NCBI GenBank assembly: GCA_003151795.1
Contig: PLYL01000006.1
Span: 1 to 54,300 of the forward strand
Source: Candidatus Yanofskybacteria bacterium
GTDB lineage: Bacteria > Patescibacteriota > Minisyncoccia > 2-02-FULL-40-12 > GWA2-44-9
Length of the DNA stretch: 54,300 nt
Direction: 5' to 3'
Shown: one piece after another, positions 1 to 54,300 of the stretch
Layout: every line of letters begins with the position of its first letter
How positions within the stretch are numbered: position 1 is the first letter of the stretch
The notes under the pieces: generated by a model
Seen by the model: the letters and a program-made list of their open reading frames with translations, nothing else
Databases searched by the model: none
What the model was told of the DNA's origin: nothing
Translations under genes and position numbers: made by a program

Positions 1-146
1 CGCTGACTTGGCCGAGTCCAAGGCAAAATCGAGCATTCGACTAAGTCATATAGACATATGGCGAAGGGGAAGCGGAGATTTTAACGAAGGAATCGACCAA
101 GAGCCTGCTTAAGGGCCAGAAGGCCCAGCAGAGCGGTCAGCAAGTT

Positions 147-1493
147 CTATTCGGCGCCAGCCAAGAGTCCAAGCACCAGCCAAAATATCAGTCTCCCAGC
201 TTGAATGGTCCATAAATAATGGTCGAAGAGGCCCATAATTAAAACTGCAATGATAACCAGACTGAATGAGAAATGGTAAAGTTTTTTGAAACCCAAACGT
301 TTATAAAAATCATGGAGCAAAAATGTCAGGAAGAGTAGAAACAATGCGAGACCGATAATCCCCACTTCCGCGTAGATCAGCAAATAAATATTATGCACCG
401 GCTGGTACACTTCCCGATCGAGATGCAGGTTTTGGGTCATCAGCCACGGCACAAAATTGCCCATCCCGAGGCCGAAGACATTGTGCCCGCTGGCGATAGA
501 TTCGTGATTATATAAAACCCGAAACTGGACGGCTTCGTCAGCCGACGAAATCACCGATCGATTCGCGACGTACGGCCAATAGGCCGCGATAAACAAGACG
601 CCCACGGCAATTGTCGTCCAAAATATCTTCAAACTCCGCCGGCGCATTTCTTTGTCGTCCCAGAATTCTTTACGGAACCGAGGATAGAATCTGATTAATA
701 TCGAACGGATGATAAACGTAATCAGCCACAACCCGATAATCGTGCGGGAGAATGTCAGCAGAAACGCCCAGAGAATTAAAATGTGAAATATATGCCACCA
801 CCAATCGCTTTGCGCAATTTTCAATTTCTCTCCCTTCGGGAGATCTTTACGACAATTTTCAATTTCCAAAAAATAAAAAGTATTGAGAGCGACAAATAAA
901 TACAGCGCCAGCACGTTCGAATGGGGCGTCGTGCCATAGGCCCGCATGACTTTAATGCCGTTCACGTAAAACGCGGCAATCCCGCTCATGGCCGGTGCCA
1001 ACGGACTCTCACCCAAGTATTTCAGCCCCAGACCCCCCTGCGTCATGAACTGCGCAATGGCAATCACCGCCTGAAACGCTCCGCCCAGAACCAGCGCCAC
1101 GAAACCTTTGGACAACGAAAACCGTTTGAGCGCGTAATCTTTAATATAAAAATACAACGCCACGCCCTCAATTAATTTAACCCACTGAAAAACCGCCGTT
1201 TGGACATCGTGAGCGTTTATTATAGATAAACCGGCAACGACGACAAAAGCCAGCAAAAACCAATCGGCTGGTTTAGTTATCAGTTTCCATTTTCCAGTTT
1301 TCAATAAGTTATCAGTTTTCCAATTTACAAACCAGAAACCAAACAAAACTAACAGGAGCAAATCCGTGCCGTAAATGTACACCGCCGTCCATTCCACAAA
1401 ATTAAACGGCTCATACCAAAAAATATGCCTCACCGAAATCGGAATGGCAAATAAAAAAATATAGAACGCCCAGTTTTCGAGTTTTTTTAACAT
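147..1493 (-). CDS. O-antigen ligase / Wzy-like polytopic membrane protein
   Basis: 448-aa ORF with many hydrophobic helices and one larger loop, the general layout of the Wzy_C family. A weak hairpin (GGGCC-AGAA-GGCCC, 113-126) lies downstream. Confidence 0.55.
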   Translation of the reverse strand: MLKKLENWAFYIFLFAIPISVRHIFWYEPFNFVEWTAVYIYGTDLLLLVLFGFWFVNWKTDNLLKTGKWKLITKPADWFLLAFVVVAGLSIINAHDVQTAVFQWVKLIEGVALYFYIKDYALKRFSLSKGFVALVLGGAFQAVIAIAQFMTQGGLGLKYLGESPLAPAMSGIAAFYVNGIKVMRAYGTTPHSNVLALYLFVALNTFYFLEIENCRKDLPKGEKLKIAQSDWWWHIFHILILWAFLLTFSRTIIGLWLITFIIRSILIRFYPRFRKEFWDDKEMRRRSLKIFWTTIAVGVLFIAAYWPYVANRSVISSADEAVQFRVLYNHESIASGHNVFGLGMGNFVPWLMTQNLHLDREVYQPVHNIYLLIYAEVGIIGLALFLLFLTFLLHDFYKRLGFKKLYHFSFSLVIIAVLIMGLFDHYLWTIQAGRLIFWLVLGLLAGAE

Positions 1494-1505
1494 TAACGAG
1501 TACTT

Positions 1506-2264
1506 CTATTTCTTTGAGACGTAATCTATTACTTTGTCCCAATCAAGATTGTCTTTAGTATAAAAAAGCTCTACGACTTCCCTGGTCATTTCATTAATCT
1601 TTTTAATATACAATTCTTTGAATACTTCGTCTCTCTTTTTTGCTTCTTTTCCAAGCGGTTGAATTATTTTTTTATACAACTGTTCATCACCTGAAATTAA
1701 ATCCCAGAAAGACTGCCCGCATATTTTATGATAACTAAGATCAGGATTCTTACTCACTTTGTGGGGCTTATTATCGCGTCCGTAAATACAGCCGTTAACA
1801 GATATTATGTTAGTTTTATTTAATTCCGCTCGCAAAAGTTTTTTCGCAATTCTAAAATTTCTTTTCATCGTATTTATTTGGTCTGAATTCCCCCAATTTG
1901 GACCAGATTTGATACCTACTATATAAGTTTTATTATCGCGCTCAAATATTAAGTCTACACTTCGATATTTTTTCTCTTCGGCTTTCTTGCCATTAAATAC
2001 TTCTTCGCAAACGTGAATAGCAAGATTTTCCATTAAGTCACCAAAAATTGTCTCTTCTTGAGATGATAAAAATGCATCAAGAATACTTTTAGCCAAATCT
2101 CCAGCCATTTCTATGTTCTTTGCCTTAAATAAATAGGGATTCTTTCTTTTTGAAATAGTTGATAGCTTTGCTAGCTCGAGTTGGGCAAGCCTAATATCGT
2201 AAAATGGTTTAATGACATCGGAATCTATAAATGTATTTAATTTTTCGTAGTTTAAATTTTTCAT
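1506..2264 (-). CDS. putative type II restriction endonuclease (partner of the adjacent methyltransferase)
   Basis: The ATG at 2264 (MKNLNYEKL) lies 1 nt after the methyltransferase stop. The track ORF start at 2333 would overlap the MTase. The gene is AT-rich like the MTase. A possible PD-(D/E)XK-like core is VDLIFERDNKTYIVGIKSG. The family could not be named by eye. Confidence 0.5.
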   Translation of the reverse strand: MKNLNYEKLNTFIDSDVIKPFYDIRLAQLELAKLSTISKRKNPYLFKAKNIEMAGDLAKSILDAFLSSQEETIFGDLMENLAIHVCEEVFNGKKAEEKKYRSVDLIFERDNKTYIVGIKSGPNWGNSDQINTMKRNFRIAKKLLRAELNKTNIISVNGCIYGRDNKPHKVSKNPDLSYHKICGQSFWDLISGDEQLYKKIIQPLGKEAKKRDEVFKELYIKKINEMTREVVELFYTKDNLDWDKVIDYVSKK

Positions 2265-2265
2265 A

Positions 2266-3138
2266 TTATATTGTTTGTTTATTAATATTATCAAAAGCCA
2301 GTTTATGATATTCTTCCTGAATTTCAATACCAATAGAATTTCTGTCTAAATTGAAGGCAACTATAGATGTTGTGCCCGAACCTAAGAATGGGTCCAAAAC
2401 AGTATCACCAGGCTTTGTAAAAAGTTTAATAAACCATAAAGGAAGCTCTTTAGGAAAGACGGCGCTATGGCTTTTATTAGAGCTTTCAGTTGCCATCAAA
2501 AGTACGTTGGTCGGATATGCTAATTCACGACCAACCCATTTGGAAACATTTTTTCCAAAGCCACTACCAACTCTTGAATTGTCTCTTCGTTTATCAGTTT
2601 CGCTAAGATTTTTTAGTCGACTCTTGGCCCAGTCGCCCATAGGTACCCGTACTTCATCCTGGTACATATTAAAATCTTTTTGTTTATTGAATTGAAGAAG
2701 CCGTTCCCAGGAATCCCGGAAACGGTTAGGCCATTTTCCTGGAAAACAATTTTTCTTATGCCAAATGAACTCTTCTGTCCAAAACCAGCCCTGTTTCCTC
2801 ATTGCCACGATCAGCTCCATAACGTAGGTGTGTCTCTCGCTATTAACAACTTTTTCTTTTATATTCAAAACAAATGTTCCTTTTGGTTTTAATACACGTA
2901 GCAATTCTTTTGTTATAGGTAAAAACCACTCGACATATTTATCAGGGCCAACTCCTCCGTATGTACTTTTCCTTTGATCAGCATAAGGGGGTGATGTAAT
3001 AATTAAATCTACAGAATTATCTTCTAGATTTTTAAGAACATCAAGAGAATCACCGAGAATTATATCGGCTTTTATTTTCGTCCTTGCCTTCTGGTTAAAT
3101 AAGTCGTTTTTTAGGATGGTGTTAATGGTCATGAGCAA
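2266..3138 (-). CDS. DNA methyltransferase, beta-class N4-cytosine/N6-adenine (SPPY type)
   Basis: Motif IV (TSPPYADQR) is near the N-terminus and motif I (DPFLGSGTT) near the C-terminus. The order IV then I defines the beta class. SPPY rather than DPPY leans towards N4-cytosine. Confidence 0.85.
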   Translation of the reverse strand: MLMTINTILKNDLFNQKARTKIKADIILGDSLDVLKNLEDNSVDLIITSPPYADQRKSTYGGVGPDKYVEWFLPITKELLRVLKPKGTFVLNIKEKVVNSERHTYVMELIVAMRKQGWFWTEEFIWHKKNCFPGKWPNRFRDSWERLLQFNKQKDFNMYQDEVRVPMGDWAKSRLKNLSETDKRRDNSRVGSGFGKNVSKWVGRELAYPTNVLLMATESSNKSHSAVFPKELPLWFIKLFTKPGDTVLDPFLGSGTTSIVAFNLDRNSIGIEIQEEYHKLAFDNINKQTI

Positions 3139-3165
3139 ATTCTAACTTATCTAATACTTCTGGCA

Positions 3166-3200
3166 AGAACAAGAGAGCCCAATCTGGGCTCTCTTGTTCT
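3166..3200 (-). terminator. perfect 15-bp hairpin overlapping the stop codon of the DUF3892 gene
   Basis: AGAACAAGAGAGCCC (3166-3180) pairs with GGGCTCTCTTGTTCT (3186-3200) around a 5-nt loop. There is no clear U-tract. Confidence 0.45.
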
Positions 3201-3474
3201 AAATCTCTTCCAAAGAAAGCAAATTATCATTCCAATACCCATCAGCATAAGTTCGTAGATAAGGAGCCTTTCCTGGGTCATTTCTCACAACAGCTACTTC
3301 AACACGCTTCCTGTTTTGGGGATCAATAACATAAAAAGTGTCTGTGCGAGTATCTATTCTTCTTATCGCATCTTCCCTAGTCAATATCCACCCCACCCCA
3401 CCAACATGGGTTATATGCTCATGTGAACTAAAGCGATTCGGTTTCCTGATTCCAGTTATTTTTACGTCTGCCAT
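3199..3474 (-). CDS. DUF3892-like small protein
   Basis: 91 aa with HITHVGG, FYVIDP and a C-terminal YLRTYADGYWNDNLLSL, which matches my memory of the DUF3892 signature. Confidence 0.6.
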   Translation of the reverse strand: MADVKITGIRKPNRFSSHEHITHVGGVGWILTREDAIRRIDTRTDTFYVIDPQNRKRVEVAVVRNDPGKAPYLRTYADGYWNDNLLSLEEI

Positions 3475-3611
3475 TTTATTGAATCTTGAATATTTTTATT
3501 TACCCTTCGACCGATTTGAAATCCGTTTAGGTTACCTTAAATATAGCAACCGTATTTTATCCGTCAAGAGTGTCAAGTGGATAATTGACTAGACTATTAA
3601 TAACCTCACAG

Positions 3612-4742
3612 TTACTGTACAAACAGGAAATAAACAACCCCCACACTGAAAACAGTAATAAGTACATATAAAAGCCACGTAGGGATATTCATGCTGTATT
3701 CGGGAATACGGTCGCCTTTGGATTTGGCTTTGGCGTAGAGGAAGACGACCAGGATTTGTTCGATGGCCAGGGCGACACCGCCGGCGAGACTGATAATGCC
3801 GATGAAGGTGCGGATGCCGGCCAGGAACAAGACCATCGGCGGAGCGACAACCAGGAGCCAGGCGTTGAAGCGATGAATTTTAAAATCCTGATGAAAAGTG
3901 CTGGTCATCGCCGAAGCGAGCATCAAAAATGAAGTCGTGATGGCAAAGGCGCCAAAGAGCGAAATCAAGATGGTAATATTGCTTCCCAAAAATTGATACA
4001 AACCGGAAACCGCATCGGACGTAGTCGTCAGGCCGGAAACACCGACGACCGTCGTGGCAAAGACGGCGTAAAGGCCAGCCGTGAATAACACCGCCAAGCT
4101 GATGGCCGACCAGAGTTTGCGTTCCTGGCCGACGAGAAGCTGGCGCTGAATCGGCACGGCCAGTAATCCCCCGAAAGCAAAAAGCAAGACGCCATAAGGC
4201 AAAGCGAGGTTAGCTCGGTTAAAACCGGTGAAATTGGACAAATGAATCGAATGCCAGCCCGCAAACAAAATGAGGCCCATTACCGCGACAAATAGTCCGC
4301 TGAAAAATAATTCCACGTGGGAAACCGTTTTAATCCCCCGCAAAACCGCCAGCGAGAGGACAACGCCGAAGAGTACGCTGTATGTGGCCACGGGGGCATA
4401 GAAAAAAGGCGAGAGAAGCGTATTTAAAAAACCGCCGGAGATGATGATCGCGGCTAAGAGGCCGACATAACCCATCAGTACGGCCGAGAAAAAAAGCAGC
4501 CGCTGGGCAGACGGGCCGAGATAGAGCCGAGCGTAGCCCATAATCTGATGCTGGGCGTGCGTCCGCAGAATCACCTCGCCGTACATCAAATCAATCAGCA
4601 GGGTCGCCAAGCCAATCGCCACCAATAACCCCATCCCCACCCCAAAACCCGCTTGAGCAAAAGCGTACGGCAATCCGAAAATCCCAACTCCGACCATGCT
4701 TCCCACCAACACCGCGGTGGCATAAAAGAATTTTTTATTCAT
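3612..4742 (-). CDS. amino acid permease (aromatic amino acid / AAAP-like transporter)
   Basis: About 11 TM helices. The N-terminus MNKKFFYATAVLVGSMVGVGIFGLPYAF is typical of amino-acid transporters. I chose the start at ATG 4742 (M32 of the track ORF) because the terminator of the upstream gene lies at 4783-4814. Confidence 0.7.
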   Translation of the reverse strand: MNKKFFYATAVLVGSMVGVGIFGLPYAFAQAGFGVGMGLLVAIGLATLLIDLMYGEVILRTHAQHQIMGYARLYLGPSAQRLLFFSAVLMGYVGLLAAIIISGGFLNTLLSPFFYAPVATYSVLFGVVLSLAVLRGIKTVSHVELFFSGLFVAVMGLILFAGWHSIHLSNFTGFNRANLALPYGVLLFAFGGLLAVPIQRQLLVGQERKLWSAISLAVLFTAGLYAVFATTVVGVSGLTTTSDAVSGLYQFLGSNITILISLFGAFAITTSFLMLASAMTSTFHQDFKIHRFNAWLLVVAPPMVLFLAGIRTFIGIISLAGGVALAIEQILVVFLYAKAKSKGDRIPEYSMNIPTWLLYVLITVFSVGVVYFLFVQ

Positions 4743-4782
4743 ACTGAAAATAGTATACCAGTCAGACCCATAAAAAAGAAAC

Positions 4783-4814
4783 TGCCGAACGAGACCACTT
4801 GGTCTCGTTCGGCA
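4783..4814 (-). terminator. intrinsic terminator of ORF 4825-6132
   Basis: A 14-bp stem (TGCCGAACGAGACC / GGTCTCGTTCGGCA) with a 4-nt loop, followed in - sense by GTTTCTTTTTTA. Confidence 0.75.
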
Positions 4815-4824
4815 TGACACTTGT

Positions 4825-6132
4825 TCATCCTGCAAACGGTCTGCAGATTGCCCGCTTCGTTTCGTAGTAGCGGAGACGAAGCGTGCGACGTTCGGGCGGC
4901 AACGCCTTCAAGGTCGCTGCATAAGAAGCCTCTGCCGACGTGGGGCATGTGAGGTACCGATACGCATCATTGATGCTTCGTTCAGCCCGCTCTTCTGCGA
5001 GCCGCTTCTGTTCAGACTTGTACTCCGCAGTCTTCTGGTATTCGAGTTGCCGAAGACCGAGCCAGATCGACAGAGCCACGACGGCTACACTTGCTACCAA
5101 TATGGCTCCGAGGGTCAGGCCAATCTTAACCAACAGGACCCACCCCAGCAGTTTCAGTTCCAAAGCCAATTGGAAAAAAAACTTCGCTGGAGCCCACAGA
5201 ACCACCATGAGAGCCGATAGATACCCGATATCCAGTCGCTCGTGTACGATGTGGATAGTGGCGAAATAGAGCAAGAATGCCGCCGGGCTGATCAATAAGC
5301 GAAAAGGAACCCACTTACCGTCGGCACGTTGAACACTCCACGCGCTTCGCATGTGGATTAACGGACGTTTGAACCCATACTGGGGCATATAGACCGTCGG
5401 CCAGATCTCGTCGATGTCGCCAAGGAAAACTTGCCGCCAGTCCAAGTCTCTCGCGACAACGAGCGCCGAACCGAGAAAAACCGCCATGCGAACGACGGCT
5501 TTGACTGTCCACCAGAATAGCATCACAATGAGCTGATAAGTGAACGCGCCAATCATTCGGCGGCGGAACGCGCACTGATCTACAGGCGCGAAATCAAACC
5601 ACAGATTGACGTAGCGTTGCAACCACTGGGACGGTTCTGCGGCAAAGTGGCCCTTGTCCACCTCGACCTCAAGCGGGTCAGCTTGAGGTAGCTTGGAAGC
5701 GCCGAACGGAACCGAGGAAAAGTACTCCTTAATTTCGGTTCGGTCGGCGTCCAGTATGTCCTCCTCGTAGTACCTAGAATTTCTCCGGGATAGCACCTCT
5801 TTGCGAAGTTTCTTCATCTGGTTCGAATACGGCCAGATGAGACGGGCAAAGATCAAGTGCTTGCCAGGGAACCGGAAGCCAACGTACGTCATGGCTTCCT
5901 CGAACGGGCGGAGTTGGCGGTCTTCCGCGCCGTTTTCGTAAGCAACGGTGATCAGGACTTGCACTTGCGTCGCCTTTACTTCGAGAAGCTTGGCTCGATC
6001 GGAAGGGTCGATGCACCACCGAAGAGGGATGGTTGGATTATCCAGCCCTCCTTTGTCTGTAAGCAATCTCAACATGACTACCTTTTCTGCTACTTTCGGA
6101 TGATATCCGTGGCGTAGCGCCAAAATTTTCAA
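4825..6132 (-). CDS. hypothetical membrane protein: soluble N-domain, about 5 TM helices, charged C-tail
   Basis: 435-aa ORF, GC-rich (about 57% in a hand-counted line). It has its own promoter and terminator. The start is uncertain: TTG at 6132 or ATG at 6075. No family recognised. Confidence 0.5.
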   Translation of the reverse strand: MKILALRHGYHPKVAEKVVMLRLLTDKGGLDNPTIPLRWCIDPSDRAKLLEVKATQVQVLITVAYENGAEDRQLRPFEEAMTYVGFRFPGKHLIFARLIWPYSNQMKKLRKEVLSRRNSRYYEEDILDADRTEIKEYFSSVPFGASKLPQADPLEVEVDKGHFAAEPSQWLQRYVNLWFDFAPVDQCAFRRRMIGAFTYQLIVMLFWWTVKAVVRMAVFLGSALVVARDLDWRQVFLGDIDEIWPTVYMPQYGFKRPLIHMRSAWSVQRADGKWVPFRLLISPAAFLLYFATIHIVHERLDIGYLSALMVVLWAPAKFFFQLALELKLLGWVLLVKIGLTLGAILVASVAVVALSIWLGLRQLEYQKTAEYKSEQKRLAEERAERSINDAYRYLTCPTSAEASYAATLKALPPERRTLRLRYYETKRAICRPFAG

Positions 6133-6160
6133 GTTACTGAATCTGCTCCTGCTAGGCCAT

Positions 6161-6189
6161 ATAATACAACATGAACACTAATTTAGCAA
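6161..6189 (-). promoter_or_regulatory. sigma70-like promoter for ORF 4825-6132
   Basis: In - sense: TTGCTA, 17-nt spacer, TATTAT. Confidence 0.5.
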
Positions 6190-6220
6190 ATCAAAAAGAT
6201 TTAAAGAGTGGACCGAGCGA

Positions 6221-8551
6221 TTACTTGAGAGCCACCTTTAGCACTTCATCCATCGTCTTCACGAAGAAGAATTTGATGTCGCGTTGGATTTCTTTAGGGA
6301 TATCGATAAGGTCTTTTTTGTTTTCGAACGGCGCGATAACGGTTTTGATGCCGGCCCGATGGGCGGCGAGAACTTTTTCTTTCAATCCGCCGATGCCGAG
6401 CACTTTGCCGCGCAACGTGACCTCGCCGGTCATGGCCACTTCTTTGCGGACAAGACGTTTGAGGAATAAAGAAACCAGAGTCGTGGTAATGGCGATACCC
6501 GCCGACGGACCTTCTTTTTTGACCCCGCCGGACGGCGCGTGCAGATGGATATCTTCCTTGCGCAAATCTTCCTTAACGCCATTGCGCGCGGCGTAGGCCC
6601 GGGCCCACGAGAGCGCGGCTTGAGCTGATTCTTTCATCACGATACCCAGCTGGCCCGTCAAGATTAGTTTTCCGGTGCCCGGCATACGGATGGCTTCGAT
6701 GTTAATCAAGTCTCCGCCGACGGGCGTCCAGGCCAAACCGGTCGCTCGGCCGATTTCATCCTTCTGCTCGGCCACGTCGTAGGTGAATTTAATCGGGCCA
6801 AGATAGGTCTCAATGGCTTCTTTGCCGACGCTGATGGTTTTGGTCGAAGATGATTCCACCAGTTTGCGGGTAATTTTGCGGATAACAGTGGCGAGCTGGC
6901 GTTCGAGCTCGCGGACGCCGGCTTCGCGGGTGTGATTGCGGATGACGTCCATCACCGCCGAGTCTTGGAAAGTTAAACTGCGCTTTTTTAAGCCGTGGTC
7001 TTTGAAAAGCCGCGGCAAAAGGAAATTCTTGGCGATATGGAATTTCTCCTGTTCGGTGTAGCCTGGGAATTCAATAATTTCTAAGCGGTCGCGCAAGGCC
7101 GGCGGAATCGTATCGAGGCGGTTGGCTGTGGCGATGAACAATACATCGGACAAATCAAACGGCACTTCCAGATAATGATCCGAGAAGGCGTGGTTCTGTT
7201 GCGGGTCGAGAGCTTCGAGCAAAGCCGAAGACGGGTCGCCTCGGAAATCCGAACCGACTTTGTCGATTTCATCGAGCATAAAGACGGGATTTCTGACTTT
7301 GGCGGTTTGAATGCCCTGAATCAACCGGCCGGGCATGGCGCCGACATAAGTCCGGCGGTGGCCGCGGATTTCGGCTTCATCCCGCAAACCGCCCAGCGAG
7401 ACGCGGGCAAATTTACGGCCGAGGGCGCGAGCGATGGACTGGCCGACCGAAGTCTTGCCCGTCCCTGGCGGACCGACCAGACAGAGAATCGGGCCCTTTA
7501 ATTTGCCGACTTGTTTTTGGACGGCGAGGTATTCCAGGACGCGTTCTTTAACTTTCGGCAAACCGTAGTGGTCTTCGTTGAGGATTTTCTCGGCTTCTTT
7601 TAAATCAATTTTTTCTTTGGTTTTCTTGGCCCAGGGCAATTCACTCAATAAATCTAGGTAACTGCGGATATACGAACCTTCGGGATTGAAGGCCGGCATC
7701 TTACCCAATCGGCCCAATTCTTTGAGGGCTTTTTCTTGGACGTCTTTAGGCATGCCGGCAGACATAATCTTGGCGCGGATGGAGACCAGCTCGTCTTTCT
7801 CATCATCGACGCCGAGTTCTTTTTCGATGCTCTTTAATTGCTCGCGGAGAAATAACTCTTTCTGCATCTTGCCGATTTGTTTTTTAGTTTCTTTGACGAC
7901 GCTCTTTTCGGTTTCCAGAATCTGGACTTCGCGCGAAAGATACATATTGAGCTGGCGCAAAATATCAAGCATGCTTTCCAGTTCCAGGATGCGCTGCTGA
8001 TTCTCGACTTCCAAATTCAAATTTACCGTCATCAGGCTGGCGATGTGCTCGGTGTCTTTGAGCTGGGACATCATATAAATAATTTCGGGCAGGATGGTCG
8101 GGAAAGAACGGGCTTCGGAAATAACTCGAAATTGCTCAATCGCTCGGCGCAGGATAGCCTTTTCGTCCAGGCTGTCGCGGATAATCAGGGCCATCGGTTC
8201 GGCATTCACCCGCAGAAACGGCTCTTCAGACACAAAGTCAGTAATGCGCGCTCGAACGAGACCTTCAACGTCAATCTTAGAGGAACCGTCGGGCAGTTTA
8301 AAAACCGAAACAATCCGGCCGATGGTGCCAACCTCGAATAAATCATTGCGAGAAATATCGTCTTCGCTATTCTTTTGGGTTACAAAGAGAACGAGCCGGT
8401 TGTGGGCCTGGGCGAATTCCAGCGCCCCGATCGATTTCGGACGCTGAATAATAATCGGGATGACGATCTTGGGGAAGAGCACGGTATTCTTGAGGGCAAT
8501 CACCGGCAATTCCTCGGGGATAATAATGTTGTTGATTTTGAATTCGGACAT
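6221..8551 (-). CDS. lon: ATP-dependent Lon protease (LonA)
   Basis: 776 aa. It has an N-terminal LON domain, the Walker A motif GPPGTGKTS, and a C-terminal protease with the PSAGIA serine motif. Confidence 0.95.
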   Translation of the reverse strand: MSEFKINNIIIPEELPVIALKNTVLFPKIVIPIIIQRPKSIGALEFAQAHNRLVLFVTQKNSEDDISRNDLFEVGTIGRIVSVFKLPDGSSKIDVEGLVRARITDFVSEEPFLRVNAEPMALIIRDSLDEKAILRRAIEQFRVISEARSFPTILPEIIYMMSQLKDTEHIASLMTVNLNLEVENQQRILELESMLDILRQLNMYLSREVQILETEKSVVKETKKQIGKMQKELFLREQLKSIEKELGVDDEKDELVSIRAKIMSAGMPKDVQEKALKELGRLGKMPAFNPEGSYIRSYLDLLSELPWAKKTKEKIDLKEAEKILNEDHYGLPKVKERVLEYLAVQKQVGKLKGPILCLVGPPGTGKTSVGQSIARALGRKFARVSLGGLRDEAEIRGHRRTYVGAMPGRLIQGIQTAKVRNPVFMLDEIDKVGSDFRGDPSSALLEALDPQQNHAFSDHYLEVPFDLSDVLFIATANRLDTIPPALRDRLEIIEFPGYTEQEKFHIAKNFLLPRLFKDHGLKKRSLTFQDSAVMDVIRNHTREAGVRELERQLATVIRKITRKLVESSSTKTISVGKEAIETYLGPIKFTYDVAEQKDEIGRATGLAWTPVGGDLINIEAIRMPGTGKLILTGQLGIVMKESAQAALSWARAYAARNGVKEDLRKEDIHLHAPSGGVKKEGPSAGIAITTTLVSLFLKRLVRKEVAMTGEVTLRGKVLGIGGLKEKVLAAHRAGIKTVIAPFENKKDLIDIPKEIQRDIKFFFVKTMDEVLKVALK

Positions 8552-8560
8552 GGGGAAAAA

Positions 8561-8676
8561 GAATTAAGAAGTTAGAATTAAGAATTACGAATCAGGCCAA
8601 CCAATTTATCATATTCTACACTAATTTTTAAATAAAAGCAAACAGGCCTTAATTCTTAATTCGTACTTCTTAATTC
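8561..8676 (-). repeat. 26-bp-arm inverted repeat spanning almost the whole LOG-lon intergenic region
   Basis: GAATTAAGAAGTTAGAATTAAGAATT (8561-8586) pairs with AATTCTTAATTCGTACTTCTTAATTC (8651-8676). The pairing is 12 bp, a 2-nt mismatch, then 12 bp. Confidence 0.8.
8613..8641 (-). promoter_or_regulatory. sigma70-like promoter for lon, inside the loop of the inverted repeat
   Basis: In - sense: TTGCTT, 17-nt spacer, TAGAAT. Confidence 0.55.
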
Positions 8677-8683
8677 TGGTTTT

Positions 8684-9430
8684 CTAGTAGAAGAAGTCTT
8701 CGCGGGCGGGGGCGGTTTTGACGATTTCAAAAGCTTCTTGAGCGGTGTCGACAATGGTGTAGAGTTTCAAATCAGCCTCATCAATGGCGTGCAACTTGGT
8801 AAATATTTCTTCGGCCAGCCATTGGTGGATCGGACTCCAAAATTCTTTGCCGACCAGCACCACGGGAATTTTGTCGGATATTTTCTTGGTCTGAATGAGG
8901 GTCAGAATTTCAAAAGCTTCGTCGAGCGTGCCCAAACCGCCTGGGAAAAATACATAAGCTCGGGCGGCGTACGAAAGCATCAGTTTACGGACGAAAAAAT
9001 AATGAAAAGCGGATGATTCTTTGACGTACGGATTGATGCGCTGTTCGGCCGGCAGTTTTATGTTGAGCCCTATCGAGACCCCGCCGGATTCGGTCGCGCC
9101 TTCATTGCCCGCCTGCATAATGCCAGGGCCGCCGCCGGTAACAATACCGAATCCTTCCCCAACCAGCAGTTTGCCGAGAGTGCGCGCTTCTTCGTACCAT
9201 TTATCGCCGGGCTGGAACCGGGCCGAGCCGAAAAAGGTAATCGTTTTTTTGTAATCGGCCAAAAACTGCCAGCCGTCGATAAATTCGGCGATAATCCGAA
9301 AAACCCGCCAATGCAATGATGACCGAAAATCATCCGGCTCGCGGCTCGACGGCAATTTCGACGCCGGCACGTTCATATTCCCCTGGCTCGAAACCGGAGC
9401 GCTAGCTGGTTGAGTGTCTTCTGTTGGCAT
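8684..9430 (-). CDS. LOG family / TIGR00730 Rossmann-fold protein
   Basis: The motifs GGGPGIMQAGNEGA and PGGLGTLDE are present. Confidence 0.8.
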   Translation of the reverse strand: MPTEDTQPASAPVSSQGNMNVPASKLPSSREPDDFRSSLHWRVFRIIAEFIDGWQFLADYKKTITFFGSARFQPGDKWYEEARTLGKLLVGEGFGIVTGGGPGIMQAGNEGATESGGVSIGLNIKLPAEQRINPYVKESSAFHYFFVRKLMLSYAARAYVFFPGGLGTLDEAFEILTLIQTKKISDKIPVVLVGKEFWSPIHQWLAEEIFTKLHAIDEADLKLYTIVDTAQEAFEIVKTAPAREDFFY

Positions 9431-9454
9431 AGTTATATTATAGCGACTTTTATT

Positions 9455-10813
9455 TTATAATTCCACAGTTTGGTCGGGCGCGGGGACGAGGGCAGGCACG
9501 TGGAGGGTGGCGGTGATCAGTCCAGCCAGAGTGGCGGCGGAAGCGGTCTCGCCTTGAACGGCGAAGACTTTTTTGAGATGGCCGGCCTCGGCCCCTTGGG
9601 CCACCCAATTTAATAGCGTGGGCTGGTCGGCGTGGGCGGAATAACCGCCGATGGCTTCGACCCGGCAGCGGACGGGAATTTTTTCGTCGAAAATACTGAC
9701 TTCTTTGGCGCCGTCAAAAATTTTCCGGCCGAGCGTCCCATCGGCTTGGAACCCGATAAAGAGTAGCGTGGAATTCGGATCCGAAAGATAGCGCCGTTCG
9801 TGATGGAGAATCCGTCCGCCGGCGGACATCCCCGAACCGGCGATGATCACCTTAGGCCCGATGACATTGTTAATACTCTTTGACTCTTCGCTGGTCCGAC
9901 AGTAGCGCAGACCCGGGAAATTAAATAAGTCTTCGCCCGAATCAATAATGTACTTCGTCTCCTTATTAAAATATTCGGGATATTTTTGGTAAACTTCGGT
10001 TAGTTTGATGGCTAACGGCGAATCGAGAAACATCGGCACGTCCGGAATTTCTTTGCTCTTGTGCATTTCTTCTAATTCAAAAAGCAACTCTTGCGTGCGT
10101 TCCATCGCGAACGACGGAATCATCAGCGTCCCGCCTTTGAGGATGGTCTCCTTGACGATTGAGCGGAGTTTTTCTTTACGGGTCGAGCGGTCTTCGTGAA
10201 TCCGGTCGCCATAGGCGGATTCGACGACGATATAATCGGCGCCGAGGGGGTACTCGAACGGCCGTAAAAGCGGGGTCGGCGGATTGCCCAGATCGCCGGA
10301 GAAATAAATCTTTTTGCCTTCGAACCGAAATTCGATAATCGCCGAACCTAGGATATGGCCCGCGTCGTGAAGCACAGCCGAAAAATCCGGACCGAGGTGA
10401 ATCTCTTCGCCGTAACTCACGCCCTTGGCCAAACCTATCACGCCCTCCAAATCCTTCTGCGAGAAAAACGGCGGATGGCCTGCTCGCTTGGCTGAATCAA
10501 TCATCAAAGACAAATTATCCGGCAAAGCGATAAAGGCCATGTCCAGCGTCGGCGGGGTGGCGTAAAGCGTGCCTCGGAAACCTTCGCGATACAGTTTCGG
10601 TAAGCGACCCGTGTGGTCGGCGTGGCTGTGGGATACGAACACGGCCGAAAGCTCGGCCGGATGATAGGGAAACTTCCCATAATTCTTTTCTTCAGCATCG
10701 CTCGAACCCTGGAACATTCCGCAATCAACGAGAACTTTAATATCTCCCACTTGCAAAAGGTAATTGGAACCCGTTACCGATTGCGCCCCGCCGTAAAATG
10801 TAAGTTTAGCCAT
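9455..10813 (-). CDS. MBL-fold metallo-hydrolase with beta-CASP / RNA-metabolising domain
   Basis: Contains the HSHADHTG metal motif. The 452-aa length and C-terminal region are typical of RNase J/CPSF-like enzymes. Confidence 0.8.
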   Translation of the reverse strand: MAKLTFYGGAQSVTGSNYLLQVGDIKVLVDCGMFQGSSDAEEKNYGKFPYHPAELSAVFVSHSHADHTGRLPKLYREGFRGTLYATPPTLDMAFIALPDNLSLMIDSAKRAGHPPFFSQKDLEGVIGLAKGVSYGEEIHLGPDFSAVLHDAGHILGSAIIEFRFEGKKIYFSGDLGNPPTPLLRPFEYPLGADYIVVESAYGDRIHEDRSTRKEKLRSIVKETILKGGTLMIPSFAMERTQELLFELEEMHKSKEIPDVPMFLDSPLAIKLTEVYQKYPEYFNKETKYIIDSGEDLFNFPGLRYCRTSEESKSINNVIGPKVIIAGSGMSAGGRILHHERRYLSDPNSTLLFIGFQADGTLGRKIFDGAKEVSIFDEKIPVRCRVEAIGGYSAHADQPTLLNWVAQGAEAGHLKKVFAVQGETASAATLAGLITATLHVPALVPAPDQTVEL

Positions 10814-10820
10814 GGCTTAT

Positions 10821-11654
10821 TTATACGATTAACAAAGCGATAACGTAACCAATCAGAGTCATTGTCGCAATCGGAGGCAAGGCCGCCATGGGCTGGCGTT
10901 TGGGCTGGCTGACGAAGATAACATGGGTCAGAAGCAAGCCCAGGAGCGCGAAGCACGCCACGATAATCGCCTCCGGCAATGATTGGCGGACCAAGGAGCT
11001 CACAAAAATTACGGGCAAACCAATATCGCCCGAACCGAGAATCATAAAATCTTGGCCGATGCGATGCTTGGCTTCATGGCGGGAGGCCATAAAGTGCCGA
11101 AAACTCGAAGGGATAATCAACCCGAACACGGCCCCGGAACGAATCATGCTCTCCGCCATCCGGACCATATGCCGGGTCTTATACACGGCGATGATATCGT
11201 AAAAAGACAGCAACACTAAAGCCAGGATGCCGACCGCCGGCGTAATCATGATGCCGATTGCGGCGCCGATGCCGGCAATGGCCAGAATAATCGCTAAATC
11301 GTGCACAATCACGTTATGGACTAGAAGAAAAATCGCCAGAATAAACAAAGCGCCGATAATATCGGTCGGGAATGGCGCCATCGAGGCAATCACAATCTGG
11401 GCGCCGGAGAGGATGATAATCGAGAGAAAAATCCAAAACATCCAGCTCGCTAGCCGAGGGGTCCGGCTAATGAACCAAACGGCGGCGAGGATGAAGGCAA
11501 ACCCGGCCAAGTCCCCGAGGGTGATGGAAGAGGGCTGATAAATTTCAACGCTCGAGAGCAGAAGCACATACCGATAGGCCACGAACAAACCCAGCGCGAG
11601 AGTCGCGCCGAACATCAACGCCTCTTTTAAAAAAAGACTTGGCTGGATTTTCAT
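10821..11654 (-). CDS. presenilin / signal-peptide-peptidase-like intramembrane aspartyl protease (A22-like)
   Basis: Polytopic protein with a YD motif (LLSFYDIIAVY), a GxGD motif (ILGSGDIGLP) and a PAL-like AALPP near the C-terminus. I set the start at ATG 11654 because the track extension is translation of the repeat arm. Confidence 0.6.
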   Translation of the reverse strand: MKIQPSLFLKEALMFGATLALGLFVAYRYVLLLSSVEIYQPSSITLGDLAGFAFILAAVWFISRTPRLASWMFWIFLSIIILSGAQIVIASMAPFPTDIIGALFILAIFLLVHNVIVHDLAIILAIAGIGAAIGIMITPAVGILALVLLSFYDIIAVYKTRHMVRMAESMIRSGAVFGLIIPSSFRHFMASRHEAKHRIGQDFMILGSGDIGLPVIFVSSLVRQSLPEAIIVACFALLGLLLTHVIFVSQPKRQPMAALPPIATMTLIGYVIALLIV

Positions 11655-11791
11655 CCCGCACATAACAAGCACCAACTGCTTAGGCAATACAAATGTTTGT
11701 ATTATCCAAGATTATCAGTGCTGCATGGTTAATATTATTTATATACAGACAGTGACATAATCGTATTGCAAGTGCTCGTTATGTGCGGGAT
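11653..11791 (-). repeat. type-1 palindromic intergenic element, copy 1 (139 nt)
   Basis: Arms 11653-11672 and 11772-11791 pair at 19/20 positions, with G.U at the exception in - sense. The element spans exactly from the stop TAA (11793-11791) to the ATG (11654-11652). Confidence 0.85.
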
Positions 11792-12072
11792 TAGTAATTC
11801 AGCCACGGCCGATCCGGATACTGGTGAATAAAATAGTTGTAGCCTTGGCCGGGCGGGATGGCAATATTATTATCTTTAATCCACTGGGCAATCAGCTGGC
11901 GCTCGGTTGAAGACATCGATTTCACTTGAGTGGCGGACGCGTCAAGGACAATCTGGTCGGAGTCATAGTTTTTAATCGCGATAAATAAAATGCCGGCCAT
12001 AAACATCGCCATCAAAGAAATAAATACCGCGCCCATTCGGGACTCGACTTGCATTGTCAGCGGATTGGTCAT
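11791..12072 (-). CDS. hypothetical small membrane-anchored protein
   Basis: 93 aa with one N-terminal TM helix. No family recognised. Confidence 0.4.
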   Translation of the reverse strand: MTNPLTMQVESRMGAVFISLMAMFMAGILFIAIKNYDSDQIVLDASATQVKSMSSTERQLIAQWIKDNNIAIPPGQGYNYFIHQYPDRPWLNY

Positions 12073-12101
12073 AATAATTTAAAAAATAAAATATACTTAA
12101 C

Positions 12102-12566
12102 TTAGCGGACAATAATCGTGCCCGTCTGGTCGCTGTTATGGTTATTGCGGTAGCTGAATGTCCCGCGCGCCGCGAAGGTAAACGAGAAAAAGCTCCCCTG
12201 CGGGACGTCGCCGATGCTGTCAAAACCCACTAAATCATCAGATATGATTCTAATAGGGAAAATGCTGTCGTTTTTGAATCGGACCGTATCGCCGGCGTGA
12301 ATACGGAGGTTGGTCGGACTGAACACGCCCGAATCGTACGAGATAGTATAGATACGAGGCTGGACTAATGGCGTCGTACTGTTATCGCCGGGCGTCGTCG
12401 GCAACGGACTGACGGCCGGCTGAAGATTGCCGAAATGGATAACCGCGAAAGCCGAGATAACCAAAAGAAGAATCACAACCAGCCAGGAGATACCTGGCGC
12501 GTGGGCGGTTCTAAACGGCGGACGATCATTCTTGCCCGCTAATTGTACTTCAACCTCTTCGGACAT
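12102..12566 (-). CDS. membrane-anchored protein with a cupredoxin-like beta domain (no Cu ligands seen)
   Basis: An N-terminal TM helix is followed by LRIHAGDTVRFKN...GTFSYRNNHNSDQTGTIIV, which resembles a cupredoxin fold. The Cys/His/Met ligand set is absent. Confidence 0.35.
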   Translation of the reverse strand: MSEEVEVQLAGKNDRPPFRTAHAPGISWLVVILLLVISAFAVIHFGNLQPAVSPLPTTPGDNSTTPLVQPRIYTISYDSGVFSPTNLRIHAGDTVRFKNDSIFPIRIISDDLVGFDSIGDVPQGSFFSFTFAARGTFSYRNNHNSDQTGTIIVR

Positions 12567-12604
12567 GGCTTAATAATAGCAAACTTTGTCTACGTAAAAC
12601 AAGC

Positions 12605-13876
12605 TTAGCGGGTGAGGAAGCTTCGAGCAATATCCCGGTCTGACCAGGGAATCTTTTTATTGCCGGCGACGGCCATGGAAATTTCCGAGCCTTTGCCGGT
12701 CATGATTACAACATCGCCGGCTTGCGCTATTGATATGGCTTTCCCGATAGCTTCTTTGCGATCAAGGATGACTTGGAGATGCTCGTGGCGCTTAATCCCC
12801 GCTTTAATTTCTTTAATAATTTCCATCGGGCTTTCTTCGTAAGGGTCTTCGTCGGTCAAAATAATTTCATCGGCTAAGCGGTCGGCAATCGCGCCAAACT
12901 CCGGCCGTTTCCATTTATCCCGCCCGCCGCCGCACGCGCCGAGCACTACAATCAATCGCCCATTCAAAGGCTTAAGCGTTTTGTAAATTATTTCTAAAGA
13001 ATCAGGCGTATGCGCGTAATCCACCACGACCGCAAACGGTTGGCGTTGCACGAATTCTAGACGGCCGGGAATCGTTTCCAATTCTGAAAGGGCTTTAGCG
13101 ATAATTGGCGGCTCAACATCGTACGCCGTGGCTACCGCCCACGCGCCCAGAGCGTTGAGAATATTAAACACTCCGCCGATATTTAAATGCACTTTTTGCC
13201 CATTCACTTTAAATTCCGACTCGCTTTCGCTGGCCAATACATCAGTGGGGCGGATATCGCCTTGATTGATGCCAAAAGTAATTTTCTTATCGGCGGGGAA
13301 TTTATTAAAGTCGGCAATCCGCGCGTCATCCGCGTTCAGCACATGGACATGCTTCGTGATTTTAAATAATTCCTGTTTGGCCTTGATATAATTTTCGAAC
13401 GAGCCGTGATTCTCCAAATGCTCGCGATGAATATTCACGAACACGGCCGTATCAAATTTGGTCCCCAGATGCCGATACTGCTTGATACCTTCCGAGGTCA
13501 CCTCCAGGACCACGAAATCACAGCCCGCCTTTTTCGCTTCGGCTAAGAATTTCTGCAACCGAAATCTCCCAGGCATCGTCTGTTTCAATGTATTCGGCCA
13601 CTCTTTGTCCTTAATCTTGAATCCCAGCGAGCCGATGGCCGCCACTTTCGCGCCCGACGCTTCGAGAATCTTAGTAATCATATAGACCGTGGTCGATTTG
13701 CCCTTGGTGCCCGTCACCCCGATTAATTTCATGCCATGCGACGGAAATCCGTACCGCATCGCCCCGCCCCACGCCAACAGCCGATGATACGCCGGCTGAA
13801 AAAACTCAAACACCGACTTGGGAATAATCTTCTTCACCTGATATAAAATTTTATCCAACAATGTTTCGTGAATCAT
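12605..13876 (-). CDS. murE: Mur ligase, MurE-like (short form)
   Basis: GVTGTKGKSTT P-loop, DYAHTPDSLE and GACGGGRDKWKRP motifs. At 423 aa it lacks the usual N-terminal domain. Confidence 0.75.
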   Translation of the reverse strand: MIHETLLDKILYQVKKIIPKSVFEFFQPAYHRLLAWGGAMRYGFPSHGMKLIGVTGTKGKSTTVYMITKILEASGAKVAAIGSLGFKIKDKEWPNTLKQTMPGRFRLQKFLAEAKKAGCDFVVLEVTSEGIKQYRHLGTKFDTAVFVNIHREHLENHGSFENYIKAKQELFKITKHVHVLNADDARIADFNKFPADKKITFGINQGDIRPTDVLASESESEFKVNGQKVHLNIGGVFNILNALGAWAVATAYDVEPPIIAKALSELETIPGRLEFVQRQPFAVVVDYAHTPDSLEIIYKTLKPLNGRLIVVLGACGGGRDKWKRPEFGAIADRLADEIILTDEDPYEESPMEIIKEIKAGIKRHEHLQVILDRKEAIGKAISIAQAGDVVIMTGKGSEISMAVAGNKKIPWSDRDIARSFLTR

Positions 13877-14310
13877 TTAAAGTATTTCTTTAAGAGGCCT
13901 AATCCTTTTTCGTGTTCCTTGAAAACTTCTCTTAAAACATAGTTTAAATTTGAACCATGAGGCACTTTACCTCTAACTTTATTACCCTTGGGTTTGATAA
14001 TATTCTGGACAAGTGTTTCCACATCTTTAATAAATTTTTGCTGAATAAGAAAAATTCTGAACGAATCCCATTTCCCAGCATGATGATCCCAGCCGGTATG
14101 ATGACGGACCCTCCAGTGAAGATCTCCACTTAAACCAACATAATAAAGTTTATCTCTTTTATACAAAGCGTATATACCAGATTGTCCTCTCATTATTTTT
14201 TTCAACTTATCTCTAAAAACTGGGTCATCAAGAATCTCGCTGGGTAAATTTCCAGACATGCCTTTTATGAGTGTGCCTTTCGAACTTTTAAATTTTTTAT
14301 TTTTAACCAT
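13873..14310 (-). CDS. GIY-YIG nuclease domain protein
   Basis: GIYALYKRDKLYYVGLSGDLHWRVRHH. AT-rich. The ATG at 14310 is preferred over the TTG at 14337. Its stop overlaps the murE start (ATGA). Confidence 0.7.
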   Translation of the reverse strand: MVKNKKFKSSKGTLIKGMSGNLPSEILDDPVFRDKLKKIMRGQSGIYALYKRDKLYYVGLSGDLHWRVRHHTGWDHHAGKWDSFRIFLIQQKFIKDVETLVQNIIKPKGNKVRGKVPHGSNLNYVLREVFKEHEKGLGLLKKYFK

Positions 14311-14326
14311 AATTCGTTTCTTGCTT

Positions 14327-14349
14327 TGATAAATCAAAGTATCAAAGTG
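14327..14349 (-). promoter_or_regulatory. 23-nt operator-like box, copy 1
   Basis: TGATAAATCAAAGTATCAAAGTG, identical to 14766-14788. It lies 17 nt upstream of the GIY-YIG ATG. Confidence 0.5.
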
Positions 14350-14355
14350 GTTTGA

Positions 14356-14763
14356 TTATTTATTTTTTAATAAATTCATCAGTAAGTGTCGGGCTGGGTA
14401 CTTCTTTCCAATACTTGGCGGAGTTAATGTCTTGCTGTTTTTGCGTGTAAGCATAGTCTTCTCTAATTCTTGAACGGCTCGCTCATATCCTTTGACTTCA
14501 TCATCAAGCCAGCGATGAACGCGCATGATAGTGTCAGGACCAACTTTTAGTTCTGCGATTATTTGTGCATAAGAATAGTCCTTCAGTAGATATTGAGCGA
14601 TGAGAATTCTCCGCCCAATCATAATCCGTTCGCTCTCCGTCAAAAGATCCTTGAGAAGATTTTTTATTTCTTCTTTAGATTTTAAAGAAGAAATCGTCGT
14701 ATACAAAGTATCTAAGTATTTTATACGTTCCTCATCACTAATTTTTCTTGATCTCAGTTTCAT
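14356..14763 (-). CDS. TrpR/YerC-YecD-like DNA-binding protein
   Basis: LTESERIMIGRRILIAQYLLKDYSYAQIIAELKVGPDTIMRV resembles the TrpR-family HTH. Confidence 0.6.
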   Translation of the reverse strand: MKLRSRKISDEERIKYLDTLYTTISSLKSKEEIKNLLKDLLTESERIMIGRRILIAQYLLKDYSYAQIIAELKVGPDTIMRVHRWLDDEVKGYERAVQELEKTMLTRKNSKTLTPPSIGKKYPARHLLMNLLKNK

Positions 14764-14765
14764 TA

Positions 14766-14788
14766 TGATAAATCAAAGTATCAAAGTG
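14766..14788 (-). promoter_or_regulatory. 23-nt operator-like box, copy 2
   Basis: A perfect direct repeat of 14327-14349. It starts 2 nt upstream of the TrpR-like ATG and contains tandem CTTTGAT heptamers in - sense. Confidence 0.5.
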
Positions 14789-14807
14789 TTAGTTTAAGTA
14801 TACTGGT

Positions 14808-15719
14808 TCAGAATATTTTGCGCAATACTTTATATACCAAAAACCAGAAACGGCGGATAGGCATATCAAACGCGCCGGGATATTCGATTTGGCGGCCGCC
14901 CCAGCCGAGTTTGAAGCGGGTAACACCTGGGTACCTCTGTGCATCAATGCCCCAAAAGTCGTAATATTTCATGCCATACCCCTTCGCTGTCTTTATCAGT
15001 TCCCATTGCATTAAGTACGGCGCCATCATCGGTTTGTATTTCGGATTCCGGTCCATCGCGCCGTGCAAATAATATGCCGTATCGCCATAAGCCAGCCATA
15101 TCGCGCCGGCAATCGATGTGCCTTCGTGCTCAACAAAGACAGTTTCTGCCACAATGCCAGTGGTATTGCAGAGTTTTTCGTAATATTCTTTAGAATGGGT
15201 AGAGAAATTATCGTTCTTGGCGGTGTGCTTCAATAATTTCCAAAAAGCATCGATGTCTTTGCGAAAAACAAGTTTCAAATTATTTCTCTCCGCGACTTTA
15301 ATGTTGTATCGGGTCTTATGGTGCATCGCCGCCAATAATTCTTCTTCGGATTTTTCCAAATCCATAATTACCGACCGATGAGGCTGAACTTCTTTGGATG
15401 ATTTTTTAAATCCGGCGCCGTAGAGCAATTCAATGGTGCTATCCTGAAGCGGTTCTATTTTTATAAAAATAGACTTTTGTTCTCGGGCCAGATTTTTTAA
15501 ATATGTAATAAATTTTTCAAGTTCGTTCTTAATCCCACTACCCATTTCATCAAGTTTCAATTCCGGCCCGTGCGGAATATATAAATAATTCATCCCAAAT
15601 GGCAAATCATGCTGGATGATATTGGCGATAACTTTCCCATCGTTATATGAAAAAGTCTTTCTTCCAATAGAACTTTGAAACTTTAACCACTCATCAGATT
15701 GTAGGAAAGACTTTTTCAT
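14808..15719 (-). CDS. FemAB-family peptidoglycan bridge-forming aminoacyltransferase (FemX/MurM-like)
   Basis: 303 aa. The N-terminus MKKSFLQSDEWLKFQSSIGRKTF and the overall length fit FemAB. A GGAG SD lies 9 nt upstream. Confidence 0.75.
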   Translation of the reverse strand: MKKSFLQSDEWLKFQSSIGRKTFSYNDGKVIANIIQHDLPFGMNYLYIPHGPELKLDEMGSGIKNELEKFITYLKNLAREQKSIFIKIEPLQDSTIELLYGAGFKKSSKEVQPHRSVIMDLEKSEEELLAAMHHKTRYNIKVAERNNLKLVFRKDIDAFWKLLKHTAKNDNFSTHSKEYYEKLCNTTGIVAETVFVEHEGTSIAGAIWLAYGDTAYYLHGAMDRNPKYKPMMAPYLMQWELIKTAKGYGMKYYDFWGIDAQRYPGVTRFKLGWGGRQIEYPGAFDMPIRRFWFLVYKVLRKIF

Positions 15720-15756
15720 ATCAAACCGCTCCCGATTTCGCCCAAGCGAAGCTTGG

Positions 15757-16023
15757 CTACGAAATCGAGGATCCTCGATTTTTATTAAATATTAATTTTT
15801 CAATTGCGTTTCTACTTTTCCAGGACTTTATTTGACGTTCACGAGCTATAGCATCTCCTTCGTCTTGAAATTCTTCAACATAGGATATCTTCCACGGTCT
15901 TAAATTTTTTGTTGCAACAACATTTCCTGAATTATGTGCCTTGAGCCTCAACTTAATGTCAGAAGAATATCCTATGTAGTATCTAGAATTTCTATCAGAT
16001 TTCAAGACGTAAGTATAGTACAT
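15757..16023 (-). CDS. GIY-YIG nuclease family protein (UPF0213-like)
   Basis: MYYTYVLKSDRNSRYYIGYSSDIKLRLKAHNSG. Start at ATG 16023. Confidence 0.8.
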   Translation of the reverse strand: MYYTYVLKSDRNSRYYIGYSSDIKLRLKAHNSGNVVATKNLRPWKISYVEEFQDEGDAIARERQIKSWKSRNAIEKLIFNKNRGSSIS

Positions 16024-16039
16024 TGAAAAAATTAATATT

Positions 16040-16117
16040 TTAAAAATCGGGACAGGCCTTCCGCCCAATCGATTTCTGAAATTCTAACCATGCGGCTGTT
16101 TGGAGAAATGACTTCAT
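16040..16117 (-). pseudogene. 5' stub of a second femX-like gene
   Basis: MKSFLQTAAWLEFQKSIGRKA, then CPDF and a stop. 15 of the 21 aligned residues are identical to the N-terminus of ORF 14808-15719, but the DNA is diverged and GC-richer. Confidence 0.55.
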
Positions 16118-16143
16118 TTGCCTTAAAATATCACATTTTCCAT

Positions 16144-16174
16144 AAAAAAACGAGGGCCGCGTAGCACGACCCTC
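16144..16174 (-). terminator. intrinsic terminator of the small ORF 16191-16370
   Basis: In - sense: GAGGGTCG, a 7-nt loop, CGGCCCTC, then GTTTTTTTA. Confidence 0.65.
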
Positions 16175-16190
16175 TGAAGCTCGGGTTGCT

Positions 16191-16370
16191 TCAATGATTG
16201 CATTTGACGACTCGCCCGCCGAGTTTCGTCGCGGTCTGACACTCCGGACATTGCCCACCCGGCCACTTGGCGTGGCGTCGATCTTTCTTCCAATTGATAG
16301 CGCACCAGATCACCCAGACAAGCATCCCGAAGATATAAACGATCCACGAACCATCAATAGGTTCTGTCAT
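16191..16370 (-). CDS. small TM plus zinc-ribbon-like protein (59 aa, below the ORF-track cutoff)
   Basis: MTEPIDGSWIVYIFGMLVWVIWCAINWKKDRRHAKWPGGQCPECQTATKLGGRVVKCNH. An AAGGAG SD lies 8 nt upstream of the ATG and a terminator follows. Confidence 0.5.
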   Translation of the reverse strand: MTEPIDGSWIVYIFGMLVWVIWCAINWKKDRRHAKWPGGQCPECQTATKLGGRVVKCNH

Positions 16371-16594
16371 GCCAATTTCTCCTTAAATTTAAAGTACCAC
16401 AAACCAATATAAAAACAAGAGCGAGCGAAAGATAAACCTCAGCACGAAGTCGCGCAAACCCCGAAGCTAGGCTGATGCCGATGGTTTCGGAGGCAGAAGC
16501 CGAGGTGCTTGGTGAGGGGTTGAGCGTCTAGATAAAAACCTGCCGCAGGAGCAGGTTTATTATCGGTCGTGATGAGATTTATCTAAGCGAGCGC

Positions 16595-17173
16595 CTATTT
16601 CTTGCCCAAAATCTTCAGCGCCTCCCGCACCCGCTCCTGTAAGGTTTCAGCTTTGGTGTCTTTGAGAGCTTCTTTGGCTTGAGTGGCGTTGTAGCCGAGC
16701 ACGAGCAAAGCTTCGGTGGCTTGTCCGTCTTGGCCGAGGTCGATGCCGGTAGTGTCGCCTTCGAGGTGATCAATTTTGCCTTTTAATTCCAGAATTAAAC
16801 GTTGAGCGACTTTGGGTCCGATTTTTGAAACTCGTTTCAAATAATCGGCGTCTTGATTGATGACCGCCGCTTTCAAATGCGACGGTTCCACCGAAGATAA
16901 GATATTTTGGGCGCCCTTTGGTCCGATGCCGGACACGGTGGTAAGCAGATGAAACAGGTCCAAATCTTCTTTTTTATCAAAGCCGTACATATCAAAAGTG
17001 CCCTCGCGCATGTTCATTTGAGAGTGAATGTGGAGTTTGACTTTGCCCTCGCTTTTTGCTACAGTAGTCAGTACTCTGGGGGATAGTATCACCTTATACC
17101 CTATACCCCCCGTGTTCAAAACGACGTATTTGTCGCCTTGATGTTCAATAGTTCCTTCGAGAAAGCTAATCAT
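16595..17173 (-). CDS. ruvA: Holliday junction branch migration protein RuvA
   Basis: 192 aa with an OB-fold N-terminus, HhH motifs (SGIGPKGAQ, SKIGPKVAQ) and a C-terminal domain III. Confidence 0.9.
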   Translation of the reverse strand: MISFLEGTIEHQGDKYVVLNTGGIGYKVILSPRVLTTVAKSEGKVKLHIHSQMNMREGTFDMYGFDKKEDLDLFHLLTTVSGIGPKGAQNILSSVEPSHLKAAVINQDADYLKRVSKIGPKVAQRLILELKGKIDHLEGDTTGIDLGQDGQATEALLVLGYNATQAKEALKDTKAETLQERVREALKILGKK

Positions 17174-17198
17174 GGGTAAAGAATAACAACTCGTTCAT

Positions 17199-17231
17199 AA
17201 AAAAGAAAGGAGCCGACGTAATGCCGGCCCC
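17199..17231 (-). terminator. intrinsic terminator of the small ORF 17250-17465
   Basis: In - sense: GGGGCCGGC, a 5-nt loop, GUCGGCUCC (two G.U pairs), then UUUCUUUUUU. Confidence 0.6.
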
Positions 17232-17249
17232 AGAGACTGAGCGATTGAG

Positions 17250-17465
17250 CTACTCGTTTAACTTGATGATGTCGATGATTACCTGTTGAGCTGCGAAGTC
17301 AGCTCCTGCATCAATGCAGGTAAGAGCTGCGAAGACCCCGACGGCTCCCCAGGAATCACCGAAGTGATAACCTGTAGCCACCGCCACCAAGAGGCCCACC
17401 AGCCAAACGACTGCGCAACGGCTTTTCTGTGATTCTGCCACCAATCGCTTGTCATGTTTCGTCAT
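17250..17465 (-). CDS. small hydrophobic protein (two TM helices)
   Basis: MTKHDKRLVAESQKSRCAVVWLVGLLVAVATGYHF... The ATG at 17465 has GGGGG 10 nt upstream, and the gene has its own terminator. Confidence 0.4.
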   Translation of the reverse strand: MTKHDKRLVAESQKSRCAVVWLVGLLVAVATGYHFGDSWGAVGVFAALTCIDAGADFAAQQVIIDIIKLNE

Positions 17466-17518
17466 TTGTCCCAACCCCCATTGTTTTTATGATAGCACAT
17501 AAATAGCATAAAAGTCAA

Positions 17519-19516
17519 ATGTTCAAACTTGTATCAAAATTCGAACCAACGGGCGACCAGCCGGAAGCAATCAAGAAACTCGCCAAGGGTTTAAAGACCG
17601 GCCAGAAGCGCCAGGTGCTTTTGGGTGTGACCGGTTCGGGCAAGACCTTTACGATGGCGAAAGTCATCGAGCAATACAAAAAGCCGACCTTAATTATTTC
17701 TCACAACAAGACCCTGGCCGCCCAGCTCTATAAAGAATTCAAAGAATTTTTCCCCAATAACGCCGTGCATTATTTCGTCAGCTATTATGACTACTATCAG
17801 CCCGAGGCGTATATCCCCCACAGCGACACTTATATAGAAAAGGATTCTAAAATCAACGAAGAGCTCGATCGCTTGCGCCACGCCACCACCCAAGCTCTCA
17901 TGAGCCACGACGACATCATCGTGGTCGCTTCGGTTTCTTGTATCTATAACTTGGGTAATCCCGATGAGTACAAAGATTTAGGTCTGGAATTATTCGAAGG
18001 TAAGAAAATAAAGCCATCGGACTTTATCCGCGGTCTGATGCGGTTGCAATATATCCAAGACATCGAATTAAAGCGGGGCGCGTTCCGCAAAACCCCGACC
18101 GAAATTGAAATCGTCTCGCCGGCGGGGCAAGAAGTGACTAAGGTCGTGTTCAAGAACGATACCATCGTCCGCATGTATCGCGCCCTGCTCGCTGACCCCG
18201 AAGAATTAGAAACCAAATATTTAAACTACGAAAAAATCGTCCATACGATTATCTTCCCCGCCAAGTATTGGATTACGACCGACAACAAAGTCGGCTTGGC
18301 CATCGAGAATATCAAAAGTGAACTCCAACAGCACGTGAAGTATTTGAAAAAGATTGGCAAGAATCAGGAAGCCTCGCGCTTGCAAGAGAAAACTATGCGC
18401 GATATCGAAATGATGCGCCAGACCGGTTACTGCCACGGCATTGAGAATTATTCCCGCCATTTGGATTTCCGCAAGCCCGGCGAACCGGCCTTCTCGCTTT
18501 TAGACTTCTTTAAATCAAAAGGTGAATTTTTAACTATCATCGACGAGTCCCACATTACCCTGCCCCAGCTCCGCAGTATGTACAAAGGCGACCACTCGCG
18601 CAAACAGACCCTCATCGACTACGGATTTCGTCTGCCTTCGGCCATTGATAACCGGCCGCTTAAATTTGATGAATTTGAAAAACGAGTGCAAAAAGTCGTC
18701 TATGTCTCGGCCACGCCGTCCAAATTTGAAATGGACGAAGCCGGCCCGGACAATATCGCCGAACAGCTCATCCGTCCGACCGGTTTGCTCGATCCGACCG
18801 TAGAAATTGTGCCCACCAAGAACCAAGTCGAACATCTCATCGGCCGAATTAAAGAACGTATCGCCAAGAACGAACGCGTCATCGTTACGACCCTCACCAA
18901 GCGCATGGCCGAAGATTTGTCCGAGCACTTGGCCCGCAACGGCATCAAAGTCAATTATCTCCACTCGGAAATTAAAACTCTCGACCGCGTTAAGATTATC
19001 AAAGACCTGCGCTCGGGTATCCACAATGTTATCGTCGGCGTGAACTTGCTCCGCGAGGGCTTGGATCTTCCGGAAGTGTCCCTCATCGCTATCCTCGACG
19101 CCGATAAAGAAGGCTTTCTCCGCAACGCCACGACTTTGATCCAGACCATGGGCCGGGCCGCCCGCCATAAAGACGGCCATGTCATCATGTATGCCGACAA
19201 AGTCACGAAATCCATGGAAGCGTCCATCGGCGAGACCCAGCGCCGGCGCGTCAAACAGACCGCTCACAATTTAAAACACGGCATCACGCCCATCAGCATC
19301 GCTCGTTCCACCGGCGGCTTTGAAATGGCCACGGGCAAGAAACCCGAACAACACTACGGCGAAGGCGACAGCGAGATTATTTATTACGGCAACGGCACCA
19401 AACAAAAAGCCATCAAACAGCTCCAGCGCATGCTCGACACGGCCATCCGCAAATTCAACTACGAACAAGCCATCGGTATCAAAGAACAAATTAGGAAATT
19501 AAGAGATAGCTTATAA
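17519..19516 (+). CDS. uvrB: excinuclease ABC subunit B
   Basis: 665 aa with GVTGSGKTF, helicase motifs and a C-terminal UVR domain. Confidence 0.95.
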   Translation: MFKLVSKFEPTGDQPEAIKKLAKGLKTGQKRQVLLGVTGSGKTFTMAKVIEQYKKPTLIISHNKTLAAQLYKEFKEFFPNNAVHYFVSYYDYYQPEAYIPHSDTYIEKDSKINEELDRLRHATTQALMSHDDIIVVASVSCIYNLGNPDEYKDLGLELFEGKKIKPSDFIRGLMRLQYIQDIELKRGAFRKTPTEIEIVSPAGQEVTKVVFKNDTIVRMYRALLADPEELETKYLNYEKIVHTIIFPAKYWITTDNKVGLAIENIKSELQQHVKYLKKIGKNQEASRLQEKTMRDIEMMRQTGYCHGIENYSRHLDFRKPGEPAFSLLDFFKSKGEFLTIIDESHITLPQLRSMYKGDHSRKQTLIDYGFRLPSAIDNRPLKFDEFEKRVQKVVYVSATPSKFEMDEAGPDNIAEQLIRPTGLLDPTVEIVPTKNQVEHLIGRIKERIAKNERVIVTTLTKRMAEDLSEHLARNGIKVNYLHSEIKTLDRVKIIKDLRSGIHNVIVGVNLLREGLDLPEVSLIAILDADKEGFLRNATTLIQTMGRAARHKDGHVIMYADKVTKSMEASIGETQRRRVKQTAHNLKHGITPISIARSTGGFEMATGKKPEQHYGEGDSEIIYYGNGTKQKAIKQLQRMLDTAIRKFNYEQAIGIKEQIRKLRDSL

Positions 19517-19562
19517 AAACAAAGTGCCCGCGGGCGGCACAGTGTTTGCTCGCCAACGGGCA

Positions 19563-19874
19563 TTACATGATTTGAGGTTGACCGGTTCTCATTGCTTTGG
19601 CAGCGAGTGATTCCCCGAGACCCACTGCTTCTTTACCGTCCCAGACCGCACATCCTTCCGCGCCGGTCTCACAGAAAGCATTCATCTTCTTGAGAGAAAA
19701 GTGATACCCTGCATGTACCAGCTTCTCTTTCGGGTCTCCTTCGACGAATCCAACGGCCACGAAATCACCGGGGACGATTGGCTCCTCGCAGACAAAGCAC
19801 GGCGTCACTTTGCCTTCCTGAATGGCTTTCCTTGCCATTCGCTTCCAGAAAAAATACGCGATGAACTTCGGCAT
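19563..19874 (-). CDS. small Cys-rich hypothetical protein
   Basis: 103 aa starting at ATG 19874, with an AGGGAGG SD 4 nt upstream. Contains CFVC and C...C pairs. GC-rich. Confidence 0.5.
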   Translation of the reverse strand: MPKFIAYFFWKRMARKAIQEGKVTPCFVCEEPIVPGDFVAVGFVEGDPKEKLVHAGYHFSLKKMNAFCETGAEGCAVWDGKEAVGLGESLAAKAMRTGQPQIM

Positions 19875-19915
19875 TGATCCTCCCTTAACGAGTTTATACA
19901 CCACTTATCGATTGC

Positions 19916-19944
19916 TTGCAAATAAATTAAACTTACTGTATTAT
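19916..19944 (+). promoter_or_regulatory. sigma70-like promoter of rpsT
   Basis: TTGCAA, 17-nt spacer, TATTAT. The ATG lies 12 nt after the -10 box and there is no SD. Confidence 0.6.
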
Positions 19945-19956
19945 ATAGAAACAAAT

Positions 19957-20220
19957 ATGCCAATAACCAAATCAGCCAAAAAGGCCCTGCGACAAAGCAA
20001 ATCCCGACGAGTCGGGAATTTGAAGCGGATTAACGGCTACAAGAACGCCGTCAAACAGTTCAACAAGCTCGTTGTTGCTGGTTCTGTGAAGGAAGCCGAA
20101 GCCATGCTCGATAAGGTCTACCAATCCCTCGACAAGGCCACCAAAGCCGGCGTCATCAAAGCCAACAAAGCCTCCCGCCTCAAATCCCACGCCATTCTCT
20201 CTCTTTCGAAGAAGGCGTAA
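19957..20220 (+). CDS. rpsT: 30S ribosomal protein S20
   Basis: MPITKSAKKALRQSKSRR... is typical of bS20. Start at ATG 19957 (M46 of the track ORF). Confidence 0.9.
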   Translation: MPITKSAKKALRQSKSRRVGNLKRINGYKNAVKQFNKLVVAGSVKEAEAMLDKVYQSLDKATKAGVIKANKASRLKSHAILSLSKKA

Positions 20221-20240
20221 AGTTTATCCAAGTTTTCAAA

Positions 20241-20311
20241 TTCTCAAAAACGCGCCTAGAAGCGTTTTTGAGAATGGTTTAAAAAACTACCATATGGTAG
20301 TTTTTTAAACC
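20241..20311. terminator. two tandem bidirectional hairpins between convergent rpsT and ftsW
   Basis: TTCTCAAAAACGC/GCGTTTTTGAGAA (20241-20274), followed by a perfect 36-nt palindrome GGTTTAAAAAACTACCAT/ATGGTAGTTTTTTAAACC (20276-20311). Confidence 0.7.
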
Positions 20312-20320
20312 ATTCTGTTT

Positions 20321-21394
20321 TTAATCCTTGGCGACATTAAAGACAATCCCCAATCCCGCGAGCAGAGCAATCATGGCCGTCCCGCCGTAGCTGATAAATG
20401 GCAGAGGGATGCCGGTCAACGGGGCGAGGCCGGAGATGGCGGCGATATTAATGAAGGCTTGGGCCATAATCCAAATATTGATACCGCTGACAAATAAACG
20501 CCCAAATGGATCAGTCGTGGCCATGGCAATTTGGGTGAGAGTAAAACATAGGGCAATAAATAGGCCGATGGTAAATAACGCGCCAACCAAACCCAGCTCT
20601 TCGCCGATGATGGCGAAAATTGAATCCCCGACCGGCTCGGGCAAAAAACCGAACTTTTGGGTGCTATGGCCAAAGCCAACTCCAAACAAGCCCCCCGAAC
20701 CAATGCCAATCATCGCCTGATTCACCTGATACGAAATCCCCCGCGGGTCGTTTTGGGGATTAAGATAAGAGCGAATCCGATCAAACCGATACGGCTGAAG
20801 AATTACCAAGAGACCGAGCACGGCCACGCCTAGGCCAAGAATCACGGCCAGATGTTTCAAATTTACGCCGGCCACGAAATACATCCCCAGCGCGATGAAG
20901 CCGACGACGATGAGCGTCCCAATGTCCGGCTGAAGAGCGAGTAACAAAGCGGCGAATCCAAGGACAATAAAAAATGGCGCCGCGCCATAGAGCCAATGGC
21001 TCGTCCGTTCATGCCGCCCGCCAAACCAGGCCGCGAGATAAATCACCAGCGAGAGTTTGAGTATTTCCGCCGGCTGAAAAATAATTCCGCCGATGCTTAG
21101 CCACCGCGTCGCGCCTTTAGTCCCGAAACCGAAATGGGACACAAACACCAGCGTCATTAAACCCAGCGCCCCCAAAAGAATAAATAACGAAAGCTTCCGC
21201 CAAAGTTTATAGTCAATCCTCGAAAGCACGTACGCCAGAAAAACCCCCGGCCCGATGCCGTAGAGCAATTGGTGAAAGAAATAATAATAGGCCGACCCGA
21301 ATTTCTTCTGCGCGTCCACAATCCCCGCCGAAGACAGCACGGCCAAGCCGAAAATTATCAATACCGCTAGAATCCAAAAAAGCCTTTTCCGCAT
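20321..21394 (-). CDS. ftsW: SEDS-family peptidoglycan polymerase FtsW/RodA
   Basis: 357 aa, about 10 TM helices, with SEDS-like conserved loops. It lies next to mraY. Confidence 0.8.
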   Translation of the reverse strand: MRKRLFWILAVLIIFGLAVLSSAGIVDAQKKFGSAYYYFFHQLLYGIGPGVFLAYVLSRIDYKLWRKLSLFILLGALGLMTLVFVSHFGFGTKGATRWLSIGGIIFQPAEILKLSLVIYLAAWFGGRHERTSHWLYGAAPFFIVLGFAALLLALQPDIGTLIVVGFIALGMYFVAGVNLKHLAVILGLGVAVLGLLVILQPYRFDRIRSYLNPQNDPRGISYQVNQAMIGIGSGGLFGVGFGHSTQKFGFLPEPVGDSIFAIIGEELGLVGALFTIGLFIALCFTLTQIAMATTDPFGRLFVSGINIWIMAQAFINIAAISGLAPLTGIPLPFISYGGTAMIALLAGLGIVFNVAKD

Positions 21395-21413
21395 GCCAAT
21401 ATTGTAGCACTTT

Positions 21414-22478
21414 TTATTTAAATGGCGGGAGTTTGCTGTCGATGAGGAAGAGGACCAGGCCGATAATGGCGCCGATGGCGTTGATCATCCAGAAACGCAT
21501 GGTGATTTGGGTTTCGGGCCAGCCCATGGCTTCGAAGGTGTGGTGAATCGGCGTCGAAGGAAATATTTTCTTCTTCCGGATTTTTTTTGAAATAGTTTGG
21601 AGAATGACCGAGCCGGACTCCATCAAAGGAATAATGGCGATAATCGGCAAGAGCAATTCAGTATTCGTGAGCAACGCCACGACCCCGACCGTAAAACCCA
21701 GGGCCATCACACCGGTATCGCCCATGAAAAACTTGGCGGGATAAATATTGAACCACAGGAATCCAATCAGCGCGCCCATAATCGCAACGAGAAAAATCGT
21801 GAGATCAAAACGGCCCTGGTCAAACGCAATCGCGGCCAGCGCGCCAAAGATAGTGAGAAACACTCCGCCCGATAAACCATCGAGGCCGTCGGTTTCATTC
21901 ATTGAGAATGCTGTGGCAACCATAATAAAAATAAAATAAGGGATGTACCACCAACCAATCGTATATTCTCCCAGAAACGGCACCGTAATCGTCCGAATGT
22001 CGAGCTTAAAATAAAACCACCACGCGCCGATAGCCGCCACGCCAATAAAAAATAACAGGCGCTTGCTCAATTTTAGACCTCCGCGCTTTAAAACACCCAC
22101 CATGTCATCAGCCATGCCGACCAAGCCCGCGAGAATTAAAAAGCCCAATGGGAGCAAGGTCTGGCTTCGGGAAAGAAAATTAATCCGACCCCAGATACCG
22201 CCAAATAAAGTGGCGAGTAACCAGCACCCGAGAGTGATTATCGAAACGGTCAGCCAAATCGGCAAACCGCCCATCGTCGGGGTGCCTTCTTTTTTGCGAT
22301 GGAGACTATTAAAGATGGGTGTATCCGAGCGCTCAATGGCCTTGCCCGGTTTAAAGCGAGTGAACAAAACCTTAGTCCAGAAGTGGGTGATGATGAGATT
22401 TAAAAAGAAGGCCGTCGTGGCAATCACAAACAGCCGGACGACGTTAAATATATTGAGGCTTTCGAGAGGAATCGTCAT
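21414..22478 (-). CDS. mraY: phospho-N-acetylmuramoyl-pentapeptide transferase
   Basis: MGDTGVMALG, NETDGLDGL and other MraY motifs. Start at ATG 22478. Confidence 0.9.
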   Translation of the reverse strand: MTIPLESLNIFNVVRLFVIATTAFFLNLIITHFWTKVLFTRFKPGKAIERSDTPIFNSLHRKKEGTPTMGGLPIWLTVSIITLGCWLLATLFGGIWGRINFLSRSQTLLPLGFLILAGLVGMADDMVGVLKRGGLKLSKRLLFFIGVAAIGAWWFYFKLDIRTITVPFLGEYTIGWWYIPYFIFIMVATAFSMNETDGLDGLSGGVFLTIFGALAAIAFDQGRFDLTIFLVAIMGALIGFLWFNIYPAKFFMGDTGVMALGFTVGVVALLTNTELLLPIIAIIPLMESGSVILQTISKKIRKKKIFPSTPIHHTFEAMGWPETQITMRFWMINAIGAIIGLVLFLIDSKLPPFK

Positions 22479-22615
22479 CCCGCACATAACAAGCACCGAC
22501 TGCTTTAGCAATACGATTGTTCGTATTAACCAAGCTTATCAGTACTGTATGATTAATTATTATTAAATATGCATAGTCCCGCAGTAGTATTGCCAGTGCT
22601 TGTTATGTGCGGGAT
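22477..22615 (-). repeat. type-1 palindromic intergenic element, copy 2 (139 nt)
   Basis: Arms 22477-22496 and 22596-22615 are perfectly complementary (20/20). The element spans exactly from the stop TAA (22617-22615) to the mraY ATG (22478-22476). Confidence 0.9.
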
Positions 22616-23541
22616 TATTGCCAGCGATAGGCCTGCTTGGCCCAAGAAATTAAGTTTTTCATGTCGCCGAAGCGGTCGTGGGAACCAAGAATAATGGCGA
22701 TGATGCGATCGCTTTGATTCGGCGCGTCTACAATCAGAATCATACACCCGAGAGCGCTGTCTGTATACCCGGTTTTTCCACCGACAATATCCGAAAGGAC
22801 GCCTAAAAGCTGATCCGTGCTCTTGATTTCGTGGGAGATTTTACCGTCCGCCGAGACAATCGTCGCGCTGGATTGGCGGGAAAAACTCCAGAGGGCATCG
22901 TAGCGCAAGGCGTAAGCCACACCCTTTACCAGGTCGCTCGCTGTCGAGTAGCCCAGGTCGTTCAGCCCGGCCGGATCGACAAAGTGGGTGTCGTGCATCC
23001 CCAACGCGGTCGCCTTAGCGTTCATCTCCGCCACCAAGTCAATACTATGGCTCGCGGCATAGTCGCGCAGGGCGTAAGCGGCGTCGTTGGACGACTCGAT
23101 GAACATCATCTGCATTAAATCATGCACTGAAAGCGTTTCGCCGGCGTAGAGGTCTTTGCGCTGGCCGTCGACCTCGACTGCCGAAGACTGAACCGTGACG
23201 ATATCGTTGGGACTGAATTTTTCCCAGACCACGACCGCGTTCATGACTTTGGTCAGCGAAGCGATGGATAATTTATCTTTGATATTTTTCTCAAAAAGAT
23301 TGCGGTCGGATTTCACGTCATAGAGGATCGCGGACTTCGCGTCCAAAGGAACTTCATTCGCCGAGGTATCGAGAATGGGCAAATAACTGATGGGCTGGGA
23401 CGGAAAAATAAAAGCCTGATTGTCGTGAAATACCGCGCTCGGCCCATCCAGCGGCGTGCGATAAATCGTAATAAAAAAATAGGCGTTCGCTAACACCAAG
23501 ATTGCGACGACTATTGTCAGGCCGGCCAACTTTCGATCCAT
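22615..23541 (-). CDS. D-alanyl-D-alanine carboxypeptidase (S11, PBP5-like)
   Basis: SIASLTKVM (SxxK), SSN (SxN) and KTGYT (KTG) motifs. There is an N-terminal TM anchor. Confidence 0.8.
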   Translation of the reverse strand: MDRKLAGLTIVVAILVLANAYFFITIYRTPLDGPSAVFHDNQAFIFPSQPISYLPILDTSANEVPLDAKSAILYDVKSDRNLFEKNIKDKLSIASLTKVMNAVVVWEKFSPNDIVTVQSSAVEVDGQRKDLYAGETLSVHDLMQMMFIESSNDAAYALRDYAASHSIDLVAEMNAKATALGMHDTHFVDPAGLNDLGYSTASDLVKGVAYALRYDALWSFSRQSSATIVSADGKISHEIKSTDQLLGVLSDIVGGKTGYTDSALGCMILIVDAPNQSDRIIAIILGSHDRFGDMKNLISWAKQAYRWQ

Positions 23542-23553
23542 GCTTAATTAAAA

Positions 23554-24870
23554 TTAAGGAGTTAATCTATTAAGGTCGCGAGGGAAGAGTATCGCCTCTT
23601 TGACATTGTTTAAGCCGATAGTTTTTTCTACAAACCGATCGATACCAAAACCGCAACCGCCATGAGCTGGAAGGCCAAATTTAAAAGCCTGCAGATAGTA
23701 TTTATATCCTGGGTGTTCCGGGTCAAGCCCAGCTTTAACCATTTGCTCGACAAGCTTTTTGTAATTATTTTCTCGCTGCGGGCATGTGGCAATCTCAATC
23801 CCGCGAAATAACAAATCCGCCCACATGACCGTCGATGGGTCGGCCGGATTTATTTTATGATAAAATTTCATGGCTTGGACTGGGAATTCGGTCACAAAAA
23901 CCGCCTCGCATCCTTTTTCTTTTTTTGCGTGTTCACAAATCCATTTTTCCTCGTCAGGCACGAGATCTTTTTCATGCTCTGTACTTTTCCCTGTCGCTTT
24001 TGAATACATCTCATGAACCTGCGCCACTGTGAATATTGGAAATTTATTTTTTAAAACTAACTGCGGAGCATTTAGACTTTTTAATTCATCCTTAAACTCT
24101 TCATAAGCGCTAGTGAGGGCGTGATAAGTCATGTCTTGAACCATATCAAGAACATCCTGGTGTCCAGAAATAAAGCCCATCTCAATATCAAGCATGGTCA
24201 CTTCGGACACATGGCGCGTGGTGGCGCTTGTCTCGGCGCGGTAAGCCGGCGCGATTTCAAAAACCCGCTCAAAGACGCCGACCATAATTTGCTTGTAAAA
24301 TTGGGGGCTCTGGGCGAGGACGGCCTCTTTTCCAAAATAATCAACCTTGAATACTTCTGCTCCGCCTTCTGTCGCGCCGGCAAGAATTTTAGGGGTATTT
24401 ATTTCTATAAACTCGTTCTTATTTAGAAAATCTCGAATATAACGCTCTAGTCCCGCCCGTATCTTAAAAATTTTACCTTCTTGGACATTCCGCAATCCTA
24501 TCACTCGATATTCAAAAAGAGTATCGAGATTTTCCGAATCATGGCTTAAGGGCTTGTCAATCTCAATTGGCGGCACTTCTGTCACGGGCATATCAATTGT
24601 AATTTTAGGATTATGAATCTCTACTCCATTAGGGGCTCTTTTCTCTTCAACTACCATCCCCAAAACGGTCAGGACTGTACCCTGGTGCAAGCCTTTTAAT
24701 TTTTCAGTTTCGCTAGATTTATCATCCAATATCTGGGTTAGGCCATGCCGATCTCGTAAAACCAAAAAGGTCATCCCGCCAAGTTCGCGTTTCTTATAAA
24801 GCCAGCCCTCAAGCTTTATTTTCTTGCCTATAAAATCCTTGAGCTGTGATGATAGTATTCTCTCCTGCAT
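23554..24870 (-). CDS. aspS: class IIb aminoacyl-tRNA synthetase, most likely archaeal-type aspartate--tRNA ligase
   Basis: 438 aa with an OB-fold N-terminus, motif 2 (YRAETSATTRH) and motif 3 (GGCGFGIDRFV). I cannot separate Asp from Asn specificity by eye. Confidence 0.7.
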   Translation of the reverse strand: MQERILSSQLKDFIGKKIKLEGWLYKKRELGGMTFLVLRDRHGLTQILDDKSSETEKLKGLHQGTVLTVLGMVVEEKRAPNGVEIHNPKITIDMPVTEVPPIEIDKPLSHDSENLDTLFEYRVIGLRNVQEGKIFKIRAGLERYIRDFLNKNEFIEINTPKILAGATEGGAEVFKVDYFGKEAVLAQSPQFYKQIMVGVFERVFEIAPAYRAETSATTRHVSEVTMLDIEMGFISGHQDVLDMVQDMTYHALTSAYEEFKDELKSLNAPQLVLKNKFPIFTVAQVHEMYSKATGKSTEHEKDLVPDEEKWICEHAKKEKGCEAVFVTEFPVQAMKFYHKINPADPSTVMWADLLFRGIEIATCPQRENNYKKLVEQMVKAGLDPEHPGYKYYLQAFKFGLPAHGGCGFGIDRFVEKTIGLNNVKEAILFPRDLNRLTP

Positions 24871-24936
24871 TTATGCATCTTAACACAAAAATCCGCCCAA
24901 ACAAGACGGATTTTGTGGGTTAATCCTTATCGTCCT

Positions 24937-25107
24937 CTAGGTGCCCTTTTTGTGGCCGGCCTGCTTGTGAAGCTTCATCACTGTGCGGGCGGCGACTTCG
25001 GTGGACCGCTTGCCGTAAATTTTTGATTTTTCCATACTCTTCTTGATGGCCTCGTACTGGCGCTGTTCCTTGGGACCGACTCCGCGTAAGTGTTTTCCTT
25101 TTGGCAT
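24937..25107 (-). CDS. small basic protein (56 aa, below the ORF-track cutoff)
   Basis: MPKGKHLRGVGPKEQRQYEAIKKSMEKSKIYGKRSTEVAARTVMKLHKQAGHKKGT. A terminator hairpin at 24887-24914 follows it. Confidence 0.45.
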   Translation of the reverse strand: MPKGKHLRGVGPKEQRQYEAIKKSMEKSKIYGKRSTEVAARTVMKLHKQAGHKKGT

Positions 25108-25172
25108 GGGATTGAGGTTAAATTTATTGATTTAATTATACTCTTTATTTTTTAAAGTACGCCAGAGAATAA

Positions 25173-25201
25173 TTGATTGGAGGCAATAATCATGGTATAT
25201 T
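25173..25201 (+). promoter_or_regulatory. promoter of tRNA-Lys
   Basis: TTGATT, 17-nt spacer (ending TGG, an extended -10), TATATT. The tRNA starts 12 nt downstream. Confidence 0.55.
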
Positions 25202-25213
25202 ATAGCCTACCAT

Positions 25214-25286
25214 GCGCCCGTAGCTCAGTTGGTAGAGCAGCTCCCTTTTAAGGAGACGGTCATAGGTTCGAATCCTATCGGGCGCA
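25214..25286 (+). tRNA. tRNA-Lys (anticodon UUU)
   Basis: A 73-nt cloverleaf: acceptor GCGCCCG/CGGGCGC, D arm GCTC-AGTTGGTA-GAGC, anticodon loop CTTTTAA, T arm ATAGG-TTCGAAT-CCTAT. CCA is not encoded. Confidence 0.9.
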
Positions 25287-26552
25287 CTAAGAAATACTCT
25301 GTTTGATAAGTTTGTGAATCTTCGAAGCGTTGTTGTAGACAATGCGTCGGTCGCCGAGAATGGCAACGCGGAGGGCCAGATAGCCGTTCAGTTCGCCGCT
25401 CATGCCCGCGAAGTATTCGGGCTGGCTTTTTTGGAGCGAGAGGATTTTGCCTTCGTCGTGGTACGAAATATCTTCAGGGATGAATCGGCGTGTTGATAAT
25501 GTCGGAACCGCAAATACGGTATGAGCCGGAATATCGATAGCTTGAGCAATTTTTTCTTCGAGAACCTCAAGGGCTTGAGGCGAAGAATGTTTTATAATTT
25601 TATTGAAGAATTCTTTGGTCTCGCCAATGACTTTAATCTCCTTGCCCGCGAGACGCTCGCGAAATTGCGAGGTCTCAATCCGAAAGACCAAGCCCGTGCT
25701 GGGGAGATTGCGTTGCATGTAAGCCGTATACAAAAACTTCAAGCGTTCATCGGAATCCATATATATCTTAGCCAGGAGCTCGTGGTCGTTGAGCGTCCAG
25801 AGTTCGAGCGGATTGACACGGTGAATCGAAAGCCAGAGCATAATCATCTTCTGCAAAAACCTTTGGGCAATCAGCGAGGACTTGTGGAGATGGACTTCTT
25901 TGTACATATACAGATAGAGGCGCTGAATTTGTTTGGCCGATTCCAGAGACTTCTTATCGATTACCATTTCCCCTTTCAGGTACGTCAGATAATTAAATAC
26001 GCTTTCCAAATCCGGGCGCTGCCCGAAACCGGTGTGAAACACGTCCCGCTCAAGATAGTCGAGCTTATCCATGCCCAAATTTTTGTCCATGATGATTTTG
26101 GAAAGCGGGCTCTTGTGGGTGAATAGTTTTTTAATAAACGGCGCATCTCCGCCGGATTTTACAATTTCTTTTTTCATTTCGTCGATAATCTTCGCGCCGT
26201 TCTTGTCATGATTGTACGGCGTAAGCTCTTCAATCAAATGCGAGAATGGGCCGTGGCCGATATCGTGAAGCAGACCGAAGAGCGGAACGTTTTTGGCCTC
26301 AAAGCTCGTGAGAAATCCCTCCTCCAGCATTTTCGCGCAGAAACGCTTGGCTTTGCTGTACACGCCCAGCGCGTGCTCGAAGCGATTGTGCGACGCCCCA
26401 GGAAAAATAAAAATAGTCGTCCCGAGCTGGGAAACGTGCCGAAGCCGCTCAAACCTCGGATGATTGATAATCACCTCAATCGGCCGAATATCAATCGATT
26501 CCCCCGGCGGAATCCGAATATATTTTTTGTAGTATTTAGATGCCATGTCCAA
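25287..26552 (-). CDS. HD-domain dNTP triphosphohydrolase-like protein (dGTPase/SAMHD1-like)
   Basis: HNRFEHALGV and LLHDIGHGPFSH motifs. 421 aa. Confidence 0.7.
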   Translation of the reverse strand: MDMASKYYKKYIRIPPGESIDIRPIEVIINHPRFERLRHVSQLGTTIFIFPGASHNRFEHALGVYSKAKRFCAKMLEEGFLTSFEAKNVPLFGLLHDIGHGPFSHLIEELTPYNHDKNGAKIIDEMKKEIVKSGGDAPFIKKLFTHKSPLSKIIMDKNLGMDKLDYLERDVFHTGFGQRPDLESVFNYLTYLKGEMVIDKKSLESAKQIQRLYLYMYKEVHLHKSSLIAQRFLQKMIMLWLSIHRVNPLELWTLNDHELLAKIYMDSDERLKFLYTAYMQRNLPSTGLVFRIETSQFRERLAGKEIKVIGETKEFFNKIIKHSSPQALEVLEEKIAQAIDIPAHTVFAVPTLSTRRFIPEDISYHDEGKILSLQKSQPEYFAGMSGELNGYLALRVAILGDRRIVYNNASKIHKLIKQSIS

Positions 26553-26577
26553 AAGCTACCATATTCCATAAAAAACA

Positions 26578-26606
26578 AAAGCCGTCCGTGAGAAACGAAC
26601 GGCTTT
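26578..26606 (-). terminator. intrinsic terminator of the ATPase operon
   Basis: In - sense: AAAGCCGT, loop, ACGGCTTT, then TGTTTTTTA. Confidence 0.65.
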
Positions 26607-26621
26607 GAACAACGGAAGAGA

Positions 26622-28265
26622 CTATTTGGAACCGAGCGCTTCTTCGAGAATCCTCTTCAGTTCGGCGGTATCGATTTTTTTCTTGGGTCCGCGAGAATCG
26701 TTTTGGTTGGCCAATTTGTTTTTGGATTTCTGGCTGCGAAAATCAACGGTCGTAGCGACAGGGTTGCCATCCACGAGAGAATCAAGAGAGACGGCGGGTT
26801 TGGCTTCGTCTTTGGGTGGGGCGGGGGGGCGGGACAGCGGTTGCTGGAACCGAGGCGGATTATTAAGAGCTCGAGGACCCGTCTGCTGACGAGGCGGCCG
26901 AGAGCCTTGATAGCCACCGCGTGACGGACCGTAATCTCCCGGCGGACGGCGGTCACGGGGCGGCGAGGCCGGTTCAATCGGGGTCGCCCACTGGGCGACG
27001 TCTTTCTCTACGTCGTCTCGGTCGGAGGCATAGTGCGCGCGCGAATAGGCGATGACTTCGTCCTGGTGGGATTCTTCCATCGCCGTCAAGGAATCGCTGG
27101 TCCGGGCGGAAAAACCTTTGGACGTAATGCCGTCAACCATCAATTTAATGTACATCTCGCGCTTGCCGAGGTTGACGATATCGGCGGCCATGAAATCCGG
27201 CGCGTACCATTTTTCCAAAAACTCGGCGTCTTCCGCGCCGACCCGGAAAGTCACCAGCGTGCCGACGTTGCCGAAGACAGCATCCCGGACCTCTTCTTCC
27301 ATTTGGGTGATGTACTGGTGAGCCACGACCAGATTCAAGTGGTATTTGCGGGCTTCCGATAGAATATTAGCGAACGATTCGGTCGCAAAATTCTGAAACT
27401 CGTCGACGTAGAGGTAGAAATCGCGGCGTTCCGGTTCCGGCGTATCGACGCGGGACATGGCGGCCAGCTGAATCTTGGTAATCAGCAAGGCGCCGAGGAG
27501 GCGCGAGGCGTCCTCGCCGATGGCGCCTTTGGATAAGTTGACGATGAGAATCTTGCCCTCATCCATGATTTTGCGGATATCGAGCTTGGAATGAACCTGG
27601 CCGATGATATTGCGGATGACGTTGTTGGATGAGAATTGGCCGACTTTGTTTTGAATAGCGGCCGTCGCTTCGCTCGCGAATTTATCCGAGTACTTCGCGA
27701 ATTCTTCGGTCCAGAAGGCTTTGACAATCGGGTCTTTCAAATTATCGACGACTTTCCTGCGATATTCTTTGGACGCCATCAAGCGGTTAATCCCCAAAAG
27801 GGTCGAGTCCGGATATTCAAGCAAAGCGAGAATCGTATTGTTTAAAATGTATTCCATTCGGCCGGACCAGGCCTCCACGCCCCAGAGTTTTTTAAACACG
27901 CCCAAAAGTCCCGACGCAATCAAGTGGCGATATTCGTATTCGACTTTTTCCAGCACGTTAAACGCAATCGGATTGGTCAGGTCGCTCGGGTCAAAATAGA
28001 TGACGTCCTTGATGCGGTGCTCGGGTATAAAATTAATCAAAGCTTGAGCCCCGTCGCCGTGGGGATCAAAATAAGCCAGCCCGCGGCCCTCTTCGATATC
28101 CTGGATGGCCATGTTTTTCAAAAACTCGGACTTGCCCATGCCGGTCGAACCGACCACGTACATGTGCCGGCGCCGGTCGTCGGTCTTAATGCCAAAACGC
28201 TTCTTCTCGTTTCGGAAGTTTGTCTCGCCCAGAATAAGAATTTGATTGTCCGTTGGTAATGCCAT
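26622..28265 (-). CDS. VirD4/TraD-like (type IV coupling protein-like) P-loop ATPase with a low-complexity Pro/Arg/Gly tail
   Basis: Walker A (VVGSTGMGKS), Walker B (FYLYVDEFQNF) and VVAHQY. The C-terminal roughly 110 aa are rich in P/R/G/Q. Confidence 0.6.
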   Translation of the reverse strand: MALPTDNQILILGETNFRNEKKRFGIKTDDRRRHMYVVGSTGMGKSEFLKNMAIQDIEEGRGLAYFDPHGDGAQALINFIPEHRIKDVIYFDPSDLTNPIAFNVLEKVEYEYRHLIASGLLGVFKKLWGVEAWSGRMEYILNNTILALLEYPDSTLLGINRLMASKEYRRKVVDNLKDPIVKAFWTEEFAKYSDKFASEATAAIQNKVGQFSSNNVIRNIIGQVHSKLDIRKIMDEGKILIVNLSKGAIGEDASRLLGALLITKIQLAAMSRVDTPEPERRDFYLYVDEFQNFATESFANILSEARKYHLNLVVAHQYITQMEEEVRDAVFGNVGTLVTFRVGAEDAEFLEKWYAPDFMAADIVNLGKREMYIKLMVDGITSKGFSARTSDSLTAMEESHQDEVIAYSRAHYASDRDDVEKDVAQWATPIEPASPPRDRRPPGDYGPSRGGYQGSRPPRQQTGPRALNNPPRFQQPLSRPPAPPKDEAKPAVSLDSLVDGNPVATTVDFRSQKSKNKLANQNDSRGPKKKIDTAELKRILEEALGSK

Positions 28266-28267
28266 GG

Positions 28268-29575
28268 TTAAACAGTTGGAATTCCGGCCGGGGCTTCGCC
28301 TTTCTTGGTTTCGATGCGGGGCAAGGATGGCGTCTTCACGCCGACGTCGGGCACATGAAATATGGTCGTCAATTCTTCGGTATTCAAAACCAAAGGCTTA
28401 TCGGGGAAGGCGCGTTCTCGATAGCGTTTATATATTTTTTTCTTATTTTTTAAGGCTCGAACGGCTTTATTGAAGCCCTTGGTGATATCAGTCGAAATGC
28501 CCGGCTTGAAACCATTGAGAGCCTGAGTGGCGAATTGTTTGAACGCGCCGGCGACACTGCGCATCCGACCGTCGTCATATTTATCGAGCGGAGCGATATA
28601 AACCATCCGAATGCCGGCTTCAAAGGCTAGTTTGGCCGTGCCTTTTTCAATTGTTTTAACTATCTCCTGAATGCCAGGGTTGAGTTGATTGAATGGTTTG
28701 TCTTCTTTCTTTTTTTCTTCCTTTTTATCTTTTGGTTCGGCCGGCTCATAAATCGCGCCGGCGACGGAGCGGGCGCCGCCCTCAATGCCGGCAAAGACCG
28801 AATCGGCAAAATTTGTCTTTTTCTTTTCTTCTCGGCCCATCAGCTTGTCCACGGCCGGCTGGCCCTTTTTAACCCAGGCGTCCCCGGTCGAGCGGGCCAA
28901 AATCTGGATTCCGAAAAATTCCGAGAGACCCAGCGCGCCCAAAGTCTCGGCAATCGGGGCCAAAGGGTCAATCCGGCGGACGTCGTCTTTACCGGCGCCT
29001 TCTTCCTCAAATTCCGGATAGGTCTTGATGGGGAAAATATCTTCTTTGATGAAGACCAATTCGAGGGCGTTGACATTGACCTCGCCGTAAGACAGCGCGG
29101 CCGGAAAACGCGACATGTAATCCGCCACTGGCGTTAATTCCGATTCGGGATATTGGGCGTAAACCTGGGCTTCGACCAAACTTTTATACTTCTCGATGGC
29201 TCGAATGTAAAAATGAATCTCTCCGCCCGAACCGACCATTTCCAGCGCGAGCCAGTCCGGCACCTTGCCTTTAAAGAAGGCGTCCCGCCATTTTTTATAT
29301 TTTTCCCAGAGATTTTTGGCGGGCGACGATTGCCCGACGACGTGAAAGCCGGCGAAAATCTGCTCCATCGCCTTTAAGCTCTTATGGGCGTCAATGGGAA
29401 TCTTGAGCTCATAAGTAATCCACTTCAATCCGGCCTTGTAGACTTTTTTATTGTATTCCTTAAGCGCTTCCGCGTAGACGAAAATGAGGATGATGGGCGC
29501 CCAAAGCCACCAGTAGGCAAACATGAAACCCAAAGCCGTCCAAGTCGAGCCCAGGGTGTTTAGGATTGGATCCAT
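28268..29575 (-). CDS. membrane-anchored hypothetical protein, operon partner of the ATPase
   Basis: 435 aa starting at ATG 29575, with an N-terminal TM segment and a KKEEKKKEDK linker. Its stop lies 2 nt before the ATPase start. Confidence 0.5.
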   Translation of the reverse strand: MDPILNTLGSTWTALGFMFAYWWLWAPIILIFVYAEALKEYNKKVYKAGLKWITYELKIPIDAHKSLKAMEQIFAGFHVVGQSSPAKNLWEKYKKWRDAFFKGKVPDWLALEMVGSGGEIHFYIRAIEKYKSLVEAQVYAQYPESELTPVADYMSRFPAALSYGEVNVNALELVFIKEDIFPIKTYPEFEEEGAGKDDVRRIDPLAPIAETLGALGLSEFFGIQILARSTGDAWVKKGQPAVDKLMGREEKKKTNFADSVFAGIEGGARSVAGAIYEPAEPKDKKEEKKKEDKPFNQLNPGIQEIVKTIEKGTAKLAFEAGIRMVYIAPLDKYDDGRMRSVAGAFKQFATQALNGFKPGISTDITKGFNKAVRALKNKKKIYKRYRERAFPDKPLVLNTEELTTIFHVPDVGVKTPSLPRIETKKGEAPAGIPTV

Positions 29576-29710
29576 CCCGCACTTAACGAGCATCTGGCTT
29601 CTAGTCTCGCTCATCGTCTATGACGATATGCGCGCCAATGCTTATTATATTATATACAATATCTGGATACGCCATCACTTTAGAGACTAATGCTCGCTTA
29701 AGTGCGGGAT
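29574..29710 (-). repeat. type-1 palindromic element, copy 3 (137 nt, diverged)
   Basis: Arms 29574-29593 and 29690-29710 pair with one bulge. A second stem is TAGTCTC (29602-29608) / GAGACTA (29683-29689). The element ends at the ATG (29575-29573). Confidence 0.8.
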
Positions 29711-29748
29711 CCATTATGCTATTAGTATACTCCTTCCTAACATTACAT

Positions 29749-29775
29749 CAAAAGAGGCCTGGCGGGCCTCTTTTG
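29749..29775. terminator. hairpin terminator downstream of ORF 29785-30849
   Basis: CAAAAGAGGCC, a 5-nt loop, GGCCTCTTTTG. Confidence 0.6.
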
Positions 29776-29784
29776 ATGTGGAAG

Positions 29785-30849
29785 TTATTTCTTGAGATTA
29801 TAGGTGCCGTCAGGATTCTTCGTAAAAGTTTTGGAATCCTGAAGATTGAGCAAGATGGTATTTTCTTTGACCATGCGGGCGTCTTTGACTTTGGCCATCA
29901 GCGCGGCTTTCGCGAGAGGCTTATTCGAGGATTTGAGAATATCGACGAGCACGTCTTTGACGGTCCCGGCGCGATAACCCCATTCGGATAAGGCGTACAT
30001 TCCGCGGCCGACGAGGATAAAGCGGTCGTCTTTGATTAATTCATTATGGACGGTCTGGATGTTGGCTTTCTTATTATTGAAGCCGGAGGCGTTAATCAGG
30101 GACGCGATATCGCTGAAGTGCTGGGGCTTGGTGGATTTCTTAAGGACCAAGAAGGCTTTATCGCGGACGCCCTTGGGTTTGATTTCGGACCAGGAAGCCA
30201 AGCCGACTTCGTTGAAGATATTAGTGCCTAGATTCTTAGAAACGGCCATCACGAGATTAATGTCGGCTTCTGACAGCGGCTTCCCGCTCGTCGAAAAACT
30301 CGGCACGGCGTGTTTCTGGGCCAAGAAAGCAAAATCGGAATTAGAAACGACGCGGCCGGCTTTTTCCAGAACTTTGATTAAAGAATCGGTCGTCGCGGTG
30401 AAGGAAGCCAGGGTCGCGTTATCGACGGCCCAGAAAGAATTGAAATCATCGTTCTCCGGAGAACGGGCCAGCTCGTTGCTCAAGGTTAAAAGAAAGACCA
30501 GCGAACTGTTATTGATACTGTCGCTATCGCTGCCGCTGAAAGATTTGAAAAGGTCGCGCTCTTTGATGACGCCGCCGCGTTCATTCAAAATATCGCGGGC
30601 CAAAACGATGTAGCGCTTCACGTCCGGATGGCCGGCGGCGGCGAGACGGAGCTGGGCCAGGGTTGATTCCTCAATCTGGCGGACGCGTTCGCGGGTAATG
30701 CTGTAGGAAGCGCCGATGGACTCCAGGGTTTCTTTCTGGCCTGTTTTCAAGCCAAAACGGCGGGAGATGATGTCCTTATTGCGAGCCGAGGTGTTCTTAA
30801 GCAAATCGGCGACGGTTTTTTTGATATTGACTGATGTATTGGTGGCCAT
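29785..30849 (-). CDS. DNA-binding protein with an N-terminal sigma-70 region-4 HTH and a C-terminal HARE-HTH-like domain
   Basis: LESIGASYSITRERVRQIEESTLAQLR matches region 4. HFSDIASLI...VHNELIKDDRFILVGRGMYALSEWGY is HARE-HTH/delta-like. Confidence 0.55.
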   Translation of the reverse strand: MATNTSVNIKKTVADLLKNTSARNKDIISRRFGLKTGQKETLESIGASYSITRERVRQIEESTLAQLRLAAAGHPDVKRYIVLARDILNERGGVIKERDLFKSFSGSDSDSINNSSLVFLLTLSNELARSPENDDFNSFWAVDNATLASFTATTDSLIKVLEKAGRVVSNSDFAFLAQKHAVPSFSTSGKPLSEADINLVMAVSKNLGTNIFNEVGLASWSEIKPKGVRDKAFLVLKKSTKPQHFSDIASLINASGFNNKKANIQTVHNELIKDDRFILVGRGMYALSEWGYRAGTVKDVLVDILKSSNKPLAKAALMAKVKDARMVKENTILLNLQDSKTFTKNPDGTYNLKK

Positions 30850-30897
30850 AATTGGTTCTATCCCTAGGTTTTCGACGCCTTAAGATATGATTAATGA

Positions 30898-30926
30898 ATT
30901 ATATAACATTTATAAAAATACGTCAA
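30898..30926 (-). promoter_or_regulatory. near-consensus promoter of ORF 29785-30849
   Basis: In - sense: TTGACG, 17-nt spacer, TATAAT. Confidence 0.6.
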
Positions 30927-30940
30927 CTACCTTATCCACT

Positions 30941-31822
30941 TTAGCCCTGTTTGGTCCACCAGACCAATAACGGCGCAGCCACGAAAATCGATGAATACGC
31001 GCCCAAGAAAATACCAATAATCAGAGCCAAAGAAAAGTACTTAATGCTTTCCCCGCCAAAAAAGTAAATCGCGAACAGCGACAGAAGCACGGTGAAAACG
31101 GTATTCAAGGAACGGGCCAAAGTCTGCATGACACTGCGATGCACCAGCGCGCCGAATTGGGCTTTGCTCCCCCCGCGGATGATATTTTCCCGAACGCGGT
31201 CGAAAATCACGACGGTATCCGACACCGAGTAGCCGAGAATCGTCAGGGCCGCGGCCACGAACACGCCCGTAATTTCAATGCCGTAGAAATGCCCCAGCAC
31301 CGCGAACACGCCCACCGGAATCGAGACGTCGTGGACGAGCGCGATAATCGCCGCCAGACCCATCGCCCAGGGCGAGGTCGTTCGGCCGATCTTTCTAAAG
31401 ACAAAAGCAATGTACAAGATAACAAAGAAAAGGACAAGGAGAATGGCGATGATACTTTTTTGTTTTAATTCATTGCCGAGAACCGGCCCGACCGAGCTGA
31501 ACTGTTTTTCCTGCAAGCCCGCGCTGGGAAAGGCGGCCGTAAGGGCTGTGAGCGCGTCTTGGTGCTGAACTTCGGTTAATTCATGGGCTCGGACAATCAA
31601 GCCCGCGTCCCCTTCGGAGCTTAATTCGACATCGCCAATTTTGGGCGTTAGGACTTTTTGAATCTGAACGATATCCGGCCGTTTATTAAAGCTTAATTCA
31701 AGGACGCTCCCGCCTTTGAAATCGACGCCCAATTTCAAACCGAAGACGCCGACGGCGATAATCGACAACACGACCAGGGAGATCGAGAACCAGAACATTA
31801 ATTTGTAGACTTTTGGAAGCAT
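30941..31822 (-). CDS. secF: protein translocase subunit SecF
   Basis: SecF topology and motifs. It lies directly after secD. I chose the ATG at 31822 to avoid overlapping the secD stop at 31831. Confidence 0.85.
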   Translation of the reverse strand: MLPKVYKLMFWFSISLVVLSIIAVGVFGLKLGVDFKGGSVLELSFNKRPDIVQIQKVLTPKIGDVELSSEGDAGLIVRAHELTEVQHQDALTALTAAFPSAGLQEKQFSSVGPVLGNELKQKSIIAILLVLFFVILYIAFVFRKIGRTTSPWAMGLAAIIALVHDVSIPVGVFAVLGHFYGIEITGVFVAAALTILGYSVSDTVVIFDRVRENIIRGGSKAQFGALVHRSVMQTLARSLNTVFTVLLSLFAIYFFGGESIKYFSLALIIGIFLGAYSSIFVAAPLLVWWTKQG

Positions 31823-31830
31823 TGTAAATT

Positions 31831-33219
31831 TTACCGGAATAGCCATTGCTTGCGCTCGAACCATTTGGTGGCAACCAGATTCAAGAACGTGCGGGTCACC
31901 ATCGTGGCGGTGAACAGACTGGTCAGGACGCCGATGCCGAGAGTCAGGGCAAAACCTTTGACGATTGAGCTCGTGGTCGCGTAGAGCACCACCGCGCCGA
32001 TGAGCGTCGTCACGTGGCTGTCCCGAACCGACAACCAGGCGCGCGAAAAGCCCTCGTGCATGGCCACGTGCAAGGACTTGCCTCCGGCGAGTTCTTCTTT
32101 CATGCGCGCGAAAATCAGAATATTGGCGTCTACCGCCATCCCCAGCGACAGAATAAATCCGGCGATGCCGGCCAGGGTCAGCGTGACGGGAATTAATTTA
32201 TACAAAGAAAGTACAATCAGGACATAGATAAGCAAAGCTATAACCGAAATGACCCCCGGCAAACGATAAAATAAGATCATAAAAAGTGCCACGAAAATCA
32301 AGCCGTAGACGCCGGCTTTCAAACTGCGAGCCAAAGAATCCTGACCGAGACTGGCGCCAATCGTCTGCTGGCTGACCAACGCAATCGGCACCGGCAGAGC
32401 GCCGGAATTCAAGCGCTCGACCAGGGTCTTAGCTTCGTCGGGCGTGAAGTTGCCGCTGATAACGGCGTGACCGTCGGTAATGGCGCTCTGGACGGTCGGG
32501 GTTGAGATGGGCAGGCCATCCAGATAAATCGCGACGGTCTTACCCAGGTTGGCTTGGGTAATCTCGCCGAATAGTTTGGCGCCTTGCGCGTTTAGTTCCA
32601 GACTGACTTGGGGAGACAGAGATTGATTATTAAAAGATACTTGGGCAGTACTTAAACCGGAACCGTTCAAACCCGAAGACTGATAGCATGGGTCAACTTT
32701 AAAGGCGAGCAGGAATTGATTTAAAGTCGCGGCATTCGCCGGCGCGCAGAGAACCGCCGCGGTCAGGCCTTGAGCCTTGGCCCCGAGCACTTGCTTGATA
32801 ATGGCGTCGCCTTGGGCGGTCGGGAGGATGGTTTTAAATTCGAGGAATGGCGTCTGACCAATCAACTGAATGGCTTGGTTCACGTCATGGATGCCGGCCA
32901 AATCGACAATTAAACGATCAGTGCCCGAAATCTGAACCACGGGCTCCGAAACGCCGAATAAATTCACCCGCCGCTCGACGACGTCGCGCACGCCCTGCAT
33001 CGCGTCGCCCGCCGAACCGGCTACCTTGGAAAGATCAGCCTGATAAATAAGATGCGTACCGCCCAAAAGATCCAAACCCAAATGAAAAGCGGGCGCGGAA
33101 ATATTAACTTTCGGGATGTGGAGTTTTTGAGCCGCTTTGTTTATCCATTGCGGGGCCACAAAAGCCAAAAGAAGAAGTGAACCGAGAATAGTTGCGATTA
33201 GGAATAAATTTTTCCGCAT
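31831..33219 (-). CDS. secD: protein translocase subunit SecD
   Basis: 462 aa with a periplasmic P1 domain and a C-terminal 6-TM SecD/RND-like block. Confidence 0.85.
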   Translation of the reverse strand: MRKNLFLIATILGSLLLLAFVAPQWINKAAQKLHIPKVNISAPAFHLGLDLLGGTHLIYQADLSKVAGSAGDAMQGVRDVVERRVNLFGVSEPVVQISGTDRLIVDLAGIHDVNQAIQLIGQTPFLEFKTILPTAQGDAIIKQVLGAKAQGLTAAVLCAPANAATLNQFLLAFKVDPCYQSSGLNGSGLSTAQVSFNNQSLSPQVSLELNAQGAKLFGEITQANLGKTVAIYLDGLPISTPTVQSAITDGHAVISGNFTPDEAKTLVERLNSGALPVPIALVSQQTIGASLGQDSLARSLKAGVYGLIFVALFMILFYRLPGVISVIALLIYVLIVLSLYKLIPVTLTLAGIAGFILSLGMAVDANILIFARMKEELAGGKSLHVAMHEGFSRAWLSVRDSHVTTLIGAVVLYATTSSIVKGFALTLGIGVLTSLFTATMVTRTFLNLVATKWFERKQWLFR

Positions 33220-33242
33220 ATTTATAGTAGATAAGATTTAAC

Positions 33243-33312
33243 ATGCCGAGTAGTGTAAGTCAAGCGTTTGCTAAATTGCCGAAGGCAACTTGACTTTCTA
33301 CTACTCGGGCAT
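33243..33312 (-). repeat. 70-nt imperfect palindrome upstream of secD
   Basis: ATGCCGAGTAGTGTAAGTCAAG (33243-33264) pairs with CTTGACTTTCTACTACTCGGGCAT (33289-33312). The apical part forms TTGCC-UUCG-GCAA in - sense. Confidence 0.7.
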
Positions 33313-33356
33313 AGTGGATTTTTTATGTCAATCACTCTCGCTTAATTTTTCCATTC

Positions 33357-33385
33357 TTTACATGATTAGCCATCTATTGTATACT
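33357..33385 (+). promoter_or_regulatory. promoter P1 (paralogous to P2)
   Basis: TTTACA, 17-nt spacer (ending TTG), TATACT. The 5' UTR contains ATGGGTAGGGAGGCC. Confidence 0.6.
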
Positions 33386-33415
33386 ACTTGCATGGGTAGG
33401 GAGGCCCTTTGCACA

Positions 33416-33658
33416 ATGGCCATCGGGACTCTTAAAAAAGATAGGCCACAAAAAGAACCGCCACATTCGAAACCGCCAAAGAAGAGAAAAATCTTGCGCC
33501 GATACATCGGCGCGTGGAAAGTGAGATTCAGTTGCGGTGAGACCGACTATCATCCGGAGGCGGCATCAAATCAAATCGGTGAACTGGCTTGTAATGTTCA
33601 TCGGCTCAGCCACCCACGCTGTCACCCGACATACTTCACTCGCAGATTCAGCCAGTAA
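33416..33658 (+). CDS. small basic Cys/His-containing ORF (80 aa); coding status uncertain
   Basis: An AGGGAGG SD lies upstream of ATG 33416. Sequence: MAIGTLKKDRPQKEPPHSKPPKKRKILRRYIGAWKVRFSCGETDYHPEAASNQIGELACNVHRLSHPRCHPTYFTRRFSQ. It is followed by the same 3' box as the next gene. Confidence 0.35.
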   Translation: MAIGTLKKDRPQKEPPHSKPPKKRKILRRYIGAWKVRFSCGETDYHPEAASNQIGELACNVHRLSHPRCHPTYFTRRFSQ

Positions 33659-33659
33659 C

Positions 33660-33715
33660 GCCCGCGACGGCGCGCACCAAACGAGGTGCCCGTCGGACGC
33701 GGGCACTTTGTTTTT
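33660..33715 (+). terminator. conserved 18-nt 3' box plus intrinsic terminator (copy 1)
   Basis: GCCCGCGACGGCGCGCAC (33660-33677), then GTGCCCG, a 7-nt loop, CGGGCAC and TTTGTTTTT. Confidence 0.7.
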
Positions 33716-33759
33716 ATCTGTGCTCAAAAGTGTCCGTACGGACACTTTTGAGCACAGAT
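33716..33759. promoter_or_regulatory. perfect 44-bp palindrome (operator-like or cruciform)
   Basis: ATCTGTGCTCAAAAGTGTCCGT (33716-33737) is the exact reverse complement of ACGGACACTTTTGAGCACAGAT (33738-33759). Confidence 0.8.
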
Positions 33760-33779
33760 CAATCGAGAGATTCTTTTTC

Positions 33780-33808
33780 TTTACTTATTTACTTAAATAT
33801 TGTATAGT
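33780..33808 (+). promoter_or_regulatory. promoter P2 (paralogous to P1)
   Basis: TTTACT, 17-nt spacer (ending TTG), TATAGT. The 5' UTR contains ATGGCTCAGGGAGGCC. Confidence 0.6.
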
Positions 33809-33835
33809 ATTCTATGGCTCAGGGAGGCCTAAGGT

Positions 33836-34468
33836 ATGACTAGACAGGAGCTCTTAGACAAGGTGACCCCAAAACGGACAATCCCGTTTTTTGGGACTCT
33901 CGACAACGATCTCTACGTGGTAGTCCGTAATGCCATCATGGCGATGGACGCGGAAACAACGGCGCCGATTACGATCGTCTTCGACAGCCTGGGTGGAGGC
34001 GCTTTCATGTCTTTTCAAGTCGGAGACATACTCAGGATGACCAAGTCAGAGGTTATCGGAATTGCCCTTCAGGCAAATTCAGCCGCCCTGACTGTATTGC
34101 AATACTGCGACCGACGGATACTGGTTCCCTCGGGGAGTGTCCTTATTCATTCCGCGCAGGCCAGATCAGAAGACCTAGCGGGCTACAAACATGACGAGTA
34201 CTGGCGGAGTAGAATGGAGTTGATAGATGCCAACCTCACTCACTACGACCGTAAGCTCCAAAAACTGTTTTCGGAGCGGACGGGAGCGAGTCAAGAGCGA
34301 ATCCTGGAACTCATGAAGCGGGGCGACAATCTCAGTTGGCCCATCTTCGCCGAAGAAGCGCTGGAGCTGAAGTTCGTCGACTCGATTCTTCCGGCAGACT
34401 ACAAGCTCTTCTTTCCGCCGGCATTCCCGAAACCAGCAACACCGGCCGAAGAAAAGAAAGAACTCTAG
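33836..34468 (+). CDS. ClpP/crotonase-fold serine peptidase-like protein (orphan, divergent)
   Basis: 210 aa. ITIVFDSLGGGAFMSF...GIALQANSAALTVL...SVLIHSAQ aligns by eye with ClpP YINSPGG...GQAASMG...IMIHQP, so a candidate Ser and His are present. Confidence 0.55.
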   Translation: MTRQELLDKVTPKRTIPFFGTLDNDLYVVVRNAIMAMDAETTAPITIVFDSLGGGAFMSFQVGDILRMTKSEVIGIALQANSAALTVLQYCDRRILVPSGSVLIHSAQARSEDLAGYKHDEYWRSRMELIDANLTHYDRKLQKLFSERTGASQERILELMKRGDNLSWPIFAEEALELKFVDSILPADYKLFFPPAFPKPATPAEEKKEL

Positions 34469-34523
34469 CCCGCGACGGCGCGCACGACAAAAAGTGCCCG
34501 CGACGTCTGCGGGCCCTTTTTTT
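34468..34523. terminator. conserved 18-nt 3' box plus bidirectional terminator (copy 2)
   Basis: GCCCGCGACGGCGCGCAC (34468-34485), then GCCCGC, a 7-nt loop, GCGGGC, CC and TTTTTTT. It overlaps the stop of the convergent nuclease gene. Confidence 0.7.
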
Positions 34524-36003
34524 AATCGTCGAGCGACTCTTTTTCTTTCAGCTTGGAGGGCTTTTGATCGGCCAGCCAATCTTTGATGCGCATCGTGGCG
34601 CGGACGTCGTCTTCGTTGTAGCGGAGGATTTTTTTGATGATAGCCGGGTCCCCTTTTTCGAGCCATTCTTTGTACCAGAGAATAGATTCAGCCCCGCCGG
34701 CGTGCGGGTCGTCCCATTTGTAATTCAAATACGCGCCCACGTCTTTTAATGAATAAAAATAAATCGGCAGGACGGCCGAATCGACGAGTTTGGTGTGCAG
34801 GTCAATCGTGTTCTCCCTGAATTTTTCTAAGAGGCTAGTCGGCGCGCCGTAGCGAGTCGCGAGGCGTTCGAAGACCTGGCGCTCAAAGAAAGCATAATGA
34901 TAAATCACGAAATCTTCGAGCGAAGCCAGATAATCTAAAAACTCCAGCCATGCTTTCGGCTCTTCTTCTTTGCTCTTGGCCAGACAGTATTTATACTCGA
35001 CGGTGTCCTTCTGCGTGTCTTTCACTAAAAATCCCAGTAAGTAATCAACGCCGTTGAGCGGGTCGGATTCGATATCAAAATAAACTTCATAGCGGACGGC
35101 GGGGAAATTCGGCTTGCGCGTAATCATGGGCTGGCCGTTGGTCAGCACTTTAGCCTGATTCGAGAATCGGACAATTTTGTCGAACGGCCAATCTTCGAGT
35201 TTTTCTTGAAGCTCGCTCGGTTCGGCTGAAGCCAAAGCGTCCACGGTTTTGATGCCAATTTCGTAGAGTCGGCGCTGATCGGCTTGGCTGATACGGTAAA
35301 TCAGCGAGACGTCGTTACAGCCCTGCGTCTCGGCCACGCACAATGAGTACCACGGCGTGCGCTTGCAGCCGGCTTTCAAAAACGGCGCGGGCTTTTCGCC
35401 GTTCAGGATTTTTTCGATTTGCTGGCGCGTGAGATGGAATTGGTCGATATATTCGGCGATAGTAAATCCGACTTCGTGGCCCTGCGCGTCGATGATATAC
35501 GCCTGCTCGGGCCGAACGCCCTGGATGCGCTCAAGAATTAAACTATAAAAAATTAATTGAAACTTGTACTCATCGCGCATGTCGAGCGAATTCTGGGCGT
35601 CATAGACGACATAGTAGTGGTCGCCGAACACGGAGTGTTCGTCCCGACCGGAGCGTCGGGACAGTTCCGCTACTGGCCGAGCCTCGAGGAAATCGGGCAT
35701 ACCCACCCAGTCTTCGGACATCAGCACGCCATGATAGATATTCTTGCCTTGCTTCATCAGCTCGACTGTGGCAATGAAGGCTTCGTCTAGGTCTTTAAAT
35801 AAATCCGGATTAATCTGCTCGAATTTTTTGTGAGCGGCCAGACCCTTGTCCACGTCCATCATCTTGCCCTTATAAATCATATCCAACAGCGGCGGCACCT
35901 CCCGCTTATACTGCCCATCCCCATAAATGTCATACCAAATCCAATGCGGACACTGAAAAAATTTATAAAAATAATCTCCGTAGAGTTTGGATTTAGAATC
36001 CAT
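34522..36003 (-). CDS. TM0106-family RecB-like nuclease (PD-(D/E)XK N-domain plus RNase-H-like C-domain)
   Basis: The N-terminus FFQCPHWIWYD is Cas4/RecB-like, and VYFDIESDPLNGVDYLLGF is typical of the RNase_H_2-like half. Start at ATG 36003. Confidence 0.6.
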   Translation of the reverse strand: MDSKSKLYGDYFYKFFQCPHWIWYDIYGDGQYKREVPPLLDMIYKGKMMDVDKGLAAHKKFEQINPDLFKDLDEAFIATVELMKQGKNIYHGVLMSEDWVGMPDFLEARPVAELSRRSGRDEHSVFGDHYYVVYDAQNSLDMRDEYKFQLIFYSLILERIQGVRPEQAYIIDAQGHEVGFTIAEYIDQFHLTRQQIEKILNGEKPAPFLKAGCKRTPWYSLCVAETQGCNDVSLIYRISQADQRRLYEIGIKTVDALASAEPSELQEKLEDWPFDKIVRFSNQAKVLTNGQPMITRKPNFPAVRYEVYFDIESDPLNGVDYLLGFLVKDTQKDTVEYKYCLAKSKEEEPKAWLEFLDYLASLEDFVIYHYAFFERQVFERLATRYGAPTSLLEKFRENTIDLHTKLVDSAVLPIYFYSLKDVGAYLNYKWDDPHAGGAESILWYKEWLEKGDPAIIKKILRYNEDDVRATMRIKDWLADQKPSKLKEKESLDD

Positions 36004-36433
36004 ATTTTTTATTAAAATCAGCCATAGCAATCATAGCAAACTGATCAAAATAAGATTGTAAAGAATTTAAATCGCTCTGATATTTAGTCCCGCCAGTCAC
36101 CGCGTCTAGGAATACGTCCTGGGCCCGGGCGATTTCTTGCCGACGGCCATGCCATCTCTTGTCGACCAACGTCAAATAGAATAGCTCCAGTGCTCGCTCA
36201 ATCGCGGCCTGAAAGCGTTTTTTATCCTTCCCCTGCGCTTTCGCCGCCCGAGACACCTCGCTTCCGATATTCCCCATCTGTTCGGCCAATGAAAACTTAA
36301 ACCATCGACCTGCTGCGGCTTCTTTGTGTATAAAACTATTTGAGGCAAGCTGCTCTTCCATAATCTTTTTTAACTCGGCTCGAGTGATTGGTTCTTTGAT
36401 AATTACAATATCCATATTTCTAGTATATGTCAT
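35993..36433 (-). CDS. hypothetical all-alpha protein (possibly a degenerate MazG-like four-helix bundle)
   Basis: FSLAEQMGNIGSEVSRA...AIERALELFYLTL. It overlaps the nuclease start by 11 nt. The start is uncertain. Confidence 0.3.
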   Translation of the reverse strand: MTYTRNMDIVIIKEPITRAELKKIMEEQLASNSFIHKEAAAGRWFKFSLAEQMGNIGSEVSRAAKAQGKDKKRFQAAIERALELFYLTLVDKRWHGRRQEIARAQDVFLDAVTGGTKYQSDLNSLQSYFDQFAMIAMADFNKKYGF

Positions 36434-36512
36434 TTTTATGAAAATTAAAAAAGGGTCAGGGGACACATACGTTCCCCCGCCCTTGTGTGCTAGCCGGCCT
36501 TGCCGGCGCCGA

Positions 36513-36884
36513 CTACTTCTTCCGACCGGCCTTCTTCGCCTTGCGCCGCTCGGCCCAGAGCTTCCTCATCCGAACGGAGATGGCCTTGCGGGCCGACGCG
36601 GACAAACGGCGCTTCCGAGGCTTGGGTGGCAAGCCAGGTTTTGGCGACAATTGGCGCACGGTATTTTTTGCCACTTGGGCAGACCATCCTAGATCACGAA
36701 AATACTTGATGACGTTACTGTCCGTCTGGCCAGTCGGAATCTTCAGAAAGGCCGAGGACAAGCGCGCCGCCTCTTCATCCGACATCGACTTGATCCGCTG
36801 CTCTTCGGCGGTGGCGTTAGATCTGACCAGCCGGATAGCGGCGGACCAAGCCAGGTCGGCAATCGTCTCATATTTCTTCTTCAT
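36513..36884 (-). CDS. hypothetical protein with a strongly basic C-tail
   Basis: An AAGGAG SD lies upstream of ATG 36884. The C-terminus is PKPRKRRLSASARKAISVRMRKLWAERRKAKKAGRKK. GC-rich. Confidence 0.45.
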   Translation of the reverse strand: MKKKYETIADLAWSAAIRLVRSNATAEEQRIKSMSDEEAARLSSAFLKIPTGQTDSNVIKYFRDLGWSAQVAKNTVRQLSPKPGLPPKPRKRRLSASARKAISVRMRKLWAERRKAKKAGRKK

Positions 36885-36923
36885 CTTTTTCCATGCTCCT
36901 TGTAAAAGTAACTGTGAATTATG

Positions 36924-36951
36924 ATTATAGTAGATATTCATAACATGTCAA
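36924..36951 (-). promoter_or_regulatory. near-consensus promoter of ORF 36513-36884
   Basis: In - sense: TTGACA, 16-nt spacer, TATAAT. Confidence 0.6.
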
Positions 36952-36961
36952 TGATTTTTTG

Positions 36962-36996
36962 AAAATAAAAACGGGGCCCCCACAGGCAGGGCCCCG
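36962..36996 (-). terminator. intrinsic terminator of ORF 37034-37531
   Basis: In - sense: CGGGGCCC, a 9-nt loop, GGGCCCCG, then TTTTTATTTT. Confidence 0.7.
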
Positions 36997-37033
36997 ACTT
37001 TCCTGTTGACTTGTCGACGCCGGCGTCGTTGTT

Positions 37034-37531
37034 CTACTGCTTCAATGCAACGCGCGTCGGCGTGTTCGTGGCGATCTGCATCGCTTGGCGCTGCGCGCCG
37101 ATCTGCTTCTGTAACTCGGCGACGAATGCCTTCGCGGCTTCGTTGATCAGATACTTGTCGTCGTTCAGCGCGAGCGGCTGAATGATGCTCCTCGCGCCGC
37201 CGGACTTGACCGCGATGCTGTATGAAATCTTGTCGGCCTGGAACAGTCGCGCCGTAATCGTCAGGGCGCGCATCTTGCCGACCTCCGACTCTGTCCACGT
37301 CGTCGTGATCTCCATCATCATGCCGTCGGTCTTCACGAGCATGCCCTGGTTGAACAGCGCTCCTTCGATGACGCCCTGCGTGTAGGCGAGGCGCGTCACG
37401 TCGGTGTCGCCCGCGACCTTGATGGCCTTGACCTTGAACGGCGTGATGTTACCGGCGGCGTGGGCGGGCGAGCTGAAGGACAAGATGGCAATCGCCAAAG
37501 CGATTGCAGTTCCCGAAAACAGTTTGCGCAT
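37034..37531 (-). CDS. secreted hypothetical protein
   Basis: Signal peptide MRKLFSGTAIALAIAILSFSSPAHA. A GAGGAG SD lies 7 nt upstream. About 57% GC in a hand-counted line. Confidence 0.5.
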   Translation of the reverse strand: MRKLFSGTAIALAIAILSFSSPAHAAGNITPFKVKAIKVAGDTDVTRLAYTQGVIEGALFNQGMLVKTDGMMMEITTTWTESEVGKMRALTITARLFQADKISYSIAVKSGGARSIIQPLALNDDKYLINEAAKAFVAELQKQIGAQRQAMQIATNTPTRVALKQ

Positions 37532-37587
37532 GCAGACTCTCCTCTTCGAAGAAACGGGTGAATGAAAGGTACTAGTTGACGGATGCC

Positions 37588-37616
37588 ATTCTAGCACCCT
37601 ATGAAAAATTAGTCAA
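37588..37616 (-). promoter_or_regulatory. near-consensus promoter of ORF 37034-37531
   Basis: In - sense: TTGACT, 17-nt spacer (ending TGC, an extended -10), TAGAAT. The -35 box overlaps the stop of the upstream nuclease gene. Confidence 0.6.
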
Positions 37617-38343
37617 TAACTTCCCTTTTATCTATATTTTTAGGCACCGAAAAGTACTTGCTGGCTTGTTGAACATAAATGCAGTGAGGGCAAGGGAGGA
37701 TGACTTCGGGCGGGGTGTCGAGGCGGGCGATGGCGACGGCTTGTTCAAAGACATTGGCGACCCAGGACTTATCGGCGCGGACGGCTTTGAGAGATTCGAT
37801 AAACGGCAAAGCGTTTTGAAATCCCCCGCCGGTCTTATCGACTTGGTAAAAGACGAAGTAGGCTTCGGTATGAGTTTTAAATCCGTTGCGGTCGAGGAGG
37901 TAGGTGTAAATATCCATCTGCTTCTGATAATCATCATAAATTTTAATCTCGCGGGAACCGGAAGATTTGTAATCAATGACCGCGAGCGAACCATCGGCTA
38001 ATTGCAGAACATCGTCCACCGCACCATAGAGCAGAGCGTTTAAATCCTCGTCGAAATACTGGACACCTTTGAAGTTGTTGCGCCAATCAGTCAATTCGGG
38101 GCCATTATAGAGCTTGGCGTCGCCGGCCAGGTGCCGGGCCAACACGGGCGGGAGCGTCCCCTGCTGGCGGTATTTATCAAATTCCTGCTTCACCAAAAAA
38201 TCCACCGCCGATGACAGCGTGTAGGGAAAACTCGGCGGCCGTTTAATCTTGTGATGGACATCCAGCCAAAAGCACCTCGGACAATCCTGAAATAACTTCA
38301 GTCCCGACCTCGAAATCTTTAGTGATGAAAATTTTGCGGGCAT
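37609..38343 (-). CDS. Cas4/RecB-like PD-(D/E)XK nuclease with a 4-Cys cluster
   Basis: CPRCFW near the N-terminus, VIDYKSSG, YQKQMDIYTYLL, and a C-terminal CPHC. Start at ATG 38343. Confidence 0.7.
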   Translation of the reverse strand: MPAKFSSLKISRSGLKLFQDCPRCFWLDVHHKIKRPPSFPYTLSSAVDFLVKQEFDKYRQQGTLPPVLARHLAGDAKLYNGPELTDWRNNFKGVQYFDEDLNALLYGAVDDVLQLADGSLAVIDYKSSGSREIKIYDDYQKQMDIYTYLLDRNGFKTHTEAYFVFYQVDKTGGGFQNALPFIESLKAVRADKSWVANVFEQAVAIARLDTPPEVILPCPHCIYVQQASKYFSVPKNIDKREVID

Positions 38344-38390
38344 TGACCCATAATACCTTTTAATGTTAAAAACCCGCAAGGAGGATTGCT

Positions 38391-38615
38391 GTGCCCATAG
38401 AGAAGACGGAGCTACTGGTCGATCCAGCGAACCTGCCAAGCATGGTCAAATGGACCAGTGGCAATATCACAGAAACGGTCTGCTGGAGACATTTTCAGGG
38501 AAATTTTGCAGAGGACCCCACCAAGCCCGGCCGTTGGGTCTTCCGATATCAGTACCTTGAAAAGGTTGAGCCCGTCGATGACCCTGCGGCCAAGTGTTGG
38601 GACTGCACGCACTAA
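38391..38615 (+). CDS. small Cys-containing hypothetical protein (GTG start)
   Basis: An AAGGAGG SD lies 7 nt upstream of GTG 38391. 74 aa ending KCWDCTH. GC-rich. A terminator follows. Confidence 0.5.
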   Translation: MPIEKTELLVDPANLPSMVKWTSGNITETVCWRHFQGNFAEDPTKPGRWVFRYQYLEKVEPVDDPAAKCWDCTH

Positions 38616-38636
38616 ACCTGACCGAGATCCGACTGA

Positions 38637-38670
38637 AGAGTCTGGCTTCGGCCAGGTTCTTCTATTTTTT
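38637..38670. terminator. bidirectional terminator between ORF 38391-38615 and pepF
   Basis: AGAGTCTGGC-TTCG-GCCAGGTTCT, then TCTATTTTTT. Confidence 0.65.
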
Positions 38671-40473
38671 ACTTCTGAGCCACTTCTTATAATTCTCCGC
38701 CATATCTTCAAAACTCTTTTTATTATCAGAGATAACTTTTTTGCCGTCTACCATTCTAATAGTAGCATTTAAATCTATTGGGCCTTTCTGTAATGGCACA
38801 GTTTTCATGCGTTCAATTTTTATCTTGGCTTTCTTTATGACTTCAGGTAATTTCATGGTCATGCTACGCAAAATAGATTCAGGAGATAACTTTTTACCAG
38901 TCGCCAAAACGACCATTTCGCTAAACGTTTTCGCCGAACCGAGCTTCCAGACCTGAGCCATTTCTTTGCCAACTTCAGGATTATCGACGATGTATTCGTA
39001 TTTTTTGTAGAAATATTCTCGCCATTGGCTCAACGCGAGTTCAGCTAAGCCATAGCCATGGTAGGAACAGGCGTTATCGCCCGAATAAATATGGGGTACC
39101 CCCAGAAGCATTACGGAGTCCTCGCTTCTGTCAAAGTATTTTCGGAAAGACTTTTTGGCAAGCTCGATGACTTTCGCCGGAGTCAATTTCTTGGTTTCGT
39201 ACACGTGACGTTCAAAATCTGAAACAAACATAATACTATTGAGGCCAAGCGGACGAAGTGAATATAACTTTTTAATCTTTCGCTCAAACAAACTAAATGG
39301 ATAGAACTGGCCTTCAGAATTCTTCGCATACCGAGTGCGCCATTCGATACTGCCTCCCAGAGTATCGATAAACATACTTTGGGTTTCTGCCCATGAAGCC
39401 GTCGATGGCGGGTACTCGGTAGCGAGACAGACATCTACTTGTTTGATATTCAGGTAGTGAGCCGCGTGGCCACCTTCATGGAAGAGCGTGTCGAGACCTT
39501 GGTGGCCTGACCCAATCTGATTAGGCACCACACAACAGGTAAAATTTGAGCTTCCCGATGTCCAATGGCCGTCCCTAAATAAAACTGGATCAGGCCAATG
39601 GCAAAAGCCGTTATTATACTTGCCCTTACGGTCAAGTAAGTCGAGCTGAAGCGTCCCGCCCTGAAAATCAATTCCGAGAGCCGAGAATGATGTGCCCCAG
39701 CGGAGGAGCGCGTCACCAAATTGGAAATATGGATCTTCTTCTTTGGTAAAATCTCCCGACATCATATAGCCAAAGTTCCACGGCTTACGCAGATTTGGTA
39801 TTTTTTTCTCGAGTTTCTTAATGCCTTTGAAAGCGTATTTAGTTTTTTTATAAATATCATCAAAAATTCCAAAAAGCTCTTGCTTGGTCATGCCGTCTTC
39901 TCGCTGAACCTTAAAATCATAAAAATCCTGATAGCCAAGCTTGCGAGCGTATTGATTTCGTAAACCAACCAACTGAACGTAATCTTTCACAAACAAGACG
40001 CAAATCTTTTCATACGAATCGAAACAAGCTTTTCGAATCTTTTCATCGGGATGAGTGCTCATCATGGTTCTCATTTTTACCGTTGAAGCGACCACGAACT
40101 TTTTGGTGTAGGGGTCGACATAGCCCTCTTTACGAGTGGCTCGATTTTTGTGAATCACTGTCTCGAGCTTGCTAATCTTATCATGAATCGGAACTGCGGA
40201 TGGTGGAGTTTGGTAACAGGCAAAGAAATGAAGCCATGACTCAAGGCGCTTTTTAATATCCGGCGAAACGGTCTTCATCAGCTCATTCAACGTCGCGGTA
40301 AATTTGGGGTTGGCGCAAAACGCGTCGCGCTTGGCAAGGGCTTTGTCTTTTTTCTTATTCACCGAATGGTCGCCCATGTAAGAAATCCAAAAGAGATCTT
40401 CATATGTTTTATGAAGTAGTGTGTATTCCTTATTGAGCTTATCTAAAAATTGTATTGCTGGTAGTTTAGCCAT
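38662..40473 (-). CDS. M3-family oligoendopeptidase (PepF-like)
   Basis: 603 aa with the zinc motif HEGGHAAH. The length and layout fit M3B. Confidence 0.75.
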
Positions 40474-40479
40474 ATGTCT

Positions 40480-40815
40480 CTATTTAATTTCTAGAGCGAT
40501 GATACCATATTTCTTTATTTTGTCTTGATATGACGGCCAGGCAAAGTACATGTCACGGAGTTCGTTTTCGTTTTTTAAATCAGGAGCGATGTCTTTGACT
40601 TTATAATCTTTTAGCATCGCTTTGATGGTTCGGTATTTGGTGGCTTCTTTAATTGTTTTCTTCAGGCTCTGTTTCCCGCACACAAAAACAACTTCATCTC
40701 CTGTCTGCATTTTTACATTTCTAGGCGTCGCAGCTCGAGTTTCAACTTTCTTCTTACCCGATTTAATCGCTTCAAAAATATATTTATCTGTTGCCCTGAT
40801 TTTTAGGATATTCAT
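40480..40815 (-). CDS. ASCH (PUA-like) domain protein
   Basis: 111 aa. FEAIKSGKKKVETR...GDEVVF is typical of ASCH. Confidence 0.55.
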   Translation of the reverse strand: MNILKIRATDKYIFEAIKSGKKKVETRAATPRNVKMQTGDEVVFVCGKQSLKKTIKEATKYRTIKAMLKDYKVKDIAPDLKNENELRDMYFAWPSYQDKIKKYGIIALEIK

Positions 40816-40841
40816 GACTTTTGGTACGATTTATGGTTGCT

Positions 40842-40870
40842 TTGACACTTTGATTAAAGTATGCTATAAT
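40842..40870 (+). promoter_or_regulatory. perfect consensus sigma70 promoter
   Basis: TTGACA (40842-40847), 17-nt spacer, TATAAT (40865-40870). Confidence 0.7.
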
Positions 40871-40888
40871 TCAAATTGAGGTGTCTGA

Positions 40889-41023
40889 ATGAAGTACCTG
40901 TACCTGACCTACAAGATCGGTGAGATCGTCGCCTACCTCGGGATCATGTGGATCCTGCGCAAGCCGGCGATGAACTACTTCAGGAGAGGTCTGGGTGGCA
41001 CGAACCGTCGTCGCCACGCCTGA
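40889..41023 (+). CDS. 44-aa single-TM miniprotein (below the ORF-track cutoff)
   Basis: A GAGGTG SD lies 5 nt upstream. Sequence: MKYLYLTYKIGEIVAYLGIMWILRKPAMNYFRRGLGGTNRRRHA. A terminator follows. Confidence 0.5.
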   Translation: MKYLYLTYKIGEIVAYLGIMWILRKPAMNYFRRGLGGTNRRRHA

Positions 41024-41036
41024 CAGAAGGCCTCAA

Positions 41037-41070
41037 GCCCACCGGATTATCCGGTGGGCGCCTTTTATTT
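41037..41070 (+). terminator. intrinsic terminator of the miniprotein gene
   Basis: GCCCACCGGA-TTA-TCCGGTGGGC, then GCCTTTTATTT. Confidence 0.75.
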
Positions 41071-41161
41071 CTGGGCCATCAATCGTTGGTGTTCCTCAAT
41101 ATTCAACAGACCACATTTTTTGTATTTCTTGCCGGAACCGTCCTCCAGAGGCGGACTTCGC

Positions 41162-43858
41162 TTAGTTTTTACGGTGATAAGGCGCATTAATCATCCCACA
41201 TTTCTTATACTTATAAACTTGACCAGTAGCTGGATTAATCGCGCCACAAGGGCAAGGGTCATTGCGACCAATATTGTCTTCGGCGGTGTTGTAGACGACA
41301 GTGGTGCGTTCAGATTCTTTCTCAACGATAGTCTCCCCTTCTATATTAGCTCGACCTTCGATGGCTTTGGGACGTTCTGGTTGGCGCATCATGCTGACTT
41401 TAAATATCGCATCGACAACCTGAGCTTTGATGGTCTCAAGGAGCTGGGCAAACATACGCTGACCCTCGACTTTGTATTCCGCAAGCGGATCACGCTGACC
41501 ATAGGCTCGTAAACGGACGGAACCACGGAGATATTCCATATCGGAAATATGCTCAACCCAAATGTCATCGATAGTGCGAAGCATGACTAATTTCTCGAGC
41601 ATGCGCATCTGGTCGACACCGAGTTCTTCTTCACGCAAAACGTAACGCTTCGCGATATATTCATGCGAAAGCGTACGCAAACTTTCAACATCGCGATTTT
41701 CAGCAATCTCGGTTATTTTTTGACCAATATCAGAGCCAGCACCCACAATAGCTTCAAAGCCAGTGATTAATTCCTTTGAGTCCCATTCGTGACCGGCAGT
41801 ATGGAATTGAATCATGCGGTCAACGACATCGGTAATATATCCTTCGATGAGAGGTTTGGAACTTTCATCAAACAAAACCTGGCGGCGCAAACCATAGACG
41901 GTCTCGCGCTGTTTGTTCATGACGTCGTCGTATTCGAGAATATATTTGCGCGAGTCGAAGTTGTAACCCTCGATGCGCGTCTGGGCCTGCTGGATGGCGT
42001 TAGAGACGAATCGGTTTTCAATCACATCGTCTTCGCCAACGCCCAAGCGTTCCATGATGTTTTTGAGGCTGTCGCCGCCGAAACGCCGAACCAGCTCGTC
42101 TTCGGTCGAAACGAAAAATTGGGACGAACCCGGATCGCCCTGGCGGCCGGCCCGGCCCCGCAACTGGTCGTCAATTCGGCGGGCTTCATGACGCTCGGTG
42201 CCGATGACATGCAAACCGCCCAGGCCGATGACTTTTTCCTGCATGGCCTTATCGGGCGGATTGCCGCCCAGGATAATATCCACCCCGCGCCCGGCGATGT
42301 TGGTGGCGATGGTCACGGAGCCGTGCCGGCCGGCTTGGGCATGGAGCTCGGCTTCTTTTTCGTGGTTCTTTGCATTTAATAAAGTGTGGGGCACGCCCTC
42401 GCGCTGAAGCATCAAGGACAAGTATTCGTTCTTATCAATCGAAACCGTCCCGACCAGCACCGGCTGGCCGGTGGCATTACGGGCTTTGATTTCTTGGACG
42501 ATGGCGCGGAACTTGCCGGCTTCGTTTTTGAAAATCTTGTCGGGCAAGTCTTTGCGGATGTTTGGCCTATTTGTTGGAATGGTAATCGCGTCCAACTCGT
42601 AGACTTTATGGAATTCTTCGGCCGAACTCTGGGCGGTTCCGGTCATGCCGGCCAGTTTTTTATAGAGGCGGAAATAATTCTGAAACGTAATCGTAGCCAA
42701 GGTGCGGGATTCTTTTTGAATCTTGACGCCTTCTTTGGCTTCGACGGCTTGATGAAGACCCTCGGACCAGCGCCGGCCCGGCATCAACCGGCCCGTGAAT
42801 TCGTCGACGATAATCACTTCGCCGTCTTTGACGACGTAGTTCTGGTCCCGATGGAAAATAATCTGGGCTTTGAGCGCTTGCTCGAGATGGTGGACGTATT
42901 TGACCCCGCCTTCATCGTAGATATTCTTCACGCCCAGCAACTGCTCGACTTTCTCAATCCCAGTTTCGGTAATTGAAACCGCTTTTTCTTTGATATCAAC
43001 AGCGTAGTCTTCAATATCTTTTAATTTCGGCGCGATTTTGGCGAACGTCGCGTACAATTCGCCCGAATCCTCATCGGGCGCGGAAATAATCAACGGCGTG
43101 CGGGCTTCGTCAATGAGAATCGAGTCGACTTCGTCGACAATCGCGAAGTTATGCCCGCCCTCGTCGGCCGAGCGCTGGGACATCTGCTCCGGCGAATAGG
43201 CCATGTTGTCGCGCAAATAATCAAAACCGTATTCGTTATTCGTGCCGTAAGTAATATCGCAGGCGTAAGCCTGTTTTCGGGTAATGGGGCGAAGCAATTC
43301 GTGGACGACTTTGAAACCGCCTTCGGTGTCTTCTTCCTTATCTTGTTCTTTAGTGATATGCGAGGCGTCGTACTGATAGCTCGCTTCATGATTGATAGTG
43401 GCGACAGTCAAACCTAAAGCATCATAAATCTGGCCCATCCAAGCCGCGTCGCGCCGAGCCAGATAATCATTGACCGTAACCATATGCACACCCTGACCCG
43501 TCAGCGCGTTCAAATACACCGGCGCCGTGGCCACGAGGGTCTTACCTTCACCGGTCCGCATTTCTGTGATTGTCCCGCGATGCAAGGCAATCCCGCCAAC
43601 GAGCTGAACGTCATAGTGACGCTGACCCAAGGTGCGCTTAGACGCCTCGCGAACCGCGGCGAACGCTTCGGGCAATAAATCATCCAATGTCTCGCCGTCC
43701 ACGAGGCGTTTCTTGAATTCGGCCGTCTTTCCCTTCAATTGCTCATCCGAAAGCGCCACGAAATCTTTTTCGAGGTCATTAATCTTCTGAATTGTCGGAT
43801 CTAGGTCTTTGATGTACCTAGAATTTGCATCGCCGAATATTTTAGATATGAAAGACAT
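41162..43858 (-). CDS. secA: preprotein translocase ATPase SecA
   Basis: About 898 aa from ATG 43858 (MSFISKIFGD). It has DEAD-motor motifs and a C-terminal zinc-finger tail, CPCG...KYKKCG...H. Confidence 0.95.
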   Translation of the reverse strand: MSFISKIFGDANSRYIKDLDPTIQKINDLEKDFVALSDEQLKGKTAEFKKRLVDGETLDDLLPEAFAAVREASKRTLGQRHYDVQLVGGIALHRGTITEMRTGEGKTLVATAPVYLNALTGQGVHMVTVNDYLARRDAAWMGQIYDALGLTVATINHEASYQYDASHITKEQDKEEDTEGGFKVVHELLRPITRKQAYACDITYGTNNEYGFDYLRDNMAYSPEQMSQRSADEGGHNFAIVDEVDSILIDEARTPLIISAPDEDSGELYATFAKIAPKLKDIEDYAVDIKEKAVSITETGIEKVEQLLGVKNIYDEGGVKYVHHLEQALKAQIIFHRDQNYVVKDGEVIIVDEFTGRLMPGRRWSEGLHQAVEAKEGVKIQKESRTLATITFQNYFRLYKKLAGMTGTAQSSAEEFHKVYELDAITIPTNRPNIRKDLPDKIFKNEAGKFRAIVQEIKARNATGQPVLVGTVSIDKNEYLSLMLQREGVPHTLLNAKNHEKEAELHAQAGRHGSVTIATNIAGRGVDIILGGNPPDKAMQEKVIGLGGLHVIGTERHEARRIDDQLRGRAGRQGDPGSSQFFVSTEDELVRRFGGDSLKNIMERLGVGEDDVIENRFVSNAIQQAQTRIEGYNFDSRKYILEYDDVMNKQRETVYGLRRQVLFDESSKPLIEGYITDVVDRMIQFHTAGHEWDSKELITGFEAIVGAGSDIGQKITEIAENRDVESLRTLSHEYIAKRYVLREEELGVDQMRMLEKLVMLRTIDDIWVEHISDMEYLRGSVRLRAYGQRDPLAEYKVEGQRMFAQLLETIKAQVVDAIFKVSMMRQPERPKAIEGRANIEGETIVEKESERTTVVYNTAEDNIGRNDPCPCGAINPATGQVYKYKKCGMINAPYHRKN

Positions 43859-43878
43859 AATTGATTTATTCGCGCCTG

Positions 43879-43955
43879 CCCCGTCACTAAACGAGCATCT
43901 TTTCTGAAGCCTCATGCGTAAGCATGTATTGGCTTATGCTCGTTTTAGTGCGGGG
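43879..43955 (-). repeat. type-1 palindromic element, short form (77 nt)
   Basis: Arms CCCCGTCACTAAACGAGCAT (43879-43898) and ATGCTCGTTTTAGTGCGGGG (43936-43955). A second stem is AAGCC/GGCTT. The element lies 20 nt upstream of the secA ATG. Confidence 0.75.
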
Positions 43956-44026
43956 TCCCCAAAGATACTAGATAAAAACGCCATAATTTAGCTATTCTAG
44001 CATTATTTTCTACTAAAATATATAGT

Positions 44027-44056
44027 TTGACAAATATGTAAATGTTATGTTATAAT
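44027..44056 (+). promoter_or_regulatory. near-consensus promoter of ORF 44099-44629
   Basis: TTGACA, 18-nt spacer, TATAAT. An AGAGAGG SD lies 7 nt before the ATG. Confidence 0.6.
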
Positions 44057-44098
44057 TCACACGTTACTTAACCTGTTCATTACAAAGAGAGGTACCTA

Positions 44099-44629
44099 AT
44101 GTTGAAGCTTTTTTGGGAGTGTCTGACCGTCTGGTCGGTGCCCCCGACATCGCTTCAGGGGGCACAGGCAATCATTGTACATGCAGCCGGGGAGAACAGC
44201 CCGACCGACCCGGGCGATGTAAATCGCTACAATGCCGAGATTGTTAGGAACTTGTACCAAAGGTTCAAAATTCCGGTAATAGTCCAGGGTGAAATCGCCC
44301 CATGCCTCAAGGACATTCCCTTGTTTGCAGTGAGTCACCTCCAGGCCGAAGTCACGCCTAACTATCTGGAGTCAGAGGACATCGTGCTTTGGCACAAGGA
44401 GGAGTGCGATCGGATCGGTGCCACAAAAGTGATTCTTGTCTCGTATGGCAACCACTACTGGAGAGCGATGAAAGCGACTGAAAAAGTCGGCCTCATTGTC
44501 CTCGTACCGGAAGGGATAGCGTATGTCCACGACTCACGCAACAGCCAATGGTGGGCAAAGTACGAAACCCCGAATCGGTTCTATGAGGTTGCTCAAAGAT
44601 TCCGGTACCTAAAGAAAGGCTGGATCTAG
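44099..44629 (+). CDS. hypothetical protein, possibly DUF218/YdcF-like
   Basis: AIIVHAAG...ATKVILVSYGNHYWRAMKA resembles the DUF218 pattern. Confidence 0.35.
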   Translation: MLKLFWECLTVWSVPPTSLQGAQAIIVHAAGENSPTDPGDVNRYNAEIVRNLYQRFKIPVIVQGEIAPCLKDIPLFAVSHLQAEVTPNYLESEDIVLWHKEECDRIGATKVILVSYGNHYWRAMKATEKVGLIVLVPEGIAYVHDSRNSQWWAKYETPNRFYEVAQRFRYLKKGWI

Positions 44630-44630
44630 C

Positions 44631-44671
44631 GCCCGCAACAGAGTTGAACTCTGTTGCGGGCGTCGTTTTTT
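44631..44671. terminator. bidirectional terminator between ORF 44099-44629 and hpf
   Basis: GCCCGCAACAGAGT-TGA-ACTCTGTTGCGGGC, then GTCGTTTTTTA. Confidence 0.75.
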
Positions 44672-44996
44672 ATTTACTAGGCTTGCGAGACAAGTCTTTT
44701 TTCTTTTCTTTGAGCTTTTTGATTTGGAGATGGAGTTCGTCGCGAGCTTCGTCGATGGCGGTGCGGAGATCCTTGTGGGTCGCTTCGCCGCGCAAGAGCG
44801 CGCCGCCGACTTTTAGATTTACTTCGGCATAAAATACGGGACCAGAACGATGGCGGAGCGAAGGCTTGCCGATTTCCACACTCGCACTGACTGGGCCCTT
44901 CTGAATAAACCTCTCGAGACTGCCTATCTTCTGTTCCGTAAATACCCGCAACGGCGCGTCGAGGGTGATGTTTTTGGCGGTAATATTTATTTTCAT
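44670..44996 (-). CDS. hpf: ribosome hibernation promoting factor (short HPF/RaiA)
   Basis: MKINITAKNITLDAPLRVFTEQKIGSLERF... is typical of HPF. 108 aa. Confidence 0.85.
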   Translation of the reverse strand: MKINITAKNITLDAPLRVFTEQKIGSLERFIQKGPVSASVEIGKPSLRHRSGPVFYAEVNLKVGGALLRGEATHKDLRTAIDEARDELHLQIKKLKEKKKDLSRKPSK

Positions 44997-45066
44997 CCCG
45001 TTAGAAGTTGCCAGCCCGAGGCCCTGCGGACTGCACTCAAAGTGCAGGCTGGACTCTAAACGGGAC
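44995..45066 (-). repeat. type-2 start-codon-abutting hairpin element (72 nt)
   Basis: TCCCG/CGGGA and CCAGCC/GGCTGG stems enclose a CTGCAC-n5-GTGCAG hairpin. The element ends at the hpf ATG (44996-44994). Confidence 0.75.
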
Positions 45067-45107
45067 AGGTCGTATTTCCCTCATCATACCCCTCGTGTTT
45101 ATAAAAG

Positions 45108-45134
45108 AAAGAGGGACGCGGCGCGTCCCTCTTT
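45108..45134 (-). terminator. intrinsic terminator after the 21-codon ORF
   Basis: In - sense: AAAGAGGGACGCG / CGCGTCCCTCTTT, then CTTTTAT. Confidence 0.65.
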
Positions 45135-45142
45135 CGAACAAT

Positions 45143-45208
45143 CTATCTCTTTCTCTTCTTGGTTGCTTTCTTTTTGCCTTTTTTTGCGGCTTTGCGTTTC
45201 TTTGCCAT
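45143..45208 (-). CDS. 21-codon polybasic mini-ORF (speculative)
   Basis: ATG 45208 to TAG 45143 encodes MAKKRKAAKKGKKKATKKRKR. A strong terminator follows. No SD is visible. Confidence 0.25.
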   Translation of the reverse strand: MAKKRKAAKKGKKKATKKRKR

Positions 45209-45367
45209 AGATTTATTTTTGAAGACAATAATCTTTTTTGTAAAAAATTATTTTCCCCATCATTCCTTACGATTTTTAGAATAACAGTCGACCGTCTGTT
45301 TTCATTGCCTTAATTTTAAAACTAATAAAATAATTTTGATAATAAAAAAGTTGATAAGTCTAAAAAG

Positions 45368-47044
45368 TTATTGGGTGATGTCGGGACCGATTTTATAAAA
45401 ATTGGATTCGAGATTGTTCACGATAAAAACAGAATTCCAATCGCGATAGGAATCGGTGAAATGCTGGGCGGTCATGTTGAGCCAATGCTTCGTGCCGTCG
45501 GGCCAAACCGCGTAAACCTTTTTCTCGTCTATCGCGCGAATATAGTTGGAAGGCATATACGATTGAAATATTCCTTCAGGAACCGTAATAGCAGTGGAAG
45601 CATCGAGGCTGTAGAACTTTAAAACATCCAATGCAAGATAGCGTTTATAGGTTCCCCAGACGACATAGATGTCCGGCGTGCCGGCGTGGACGATTAACGA
45701 ACCGTCATTAAGCGCGGGCGCGAGGACGGCGGTTGTTTGAGGCTGGGTCGTGTATTGCATTGAGAGAACAATCGCGCTCGGAACTTCACTCGCACCGAAG
45801 TTGATTGTCTGATAATCATTTACCGGCATCAAGAGAAAACTTCCGGCGGCGGGCGGGATAATGATGTCGCCATTACTAACACGATGTTCAACCCCGGCGG
45901 CATCGGCGTAATACACCTGAAACCCGGAACCTTGCCAGCTGATTTTAATATTCTCGCCAGCGGCGGAAGAATCCGTCCTGAATTGATACCATGATGGTTG
46001 CCACGGCTTTAACGAATACGGATAAGAATTGGGGGCTTGAGCGGTAAGCTGTTCGGTGTCCGTCGGCGGGACATGGATTGTTTGCAGATTGGGATTCGCG
46101 TATCCGAACGCGGGATTTTGAGTCTGATTATTAAAATAGTTCGCCCACTCCCAATCGGCAAAGACATCGCTGAATTGTTCGTTGACTTGATGGCTGGTCA
46201 AATACTGGTTGATGGACGCAATACCGATGAGCGGACTCTGGCCCGTGTCGGCAAGGATGCTTGGCCCGAATCGGCCCGCGAGATATTGGCCAAATAATGT
46301 CGCCGAAGCGTAATCCAGATTCGTGTTCGGCCATTCAGTGAGACTGTCAATTGGATTACTTAAAAAGGTCTGCATCCTCTGGAAAAGGTCGGAGCCTTGA
46401 AAATTATCATTGTAGCCGACGAGCGTAATCGCGTATTGAGAGCGCAATTCATTTAACCAGGTATCTTCGGAAACATTGCGCAAAAGTTCTTTTTGATTAA
46501 ACGAGATGAGATGCTGAAACTCATGAGAAATAAATACCTTAAATTGGTTGGTGGCCACCGAGAGCACGTTCCCGGTAATCATTTCGCGCTGATTGCTGGT
46601 CGGGGCTTGGGTTACGGGATATTCATTCGTACTATCGAAGTAGCCGCCGGTCCCTTGATTGAGTCTCTCGAGCAGAATCGTAATTTTGGGATCGTTATCG
46701 ATGCCCGGGTTGGCTTCCGAGCCCCAAAAGGCAGTCTCTTTGGGGTAGACATTATTATCGAATTCCTGCGCCGAGGAAGTGATTTGCTGGTCGAACTGGG
46801 CGCGTTCAAACGGCCTTAGATTATTGAGATATGAATCTTCGACGTAAAAATAGGCGTGGGTGCTGACGTACTCCAGCGTGACCGGCACGCTGGTCCGGCC
46901 CGTGGCGTCATAGGCTTGATTCACGAAGAATGTGTGGTGCTCGCCGATGGTGTCCGCGAAAGCTTTGCCAGCGCCGAACTGGCCCAGCACAAGAACGGCT
47001 AGAACAATAAGCAAAATTCTGAAGCGAAATGATAAGCGATGCAT
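45368..47044 (-). CDS. secreted zinc metallopeptidase-like protein
   Basis: Signal peptide MHRLSFRFRILLIVLAVLVLGQFGAGKAFA and the HExxH motif HEFQHLI. Confidence 0.55.
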   Translation of the reverse strand: MHRLSFRFRILLIVLAVLVLGQFGAGKAFADTIGEHHTFFVNQAYDATGRTSVPVTLEYVSTHAYFYVEDSYLNNLRPFERAQFDQQITSSAQEFDNNVYPKETAFWGSEANPGIDNDPKITILLERLNQGTGGYFDSTNEYPVTQAPTSNQREMITGNVLSVATNQFKVFISHEFQHLISFNQKELLRNVSEDTWLNELRSQYAITLVGYNDNFQGSDLFQRMQTFLSNPIDSLTEWPNTNLDYASATLFGQYLAGRFGPSILADTGQSPLIGIASINQYLTSHQVNEQFSDVFADWEWANYFNNQTQNPAFGYANPNLQTIHVPPTDTEQLTAQAPNSYPYSLKPWQPSWYQFRTDSSAAGENIKISWQGSGFQVYYADAAGVEHRVSNGDIIIPPAAGSFLLMPVNDYQTINFGASEVPSAIVLSMQYTTQPQTTAVLAPALNDGSLIVHAGTPDIYVVWGTYKRYLALDVLKFYSLDASTAITVPEGIFQSYMPSNYIRAIDEKKVYAVWPDGTKHWLNMTAQHFTDSYRDWNSVFIVNNLESNFYKIGPDITQ

Positions 47045-47209
47045 GTTTAACGTGTACGTTTAGGAATTGATTTTATTATATCATTATTAGGAGTAATATA
47101 AGCGTAAAGGTTCTATGGGTACCCGCCGGCTACTGCCGCAGGGCACTGCGCTCCCCTTCGGTCGCTTGTTGCATTATTCTAAAAATATGGTATTATAGAC
47201 GCATCGTCT

Positions 47210-48520
47210 ATGCGTAAACCCACTCTCTTATTCATCGATATCGTCCTTCTCTACGGCTCCCTTTTGGCCATGCTGGCCTTGCGTTATCATGGCCATTTTT
47301 ACGAAGAATACCAAGTCCACTTTCTTCCGTTTAGTATCATCTTCATCATCTGGCTCATTGTCTTTTACATTGTCAATCTCTATGACCCGCGCACTCTTCG
47401 CAACGGCATCTATTTTTATTCCCGACTTTTTGAAGCCATCATTGTCGCCTCTATCGTCTCGATAAGCTTTTTCTACCTAATCCCTTTCTTCGGGATTGCC
47501 CCAAAGACCAACCTGGCCTTATTCATCGCCATCTTTGCCGTGCTAGAATTTGGCGGCCGCTCTCTTTTTAATAATATCGCCGAAACAAAATTTAAAAAAC
47601 TGACTCTCGTCGTCGGCGATAATATCCAGACCCGGGAATTAGCCGAATTTATCAAAGAAAATCCCCAGCTGGGCTACGCGCTCCTCGAAATCATCGACGC
47701 CCGAGAAATCTCCCGCCTTAAAGAGGCTCTGCTGACTCCGAATTTGGATACGATCGTCATCAGCCCCGACGCGTACCATCTTTCGGAAATTACCAACACT
47801 TTCTACAAAGCGTTGGACCGGAAAATAAATTTTTACAGCCTGGCCACGTTTTATGAACGGCTGACGGGCCGGGTCCCGCTCGACGCGATTGACCAAATTT
47901 GGTTCCTGGAAAATTTGAGCGAAGGCAACAAGCGCGCTTATGAAACGCTCAAGCGCGCCGGCGACATCGTGTTCGGATTTATTTTTGGAACCATTTCGCT
48001 TATTTTTTATCCCTTTGTCATCTTGGCGATGAAACTCGATTCGCGGGGCCAGACTTTTTATATCCAGATTAGAATCGGCCAGCACGGCAAAACATTCAAG
48101 CTCATAAAATTCCGAACCATGATTCCCGACGCCGAATCAAAAACGGGCGCGCTGTGGTCGCCGGACAACGATCCGCGCGTCGGCCAAGTCGGACGATTTT
48201 TGAGAAAGACCCGACTTGACGAAATCCCCCAGTTTTGGAATATCGTCCGCGGTGAAATGTCACTGGTCGGTCCGCGGGCTGAACGGCCGGAATTCCACAA
48301 CACGCTTAAAAACGAAGTGCCTTTCTATGAAGAACGCTACCTTATCAAGCCGGGCCTTTCCGGCTGGGCCCAGATTAATTACCCTTACGGCGCTTCCGTC
48401 AAAGACGCGGCTGAAAAACTAAAGTATGACTTGTATTATATAAAGAACCGCTCTTTTTTGCTCGACCTTGGAATTATTCTCAAGACTATTCGAACAGCCC
48501 TCTCTCAAGCAGGCAAGTAA
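47210..48520 (+). CDS. polyprenyl-phosphate sugar phosphotransferase (WbaP/EpsB-like bacterial sugar transferase)
   Basis: N-terminal TM helices and a C-terminal catalytic domain with DEIPQFWNIVRGEMSLVGPRAERPEF. Confidence 0.85.
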   Translation: MRKPTLLFIDIVLLYGSLLAMLALRYHGHFYEEYQVHFLPFSIIFIIWLIVFYIVNLYDPRTLRNGIYFYSRLFEAIIVASIVSISFFYLIPFFGIAPKTNLALFIAIFAVLEFGGRSLFNNIAETKFKKLTLVVGDNIQTRELAEFIKENPQLGYALLEIIDAREISRLKEALLTPNLDTIVISPDAYHLSEITNTFYKALDRKINFYSLATFYERLTGRVPLDAIDQIWFLENLSEGNKRAYETLKRAGDIVFGFIFGTISLIFYPFVILAMKLDSRGQTFYIQIRIGQHGKTFKLIKFRTMIPDAESKTGALWSPDNDPRVGQVGRFLRKTRLDEIPQFWNIVRGEMSLVGPRAERPEFHNTLKNEVPFYEERYLIKPGLSGWAQINYPYGASVKDAAEKLKYDLYYIKNRSFLLDLGIILKTIRTALSQAGK

Positions 48521-48527
48521 AAAGCGA

Positions 48528-48553
48528 CGCGGGAGTCTCTTCAGACTCCCGCG
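48528..48553. terminator. hairpin shared by convergent genes; the U-tract is only in - sense
   Basis: CGCGGGAGTCT-CTTC-AGACTCCCGCG. In - sense it is followed by TCGCTTTTTA. Confidence 0.6.
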
Positions 48554-48565
48554 GTATCGCAAGAC

Positions 48566-48754
48566 CTACCGAATCGGAATCGCTCCGCGGACCGGAGCCT
48601 GTGCTTCTTCGTCTGGTTCATCCTGAGTACCACGGACAGAAAAACAACCAGAACGGCGAGCGAACATTTCTCGAGCGACCTTTTGTCCACGCTGTGTCTG
48701 AAGAGCGGTCTTGTCAGCGATACGAGAACTTCTGGATTTTTCTGACTTATCCAA
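48566..48754 (-). CDS. small hydrophilic hypothetical protein (TTG start)
   Basis: A GGAGGTG SD lies 7 nt upstream of TTG 48754. 62 aa. A terminator follows. Confidence 0.4.
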   Translation of the reverse strand: MDKSEKSRSSRIADKTALQTQRGQKVAREMFARRSGCFSVRGTQDEPDEEAQAPVRGAIPIR

Positions 48755-48883
48755 TCTCTCACACCTCCGTGAAAGGGGAACTAACTTAATAATAAAATAT
48801 TTTTATCAATCGGAGAACAAAAAACTGTTTATAACTCTAAAAATAAAAAACTAGTCCGCTAAGCCGGGCTAGTTTTTTATTTT

Positions 48884-51103
48884 CTACCAAGTTCGGCCGA
48901 GTTTCTGGACAAAGAGTTTGGCGTCGGCTTCAAAGCTAGGATCGATTTGGGCGGTAATGTGCGCTTGGGCGATAGCATCGTCAATCCGGCCGACGCTGGC
49001 GTAAGCAGCCGCCAAAGAAGCGTGGTACTGGGGGCTGTTGGGAACTAATTTGACTAATCCTTCATATACTGTCACGAGGTGCTGGAAATCGTTGCGCTTG
49101 ATATAAATGTTGGCAAGATTTAGATAATCGTTCTCGGCTAATGTGTATCCTTTCTTAATTGCTTCATCCATGTTAACCAAGGCTTTGTCGGTCTCGCCGG
49201 CTTGCATCTCAACGGCACCGAGATACCAATATGAAATACCGACATCGGGATTAAGGTCAACCGCTTTCTGGAAGGCGACTTCAGCCTTCGGATAATCCTT
49301 TTTGTTAAGATAGGCCTGGCCGACTTCATAATAGGTGCGGACGAATGTCGGCGAATAACTCAACGCCTTTGTGGAATGCTTCAAGGCCTCGTCATTATAC
49401 GGCGAATTAGGGTCTGATTTGCCAAGAATAATGTTTAAGCGGGATAGGTATAGCTCCGGCAAATAATCTTCAGTGTTCTCCGCCGCATTTTTTTCTTCCA
49501 AAGCAATAATTTCTTTAAAAATATCGGCTACTTCCGGCGTTATTTTATTACTATTACTATAGTCCAGCAGGAACTGGGCAAATTGGTTTCGATATTCATA
49601 TCGGCCATTTCCGTCGAAGGAAACGGCATCCCGGTAAGACGCGACCGCGGCGGTGAAATCATTGTTGTAGCCCGCGATAATGCCTCGGGTCGTGGCGTAA
49701 TTGGCAATGGCCGTCCGAACATTCGTCTGATACGCCAAATAAACGGCGCCGACGATAACGATAGCACCAAGCACGAACGTTAATCCTCCGGAAACCGGCC
49801 GGCCCGTTTTTGTTTCAATTCTCGGAGATTCCGGCCGGTTCAAAAACGAAATGTAGCCCAAGGCGCTGAAGAAGACCAGAAAATTCGCCGAAGTGTCGAA
49901 TATAAACGCGTTGTGAATTATATACGCGATGACCATGGAGATAAGGCCAATGGCCGGAACGCGGAATCCAGGCTTATTTTTTAAACGCCACAGCGCCCGG
50001 AATATCACGCCAAATAACGCTAGGTAGGCCAGAAACCCAAGCAGGCCCATCGTGACGAGAATTTCGACAAACATGTTGTGAGCTCGGTCAAACATGGTTT
50101 CTGAACTGGGGCCATTAAAGAATTTGGGATTGAAATATTTTGAAAACGGAATATTAAAATTTTCCGGGCCCCAGCCGAAAATAATTCTTTGGGGGCTCTC
50201 GCTCCAGCCTTTCAAACCGGCTTGCCAAGCCCAGAACCGGGTTTGGACGGTATAACTGGAGAGGGAAAGATCGGTCACCCGGCGCAAATATTGGGAGTTT
50301 TGAACAATTGCGCTATTTTTGAAAGCAAAAGCAAACCCGACGAACAGCACAACAAAGACCAGCATGGAAATCAAGACTTTTTTAGCCAGTTTTGAATTGG
50401 TTTGGGCAAAATACAAAAAAACAAAAACAAGAAAACCAATGCTTATTCCCAAAATAGAACCGCGGACCACAGTCATAAATACCGCCAGACTCATAACGGC
50501 CGCGGAAATTAGGAAAAAATTACGCTTGCTCTTTACGGCAGCCCCGAATCCTAGAATCAGCGCCAAGAAAACATTCAGAATCTGATAGCCGGCGAAAAGA
50601 GCCGGATTGCCAATCGTGCCGAAAATACGCTCCCGACCGCCGGAACCGATAAAGAAAGCTATATTAGTTCGTTGGCCAAATCCATACAGCGCCGAGAGCA
50701 CGCCGACGCCCACTGTAATTTCTAAGAACCTGAACCAGTCGTCTTTGGTTCGAAGAACCGAAGTTAGGATGATATAAAAGATGAAATAGTGCCAGAAGCT
50801 ATAGAGGCCACCCATGCGTTCAAGGGTGCCCCAGAAACTCTGATAGACATTTATACTCGTAAACGTCGTGACAGTGAAGGCGAGCGTGAAACTAAGAAAA
50901 GCCCAAAAGAAGATGTCGCGCCGAGGTAAAAAGGACCGATCCTGCCAGATTAAGACCAGGTAGAGAGCCAGCATAATCTCAACTAGACTTCTAAAGAGAA
51001 CTATTTTCCCAAAATGAAACGGCGAAATATACTGTGAAAAAATAACCAGCGGCATAAACGCGGCCGCGTAGACGCAATACTTCAATATTTTGTGGATATT
51101 CAT
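48884..51103 (-). CDS. O-antigen-ligase-like polytopic membrane protein fused to C-terminal TPR repeats
   Basis: 739 aa. The N-terminal roughly 440 aa are multi-TM and Wzy_C-like. The C-terminal part has TPR-like repeats (AYLNKKDYPKAEVAFQKAVDLNP and others). Confidence 0.7.
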   Translation of the reverse strand: MNIHKILKYCVYAAAFMPLVIFSQYISPFHFGKIVLFRSLVEIMLALYLVLIWQDRSFLPRRDIFFWAFLSFTLAFTVTTFTSINVYQSFWGTLERMGGLYSFWHYFIFYIILTSVLRTKDDWFRFLEITVGVGVLSALYGFGQRTNIAFFIGSGGRERIFGTIGNPALFAGYQILNVFLALILGFGAAVKSKRNFFLISAAVMSLAVFMTVVRGSILGISIGFLVFVFLYFAQTNSKLAKKVLISMLVFVVLFVGFAFAFKNSAIVQNSQYLRRVTDLSLSSYTVQTRFWAWQAGLKGWSESPQRIIFGWGPENFNIPFSKYFNPKFFNGPSSETMFDRAHNMFVEILVTMGLLGFLAYLALFGVIFRALWRLKNKPGFRVPAIGLISMVIAYIIHNAFIFDTSANFLVFFSALGYISFLNRPESPRIETKTGRPVSGGLTFVLGAIVIVGAVYLAYQTNVRTAIANYATTRGIIAGYNNDFTAAVASYRDAVSFDGNGRYEYRNQFAQFLLDYSNSNKITPEVADIFKEIIALEEKNAAENTEDYLPELYLSRLNIILGKSDPNSPYNDEALKHSTKALSYSPTFVRTYYEVGQAYLNKKDYPKAEVAFQKAVDLNPDVGISYWYLGAVEMQAGETDKALVNMDEAIKKGYTLAENDYLNLANIYIKRNDFQHLVTVYEGLVKLVPNSPQYHASLAAAYASVGRIDDAIAQAHITAQIDPSFEADAKLFVQKLGRTW

Positions 51104-51179
51104 CCCGTTAGAAGTAGCCCCGCCAAGGTCCTCCGGACTCGTCCAGCCTTCGGCGGACGAGCGAGACTTCTAACGGGAT
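51102..51179 (-). repeat. type-2 start-codon-abutting hairpin element (78 nt)
   Basis: ATCCCGTTAGAAGT (51102-51115) is perfectly complementary to ACTTCTAACGGGAT (51166-51179). The element ends at the ATG (51103-51101). Confidence 0.8.
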
Positions 51180-51190
51180 TCATTGATTAT

Positions 51191-51218
51191 ATTCTACGCT
51201 CTTCAACGGCGGGGTCAA
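51191..51218 (-). promoter_or_regulatory. promoter immediately upstream of the type-2 element
   Basis: In - sense: TTGACC, 16-nt spacer, TAGAAT. The predicted start site is only a few nt before the 5' arm. Confidence 0.5.
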
Positions 51219-51240
51219 CCCCTCACTTGAAAAGCAATGA

Positions 51241-52584
51241 TTAAGTCGTCGCCGAAGGCGATTGCTTCTCAAGTGAGGGATCCAGGTGGGCCAGAAGATA
51301 AAAGAAGGACGCCAGGTGAGAAATCGTGAACCAGCAGGTAACCATGATCACGGCCCCCCAGACGCCAAAATGGCTTATCAGGTACAACCCGCCCGGAATA
51401 CCGATACCGAGCGTGATAGTGTTGATAAGAATGGAAATTTTGACCTTATTGATGGCCCGCCACATCGGCCCCAGGCCGACTCCGATACCAAGAAATGCTC
51501 CATAAATTCCCAAGCCTAGAATATACTTCACGCCGGAAATAAAATTTGCGCCATACAAAATCCGGAGCGCGATAGGCGACACGACTAGAGCCCCAGCCGT
51601 CAGTATCACCGAACCCAACAAAGAATATAGAGAAACTCGGATAAAATTTTTGCGTAACGCCCGGGGGTCTTCTTCACGCATTCGCGGTAGTTCGACGTTT
51701 AAAAGAGTGGAGATGGGCCCCATCAAACCAATCACTAAATTGACGTAGGCCAGGGAGATTTTGAAATAGGTCACTTCGGTCGTGGAAACATACAGCGCCA
51801 CCATCAATATCGGCAAAAGATTATAGAGGGTGGCAATATTCTTATCCAACGCGATCCAGGCGCTGAAACTCAAATGTTTTCTGACGTGGCCGGGACCGGT
51901 GGGAGCGATTAATTCCCGAAAGGATGGGAAGGCTATATCGCTCCGGCGGATGTGTTCCCAGACAACTATCGAGACAACCAGCATTATCAGCGCGCCCACT
52001 AAATGGCCGGTCATCGCGCCAGTAATGCCGAAGCCAAGCGCCGCCAGGGAAAGGGCCAGAATATTGCGCACGATTTGGTCAGTGAAAGTGAGCACGGCCA
52101 TTTGTTTTATCTTGCCGATGATCTGATAGGCCAAAGTCGAGAAATTCAGGAACGTGTTAGATATAAAAGAGGCAATAATCAGAATGCCCGCGTACCAGCC
52201 GATTAGAGAGTTGTGATAGATCTTTGAGGCCAAGGACGGCGCCGCCAGAGCAGCGATAACGGACAGGAAACCAATGACAAATGTCATCTTGGCCATAAAC
52301 ATAAAGGCCTCGCGAGTGGCTTGATGGTCCTGGCGGGCATGAGTCCCGCCGACTATCGTCGTGACTGCGTCTTGGACGCCCAAACTGACAATGAGCACCA
52401 GCAAGCCGGCCAAGCTGAAAGCAATCGCGTAGATTCCGAATAACTGGGGCTGGAGAAGGCGGGCGATAATGATGCCGGCCACGCCTTGGACCAGCGTGCT
52501 CCCAAAATTTCCAATTTGAAGCGTCGCGACATTTTTGACGAATCGGTTTTGACTGAAATAGGTTATATGTTCCTTTACGCTCAT
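51241..52584 (-). CDS. polysaccharide/oligosaccharide flippase (Wzx, MOP superfamily)
   Basis: 447 aa with about 12-14 TM helices. It sits in a glycan-gene context. Confidence 0.65.
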   Translation of the reverse strand: MSVKEHITYFSQNRFVKNVATLQIGNFGSTLVQGVAGIIIARLLQPQLFGIYAIAFSLAGLLVLIVSLGVQDAVTTIVGGTHARQDHQATREAFMFMAKMTFVIGFLSVIAALAAPSLASKIYHNSLIGWYAGILIIASFISNTFLNFSTLAYQIIGKIKQMAVLTFTDQIVRNILALSLAALGFGITGAMTGHLVGALIMLVVSIVVWEHIRRSDIAFPSFRELIAPTGPGHVRKHLSFSAWIALDKNIATLYNLLPILMVALYVSTTEVTYFKISLAYVNLVIGLMGPISTLLNVELPRMREEDPRALRKNFIRVSLYSLLGSVILTAGALVVSPIALRILYGANFISGVKYILGLGIYGAFLGIGVGLGPMWRAINKVKISILINTITLGIGIPGGLYLISHFGVWGAVIMVTCWFTISHLASFFYLLAHLDPSLEKQSPSATT

Positions 52585-52648
52585 CGCGGGAGATAAATTA
52601 AGACCTTATAGTAACACGGATAACGCTTACTTTCTAGAATGATTTATA

Positions 52649-52690
52649 ATCTAAAACCTCTCCGACAATATCGTCGGAGAGGTTTTAGAT
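52649..52690 (-). terminator. perfect 18-bp hairpin downstream of ORF 52708-53697
   Basis: ATCTAAAACCTCTCCGAC, a 6-nt loop, GTCGGAGAGGTTTTAGAT. There is no clear U-tract. Confidence 0.5.
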
Positions 52691-52707
52691 TAAGTTAACC
52701 TTAACTG

Positions 52708-53697
52708 TTATCGAGAATAGTTAGGAACTTGATTCACGGAAGTGTAATCGGCCCCTTTTGGATACCAGTTAAATTCTCTGGTGTTAATACAGAACACCTT
52801 CTTAAAGAAATTAGCGTCATCGGCGACGGCTTGCGCGCCGGAAGTATTAACCCAATGGAGAGTGCCTGTGTCTTCGCCGGTTACCTGGATGCCGTAAACC
52901 TTTTGGTCATTAGTTTCGCAGTTTCGGAAAAGTCCGGACGTCACCATTTTGTCCCGGTTTGCAGCAGTTATGTTTTTGACACCTTTGAATCCCCCGGTAA
53001 GCTGACCGTACATATTGAATATGGCCGGATTGAGGAATAAGCGCTTGTAGCCGTATGCGTTGGGAATATACACATCGGGATCGCTTGAACCGGGAGAGCT
53101 AATAGTATCGCCTTCTTTCAAACCTATGGCCGACAAGCTGGCAAATCCACGTGATTCCGGGGTGACCAAGTTGGACACGACCGGTGTACTCGTTGGAGTC
53201 GGAGTAACAGTCGGGGTCGGAGTCACTGAAGATGTCGGGGTTGGGGTAGGGGTAACATAATAGCCACCACCACCGCCGCCACCTGATGAGCCACCACCGC
53301 TACCTGAAGAGCACTGAATAATCTGAGTATTCGGCGTCACGGTGACAACGAGACTCGTGGCTGAAGTCAAGGTTAACGAACTCACTCCATTAATACATGT
53401 GCTTGAGAATGTTGTACCTTGGTCGGTATCCAATCGATGATGATCGGGTGATGTGACGGTAAAGGTTTCTCCGGTATTGATTGTAACGGCAAAGGAGGTC
53501 GTATTGACGGTAACGGAATCCGCGTCAGAACCGCCGGATATAGTATACGTAGCGCCAGTGCCGGACAAGAAGATGGATGTGTCTTGAGGGAAATACGCAT
53601 TCCCGACCGCATAAGCACTTCTAACGCTACCCAAGAGAATCATACTGAACAGAGCAAGGCACAACAACCCATATTTTAGATATCTAGTAATTATCAT
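52708..53697 (-). CDS. secreted protein with a Gly-run and a Thr/Pro linker
   Basis: A signal/TM N-terminus, then SSGSGGGSSGGGGGGGYYVTPTPTPTSSVTPTPTVTPTPTSTP, and a C-terminal globular domain. Confidence 0.5.
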   Translation of the reverse strand: MIITRYLKYGLLCLALFSMILLGSVRSAYAVGNAYFPQDTSIFLSGTGATYTISGGSDADSVTVNTTSFAVTINTGETFTVTSPDHHRLDTDQGTTFSSTCINGVSSLTLTSATSLVVTVTPNTQIIQCSSGSGGGSSGGGGGGGYYVTPTPTPTSSVTPTPTVTPTPTSTPVVSNLVTPESRGFASLSAIGLKEGDTISSPGSSDPDVYIPNAYGYKRLFLNPAIFNMYGQLTGGFKGVKNITAANRDKMVTSGLFRNCETNDQKVYGIQVTGEDTGTLHWVNTSGAQAVADDANFFKKVFCINTREFNWYPKGADYTSVNQVPNYSR

Positions 53698-53709
53698 GAA
53701 TGGTACAGT

Positions 53710-54300
53710 TTAACGGCAACTCGTGGTGCTGATGAGGAAGTGCGCTGACCCGGCGCTGTTACTGGCAGAAGCAGTAGCGCCAGTTCCGATACGAATATAG
53801 ACATTGGCTCCATTCTGATCTCTCATCTGGAGACACGTACCCTTAAAAGAGCCGCCAAAGAGAACACTGGTGCTGGCAGTAGTGCTCGGGCTCTTGAATT
53901 CAGCGGTATATGCCGTGCCTCCGGCGCTTGTGCTTGAAACCGGTCCACCAATTACAATCCTAGAAGCCGAGGCATAGCCACCCGCTTCAAAGTTAGTAGA
54001 AAGAGAAGCGTTAGTACCAGACAATCGAGAGCTTAGAGTAGTCACGCCGGTAACTGTGAAGGCACCGCCTACGCTCGCATAGCCGACCGCTTCAAAGTTG
54101 GTAGAAAAAGAAGCGCCAGTACCGATAAGGTTCGCGCTCAACGTGGTAACTCCGGTTACGGCCATTGTGCCAGTCGTTGAAAGGTTAGTCCCAACCGTAC
54201 TGGCCGCCATCACCGCACCATAAACGACGAACATGCTCAACGCCACGACCAGGGCGAGAGTTAAAACACTATACTTTTGGGACTTATATACATTGTAACA
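53710..54300 (-). CDS. Ser/Thr/Gly/Ala-rich surface-type protein with an internal repeat of about 35 aa (5' end may lie beyond the window)
   Basis: The reading frame stays open to the window edge. The repeats are VTGVTTLSANLIGTGASFSTNFEAVGYAS and VTGVTTLSSRLSGTNASLSTNFEAGGYAS. Confidence 0.4.
   Translation of the reverse strand, partial: CYNVYKSQKYSVLTLALVVALSMFVVYGAVMAASTVGTNLSTTGTMAVTGVTTLSANLIGTGASFSTNFEAVGYASVGGAFTVTGVTTLSSRLSGTNASLSTNFEAGGYASASRIVIGGPVSSTSAGGTAYTAEFKSPSTTASTSVLFGGSFKGTCLQMRDQNGANVYIRIGTGATASASNSAGSAHFLISTTSCR

Follow-up and report, generated by a model that had tools for sequence, protein, structure and literature searches.

The long palindrome that fills the 139-nt gap (11791 to 11653) between the stop codon of a 93-aa ORF and the start of an SPP/presenilin-like gene is a copy of a MITE-like family of small mobile elements, whose hosts are Yanofskybacteria and other groundwater Patescibacteria. 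We consider it likely that this is a non-coding mobile family of the MITE type whose copies lie precisely at start codons and in the orientation of the gene, the last A of the element rebuilding the ATG. Three family copies, and no more, are present in the window, by which we mean the whole 54,300-nt stretch of DNA that was analysed (Table 1).

Table 1. Coordinates of the three family copies in the window and of their landmarks
Feature	Position	Strand	Remarks
Copy 1, subject of the finding	11653..11791	-	hairpin z = -8.7; family HMM 96 bits in gene sense vs 48 antisense
Copy 1 core, TCCCGC...GCGGGA in gene sense	11654-11790	-	137 nt
5' (upstream, gene sense) terminal inverted repeat of copy 1	11772..11791	-	
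3' terminal inverted repeat of copy 1	11653..11672	-	includes ATGTGCGGGA
TAA stop of 93-aa ORF (ORF 11791..12072)	11791..11793	-	directly adjoins copy 1
ATG of SPP/presenilin-like gene, PF06550 (gene 10821..11654)	11652..11654	-	
Copy 2	22477..22615	-	same interior type, ~80% identity to copy 1; z = -10.4
Copy 3	29575..29709	-	termini shared, interior different; z = -6.4
Old start codon and target duplication (ATGGA) upstream of copy 3	29710..29714	-	

The hairpin and its family

The first-pass annotation of this DNA had described the gap as an imperfect palindrome, and most of what it said of copy 1 is borne out. The whole gap is a single long hairpin with UAA and AUG opposed at the base of the helix; the outer arms are complementary at 19 of 20 positions, and the lone mismatch, read directly from the letters, is G.U in minus-sense RNA and A.C in plus. 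The last A of UAA is paired with the U of AUG, the TAA closes the 93-aa ORF and the ATG opens the SPP/presenilin-like gene, while the local hairpin AAUACAAA..UUUGUAUU is present in the minimum-energy fold. The suggestion that folding is better in the transcribed sense holds for copy 1, the 145-nt RNA of which folds at -57.5 kcal/mol in the minus sense against -46.8 kcal/mol in the plus sense, but not for the family, where 24 of 38 copies behave in this way (p = 0.06). The A/T pair flanking the core is itself part of the stop and start codons, and the ATG of the downstream gene takes its A from the 3' terminal inverted repeat, whose last A it is, and its TG from the original site. The 5' terminal inverted repeat contains an in-frame TAA in one reading frame (TCC CGC ACA TAA).

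A chance origin of such a structure can be dismissed, as can an ordinary transcription terminator separating the two genes. Nothing beyond its position between two ORFs recommends either explanation, whereas none of 200 shuffled sequences folds as well (z = -8.7), five matches to the arm were found with zero expected by chance, and there is neither a U-tract nor a terminator call; the dozens of homologous copies elsewhere also refute it. Within the window, copy 2 is preceded, in gene sense, by the TAA of a Peptidase_S11 gene (22615..23541) and followed by the ATG of a Glycos_transf_4 (MraY-like) gene (21414..22478), its terminal repeats pairing at 20 of 20 positions. Copy 3 is located at the ATG of a DUF8128 gene (28268..29575), and the second TGGA of its target duplication is found at 29571-29574. 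The sequences ATGAA, ATGGA and TAATG occur more than 300 times in the window, yet all three copies sit on start codons.

Several other features of the window were noted alongside these copies. Strong palindromes at 8560-8677, 15645-15721, 20271-20316, 33713-33762 and 52647-52692, with arms of 23-28 nt that are 92-100% complementary, are unrelated in sequence to the element and are possibly terminators or repeats of another kind. A second repeat of 44 nt is found at 44989-45032 and 51096-51139 (82% identical), directly upstream of the gene at 44670..44996 and of a Wzy_C/TPR gene at 48884..51103, and its gene-sense end, ...CTTCTAACGGGATGAA, recalls the ...GCGGGATGAA of the main element. Finally, GC content falls to about 0.38-0.42 at 1506-3138, where most of the window has 0.45-0.54; this low-GC stretch, with genes for an EcoO109I-like restriction endonuclease and an N6/N4 DNA methylase, is probably an acquired restriction-modification system.

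Family elements are 127-140 bp long, have the ends TCCCGCACATAAC...GTTATGTGCGGGA with terminal inverted repeats of roughly 20 bp (the consensus stem is 19 bp), and possess no coding capacity, each of the three frames being stopped inside the first 60 nt or so. When one genome per species was scanned, the element was found in three GTDB genomes: a Candidatus Yanofskybacteria MAG and a Patescibacteria MAG each have full copies, and a Harrisonbacteria MAG has a longer relative; the remaining matches of that scan were single chance matches. A metagenome scan with a two-arm pattern recovered 54 contigs, among which the invariance of the outer 12 bp is partly due to the search pattern. The strict terminal pattern finds only two elements in the representative Yanofskybacteria MAG, so that copy number per genome is low. 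The flanks of copies at unrelated loci are about 50% identical. The first-pass annotation had named two outcomes that would refute its reading, a family confined to the window and the random positions and orientations of a purely selfish MITE; copies are, however, present in related genomes and in the metagenome contigs, and they lie at start codons in a single orientation. At the gathering threshold, an Rfam search of the window matched only a tRNA, and a permissive Rfam scan of the element gave only sub-threshold noise; viral, plasmid and phage collections contained no relatives of the element, and our literature search found no paper describing it.

The subfamilies differ in their interiors, and the inner stem covaries between them, with changes on both sides in 8 of 19 pairs. 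Many copies carry an internal TGCGGGA-like motif (for example at 22575-22581 in the window), which is missing from copy 1; it is confined to the left half (alignment columns ~43-55), points in the same direction as the right terminus and gives the element a built-in asymmetry. It might serve as an extra protein-binding site, or at the RNA level as a decoy that pairs with the 5' arm and so frees the AUG arm. Relatives of ~290 bp with similar termini (L006 6377-6669 and L064 8396-8684) may represent a stage on the way from a parent element to the 137-bp form. One further contig (L051, 1838-2050 and 5389-6150) matches the search pattern and is not a family member; it carries two opposed arrays of a ~50-nt unit with TCCCGCGCATAGAAC.

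Start codons, orientation and the history of the insertions

Orienting each copy by its neighbouring ORF, we counted 36 distinct sites at which the element's final A (...GCGGGA) and the flanking TG together form the start codon of a long ORF. A direct duplication is present at 21 of these sites, being 4 bp at 16, 5 bp at four and 3 bp at one, and the duplicated sequence is the start codon with 1-3 following nucleotides (ATGAA-element-TGAA, ATGGA, ATGCAA and others, of the ATGRA type). The remaining 15 sites, copies 1 and 2 among them, have no duplication. The upstream gene's TAA stands directly before the element in ten contigs, representing seven distinct junctions, copies 1 and 2 among them; removing the element from such junctions restores a TAATG overlap (TAAGTG in L045). 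L015/L028 and L059/L067 give at least two further junctions, where the upstream ORF enters the left repeat and stops at TCC CGC ACA TAA. Both neighbouring genes therefore remain intact despite the near-absence of spacer DNA, because the element rebuilds the ATG while its left side keeps the stop/start: the A of the ATG is the element's own, and in one frame it supplies the stop codon as well.

One orthologous junction exists in both states, reading CACCTAATATGCAA-element-TGCAAG in L017 and CACCTAA-element-TGCAAG in L066, with elements that are 98% identical; either the old ATG was lost by a small deletion between AAT repeats, or there were two separate insertions. We rejected a simple rule that a TAATG context gives no duplication, since copy 3 is in such a context and has the TGGA duplication. 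At duplicated sites a -10-like box is often seen 5-7 nt ahead of the old ATG, and unduplicated sites are mostly gene-gene junctions, a pattern that would be expected from selection on translation.

The element also distorts gene annotation. Because the right repeat holds ATGTGCGGGATG, gene callers start the downstream gene three codons early (MCG). The first-pass annotation had taken the ATG at 11654 to be the first in frame, which it is not, as an in-frame ATG lies 9 nt upstream of it, at 11663-11661, within this part of the right arm; orthologues without the element nevertheless place the true start of the SPP/presenilin-like gene at 11654. Extra in-frame ATGs of this kind occur in the window at 11661-11663 and 22485-22487, and a public call of 280 aa, using the upstream ATG, in place of 277 aa marks loci that carry the element.

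In 120 of 122 informative pairs the interior keeps one orientation with respect to the gene that follows, and the other two involve copies without a clear ORF. Similarly, the family HMM gives a higher score in gene sense to every matching copy but one, which again lacks a clear ORF. At three loci where the gene is on the local minority strand the orientation still follows the gene, which is weak evidence against its being set by the direction of replication. Nor is it set by the stops offered to read-through ORFs, which fall at similar positions whichever way the element is turned.

Each of the three window copies has an empty counterpart among the relatives. For copy 3, three orthologous loci read CATAATGGATTC once and the window reads CATAATGGA-element-TGGATCC, a clean 4-bp duplication. 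The copy-2 site is empty in L072, where the two genes are 3 nt apart. For copy 1, L074 reads TACTAATGAAAATCC / TACTAATGAAAATCCAG, identical to the window minus the 137-nt core, and the spacer there measures 17 nt in L075 and 13 nt in L076. Of the three junctions, those of copies 1 and 2 are occupied by the element in the Yanofskybacteria MAG, and that of copy 3 is empty. Common descent is favoured by the fact that the only two strict-pattern matches in this MAG are at junctions shared with the window; repeated gain is favoured by a tree of the four flanking proteins, which pairs carriers with empty relatives, the empty L074 joining the MAG in 200/200 bootstraps and the empty L075 joining the window in 186/200. 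The presence and absence of copy 1 is hence incongruent with the flanking-gene tree, and either the same junctions received insertions more than once or the element was precisely lost several times. Recent transfer of a whole allele was considered and set aside, the immediate flanks of the element being not unusually similar.

The gene content of the copy-1 locus itself varies among relatives (L057 498-634, L061 14013-14149, L020 3540-3556). In one lineage the 93-aa gene is followed by the element and then by the beta-CASP gene, with no SPP gene; in another there is neither the 93-aa gene nor the SPP gene. The element marks a variable gene junction. In a third lineage the copies at the copy-2 and copy-1 junctions (L047 3053-3189 and L057 498-634) are 97% identical, compared with 80% for the window pair, which hints at gene conversion or re-insertion.

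Mobility, translation and the possible role of the hairpin

In accounting for these junctions we favour insertion of a MITE-type element. Its right end (...GCGGGA) would join the TG of a start codon, the last A restoring the ATG, and its left end would come to follow either a second copy of the start codon, duplicated over 3-5 bp (ATGRA), or, where stop and start overlap (TAATG), the upstream TAA. An upstream ORF that entered the left repeat would be stopped, in one frame, by the repeat's own TAA, and the long RNA hairpin would be the transcript of the inverted repeats. The element has the terminal inverted repeats, small non-coding body, many loci in several genomes and empty orthologous sites of a MITE. 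No parent insertion sequence or other autonomous element with the family termini was found in the window, in 575 kb of related loci or in the viral collection; where two termini did lie 0.25-4 kb apart, they were chance matches in coding DNA or a tRNA. IS1380-like elements, which have CC ends and 4-5 bp duplications, would be a lead towards a parent. Besides the parent that was not found, the MITE reading has against it the want of a duplication at copy 1, the low copy number, the misfit with the tree and the high identity of orthologous copies, which would be odd for old junk; a strict orientation is also unusual for transposons with inverted repeats.

Strict orientation is one of the observations that would suit movement by single-strand or site-specific recombination (integron attC-like, REPIN/RAYT or IS200/IS605-type) in place of a cut-and-paste transposase, as would folding of the element as a hairpin and the 15 of 36 sites, copy 1 included, that have no duplication. 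The ATAAC/GTTAT boxes of the element are also faintly like attC core sites. Still, we judge this route very unlikely. The 3-5 bp duplication at 21 of 36 sites, proven for copy 3 by its empty site, is contrary to it; the boxes are not terminal; the copies are single and 7-11 kb apart in housekeeping operons, not in cassette arrays; and no integrase or transposase was present among the 19 window proteins scanned. The interior also lacks complementarity to the flanks, guide-like matches measuring 6.9 nt where controls gave 7.0 nt.

The first-pass annotation was right that no SD-like motif precedes the ATG at copy 1, and mistaken in crediting many window genes with strong SDs, as a GGAG-like motif is found in only ~4 of 43. 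The anti-SD motif is reported to be missing from about half of Parcubacteria 16S rRNAs (PMC9297842), and since the organism hardly uses SD, the argument from a missing SD to a cis-acting RNA device is void. Several window genes instead have a TATAAT-like (TAnnnT) box at -12..-7 from the ATG (e.g. 9431-9445, 21395-21410, 12567-12582, 10814-10828 and 24871-24886), which suggests from sequence that leaderless mRNAs may be widespread in this organism. The element offers no such start: no gene-strand promoter was matched inside copy 1 or copy 2, and a TAnnnT box at the usual spacing is absent from the right arm. Because SD-led initiation appears to be largely missing, the downstream gene is probably translated by ribosomes arriving from the upstream ORF. 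With little SD use, an AUG held at the base of so stable a helix (about -57 kcal/mol) would hardly be reachable on its own; a ribosome stopped at UAA would cover roughly the next 12-13 nt, melt the base of the helix and so free the opposed AUG. Where a copy retains the old ATG, loading would occur there, and ribosomes would arrive by way of the short ORF that it opens. Against this scheme, stable structure just past stop codons has been reported to insulate against reinitiation, not to promote it (PMC7518266).

A rival view is that the element might be a selected, domesticated cis-acting RNA device, its helix handing ribosomes from UAA to AUG or otherwise controlling the downstream gene, an idea that we regard as possible though doubtful. 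Conservation speaks for it. Copies at orthologous junctions are 86%, 92% and 98% identical, more than the flanking coding DNA (72-81%) and far more than four-fold degenerate, neutral sites (44-55%, ~47%). The gene-linked orientation, the apposition of stop and start at seven distinct junctions in ten contigs, and the single orthologous junction that has the old ATG in L017 and an abutting TAA in L066 are likewise in its favour. On the other hand, sister lineages have the same gene pairs without the element, with TAATG or short spacers in its place; interiors vary between subfamilies; folding of the transcribed strand is not preferred across the family; and the internal motif of many copies is missing from copy 1. 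Moreover, copies at unrelated loci are also ~90% identical, as for a recently spreading repeat, so the high identity of both orthologous and unrelated copies means that the family is either young and still spreading or constrained.

A different use of the hairpin would be as mainly a processing site for RNase III or another RNase, cleavage giving separate cistrons and a short-leader or leaderless downstream mRNA. This proposal seems unlikely to us. The perfect outer stem of ~21 bp is a typical RNase III substrate, and many window genes are apparently leaderless, with the TAnnnT box at -12..-7. The inverted repeats of Correia elements are cut by RNase III (PMC10969869). However, RNase III cuts inside helices and the AUG sits at the base, so that a precise leaderless 5' AUG is not expected.

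Insertion of a mobile element and a function in translation could also be successive stages of one process. An element aimed at start codons and oriented with genes, whose ends supply a stop and an ATG, might afterwards become difficult to lose and, in an organism that starts translation without SD, be kept by purifying selection as a hairpin bridging the stop or old start to the AUG, and would then amount to a self-installing module for translational coupling. We offer this combined scenario tentatively, as a speculation with less than an even chance of being correct, and retain the MITE-type mobile family as our preferred explanation.

Known repeats and the significance of the element

The first-pass annotation had suggested a repeat of the ERIC or Correia kind. 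The likeness in kind is real, given the inverted termini, the many copies and the empty sites, but the element stands outside both families because its sequence, hosts and target duplication differ. Correia/NEMIS elements, a Neisseria MITE, resemble it in length (about 100-155 bp), in their long terminal inverted repeats and in forming an RNA hairpin when co-transcribed. Their target duplication is TA and their repeat the 26-bp Correia sequence, whereas the present element is flanked by ATGRA or TAA/TG, has the termini TCCCGCACATAAC and lives in Patescibacteria, not Neisseria. They also carry promoters and an IHF site, with no known tie to start codons or to one orientation. They are often near genes, their stem being cut by RNase III and neighbouring genes influenced (PMC10969869). 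ERIC is similarly an imperfect palindrome of ~127 bp in transcribed intergenic regions that can affect the fate of mRNA (PMC10969869); it differs in sequence and hosts, lies in spacers or at 3' ends and is not known to rebuild a start codon.

Rickettsia palindromic elements are small palindromes adapted to a compact genome in which genes are spared (PMC10969869), but they are inserted in frame within ORFs and translated, while the present element has all frames closed and lies at gene boundaries; not being translated, it is distinct from them. The Neisseria REP2 and Borrelia IR repeats lie immediately upstream of genes and supply the ATG (PMC3184786). These leaders bring a promoter and a ribosome-binding site and lack terminal inverted repeats, and the element, having no promoter and no SD, is distinct from them also. 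The Chunjie MITE of Geobacter has ~21-bp inverted repeats and very stable RNA folds, but is 178-235 bp long with 9-bp duplications, and no start-codon rule is reported for it in the texts consulted. Among RNA features, the ribosome termination structure is a stable mRNA structure directly after the stop that governs reinitiation (PMC7518266), but it is a general folding bias with a reported insulating effect, whereas here a repeat family places the next AUG at the foot of the same helix. Integron attC sites have terminal RYYYAAC/GTTRRRY boxes, cassette arrays and an integrase; in the element ATAAC/GTTAT is internal and single copies occur in conserved operons. The element works like the Correia, ERIC or Chunjie-type MITEs while differing from them in sequence, host and duplication. 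What is unusual is its precise seat on start codons, its strict orientation and its high conservation.

The genomes of Patescibacteria are tiny and gene-dense, and not much has been learned of their repeats or of translation start without SD. A repeat that colonises a start codon and repairs it, always in one orientation, illustrates how selfish DNA persists where there is no spare DNA, and it causes systematic mis-calls of gene starts in public annotations. If it is true that the hairpin passes ribosomes from stop to start, these junctions would be a natural test bed for SD-independent reinitiation; and if insertion is indeed directed by the start codon, the family would represent a new kind of target choice.

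Follow-up and report, generated by a model that had tools for sequence, protein, structure and literature searches.

The element analysed here, copy 3, lies on the reverse strand of a 54,300-nucleotide stretch of Candidatus Yanofskybacteria DNA (the window), between a sigma-70-like gene and the gene of a DUF8128 membrane protein, which is followed by that of a VirD4/TraG-like ATPase (Table 1). As originally predicted, copy 3 ends at the ATG (29575-29573) of the ATPase's membrane partner. This ATG is the real DUF8128 start, because orthologues begin at the equivalent codon with MDPILNTLGS or MDYLANTLGS. Gene callers mis-start genes within the 3' arm (28268..29614 in the window; 'MLVKCGM...' in P0002). 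The 5' arm abuts no stop codon owing to the signals upstream, a terminator-like hairpin and then a promoter, in agreement with the expectation that a terminator separates copy 3 from the preceding gene. The TATACT of the promoter-like site is conserved at equal spacing in five relatives (L173, L175, L176, L177 and L178). This site, the direct repeat around copy 3 and two short relatives elsewhere in the window had escaped the original prediction.

Table 1. Coordinates of copy 3, its parts, the neighbouring genes and signals, and related elements in the window
Feature	Position	Strand	Remark
VirD4/TraG-like ATPase gene	26622-28265		After DUF8128 gene
DUF8128 (PF26449) membrane protein gene	28268..29575	(-)	Downstream of copy 3
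Downstream ATGGATCC repeat	29568..29575	(-)	Functional start of DUF8128 gene
Copy 3, palindromic element (AUCCCGCAC...GUGCGGGAU)	29574..29710	(-)	137 nt; sequence, fold, covariance model
Helix 1, 3' arm	29574..29593	(-)	Final two bases are A and U of start codon
Asymmetric loop GAAGCCAG (RNA sense)	29594..29601	(-)	8 nt
Helix 2, 3' strand GAGACUA	29602..29608	(-)	Sequence and fold
Local hairpin AUCGUC-AUA-GACGAU	29613..29627	(-)	Sequence and fold; identical in same-site L177 copy
Central A+T-rich region with TATAAT (29654-29649)	29644..29664	(-)	Sole part differing from L177 copy
Helix 2, 5' strand UAGUCUC	29683..29689	(-)	Fold
Helix 1, 5' arm (RNA sense)	29690..29710	(-)	21 nt including one bulged G
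Upstream ATGGATCC repeat	29707..29714	(-)	Old start codon; opens 37-codon uORF ending UAG 29603-29601
Promoter-like site TTGATG-16-TATACT	29724..29751	(-)	9 nt before upstream ATG
Terminator-like hairpin of sigma-70-like gene	29745..29779	(-)	About 35 nt upstream of copy 3
Copy 1	22477..22615	(-)	S11 peptidase gene TAA overlaps first A; mraY ATG overlaps last AU
Copy 2	11653..11791	(-)	Between 93-aa ORF and signal-peptide-peptidase-like gene
Short helix-1-only relative	43878..43956	(-)	Within duplicated secA 5' end
Short helix-1-only relative	51218..51281	(-)	End of polysaccharide-synthesis gene
Type-2 element	51102..51179	(-)	Same AUCCCG...CGGGAU-G ends, direct repeat ATGAAT, own leaderless-type promoter
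Second type-2 element	44995..45065	(-)	Directly before hpf/raiA-like gene; site empty in L175

The sense strand of copy 3 folds at -60.7 kcal/mol (z = -5.47), none of 200 shuffled sequences is equally stable, and every helix of the element in Table 1 is present in the fold. All coordinates given in the prediction agree with the sequence. The antisense strand folds nearly as well (z = -4.85). The two arms pair at 20 of 21 positions and leave the expected single bulge, a C on the forward strand and a G in the RNA. The 7-bp second helix is also present and, as had been proposed, occupies the same position as in the other copies with an unrelated sequence: it sits 0–2 nt further in than helix 1 and its sequence covaries, with the compensatory variants UGUCUC/GAGACA (L121) and GUUUC/GAAAC (L131) in the copy-3 subfamily. 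Deeper inside, the prediction is partly revised. The 8-nt loop exists, but the core common to copies 1–3 shrinks from AAGC-N-G to AAGC (AAGCAG versus AAGCCAG). The local hairpin is real, but it cannot be aligned with the AAUAC hairpin of copies 1 and 2 that it was said to replace. GCCA in the loop can pair with UGGC (about 29673-29670; combined shuffle p = 0.024). Such pairing of the 3' loop with the stretch that follows helix 2 recurs with differing sequences, in a common register in 22 of 31 relatives only; the pseudoknot is possible, with moderate support.

Several other signals within the element were considered. The central TATAAT is common in the family and, as a promoter, would leave a 75-nt leader. 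A promoter within the 3' arm with its start point at the ATG was dropped because the sequence at -12 to -7, GTTATG or TTAAGT, makes a poor -10 box. The uORF of copy 3 is not retained in L121 or L131. A coding role for the arm was also rejected, the peptide 'DPALKRA' common to this uORF and the secA-proximal hairpin being accounted for by nucleotide homology of the arms and the duplicated gene start. Likenesses of the arms to dif/Xer sites, attC cores and the initiator-tRNA anticodon loop come to 5–6 shared nt each and are unconserved across subfamilies.

Copy 3 belongs to a family hosted by Candidatus Yanofskybacteria and related ultra-small Patescibacteria (CPR bacteria). Scanning metagenomes with a strand-symmetric pattern, we found 55 loci, which reduce to 49 distinct elements with the window copies included. 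In 45 of the 49, exactly one of the two sides has a G after ...GGGAU, and with it the start of an ORF, which supports the earlier proposal that the junction with the AUG is the family's constant feature. The orientation of the interior matches the gene in all clearly alignable members. A looser pattern, TYGTTANGTGCGGGAT, gave 117 loci over genome contigs, nearly all of them chance matches, with L036 the only real relative; viral contigs contain no match to the element. Members are about 115–142 nt long and carry no ORF. Their 20-nt arms are 97.5% complementary (46 gap-free elements), and in 31 relatives 98.7% of helix 1 is paired, 6 of its 20 pairs having changed on both sides. Three full and two short copies occur in the 54-kb window, and covariance-model searches found three full copies and one short copy in L176 (21 kb) and none in L173 (14 kb) or L175 (21 kb).

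Like copies 1 and 2, copy 3 has a helix 1 of about 20 bp, and its terminal 9 nt are the same as theirs. It has the features of the type-1 family: AUCCCGCAC and GUGCGGGAU ends, helices 1 and 2, and a 3' end fused to the AUG. It is not the lone diverged type-1 copy first described, but forms its own subfamily with L121, L131 and L177. Covariance model R1 scores it at 78.8 bits. Model R2, from which the copy-3 subfamily was left out, still finds it (53.1 bits sense versus 50.1 antisense, a strand preference of only 3 bits; E about 3e-10). Because R2 scores both strands nearly alike, family membership rests on the palindromic arms. The covariance-model check suggested with the prediction recovers copy 3; its interior and those of copies 1 and 2 are not homologous.

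An 8-nt direct repeat, ATGGATCC, flanks copy 3. Repeats of 5–8 nt running from the ATG up to the element were found at 29 of 45 elements, compared with 1.7 on average and never more than 7 in flank shuffles; 15 of the 45 lack one. The two repeat copies also vary together at the base that follows the ATG (ATGA/ATGA, ATGG/ATGG, ATGC/ATGC). This repeat is unlike a classical fixed-length target-site duplication, because its left edge is fixed at the ATG and its length varies from 4 to 8 nt, reaching about 45 nt, diverged, in the secA case. As an insertion model for copy 3, a 2-bp AT duplication was rejected: removing the element on that basis would shift the frame of the gene. A stop or start codon lies 0–2 nt from the helix base. 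Two orthologous pairs bear on how the stop-abutting form arose: L123 (cctAATatgcAATcccg) compared with L170 (cctAATcccg), and L154 (ctAATcatgtgAATcccg) compared with L122 (ctAATcccg).

Of the relatives checked, the three nearest (L178, with 87% amino acid identity, L173 and L175) have no element at the copy-3 site. L177 has a near-identical copy there, and L176 a copy-1-type element. Compared with the empty site, the filled one has in addition the element and a second ATGGATCC, a sequence that L178 has once and the window twice. L175 and L176 also lack an element at the copy-1 site, and the AsnRS/S11 junction holds a copy in L176 and is empty in the window and in L175; three orthologous sites are thus known in both states. 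The peat metagenome DNA runs gave thin contigs and no joint showing an empty allele within the same population. Because orthologous sites occur empty and filled and the direct repeat includes the start codon, the family behaves as mobile DNA, unlike a vertically conserved RNA leader. All 8 differences between copy 3 and the L177 copy fall at element positions 47–67, and the other 116 nt are identical, unpaired loops included. Same-site copies differ at 4 of 320 positions in helix 1 and 68 of 771 in the interior, compared with about 17–24% in the flanks. Conservation so far above that of the flanks could point to a function at the level of the host rather than to a merely tolerated parasite.

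Shine-Dalgarno-like 4-mers were found at only 3 of the 34 genes in the window. TAnnnT boxes peak 6–7 nt before the upstream ATG, at 11 of 28 sites, against about 1 per other offset. Because a -10-like box often stands at this distance and Shine-Dalgarno motifs are rare, the insertion targets look, from their sequence, like leaderless gene starts. Three peat metatranscriptome runs of the same study gave zero coverage of the element loci.

We suggest, with a probability of roughly 0.6, that copy 3 is one insertion of a non-autonomous, MITE/REPIN-like palindromic mobile family specific for start codons. Insertion would take place within the first few bases of a gene, with the right end (...GUGCGGG) always joined to the ATG and the left end ((A)UCCCGCAC...) to a point 4–8 nt inside the gene, so that the start codon is duplicated. 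Many targets would be leaderless mRNAs with a -10 box 6–9 nt before the ATG and no Shine-Dalgarno sequence, in which case the element would form the first 140 nt of the transcript or lie within it between two coupled cistrons. Where TAA stands just upstream, the old start copy may later have been lost by deletion between short AAT repeats, which would produce the form of copies 1 and 2 in which a stop abuts the 5' arm. Some of the elements that lack a repeat can be explained by such later AAT-mediated deletion. No transposase or other mobilising gene was seen at any locus, and the called genes of L173–L178 include no transposase.

How such an insertion could be borne by the host may lie in the geometry of the hairpin. 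The AUG would be expected to be a poor initiation site, because its A and U are paired at the end of the helix. The 20-bp RNA helix would pack the insert into a rod, so that the 5' flank, where the transcript begins or the preceding gene has its stop codon, comes to lie beside the AUG. On terminating at the 5' base, a ribosome would open the lower part of the helix and uncover the tethered AUG; promoter-proximal copies would need an RNase III/RNase J-type cut or breathing of the helix. This juxtaposition would make insertion before essential genes tolerable. In a bolder and more tentative form, the family would be start-codon-homing selfish DNA that neutralises itself at translation, its hairpin acting as a 'translational splice' that sets the transcript 5' end or the upstream stop against the AUG. 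Ribosomes would then (re-)initiate across a 140-nt insert without a Shine-Dalgarno sequence, which would amount to a bacterial form of ribosome shunting, linked to the leaderless translation of CPR bacteria. A translational splice would explain why stems and loops are near-invariant at each site while the flanking genes diverge by about 20%.

The same in situ conservation of stems and loops would be expected if the elements had been domesticated as processing signals, an explanation that we consider unlikely, though worth weighing. The helix would be an RNase III-type substrate, perhaps trimmed afterwards by RNase J, and the host would keep the element from need: cleavage would split cistrons, leave a protective hairpin on the upstream mRNA and let the downstream mRNA begin at the AUG with no leader or almost none. 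In its favour, 45 of 49 copies have a perfect 20-bp helix that runs up to the AUG, Shine-Dalgarno motifs are scarce in this leaderless-type genome, and CPR genomes retain RNase III (rnc), RNase J (rnj) and YchF (PMC12641178). There is also precedent in the RNase III cleavage of Correia inverted repeats in Neisseria mRNAs (PMC2649163, PMC10969869). However, bacterial RNase III cuts inside a helix rather than at its base, which would leave a leader of about 10 nt, and the nearest relatives, which lack the element, express these genes all the same.

Somewhat harder to sustain is the idea that the palindromes are recombination sites, either attC- or dif-like or left by excised circles that re-integrate by microhomology at ATGAA-type starts, and that they mark cassette or gene boundaries. 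Conserved ends around a variable centre and a fixed orientation relative to the gene are consistent with this idea, as is the variable length of the repeat, which microhomology would be expected to produce. The two ends, if joined, would form the perfect palindrome CGGGATCCCG, GTTAAGT in copy 3 fits GTTRRRY, and the diverged 45-nt duplication at secA resembles recombination with foreign DNA. But the GTTRRRY/RYYYAAC-like motifs lie away from the element ends, where attC core sites belong, and the loci contain no integrase and no array of promoterless-ORF cassettes; the flanking genes are syntenic housekeeping genes.

We regard as improbable that copy 3 is a vertically inherited cis-regulatory RNA, such as a riboswitch, thermometer or protein-binding leader, which masks the start codons of membrane-protein genes. 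The fold is more stable than its shuffles, helix 2 covaries, the pseudoknot is possible, the loops are conserved between the window and L177, and the downstream genes in the window encode membrane proteins. Against this stand the empty orthologous sites in the closest relatives and the occupation of one site by different subfamilies. Across the family the genes downstream are unrelated to one another, and the interior is not conserved across subfamilies. Mismatches in helix 1 show no sense-strand wobble bias (10 G.U versus 9 A.C). Rfam 15 gave no match to the element even at E = 1: at the gathering threshold the whole window returned tRNA-Lys only, and positions 29480-29820 at E <= 1 returned only a sub-threshold terminator match.

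Also improbable is a translational bypass or shunt, in which a ribosome coming from the 5'-terminal AUG or stop would leave at the helix base and land on the identical AUG across from it, as happens in phage T4 gene 60 or the CaMV shunt. Take-off and landing sequences do match in the 29 of 45 copies with an ATGN repeat, codons suited to take-off lie close to the helix base, and the helix would bring both sites together. However, the upstream ATG is dispensable, being CTG at the copy-3 site in L176 and deleted at the orthologous sites in L170 and L122; there is no conserved nascent peptide, and in the stop-abutting form the last sense codon differs from AUG. A chance palindrome or an ordinary intrinsic terminator is already refuted: the genome has many perfect palindromes, but this one has 49 related copies in independent metagenomes, a z-score of -5.5, an ORF start rather than a U-tract after it and a genuine terminator 35 nt upstream.

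If insertion of a start-codon-specific mobile family is the right explanation, mobile DNA is active in streamlined CPR genomes, which are usually held to be poor in such elements. The family would also offer a natural experiment in which leaderless or coupled translation meets a very stable hairpin on the AUG of essential genes (mraY, secA), and the effect of the hairpin could be tested by simple reporters. In practice, annotation pipelines for Patescibacteria could mask these elements, as gene callers start inside the 3' arm. Small palindromic repeats are known from many bacteria. In the literature on them we found no description of a family fused to, and duplicating, the start codon, and the words 'start codon' do not occur in a 2024 review of prokaryotic MITEs.

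Hairpin-mediated juxtaposition itself has precedents in the split Shine-Dalgarno-AUG hairpins of T4 gene 38/25, the T4 gene 60 bypass and the CaMV ribosome shunt. Such stems take the intervening RNA out of the path of the ribosome and bring an upstream site beside the start or landing codon. These are single dedicated sites, whereas the start-codon family consists of mobile repeats without a Shine-Dalgarno sequence. Integron attC sites are similar in form: they are imperfect palindromes of 57–141 nt with conserved ends, a variable centre and extrahelical bases, and they lie in fixed orientation directly at ORF boundaries. The R''/R' core sites (RYYYAAC...GTTRRRY), however, are not at the ends of the present elements, which read ATCCCGCAC/GTGCGGGAT with GTTAAGT internal, and neither an integrase nor a cassette array accompanies the syntenic housekeeping genes at the loci.

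Among dispersed repeats, ERIC/IRU and RPE sequences are likewise palindromes of about 100–150 bp in transcribed regions that are tolerated through the site or mode of insertion. RPEs lie in frame within genes and ERICs alter mRNA processing (PMC10969869), but neither is tied to a start codon or duplicates one. REPINs have two conserved inverted arms of about 20–25 nt around a variable spacer and form long hairpins, and populations of related sequence variants persist in lineages (PMC3116915, PMC3337134). The start-codon family shares the inverted arms, the variable spacer and the long hairpin. REPINs differ in being extragenic, usually after genes, without target duplication or a start-codon junction, and in depending on a REP-flanked RAYT gene; no RAYT (PF01797-type) gene was seen at the loci read, which are on partial contigs.

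By its small size, lack of an ORF, terminal inverted repeats, many dispersed copies and insertion polymorphism, the start-codon family resembles MITEs. A close parallel in these respects is offered by the Correia elements (CREE/NEMIS) of Neisseria, which are non-coding, about 100–155 bp long and bounded by terminal inverted repeats of about 26 bp. Many of them are gene-adjacent and co-transcribed, their arm hairpin is cleavable by RNase III, they can carry promoter boxes, and their insertions are polymorphic among strains (PMC2649163, PMC10969869). Size, inverted repeats, proximity to genes and polymorphic insertion are thus common to both, although sequence and phylum are unrelated. Neither the 26-bp Correia repeat nor its TA duplication was found in the start-codon family, whose arms begin ATCCCGCAC... 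and whose flanks are ATGN, or TA|A on one side only. A Correia insertion duplicates TA and may face either way, at varying distances from a gene. In the start-codon family, by contrast, 92% of elements have their right end fused to the ATG, a single orientation is kept and the repeat consists of the start codon with 1–5 nt more.

Copy 3, the palindromic element at the start of the DUF8128 membrane-protein gene, is read in RNA sense from 29710 to 29574, because the local genes lie on the minus strand. The features and coordinates given for it in the original prediction were all confirmed in the sequence. Helix 1, formed by the terminal arms, pairs AUCCCGCACUUAAGCGAGCAU with AUGCUCGUUAAGUGCGGGAU (20 pairs, one bulged G), and helix 2, further in, pairs UAGUCUC with GAGACUA. 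On the 3' side is an 8-nt loop, GAAGCCAG, and the interior holds a local hairpin, AUCGUC-AUA-GACGAU. The minimum-energy fold includes exactly these helices (-60.7 kcal/mol, z = -5.47), and none of 200 shuffled sequences was as stable. Since the arms are palindromes, the antisense strand folds almost equally well. The ATG at 29575-29573 begins with the last A and U of the helix. Orthologous DUF8128 proteins begin at the equivalent codon (MDPILNTLGS...), indicating that this ATG is the true start; the start of the longer mechanical ORF, 28268..29614, is not. Mechanical calls in the window (28268-29614, 21414-22511 and 10821-11687) and at least one public call (the protein P0002, 'MLVKCGMDP...') begin within the element's 3' arm or loop, and the annotation of such genomes is thus affected. 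Many members of the family have an internal UGCGGGAC/U motif some 35 nt from the element's beginning (22580-22573 in the window, within copy 1). It is able to pair with the 5' arm UCCCGCA in place of the 3' arm and may represent an alternative fold or be a relic; in many copies it has decayed (UGCGUCAC, UGCGACAC).

Locations and states of the features discussed (L-numbers denote other contigs or loci compared with the window)
Feature	Location	Strand	State or position
Stop of sigma-70-like gene			upstream of copy 3
Terminator-like hairpin	29745-29779		upstream of copy 3
Promoter-like site TTGATG-16-TATACT	29751-29724		upstream of copy 3
Copy-3 site (DUF8128 start)	L178 (87% protein identity, closest), L173, L175		empty
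Copy-3 site (DUF8128 start)	window; L177 (85%), nearly the same element; L176 (68%), copy-1-type element		filled
Copy-1 site (S11 peptidase/MraY)	L175, L176		empty
Copy-1 site (S11 peptidase/MraY)	window		filled
AsnRS/S11 junction	window, L175		empty
AsnRS/S11 junction	L176		filled
Type-2 palindromes (AUCCCGUUAGAAGU...ACUUCUAACGGGAU-G)	window 51102-51179, 44995-45065	minus	second palindrome family

Comparison of related contigs shows that copy 3 was inserted. Six of them retain the gene order around the DUF8128/VirD4-like pair, and the state of the sites varies. The empty site of L178 reads TATACT-aaatagtata-ATGGATCC-TATCC and the filled site of the window TATACT-aatagcata-ATGGATCC-[CGCAC...GUGCGGG-ATGGATCC]-AATCC. 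As ATGGATCC occurs once in L178 and twice in the window, the gene start has been duplicated, one on each side of the insert. A covariance-model search found four copies in L176 and none in L173 or L175. The syntenic region of L176 also carries another mobile feature of the clade, a LAGLIDADG_3 homing-endonuclease-type gene (14376-15218) that is missing at that place in the window.

The family extends well beyond the window. Copies 1 (22477-22615) and 2 (11653-11791) have the same layout as copy 3 and share its first 13 and last 15 bases. Metagenomes were scanned with a strand-symmetric pattern limited to the outermost 12 bases of each arm, which left the base following the element free; 55 loci yielded 49 distinct elements. 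In 45 of these, a G follows ...GGGAU on exactly one side, giving an ATG that starts an ORF, and the interior, wherever alignable, is oriented with the downstream ORF. The comparisons show a palindromic insert that recurs, has a specific orientation, is dispensable and is joined to start codons. Some 10% of copies lie away from an ATG; the full element at L176:2442-2582 sits between a terminator and a perfect promoter, its final T being the first base of the -35 box (GGGAT|TGACA-17-TACAAT).

Several subfamilies can be told apart by the distal third of helix 1 (AAGCAC/GUGCUU, CAGCCAU/AUGGCUG, AAAGAC/GUCUUU and others) and by helix 2 (GCAAUAC, GCAGUAC, AUGCAGC, GUCUC). When 31 members were aligned with the model, pairing in helix 1 reached 98.7%; both bases had changed at 6 of its 20 pairs and at 4 of the 5 pairs of helix 2. 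Copy 3 groups with L121, L131 and L177, and this subgroup has its own compensatory helix-2 changes (AGUCUC/GAGACU, UGUCUC/GAGACA, GUUUC/GAAAC). The predicted register with copies 1 and 2 therefore holds for the helices, which one alignment accommodates. It does not extend to homology of the interior: a model built without the copy-3 subgroup scores copy 3 at 53.1 bits in sense and 50.1 in antisense, so that the detection signal is carried by the arms, and the interior is an analogue, not a homologue. Other variants of the arms, ACCCCGC(C/U)CUUGAAGAGC..., occur at L137:1585-1709 and L168:9380-9510; grouped with them are window 51218-51281, L176:8557-8617 and L142:122-181, a list that includes short 60-nt helix-1-only forms. 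Some of these variants or short forms precede GTG. They suggest a wider superfamily with ends (A/G)(U/C)CCCGC...GCGGG(A/G)(U/C).

A direct repeat of 5-8 nt, running from an ATG in the 5' flank into the element and matching the functional start, is present in 29 of 45 elements (shuffled flanks: mean 1.7, maximum 7). Its variable fourth base agrees between the two copies (ATGA, ATGG, ATGC), so each insertion creates the repeat anew and the element does not bring it along. In promoter-proximal cases, TAnnnT boxes peak 6-7 nt 5' of the upstream ATG (11/28, against about 1 at each other offset), showing that this ATG was once the leaderless start. Five or six elements follow a long ORF whose stop is the TGA within the upstream ATGA, the ATGA stop/start overlap having been duplicated there. 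A second common form, the stop-abutting one, is exemplified by copies 1 and 2 and was seen eight times: a TAA overlaps the element's first A. At two orthologous sites (L123 vs L170; L154 vs L122) it differs from the repeat-bearing form solely by loss of 7-9 nt between two AAT triplets; we therefore read it as derived and the upstream ATG, which is CTG in L176, as dispensable.

Copies at the same site in different genomes differ at 4 of 320 helix-1 positions and 68 of 771 interior positions (Fisher p = 3.5e-7), with flanks about 17-20% different. Copy 3 and its L177 counterpart show 8 differences, all at element positions 47-67; the other 116 nt are identical, loops included, against 72 differences in the next 300 nt of the gene and 16 in the 120 nt upstream. 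These patterns would fit selection acting on the site, conserved master copies re-inserting repeatedly at one start codon, or gene conversion. Since two subfamilies occupy one site, at least replacement or independent insertion occurs. Helix-1 mismatches (10 G.U, 9 A.C) give no sign of selection on the sense RNA alone.

Type-2 palindromes are also joined to ATGs, of an O-antigen-ligase/TPR gene and of hpf. The copy at 51102-51179 has the direct repeat ATGAAT and a promoter, TTGACC-16-TAGAAT-7-ATG; the hpf site (44995-45065) is empty in L175. At L118:8573-8730 and L168:915-1075 a type-2 element comes immediately after a type-1 element (...GUGCGGGAUGAAUCCCGUUAG...), so both families use the same ATGAA sites and can stack. 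The start of secA is present in duplicate (43858-44000, minus strand). The native promoter and first 10 codons (ATG 43984, MAFLSSIFGD, near-identical to the L175 secA start) are followed by a short helix-1-only hairpin (43956-43878), a 20-nt spacer and a second, diverged start at ATG 43858, MSFISKIFGDANSRY. The latter is the real start, and the ORF-list start, ATG 43915, is wrong. The window also has three loop-less palindromes, perfect or nearly so, with arms of 23-25 nt, and an A+T-rich inverted repeat of some length upstream of lon (together 33713-33762, 20271-20316, 52647-52692 and 8559-8677). Their sequences are unrelated to type 1, and they probably serve as bidirectional terminators or operators.

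The window, whose sequence is present in peat metagenomes, carries housekeeping genes (AsnRS-type tRNA synthetase, S11 peptidase, MraY, FtsW, SecDF, SecA, Lon, UvrB), and its nearest protein relatives are named Candidatus Yanofskybacteria or Patescibacteria. Only 3 of its 34 genes have a Shine-Dalgarno-like 4-mer, and many have a TATAAT-like -10 box 6-10 nt 5' of the ATG. We therefore infer that stop/start coupling is common and leaderless mRNAs, as the sequence suggests, widespread in this Yanofskybacteria genome. At the DUF8128 gene, the TATACT box is invariant across five related genomes, constantly 9-10 nt 5' of the ATG.

We assign a probability of about 0.6 to the combined reading that a mobile palindrome specific for start codons inserts at these sites and that translation proceeds by juxtaposition and unmasking of the AUG. 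The mobile element is very probable; the account of translation is tentative. The element may move by transposition of a non-autonomous kind, or as a circle whose integration is guided by ATGN(N) microhomology; the loci read showed no mobilising gene. Once transcribed, the insert would be packed by helix 1 into a rod with both ends adjacent. At operon-internal copies, a ribosome stopping at the UAA/UGA at the 5' base would already have unwound some 12 nt of the 5' arm, freeing the 3' arm and its tethered AUG for re-initiation. At transcript 5' ends, the AUG would have to become accessible through breathing of the helix or once the RNA has been cleaved. YchF, a leaderless-translation factor, is kept in CPR genomes, as are RNase III and RNase J (PMC12641178), and the analogous Correia-element hairpins are cut by RNase III (PMC2649163, PMC10969869).

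Neither Rfam nor viral contigs gave a match to the element, and a literature search found no description of a start-codon-fused, start-codon-duplicating family. How translation initiates beside so stable a helix in bacteria poor in Shine-Dalgarno motifs is a testable question that the element raises. Its nearest known counterparts are Correia/NEMIS elements, REPINs and ERIC/RPE elements; attC sites resemble it more loosely. The type-1 element falls outside the specific definitions of Correia elements and attC sites; it has the general properties of a MITE, a fixed-length duplication (the repeat here is 5-8 nt) and a known autonomous partner aside.

What the first reader, a model, noticed from the sequence alone, without database searches (positions are those of the whole stretch)
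33357..34523. Two tandem transcription units reuse the same promoter, 5' UTR/RBS and 3' box for a small Cys/His ORF and an orphan ClpP-like peptidase
- The promoters match in -35 box, spacer length and -10 box. P1 (33357-33385) is TTTACA-17-TATACT and P2 (33780-33808) is TTTACT-17-TATAGT. Both spacers end in TTG.
- The downstream leaders also match: ATGGGTAGGGAGGCC and ATGGCTCAGGGAGGCC.
- Both ORFs are followed immediately after the stop codon by an identical 18-mer, GCCCGCGACGGCGCGCAC (33660-33677 and 34468-34485). After it come an A-rich spacer and a GC hairpin terminator.
- The 5' part of the box (GCCCGCG) can also pair with the 3' arm of the terminator (CGCGGGC). It therefore competes with the terminator's own 5' arm, giving an antiterminator-like alternative fold.

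Unrelated neighbouring genes do not normally share this much flanking sequence. Inference: this is a modular two-gene system built by duplicating an expression cassette, or it is under common control acting on both the promoter and the 3' box. The function is unknown. The small product is basic at its N-terminus and carries C/H residues (SCGETDYH...ACNVH...HPRCH).
Basis: partly seen in the sequence, partly recalled or inferred. Interest (0 to 1): 0.7.

Follow-up and report, generated by a model that had tools for sequence, protein, structure and literature searches.

The report
Duplicated promoter–terminator slot with swappable genes
Between two housekeeping genes of an uncultured groundwater bacterium lies a small variable spot where unrelated genes sit between copies of one promoter/leader and one terminator carrying a conserved 18-base box; in this genome the slot is duplicated, holding a tiny zinc-type protein and a stripped-down ClpP-like protease.

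Summary
Promoters P1 and P2, the leaders and the exact 18-mer box occur only at these two units in 54.3 kb.

Comparison with about 10 related Paceibacteria (Patescibacteria) contigs changes the reading. The secD–recB-like intergenic region is a variable islet. It is empty in some relatives, single in others, and double in the window and in L059.

Every unit has the same frame: a TTTAC-type promoter, a GGAGG..CTTTG leader, an ORF, the box and a bidirectional terminator. The cargo is unrelated: an 80-aa Cys/His protein, a ClpP-like peptidase, small membrane proteins and a 154-aa unknown.

A 22-nt relic of the recB 3' end sits between the window's two units, so the frame was duplicated by recombination.

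Both ORFs are real genes (dN/dS 0.12 and 0.18). They occur without each other elsewhere, so they are not an obligate pair.

The box is under selection. Between genomes it is 88% identical, against 42–44% for the adjacent spacer and loop, while synonymous sites are saturated. It looks like a decayed copy of the terminator hairpin and can pair with the whole terminator, giving a second hairpin of near-equal stability. Covariation supports only the canonical terminator. The box's function is unproven.

The parts
31831..33219 (-). secD, the conserved left flank of the variable islet
   Evidence: Pfam SecD/SecF domains. It is 83-90% aa identical in syntenic relatives.
33245..33310 (.). About 66-nt palindromic insertion in the secD promoter region. 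It is not part of the units.
   Evidence: Arms at 33245-33264 and 33289-33310. The empty-site relative L056 reads TTTAAACATAGTGCATTTTTTATGTCAAC without it.
33357..33385 (+). Promoter P1 (TTTACA-17-TATACT)
   Evidence: The -10 and leader are 36/45 identical to the promoter/leader in front of the ClpP-like gene in L002.
33392..33415 (+). Leader 1, ATGGGTAGGGAGGCCCTTTGCACA, with Shine-Dalgarno GGGAGG at 33399-33404
   Evidence: Homologous leaders stand in front of unrelated cargo in L002, L059 and, more loosely, L047.
33416..33658 (+). 80-aa basic Cys/His protein gene, not called in the source assembly
   Evidence: It is 64% aa identical to P0001 with no indels. dN/dS is 0.12, and differences by codon position are 18/17/41. 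The family has 7 representatives among 1.84 billion proteins. It has no Pfam, NCBIfam, PHROG, PADLOC or PDB match.
33660..33677 (+). 3' box copy 1, GCCCGCGACGGCGCGCAC
   Evidence: Between-genome identity is 0.88.
33679..33713 (+). Terminator hairpin B1 (core GTGCCCG..CGGGCAC at 33686-33706) with A-tract and T-tract
   Evidence: Covariation supports the extended hairpin.
33713..33762 (.). 50-nt near-perfect palindrome inserted after the T-tract. It is absent from unit 2 and from all relatives.
   Evidence: I1, 96% complementary. There are no other copies in related DNA.
33761..33782 (+). Relic of the recB-like gene's 3' end, marking the duplication junction
   Evidence: It is 22/22 identical to the true recB 3' end of L001. 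It is 90% identical to the window's own recB end at 34529-34548 (D11).
33780..33808 (+). Promoter P2 (TTTACT-17-TATAGT)
   Evidence: It is 34/35 identical to the promoter upstream of the small ORF in L001.
33814..33835 (+). Leader 2, ATGGCTCAGGGAGGCCTAAGGT
33836..34468 (+). 210-aa divergent ClpP-like (S14) peptidase gene
   Evidence: Pfam CLP_protease 1.6e-11. PDB ClpP chains 3e-9. Ser82 and His105 align with E. coli Ser97 and His122. dN/dS is 0.18 against L002.
34468..34485 (+). 3' box copy 2, which overlaps the TAG stop by one base
34489..34523 (+). Terminator hairpin B2 (core GTGCCCGCGACGTCTGCGGGCCC at 34494-34516), shared with the convergent recB-like gene
   Evidence: scores it as terminator-like on both strands.
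34522..36030 (-). TM0106-family RecB-like nuclease gene, the conserved right flank
   Evidence: NCBIfam TIGR03491 9e-95. Syntenic in relatives.

Best explanation
The finding is a duplicated 'expression slot' in a cassette-swapping islet between secD and a recB-like gene, in a groundwater Paceibacteria (Patescibacteria) lineage.

One slot consists of these parts, in order:
1. A TTTAC-type sigma-70 promoter.
2. A short leader of the form GGAGG..C(C/T)CTTTG..ATG.
3. One or two ORFs.
4. An 18-nt box.
5. An A-rich spacer.
6. A bidirectional intrinsic terminator.

In relatives the islet is empty, single or double. The frame stays the same while the cargo between the start codon and the box is unrelated.

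Shown:
- In the window the slot was duplicated by homologous or unequal (Campbell-like) recombination across the box/terminator/recB-end segment.
- This left a 22-nt recB relic in front of P2.
- One copy carries the locus's common resident, a small basic Cys/His protein. The other carries a truncated ClpP-like serine peptidase.

Inferred: cargo is exchanged by homologous recombination through the conserved flanks, as in minimal mobile elements.

The box is a decayed tandem copy of the terminator hairpin that has been kept by selection. In RNA it can pair with the entire terminator segment (hairpin A). Hairpin A competes with the canonical hairpin B.

My working model is an inference held at about 0.3. 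A ribosome finishing at the stop codon, which lies 0-11 nt upstream, covers the box, so translated transcripts fold B and terminate cleanly. Untranslated or released transcripts fold A, which is a poorer terminator but a very stable 3' end.
For: Locus comparison:
- The window has two units.
- L001 has the small ORF only, driven by a P2-type promoter that is 34/35 identical. A terminator remnant, GTGGGCACTTTGTTTAC, sits just after its -10.
- L002 has the ClpP-like gene behind a P1-type -10 and leader (36/45 identical) and followed by the exact box.
- L047, L048 and L051 have two small membrane-protein genes followed by the box and terminator.
- L058 has the small ORF with a variant box.
- L059 has two tandem units with other cargo (119-aa and 154-aa proteins). 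Each has a TTTACT-17 promoter (27/35 identical to each other) and its own box plus terminator.
- The site is empty in L056/L057, L061 and L064/L065.

Duplication: window 33761-33782 is 22/22 identical to the recB 3' end of L001.

Constraint:
- secD and recB synonymous sites are saturated (pS 0.66-0.76).
- Between-genome identity is 0.88 for the box and 0.91-0.94 for the hairpin arms. It is 0.42 for the spacer and 0.44 for the loop.

Structure:
- Hairpin B has 3 pairs with compensatory changes. 0/500 shuffles reach the observed covariation score, and 11/500 reach three such pairs.
- Hairpins A and B lie within 1.4-5.9 kcal/mol of each other in all 9 copies, and A is the MFE in 6.
- The box occurs only at this locus in 188 kb of related DNA.

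No integrase, transposase or Clp ATPase was found among the window ORFs scanned with Pfam.
Against: - There are no expression data. Promoters and terminators are consensus-level predictions.
- Only about 10 related loci were available, and several are short contigs.
- How cargo is replaced so exactly at ORF boundaries is not explained by simple homologous recombination.
- Helix A is invariant, so it has no covariation support.
- The loop-shuffle test favouring A (mean z -1.3) is confounded by the box's resemblance to hairpin B.
- Whole genomes were not searchable for further box copies. The genome-contig scan returned only chance hits in GC-rich taxa.
- The ribosome-occlusion step is pure inference.
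Confidence: 0.65

Rival explanations
1. A dedicated two-gene functional system. The small Cys/His protein and the ClpP-like peptidase work together, for example as adaptor, substrate or regulator plus protease. They are co-regulated through the shared promoter and box.
For: - The two genes are adjacent in the window.
- A terminator remnant after the P2-type promoter in L001 suggests a gene, possibly the ClpP-like one, once stood upstream of the small ORF there.
- Both genes are under purifying selection.
Against: - The small ORF stands alone in L001, L058 and L052/L053.
- A ClpP-like homologue (51% identical) sits between TrmB and methyltransferase genes, without the small ORF or the box.
- The same promoter/leader/box frame carries unrelated membrane proteins and a 154-aa protein in L047, L051 and L059.
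- Promoter types are swapped between the two genes across genomes.
Confidence: 0.1
2. A site-specific cassette system, integron-like. The box plus imperfect hairpin is a recombination site, like attC, at the 3' end of each cassette. A recombinase encoded elsewhere excises and inserts the cassettes.
For: - Cargo is replaced exactly upstream of the box plus hairpin.
- The long imperfect hairpin A resembles a folded attC in outline.
- Occupancy of 0, 1 or 2 units varies between relatives.
Against: - There is no tyrosine recombinase or HUH transposase among the window ORFs scanned, nor among genes called within 5 kb of the locus in relatives.
- Each unit has its own promoter.
- There is no GTTRRRY/RYYYAAC pair at the boundaries (sequence).
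- No array is longer than two units.
- The box is sequence-conserved, whereas attC sites are conserved in structure.
- No real match was found in viral contigs.
Confidence: 0.08
3. The box is a protein-binding site on DNA or RNA, for example for the small basic Cys/His protein or another regulator. Its sequence conservation reflects that binding rather than RNA refolding.
For: - The 18-mer is conserved in sequence, not by compensatory change.
- The small protein has a Lys/Arg-rich N-terminus. It has a conserved set of candidate metal ligands: C40, H62, C64 or H66, and C69.
Against: - The box is present in L047, L051 and L059, where the small ORF is not at the locus.
- The box-to-hairpin spacing varies from 4 to 9 nt.
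- No DNA-binding fold was recognised. AF2 pLDDT is 61 and Foldseek E-values are above 1.
Confidence: 0.12
4. A neutral scar. The shared flanks are only leftovers of a recent duplication, and the box has no function.
For: - The duplication is certain.
- The box looks like a decayed copy of hairpin B (GCCCGCGAACGTCGCGGGCAC versus GCCCGCGA-CGGCGCG--CAC).
Against: - The box is 17-18/18 identical in L001, L002, L047 and L051, genomes whose synonymous sites are saturated relative to the window. The neighbouring spacer and loop have diverged to 42-44% identity.
- Both P1-type and P2-type promoters exist in other genomes, so the promoter duplication is old.
Confidence: 0.05

Closest known systems
Minimal mobile elements (MMEs) of Neisseria
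   Same: Two conserved flanking genes with different whole-gene cassettes between them in different strains, incorporated by homologous recombination (definition quoted in PMC3082526). Here secD and the recB-like gene flank an empty site or one of five different cargo sets.
   Different: The cargo is framed by a conserved, repeatable promoter/leader and a conserved box plus terminator inside the islet. The frame itself is duplicated in tandem in two genomes. Replacement boundaries coincide with the start codon and the box. Transformation-driven exchange is not shown.
Phage 'morons': autonomous promoter-gene-terminator units inserted between genes (from my own knowledge)
   Same: Each unit is a self-contained monocistronic transcription unit with its own promoter and intrinsic terminator. 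It is inserted between, and opposite to, the surrounding genes.
   Different: The context is chromosomal housekeeping, not prophage. The regulatory flanks are homologous between units with unrelated cargo. No match was found in viral contigs.
Integron gene cassettes with attC
   Same: A variable ORF is followed immediately by an imperfect hairpin-forming element. The number of units varies.
   Different: There is no integrase, no attC consensus ends, cassettes carry their own promoters, there are at most two units, and the element is conserved in sequence.
Bidirectional intrinsic terminators and terminator/antiterminator attenuators
   Same: Hairpin B is a GC stem with complementary A- and T-tracts between convergent genes, supported by covariation. 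The box offers a mutually exclusive alternative pairing of comparable energy.
   Different: The competing element lies at the 3' end of an ORF rather than in a 5' leader. No sensor is known. The alternative hairpin still ends 2 nt before the T-tract, so it may also terminate.
ClpP (MEROPS S14) and ClpP-related phage prohead proteases
   Same: Pfam CLP_protease passes its cut-off. Ser and His align with the catalytic residues. Similarity to head-maturation protease families is weak.
   Different: Scores are far below the ClpP equivalog cut-offs. The roughly 20-residue N-terminal axial-loop region is absent. There is a 25-aa Pro-rich C-terminal tail. No Clp ATPase or capsid gene is nearby. Only two relatives were found among 5.8 billion protein clusters.

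Membership tests
Minimal-mobile-element-type variable locus | Two conserved flanking genes with different whole-gene cassettes between them in different strains | tested here: met
   secD and the recB-like gene flank the small ORF and/or the ClpP-like gene, the TM104+TM55 pair, the 119-aa plus 154-aa pair, or nothing.
Minimal-mobile-element-type variable locus | Cassettes incorporated by homologous recombination through the flanks | not testable with these tools
   The only support is the sharp homology boundaries and the recB relic.
Intrinsic (Rho-independent) bidirectional terminator | GC-rich stem followed by a T-tract, with a complementary A-tract upstream | tested here: met
   The terminator scan finds it on both strands. 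94% of cells are paired, and 3 pairs carry compensatory changes.
Intrinsic (Rho-independent) bidirectional terminator | Transcripts actually end there | not testable with these tools
   No transcript data are available.
Terminator/antiterminator attenuator | Mutually exclusive alternative helices of comparable stability | tested here: met
   A and B lie within 1.4-5.9 kcal/mol in 9/9 copies.
Terminator/antiterminator attenuator | Evolutionary (covariation) support for the alternative helix | tested here: inconclusive
   In the outer helix, 6 of 7 pairs never vary, and the covariation score is not above shuffles. The loop-shuffle test is confounded.
Terminator/antiterminator attenuator | A sensor (ribosome, ligand or protein) that selects the fold | not testable with these tools
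   The box starts -1 to +11 nt from the stop codon in all copies. That is compatible with ribosome occlusion, but nothing more.
Integron gene cassette / attC | Adjacent IntI tyrosine recombinase with attI | tested here: not met
   No recombinase domain was found among the window ORFs scanned or in the gene calls of relatives' flanks.
Integron gene cassette / attC | attC with RYYYAAC...GTTRRRY ends; cassettes usually without promoters | tested here: not met
   The sequence shows no such ends. Each unit has its own promoter-like site.
ClpP, MEROPS S14 / Pfam PF00574 | Domain match above the curated threshold | tested here: met
   44.9 bits against a cut-off of 20.2.
ClpP, MEROPS S14 / Pfam PF00574 | Ser-His-Asp catalytic triad | tested here: inconclusive
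   Ser82 and His105 align with E. coli Ser97 and His122 and are invariant. Asp164 is invariant, but its alignment to Asp171 needs a 3-residue indel.
Canonical ATP-dependent ClpP (NCBIfam equivalogs) | Score above the equivalog cut-off, and an N-terminal axial-loop region for ATPase docking | tested here: not met
   Scores are 20.6-41.7 bits against cut-offs of 228-308.6. Alignments start at ClpP residue ~21. No Clp ATPase is in the window; Lon is present at 6221-8551.
Phage moron | Promoter-gene-terminator unit inside a prophage or phage genome | tested here: not met
   The neighbours are SecA, SecDF, a sigma factor, a tRNA synthetase, FtsW, UvrB, RuvA and Lon. Viral scans were negative.

The most novel reading that the evidence does not exclude
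The promoter/leader plus box/terminator frame is a dedicated 'plug-in' expression platform of these reduced genomes. Whole ORFs are exchanged precisely between the start codon and an 18-nt box. The box makes the 3' end a translation-sensing bistable terminator: a terminating ribosome hides the box, so hairpin B forms and transcription stops. Without a ribosome, the box captures the terminator's 3' arm. That would be a 3'-end counterpart of leader attenuation, coupled to a cassette-swapping locus that lacks a recombinase.
Probability: 0.2. Interest if true: 0.7.

Novelty: new variant of a known kind. Interest (0 to 1): 0.45.

Why it matters
Patescibacteria have tiny genomes, and how they gain, lose and express accessory genes is poorly understood. 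This locus shows a compact route. One chromosomal spot has reusable expression signals, and unrelated small genes are swapped and duplicated into it.

The locus also yields three concrete items for follow-up:
- An 18-nt non-coding element conserved across species-level divergence. It gives a testable bistable-terminator hypothesis.
- An unannotated family of roughly 80-aa basic Cys/His proteins.
- A very rare, N-terminally truncated ClpP-like peptidase with no Clp ATPase in the surrounding 54 kb.

If the box proves inert, the result is still useful. It explains the repeated flanks as ordinary recombination at a variable islet, not as a new two-gene system.

Tried and rejected
- Genome-contig scan for box plus hairpin: 43 hits, all in GC-rich Sorangium, Streptomyces and similar genomes. 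These are chance matches, and the clade was not found there.
- Viral scans for the box, the leader and the ClpP-like protein: either nothing, or only contigs with at least 55% GC and no downstream hairpin.
- Rfam: nothing at gathering thresholds in the window or relatives. At relaxed thresholds only spurious hairpin/miRNA matches to the 50-nt palindrome appeared.
- AlphaFold2: the ClpP-like model is unusable (pLDDT 37, 3-sequence alignment). The small protein folds as beta-beta-alpha-beta at pLDDT 61, and its Foldseek PDB search gave no hit with E below 1. The PDB sequence search for the small protein found nothing.
- PADLOC: no defence-system match for either gene.
- Leaderless uORF idea. The ATG at 33392 lies about 7 nt after the -10 and is in frame with the small ORF. 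The ATG at 33814 opens a 9-codon uORF that overlaps the ClpP-like start. I rejected this as a conserved feature, because the frame and stop differ in L002 and L059 and the ATG is absent from L001 and L058.
- Local 4-bp hairpin within the box (CGCG-ACGG-CGCG): no covariation, and it is broken in L058 and L059a.
- DNA-uptake-sequence idea: rejected, because the box occurs only twice in 54 kb.
- Box-like 19-mer inside secD (32973-32991). It is conserved because it is coding sequence, and I treat it as coincidence.
Full report
**1. Observation**

- P1 is TTTACA-17-TATACT at 33357-33385. P2 is TTTACT-17-TATAGT at 33780-33808. Both spacers end in TTG.
- The leaders are ATGGGTAGGGAGGCC (33392-33406) and ATGGCTCAGGGAGGCC (33814-33829).
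- The exact 18-mer GCCCGCGACGGCGCGCAC lies at 33660-33677 and 34468-34485.

The 18-mer has no other match in the window even with three mismatches allowed, where 0.09 are expected. The shared off-consensus promoter pattern occurs with no mismatch only at these two sites. Other strong promoter-like sites in the scanned region use TTGAC-type -35 boxes.

The repeat is longer than reported. The box, spacer and start of the hairpin match at 85% over 33 nt. In addition, 33763-33782 matches 34529-34548 at 90%. The latter segment is the 3' end of the convergent gene.

**2. The genes**

The small ORF is 33416-33658 (80 aa). The second ORF is 33836-34468 (210 aa).

*Small ORF.* It has no match in Pfam, NCBIfam, PHROGs, PADLOC or PDB.
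- Its homologue P0001 is also 80 aa and aligns without indels at 64% identity.
- Differences fall 18/17/41 on codon positions 1/2/3, and dN/dS is 0.12. It is therefore a real gene.
- The source assembly did not call it.
- An exhaustive profile search of 1.84 billion representatives found only seven proteins of 64-91 aa.
- These share Y-x-G-P-W-x-V-x-F-S-C-G, a later His and a Cys-x-Pro. The candidate metal ligands are C40, H62, C64 or H66, and C69. All have a Lys/Arg-rich N-terminus.
- AlphaFold2 gives a beta-hairpin, helix and strand at pLDDT 61. Foldseek finds nothing.

*ClpP-like ORF.* It passes the Pfam CLP_protease threshold at 1.6e-11 and hits solved ClpP chains at 3e-9.
- Ser82 and His105 align with E. 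coli Ser97 and His122 and are invariant.
- Asp164 is invariant, but its alignment to the catalytic Asp is ambiguous.
- It falls far below the ClpP equivalog cut-offs.
- It lacks the roughly 20-residue N-terminal axial-loop region, because alignments begin at ClpP residue ~21.
- It has only two relatives among 5.8 billion protein clusters.
- dN/dS against L002 is 0.18.

No Clp ATPase is in the window. A Lon protease is present at 6221-8551.

**3. Context and taxon**

The units lie on the plus strand, between secD (31831-33219, minus strand) and a TM0106-family RecB-like nuclease gene (34522-36030, minus strand).

The rest of the window is housekeeping. It includes SecA, SecF, a sigma factor, a class II aminoacyl-tRNA synthetase, FtsW, UvrB, RuvA, Mur ligase, Lon and a restriction-modification pair. 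No integrase or transposase was detected.

The window is ENA ERZ27254241 contig k141_583481. The closest named SecD relatives are Candidatus Pacebacteria, Paceibacterota and Yanofskybacteria.

**4. Relatives**

I collected the locus from relatives by three routes: exact-protein look-ups, one metagenome scan for the box, and SecD relatives with 83-90% aa identity.

| Locus | Content between secD and recB (window orientation) |
|---|---|
| L056/L057 | 95 nt. Keeps the short terminator hairpin; no box |
| L061, L064/L065 | About 45 nt; neither hairpin nor box |
| L062 | 220 nt of unrelated sequence |
| L058 | Element X, then a TTTACA-17-TATATT promoter, the small ORF, a variant box (GCCCGCAACGCCGCGCAC), the terminator |
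| L001 | X, a promoter 34/35 identical to the window's P2, a terminator remnant (GTGGGCACTTTGTTTAC), a further TTTACA-17-TATATT promoter, the small ORF, the box with one extra base, the terminator |
| L002 (906 nt) | A -10 and leader 36/45 identical to the window's P1, but driving the ClpP-like gene; then the exact box, the terminator, X reversed |
| L047/L048/L051 (Hainich groundwater) | A TTTACA-17-TATAAT promoter, a related leader, two small membrane-protein genes, the box, the terminator, X reversed |
| L059 | Two tandem units with other cargo (119-aa membrane protein; 154-aa unknown protein). Each has a TTTACT-17 promoter (27/35 identical to each other) and its own box variant plus terminator. 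The first unit's leader is GGGATGAGGAGCCCTTTCACATGG |
| L052/L053 (more distant, GC-rich) | The small-ORF homologue, divergent from secD, with a different terminator |

The frame is therefore a property of the locus, not of these two genes. P1-type and P2-type promoters are exchanged between the two genes across genomes.

The two genes are not obligate partners. A 51%-identical ClpP-like gene sits in an unrelated context without the box.

**5. Duplication**

Window 33761-33782, immediately upstream of P2, is 22/22 identical to the genuine recB 3' end of L001. It is 90% identical to the window's own recB end.

The segment of box, terminator and recB end was therefore copied. This fits unequal crossing-over, or Campbell-type integration of a circularised unit through that segment. 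A 50-nt palindrome (33713-33762) was later inserted into copy 1.

L059 has a different inter-unit junction. Doubling has therefore happened more than once, or is old.

**6. Is the box functional?**

- The genomes compared are saturated at synonymous sites: pS is 0.66-0.76 for secD and recB.
- Nine box-plus-terminator copies from seven genomes were aligned (A3). Between-genome identity is 0.88 for the box and 0.91-0.94 for the hairpin arms. It is 0.42 for the spacer and 0.44 for the loop.
- This mosaic argues for purifying selection, and against recent transfer.
- The box occurs nowhere else in 188 kb of related DNA.
- It is absent, apart from chance GC-rich hits, from the genome and viral collections.

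**7. Structure**

Call the canonical terminator hairpin B. It consists of the A-tract, GTGCCCG, a loop, CGGGCAC and the T-tract.
- It is 94% paired across the alignment.
- It has three pairs with compensatory changes, for example AAACAAAG/CTTTGTTT, AAATAAAG/CTTTATTT and CTAAAG/CTTTAG.
- No shuffle out of 500 reaches its covariation score, and 11 of 500 reach three such pairs.

RNAfold shows that the entire box can pair with the entire terminator segment. Call this hairpin A: the box is the 5' arm, the A-rich spacer is the loop, and GTGC...GCGGGC is the 3' arm.
- A is the minimum-free-energy fold in 6 of 9 copies.
- A lies within 1.4-5.9 kcal/mol of B in all nine.
- A's helices are 92% paired but almost invariant, so covariation is uninformative.
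- A 4-bp hairpin within the box has no support.
- Real loops stabilise A more than shuffled loops do (mean z -1.3). This test is confounded.

The confounder is that the box is itself a decayed copy of hairpin B. Compare GCCCGCGAACGTCGCGGGCAC in L058 and L059b with GCCCGCGA-CGGCGCG--CAC. Any B-like sequence is complementary to the palindromic B.

**8. Mechanism I commit to**

*Shown.* This is a variable islet with a reusable expression frame, and the frame was duplicated by recombination. Both ORFs are under purifying selection. The box and the terminator arms are conserved well above the neighbouring spacer and loop.

*Inferred.*
- Cargo exchange occurs through the conserved flanks, as in minimal mobile elements. 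That class is defined as two conserved genes with different whole-gene cassettes between them, incorporated by homologous recombination (PMC3082526).
- The box acts in RNA as a competing 5' arm. It begins -1 to +11 nt from the stop codon in all copies.
- A terminating ribosome would therefore cover the box and leave B free to terminate.
- Without a ribosome, A forms. A ends 2 nt before the T-tract, so it should be a poorer terminator but a very stable 3' end.
- I give this last step about 0.3.

**9. Verdict**

It is partly wrong: this is not a dedicated two-gene system.

The closest known kinds are MME-type variable loci, phage-moron-like autonomous units, and bidirectional terminators with an attenuator-like competitor. 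It fails the membership tests for integron cassettes and for canonical ClpP.

I rate it a new variant of a known kind, of moderate interest.

Noticed in passing
L047 1438-1666; L048 1107-1335; L001 ~899-1170; L058 ~4745-4960; L002 ~745-906: Element X is about 230-270 nt with roughly 27-nt terminal inverted repeats (TTAAAGTAATGGAAGAGATTTTTCTCA in L047). It sits next to the units in either orientation. Internal blocks are 90-95% identical between genomes whose CDS are only 75-80% identical. It could be a MITE or a structured ncRNA. It has no Rfam match and is absent from the window.
   Followed up: partly
window 33245-33310: A 66-nt palindromic element is inserted into the secD promoter region; compare the uninterrupted sequence in L056. 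On the minus strand it supplies a TTGACT 17 nt upstream of a TAAATC/TTAAAT -10. It may therefore have replaced the displaced -35 box.
   Followed up: partly
window 33713-33762: A 50-nt near-perfect palindrome lies between terminator 1 and the recB relic. It has no other copy in 188 kb of related DNA. At relaxed Rfam thresholds it draws only spurious miRNA-precursor hits.
   Followed up: partly
L051 1796-1859 and L048 11546-11604: A 64-nt hairpin element (CCCAGATAGTAGAATTTTGAAATGCCTTCGGCA...) is inserted after the terminator in L051. It recurs at 98% identity at an unrelated place in L048, so small palindromic elements are mobile in this clade.
   Followed up: no
L054 55-100 and 496-541: An AT-rich distant relative carries a small-ORF homologue (P0005). 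An identical ~43-nt terminator module (AAAAGGAGGACGCAATTTTAGGCGATTGCCTCCTTTTTGTTTA) precedes two successive promoter-plus-small-gene units. This parallels the reuse of regulatory modules around tiny genes seen here.
   Followed up: no
window 51100-51179, 16504-16569, 47121-47152: Three short intergenic stretches match intergenic DNA at non-syntenic places in relatives: L047 6111-6185 at 81%, L051 1586-1651 at 76%, and L062 4771-4960 at 94% over 32 nt. They may be further small repeated elements.
   Followed up: no
window 32973-32991 (inside secD, antisense strand): GCTCGACGACGTCGCGCAC resembles the box (2 substitutions and 1 insertion). It is conserved in all relatives because it encodes part of SecD. 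I judge this a coincidence.
   Followed up: partly
L003 ~2953-2990 and ~3852-3885: The 51%-identical ClpP-like gene in L003 is flanked by two similar segments (GGGGTCGCATAGTGGAAGACGTTCG and GGGGTCGCATAGCGAAGTATGTTCGG). That copy may also sit between repeated sequences.
   Followed up: no
window 1506-3138: A type II restriction-modification pair: an EcoO109I-like endonuclease (1.9e-73) and an N6/N4 DNA methylase.
   Followed up: no

Follow-up and report, generated by a model that had tools for sequence, protein, structure and literature searches.

As summarized in PMC10969869, the Rickettsia palindromic elements (RPEs; Ogata et al., 2000) are small palindromic repeats that lie in frame within unrelated and often essential genes. 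Other small bacterial repeats, namely the Correia/NEMIS elements of Neisseria, ERIC, RUP and BOX, form co-transcribed hairpins that can alter mRNA processing or stability (PMC10969869). We analyzed a 54,300-nt stretch of a Candidatus Yanofskybacteria contig from a peat metagenome in ENA (PLYL01000006.1, positions 1 to 54,300; hereafter the window), in which an earlier note had described a hairpin ending on the start codon of hpf (raiA) and had read it primarily as a translation-start RNA motif. That reading gives way to a different one: the hairpin, E1, belongs to a repeat family with terminal inverted repeats and 4-bp target duplications, whose copies are polymorphic as insertions, occur in frame within genes and in intergenic positions as well as at gene starts, covary in their paired positions, and are conserved in excess of their surroundings. 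E1 is probably an old and slightly degenerate copy of a non-autonomous, MITE-like and RPE-like mobile element of about 71 nt, and the hairpin before hpf is, with the same good probability, one copy of this small mobile element of ultra-small bacteria (Patescibacteria) and not a dedicated hpf regulator.

Read on the minus strand, positions 45066-44994 carry exactly the sequence that had been reported, closing with ATG at 44996-44994 (Table 1). This ATG is the hpf start, as proposed: the ORF matches Pfam Ribosomal_S30AE (PF02482) from residue 3 (E = 4.5e-18), and the N-terminus MKINIT is common to homologues from Candidatus Yanofskybacteria and other Patescibacteria. A scan of genome contigs with HPF returned three loci. 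The sister element that had been placed upstream of a second gene, E2, is also real; it shares with E1 an exact 15-mer (ACTTCTAACGGGATG) and a 44-nt repeat at 82% identity, and both copies fold as described, into an outer helix around two small hairpins. E2 is situated between two copies of ATGAA(T), and the 7 nt that separate the -10 box from the old ATG correspond to leaderless spacing. The Wzy_C gene had its start put 43 codons too far downstream in the gene calls stored with the contig. E1 is a slightly degenerate member of the family (5' arm GTTTAGAGT versus GTTAGAAGT), and its left target copy has decayed (CCTG versus TGAA). A predicted upstream ORF of 16 codons enters E1 and stops inside the loop of hairpin A; the first part of this ORF is homologous to the hpf leader of a relative (locus L003). 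The window thus holds two type-2 copies (E1 and E2) and three type-1 copies of 135-137 nt.

Table 1. Element copies, host genes and neighboring features in the window.
Feature	Position	Strand	Remarks
Element copy E1	44996..45065	-	70 nt; runs from terminal T (45065) to terminal A (44996), the A of the hpf ATG
E1 outer helix P1, 5' arm / left terminal inverted repeat (TCCCGTTTAGAGT)	45053..45065	-	From sequence and fold
E1 outer helix P1, 3' arm / right terminal inverted repeat (ACTTCTAACGGGA)	44996..45008	-	Final base is the A of ATG
E1 hairpin A (TGCAC-TTTGA-GTGCA)	45032..45046	-	Variable hairpin, covarying across the family
E1 hairpin B (GTCC-GCA-GGGC)	45021..45031	-	Conserved block with U.G pair
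hpf/raiA (108 aa), host of E1	44670..44996	-	Pfam PF02482 and homologues; final base of the element completes the start codon
Short upstream ORF (ATGATGAGG...TGA, 16 codons plus stop)	45037..45087	-	Sequence reading; predicted only
Terminator-like hairpin of upstream small basic ORF	45107..45135	-	5' boundary of hpf leader
Element copy E2	51103..51178	-	76 nt, long hairpin A; final A is the A of the Wzy_C/TPR gene ATG
Wzy_C/TPR membrane protein gene, host of E2	48884..51103	-	Pfam; N-terminus conserved in L005 and L006
Left copy of duplicated target at E2 (old ATGAA)	51179..51183	-	TGAA at 51179-51182; right TGAA at 51099-51102
Promoter-like TTGACC-16-TAGAAT before E2	51191..51218	-	-10 box ends 7 nt before old (left) ATG
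Type-1 copy, 137-nt palindromic, termini TCCCG...CGGGA	11654..11790	-	Between stop TAA and ATG of signal-peptide-peptidase gene
Second type-1 copy	22478..22614	-	Between stop TAA and ATG of Glycos_transf_4 gene
Third type-1 copy	29575..29709	-	Perfect TGGA duplication (ATGGA|T...A|TGGATCC), gene start

The syntenic hpf upstream regions of the relatives L003, L005, L006 and L007/L010 (HPF 80-87% identical) are without the element, and the hpf leader in these element-free relatives is only about 20-35 nt long. At the Wzy_C gene, L005 and L006 have a single ATGAAT at the start, shortly 3' of a -10-like box. Because syntenic relatives do without them, E1 and E2 are insertions. In a more distant relative, L002, a different element, 110 nt long and with arms that covary (GUACG/CGUAC), is found at this ATGAA of hpf, so that at least two independent insertions have struck the hpf start codon. 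The earlier view that the element is not specific to one gene is borne out by the four hpf orthologues that do without it and by hosts that are unrelated genes. Since the hpf leader is a copy of a mobile element, regulation of hpf should not be inferred from E1.

Metagenomes were scanned with the pattern GTCCGNAGGNCCTNGGN{5,9}ACTTCNNACGGG, which fixes 23 positions. At least 120 stretches were recovered, which reduced to 106 unique sites, mostly from groundwater and aquifer assemblies; the taxonomy of most of these loci is assigned by inference and their gene starts are called crudely. The consensus of the 106 unique sites among the matches listed is TCCCGTTAGAAGTCTCGCTCGCGCCAAAGGCGCGAGTCCGNAGGACCTCGGCGRGGCTACTTCTAACGGGA. 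Its core measures 68-74 nt in 105 of the 106 listed copies and has no capacity to encode a transposase. The termini are 13-bp inverted repeats (TCCCGTTAGAAGT...ACTTCTAACGGGA), with 12-nt arms that are perfectly complementary in 91 of the 106 listed copies. The outermost pair, T/A in 92 and C/G in 14 of these 106, is complementary every time and is therefore part of the element. Directly outside it lies a 4-bp direct repeat, perfect in 67 of the 106 matches listed, with a per-position identity of 0.75-0.85 versus 0-0.57 in shifted registers. The duplicated targets among the matches listed include TGAA (28), TGGA (11), TCAA (7), TAAA (4), TGTA (3), TCCA (3) and TTGA (3). Since the four flanking bases are directly repeated, the target is T-N-N-A with a 4-bp duplication.

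The same termini and 4-bp duplications are found in a superfamily of palindromic elements of 50-137 nt, which includes the type-1 copies of the window, and one locus (L108) contains a nested insertion of a superfamily element. Two copies are present in the window and two to four in several other loci, and contigs of the lineage from groundwater and peat are rich in the family. Small size, inverted repeats, a fixed-length duplication, dispersed copies and presence/absence polymorphism are among the features by which a MITE (miniature inverted-repeat transposable element) is recognized, and the element has these five. A sixth is an autonomous partner IS that has the same inverted repeats and supplies the transposase. 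The 1.03 Mb of loci, examined for inverted-repeat pairs at distances up to 3.5 kb, yielded no transposase flanked by matching repeats; the pairs 0.4-3.5 kb apart were pairs of separate small elements or chance matches around ordinary genes. The element would have been transposed at the DNA level by a transposase. Viral contigs gave no match to the search pattern. In Rfam 15 only a tRNA was returned at gathering threshold, with nothing relevant at E <= 10 on E1 or E2. The family appears to be undescribed, as full-text literature searches turned up no publication in which Patescibacteria are connected with MITEs or with these sequences.

Membership in a known class of hairpin DNA repeats, whether an IS200/IS605-derived palindrome-associated element, a RAYT-mobilized REP or an integron attC site, is very improbable. 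The element does resemble these in being a palindromic, structured repeat with an apparently strand-specific fold. IS200/IS605 elements and REPs produce no target duplication, however, and have subterminal hairpins in place of full inverted repeats, and the element has both a 4-bp duplication and full 13-bp terminal inverted repeats. With regard to attC, its order GTTAGAA...TTCTAAC is the reverse of RYYYAAC...GTTRRRY, and its copies are dispersed at gene starts and not in cassette arrays.

The predicted fold of E1 has an energy of -34.9 kcal/mol (z -3.4 versus shuffles) and that of E2 -45.2 kcal/mol (z -5.1). A covariance model built from 45 diverse copies scored E1 at 57.9 bits (E = 2.4e-11) and E2 at 84.6 bits (E = 7e-18) on the minus strand, as compared to 18.9 and 27.4 bits, respectively, on the plus strand. 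As a single strand, the interior folds into a three-way junction in which the outer helix P1 and a short P2 lead to hairpin A, which is variable, and hairpin B, which is conserved (GUCCGNAGGAC). Among the 45 copies, 96.8% of cells are paired (88% after shuffling, about 40% in slid controls), and at 10 pairs both partners change. Covariation is seen in P1 (7-70 UA/AU, 8-69 AU/CG, 1-76 UA/CG), in P2 (16-58 CG/AU, with CCAGCC/GGCUGG in E1 and in locus L081) and in four pairs of hairpin A, each of which takes several pair types. Within the 106-copy set, hairpin B and the 3' arm are invariant as a result of the 23 positions that the search pattern fixes; copies outside the pattern have GUCU/AGAC, GUCCC/GGGAC or GGUC/GACC in hairpin B. 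The junction can be drawn with a 5-bp P2 and a GUCC/GGAC hairpin or with a 3-bp P2 and a CCG/YGG hairpin, and the two are equal on the pattern-selected set; copies outside the pattern favor the GUCC/GGAC model. The GUCC/GGRC mini-helix that the earlier note had proposed, with U.G in place of U-A, is recovered in the alignment (pair 42-50 is UA in 43 copies and UG in 2) and is also borne out by the GUCU/AGAC and GUCCC/GGGAC variants outside the pattern. G.U pairs are far more frequent than A.C mismatches, with G17.U42 in 99 of 101 copies, and the sense strand is therefore the folding strand.

Of the 106 copies among the matches listed, 67 run directly into an ATG and 3 into a GTG; most of these copies head long ORFs. 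Copies recovered by the covariance model outside the pattern lie at ATG or GTG starts in 8 of 11 cases. Start-codon copies are in the sense orientation at a ratio of about 9:1, with roughly 6-8 of those listed at a start in reverse orientation. The earlier note had named a motif mostly away from start codons or on the non-transcribed strand as the result that would speak against it, and what was found is 70 of 106 listed sites at starts with this sense bias. TNNA sites at called gene starts amount to about 1.8% of start plus intergenic TNNA sites in the same loci; the start-codon share of about 66% of listed sites is about 40-fold above the null from these tolerated TNNA sites, and selection alone may be insufficient to account for the excess. 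Symmetric inverted repeats do not predict a 9:1 sense bias. RNA stability was rejected as the cause of the orientation bias (-40.2 kcal/mol sense versus -39.2 kcal/mol antisense). Control of orientation by the replication or gene strand was unsupported, as antisense copies are present in loci with all genes opposite. Targeting of leaderless transcription starts was likewise unsupported, with a -10-like box at 17 of 68 start-codon copies versus 12 of 68 in the shifted control; at leaderless spacing, such boxes are no commoner at start-codon copies than at genes in general.

The abutment to ATG is a consequence of insertion geometry, in which the terminal A of the element joins the duplicated TG. 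We propose that the element inserts into a 4-bp T-N-N-A target and duplicates it. Where the target is the TG(A/G)A formed by the start codon and the next two bases, the old ATG would stay on the left, and the element's terminal A together with the duplicated TG would create a new ATG attached to the coding sequence. The host gene could then be expressed by read-through from the old ATG, across 69 + 6 nt or 25 codons, or by initiation or re-initiation at the rebuilt ATG; at hpf only the latter route would be open because no old ATG adjoins E1. Both ATGs are present at 52 of the listed start-codon copies: in 32 the intervening sequence is in frame and free of stops, so that the protein could gain 25 residues at its N-terminus, and in the other 20 it contains a stop (12) or a frameshift (8). 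A further 18 listed start-codon copies, including E1 and L081, are without a left ATG. A coding N-terminal extension was rejected as a general rule on the basis of these 20 blocked and 18 left-less copies. In at least 38 of 70 copies, then, translation has to begin at the rebuilt ATG.

Ribosomes thus presumably use the rebuilt AUG, which lies directly 3' of a hairpin of about -40 kcal/mol without an SD. The claim of no SD holds next to either ATG in the window, but the feature is not distinctive, since SD-like motifs are rare throughout (4 of 43 called window genes and 84 of 523 genes in the loci). The GC-rich insert, by folding on itself, would most plausibly leave the AUG and the A-rich coding start accessible. 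At E2, a 27-codon ORF begins at the old, probably 5'-terminal, AUG, and its UGA overlaps the rebuilt AUG (AUGA), a geometry that, as read from the sequence, would favor termination-reinitiation. Initiation at the rebuilt AUG may be direct or coupled, or may follow processing; RNA runs of the same peat study contained nothing from this organism.

The same observations could be explained by a dedicated SD-independent translation-start module for which mobility is a mere means of spread. In this model the folded junction would offer the AUG to the ribosome at the foot of P1, for example near the mRNA 5' end or by way of the AGGA of hairpin B. Pointing in this direction are the 70 of 106 listed copies at starts with their approximately 9:1 sense bias, the requirement for initiation at the rebuilt ATG in at least 38 of 70 copies, the roughly 40-fold enrichment over the tolerated-site null, the folding of the sense strand indicated by G17.U42 in 99 of 101 copies, and the decay of the left ATG in orthologous sets in which the right ATG and the element are conserved. 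In-frame TAG variants (N=T) are not depleted at start-codon copies, which is neutral for the model. However, in-frame copies in essential genes and intergenic copies are equally conserved, and the closest relatives, which have no copy at these sites, still express hpf and the Wzy_C gene. Moreover, SD is rarely used in these genomes, so that its absence needs no special device, and the AGGA, at the distal end of a helix of about 18 bp, lies some 28-31 nt 5' of the AUG. We regard a dedicated module as unlikely and retain the mobile element as the primary explanation.

To evaluate copies within genes, each copy and one duplication were excised in silico before ORF analysis. About 15 of the matches listed then fell inside long ORFs on the sense strand, and 14 of these 15 are read in one frame, encoding PVRSLARAKGASP[EKQ]DLGEATSNG, with stops in none; the N=T variant (TAG), common elsewhere, is absent from the internal sense copies listed. 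The internal hosts identified by Pfam are SecA (inside SecA_SW), PolA, UvrC (inside the RNase H domain), RecR (Toprim), MurG and RNase J, and an additional host ORF is taken, from its sequence alone, to be NAD synthetase. The canonical insert of 69 + 2 + 4 = 75 nt corresponds to 25 codons open in one frame. Copies of 68, 73 and 74 nt, which are not multiples of three, are all at start codons and none are internal among the matches listed. Some copies are intergenic. The encoded peptide, used as a tandem query, returned nine small proteins, which were uninformative.

The open frame of the internal copies argues for translation and not for splicing or bypass. RNA-level removal or skipping, by a mini-intron or by a bypass in which the duplicated codons serve as take-off and landing sites, would fit the direct repeats ATGAAT...ATGAAT around a stable hairpin and the 12 stops and 8 frameshifts among the 52 listed start copies with both ATGs. 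It is hard to reconcile with 14 of 15 internal sense copies in one open frame that never contains N=T (TAG), with the confinement of all copies that are not multiples of three to starts, or with the lack of an intron-like core and of any Rfam match, and we give it almost no weight. Cleavage without removal is somewhat less improbable, though still quite doubtful. In this case the element would be an RNA processing ("punctuation") signal whose compact junction an endonuclease recognizes and at whose 3' end it cuts, leaving a leaderless mRNA that begins at the AUG, much as in the tRNA punctuation of mitochondrial transcripts or the RNase III cleavage of Correia elements. In 70 listed copies the last base of the element is precisely the first base of an ATG or GTG; stops and frameshifts are tolerated in the stretch from one ATG to the other; 23% of genes, versus 11% in the control, have a -10-like box at leaderless spacing, with the E2 promoter a further instance; and Correia elements provide a documented case of cleavage by RNase III at the inverted repeats of a MITE (PMC10969869). 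However, the stop-free internal copies of SecA, PolA and others imply translation through an uncut mRNA, and the first base of the start codon (A or G, position 76) pairs in every case with position 1, which would place the cut inside a helix. No ribozyme or RNase P/tRNA-like match was found in Rfam at E <= 10, the ribozymes including hammerhead, twister, pistol, hatchet and HDV-like types.

Conservation after insertion was evaluated in orthologous copies. E1 and the copy at L081 (HPF 83% identical to that of the window) are orthologous: they share the gene, the odd left flank CCTGT and the sub-type. The two elements are 93% identical (89% in the half free of the pattern), as compared to 77% for the hpf genes, 50% for hpf third codon positions and 60% for the upstream region. 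In other orthologous pairs the element is 84-99% identical versus 39-66% at third positions, values to be read against random copy pairs that are already 88.6% identical and against the fact that different sub-types have in some of these pairs inserted independently. Taken together, orthologous copies are about 90-97% identical where third codon positions are at about 50%. Decay of the left target copy is seen in the set L076/L106/L123 (ATGGAT, ACGTAT, ATGAAT), in which the right ATGGAT and the element persist; hairpin A of L123 contains a compensatory double change, GCGAC/GUCGC to GCAAC/GUUGC. Target-duplication positions mismatch at 19% per site, and those columns of the 5' arm that the pattern leaves free diverge by no more than 4%. 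Covariance-model scores are bimodal, with almost no decayed copies. This excess conservation leads to the conclusion that inserted copies are under purifying selection on the fold, a self-contained structure whose maintenance would keep each copy intact. A purely selfish MITE would not usually be conserved so strongly, which hints at a function, and the RNA fold may have a secondary role in expression of the downstream gene. It is conceivable, though we think it improbable, that the mobile element actively targets start codons and brings its own conserved RNA device that keeps the gene translatable from the rebuilt AUG without an SD, either by positioning the AUG at the foot of the junction close to the mRNA 5' end or by a punctuation-like processing that yields a leaderless mRNA. 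If true, the structure would be a portable translation-start module that selection maintains in genes of Patescibacteria by the hundreds.

The element can add 25-residue segments to proteins in organisms with minimal genomes, and because it rebuilds start codons and sits in frame in essential genes, it affects gene calling. A simple selfish-DNA model leaves the post-insertion conservation, the sense bias and the approximately 40-fold start-codon excess unexplained, and these features make translation initiation in SD-poor uncultivated bacteria directly testable.

Among the closest known systems, RPEs are similar in having in-frame copies with a conserved translated peptide in reduced genomes, here in SecA, PolA, UvrC, RecR, MurG and RNase J. 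The element differs in size (about 71 nt versus about 100-150 nt), in its Patescibacteria hosts, and in its 13-bp inverted repeats and 4-bp duplication. With taxon and size this different, a sequence relation to RPEs would not be expected. Two thirds of the listed copies, moreover, lie at start codons with the ATG rebuilt, and the interior is a covarying three-way junction; we know of no report of start-codon rebuilding by RPEs.

Correia/NEMIS, ERIC, RUP and BOX elements are likewise non-autonomous and have inverted repeats and target duplications. Correia elements duplicate TA and, unlike the present element, are mostly intergenic, and the conservation of inserted copies is much stronger here. 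To our knowledge, none of the Correia, ERIC, RUP or BOX elements targets or regenerates start codons. In contrast to bacterial MITEs, the element is without a known cognate IS.

A covarying structured RNA directly upstream of the hpf/raiA start is also what a cis-regulatory 5'-UTR motif would look like, and the raiA motif lies upstream of raiA/hpf genes. Unlike such leaders, the element is associated with no single gene family, is absent from the closest hpf orthologues, occurs inside coding regions as well, is flanked by target duplications and matched no Rfam family. Two further likenesses are analogies of mechanism only. The byps, which occur in Magnusiomyces mitochondria, and T4 gene 60 also have a hairpin insert between identical codons, but the internal copies described here are open in one frame, implying translation. 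Mitochondrial tRNA punctuation provides the other example of a compact structured RNA abutting the first AUG of a leaderless mRNA. Relative to described MITEs, what is new is insertion at start codons with regeneration of the ATG, a three-way-junction interior supported by covariation, and strong conservation after insertion.

Three copies of a type-1 palindromic element lie in the window (table below). Their inverted repeats are 20 nt long (ATCCCGCACATAACAAGCAC), and they have TCCCG...CGGGA termini in common with the type-2 element, the ~71-nt hairpin present at hpf and, as copy E2, at the start of a Wzy_C/TPR gene. Every type-1 copy runs up to the ATG of a minus-strand gene (3/3); the upstream gene's TAA stop directly precedes the element in two of the three, and the third copy is flanked on both sides by a perfect TGGA duplication.

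Coordinates of palindromic elements and open reading frames
Feature	Position	Strand	Remarks
Type-1 element	11654-11790	minus	135-137 nt each
Type-1 element	22478-22614	minus
Type-1 element	29575-29709	minus
Superfamily example	L016:9026-9138
Superfamily example	L025:1265-1379
Superfamily example	L084:1103-1235
Superfamily member at hpf start	L002:9892-10001		110 nt
ORF spanning E2	51101-51183	minus	27 codons
Basic ORF	45144-45209	minus	21 codons, MAKKRKAAKKGKKKATKKRKR; just upstream of hpf

Across the compared loci L002-L128, small palindromic elements of this superfamily occur in size classes of ~50-67, 95-125 and 133-137 nt. Their hallmarks are [T/C]CCCG...CGGG[A/G] termini and 4-bp TNNA target-site duplications, with arms that vary among elements (GTTAGAGAT, GCCGTTGAA, GCACTCAAT), and many of them also occupy ATGAA sites. 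L002, a more distant relative, has a different superfamily member at its hpf start codon, preceded by TATAAT-7 nt-ATGAAT, and this element therefore represents an independent insertion into the same start codon. The elements in L044/L122 and in L035/L042 likewise look like independent insertions at orthologous starts.

Copies are also nested and clustered. Within hairpin A, the variable hairpin, of a type-2 copy in L108 (1136-1267), a short related element with arms TCCCGTTAGAGGT is inserted between the two halves of a CGCG duplication, and L027 (1966-2258) carries tandem clusters of copies. For one contig of DNA run X1, which comes from the window's own peat sample, the match is confined to the 3' half of E2 (51102-51141), with unrelated sequence to either side; it is an additional element copy at a different locus in the same peat community, and it apparently points the other way with respect to an adjoining ATGAA.

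The ORF spanning E2 starts at the old ATG (51183), left of the insert, and its TGA stop overlaps the rebuilt ATG as ATGA, a geometry that recurs in L111 and L127. The Wzy_C/TPR gene call stored for this contig begins at L001:3446 (window ~50974), omitting the 43 codons that follow from the conserved ATGAAT start at 51103 (696 versus 739 aa), and the calls for the syntenic relatives L007 and L010 disagree with one another; gene callers seem to struggle with starts in this lineage. When all called genes of the window, L003-L007 and the metagenome loci were scanned for SD and -10 motifs, SD-like motifs were scarce (4/43, 3/48 and 84/523 for window, relatives and metagenome loci, respectively). 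Because a -10-like TAnnnT hexamer lies 4-9 nt before the ATG in about one quarter of genes, versus 11% in a shifted control, the scan suggests that leaderless or near-leaderless mRNAs are frequent.

The 21-codon ORF upstream of hpf is very basic, is kept in all relatives and is followed by a strong terminator. Farther upstream, up to ~45340, lie a conserved hairpin and an AT-rich stretch, likewise conserved, with the DnaA-box-like motifs TTATCCAC/TTATCAAC.
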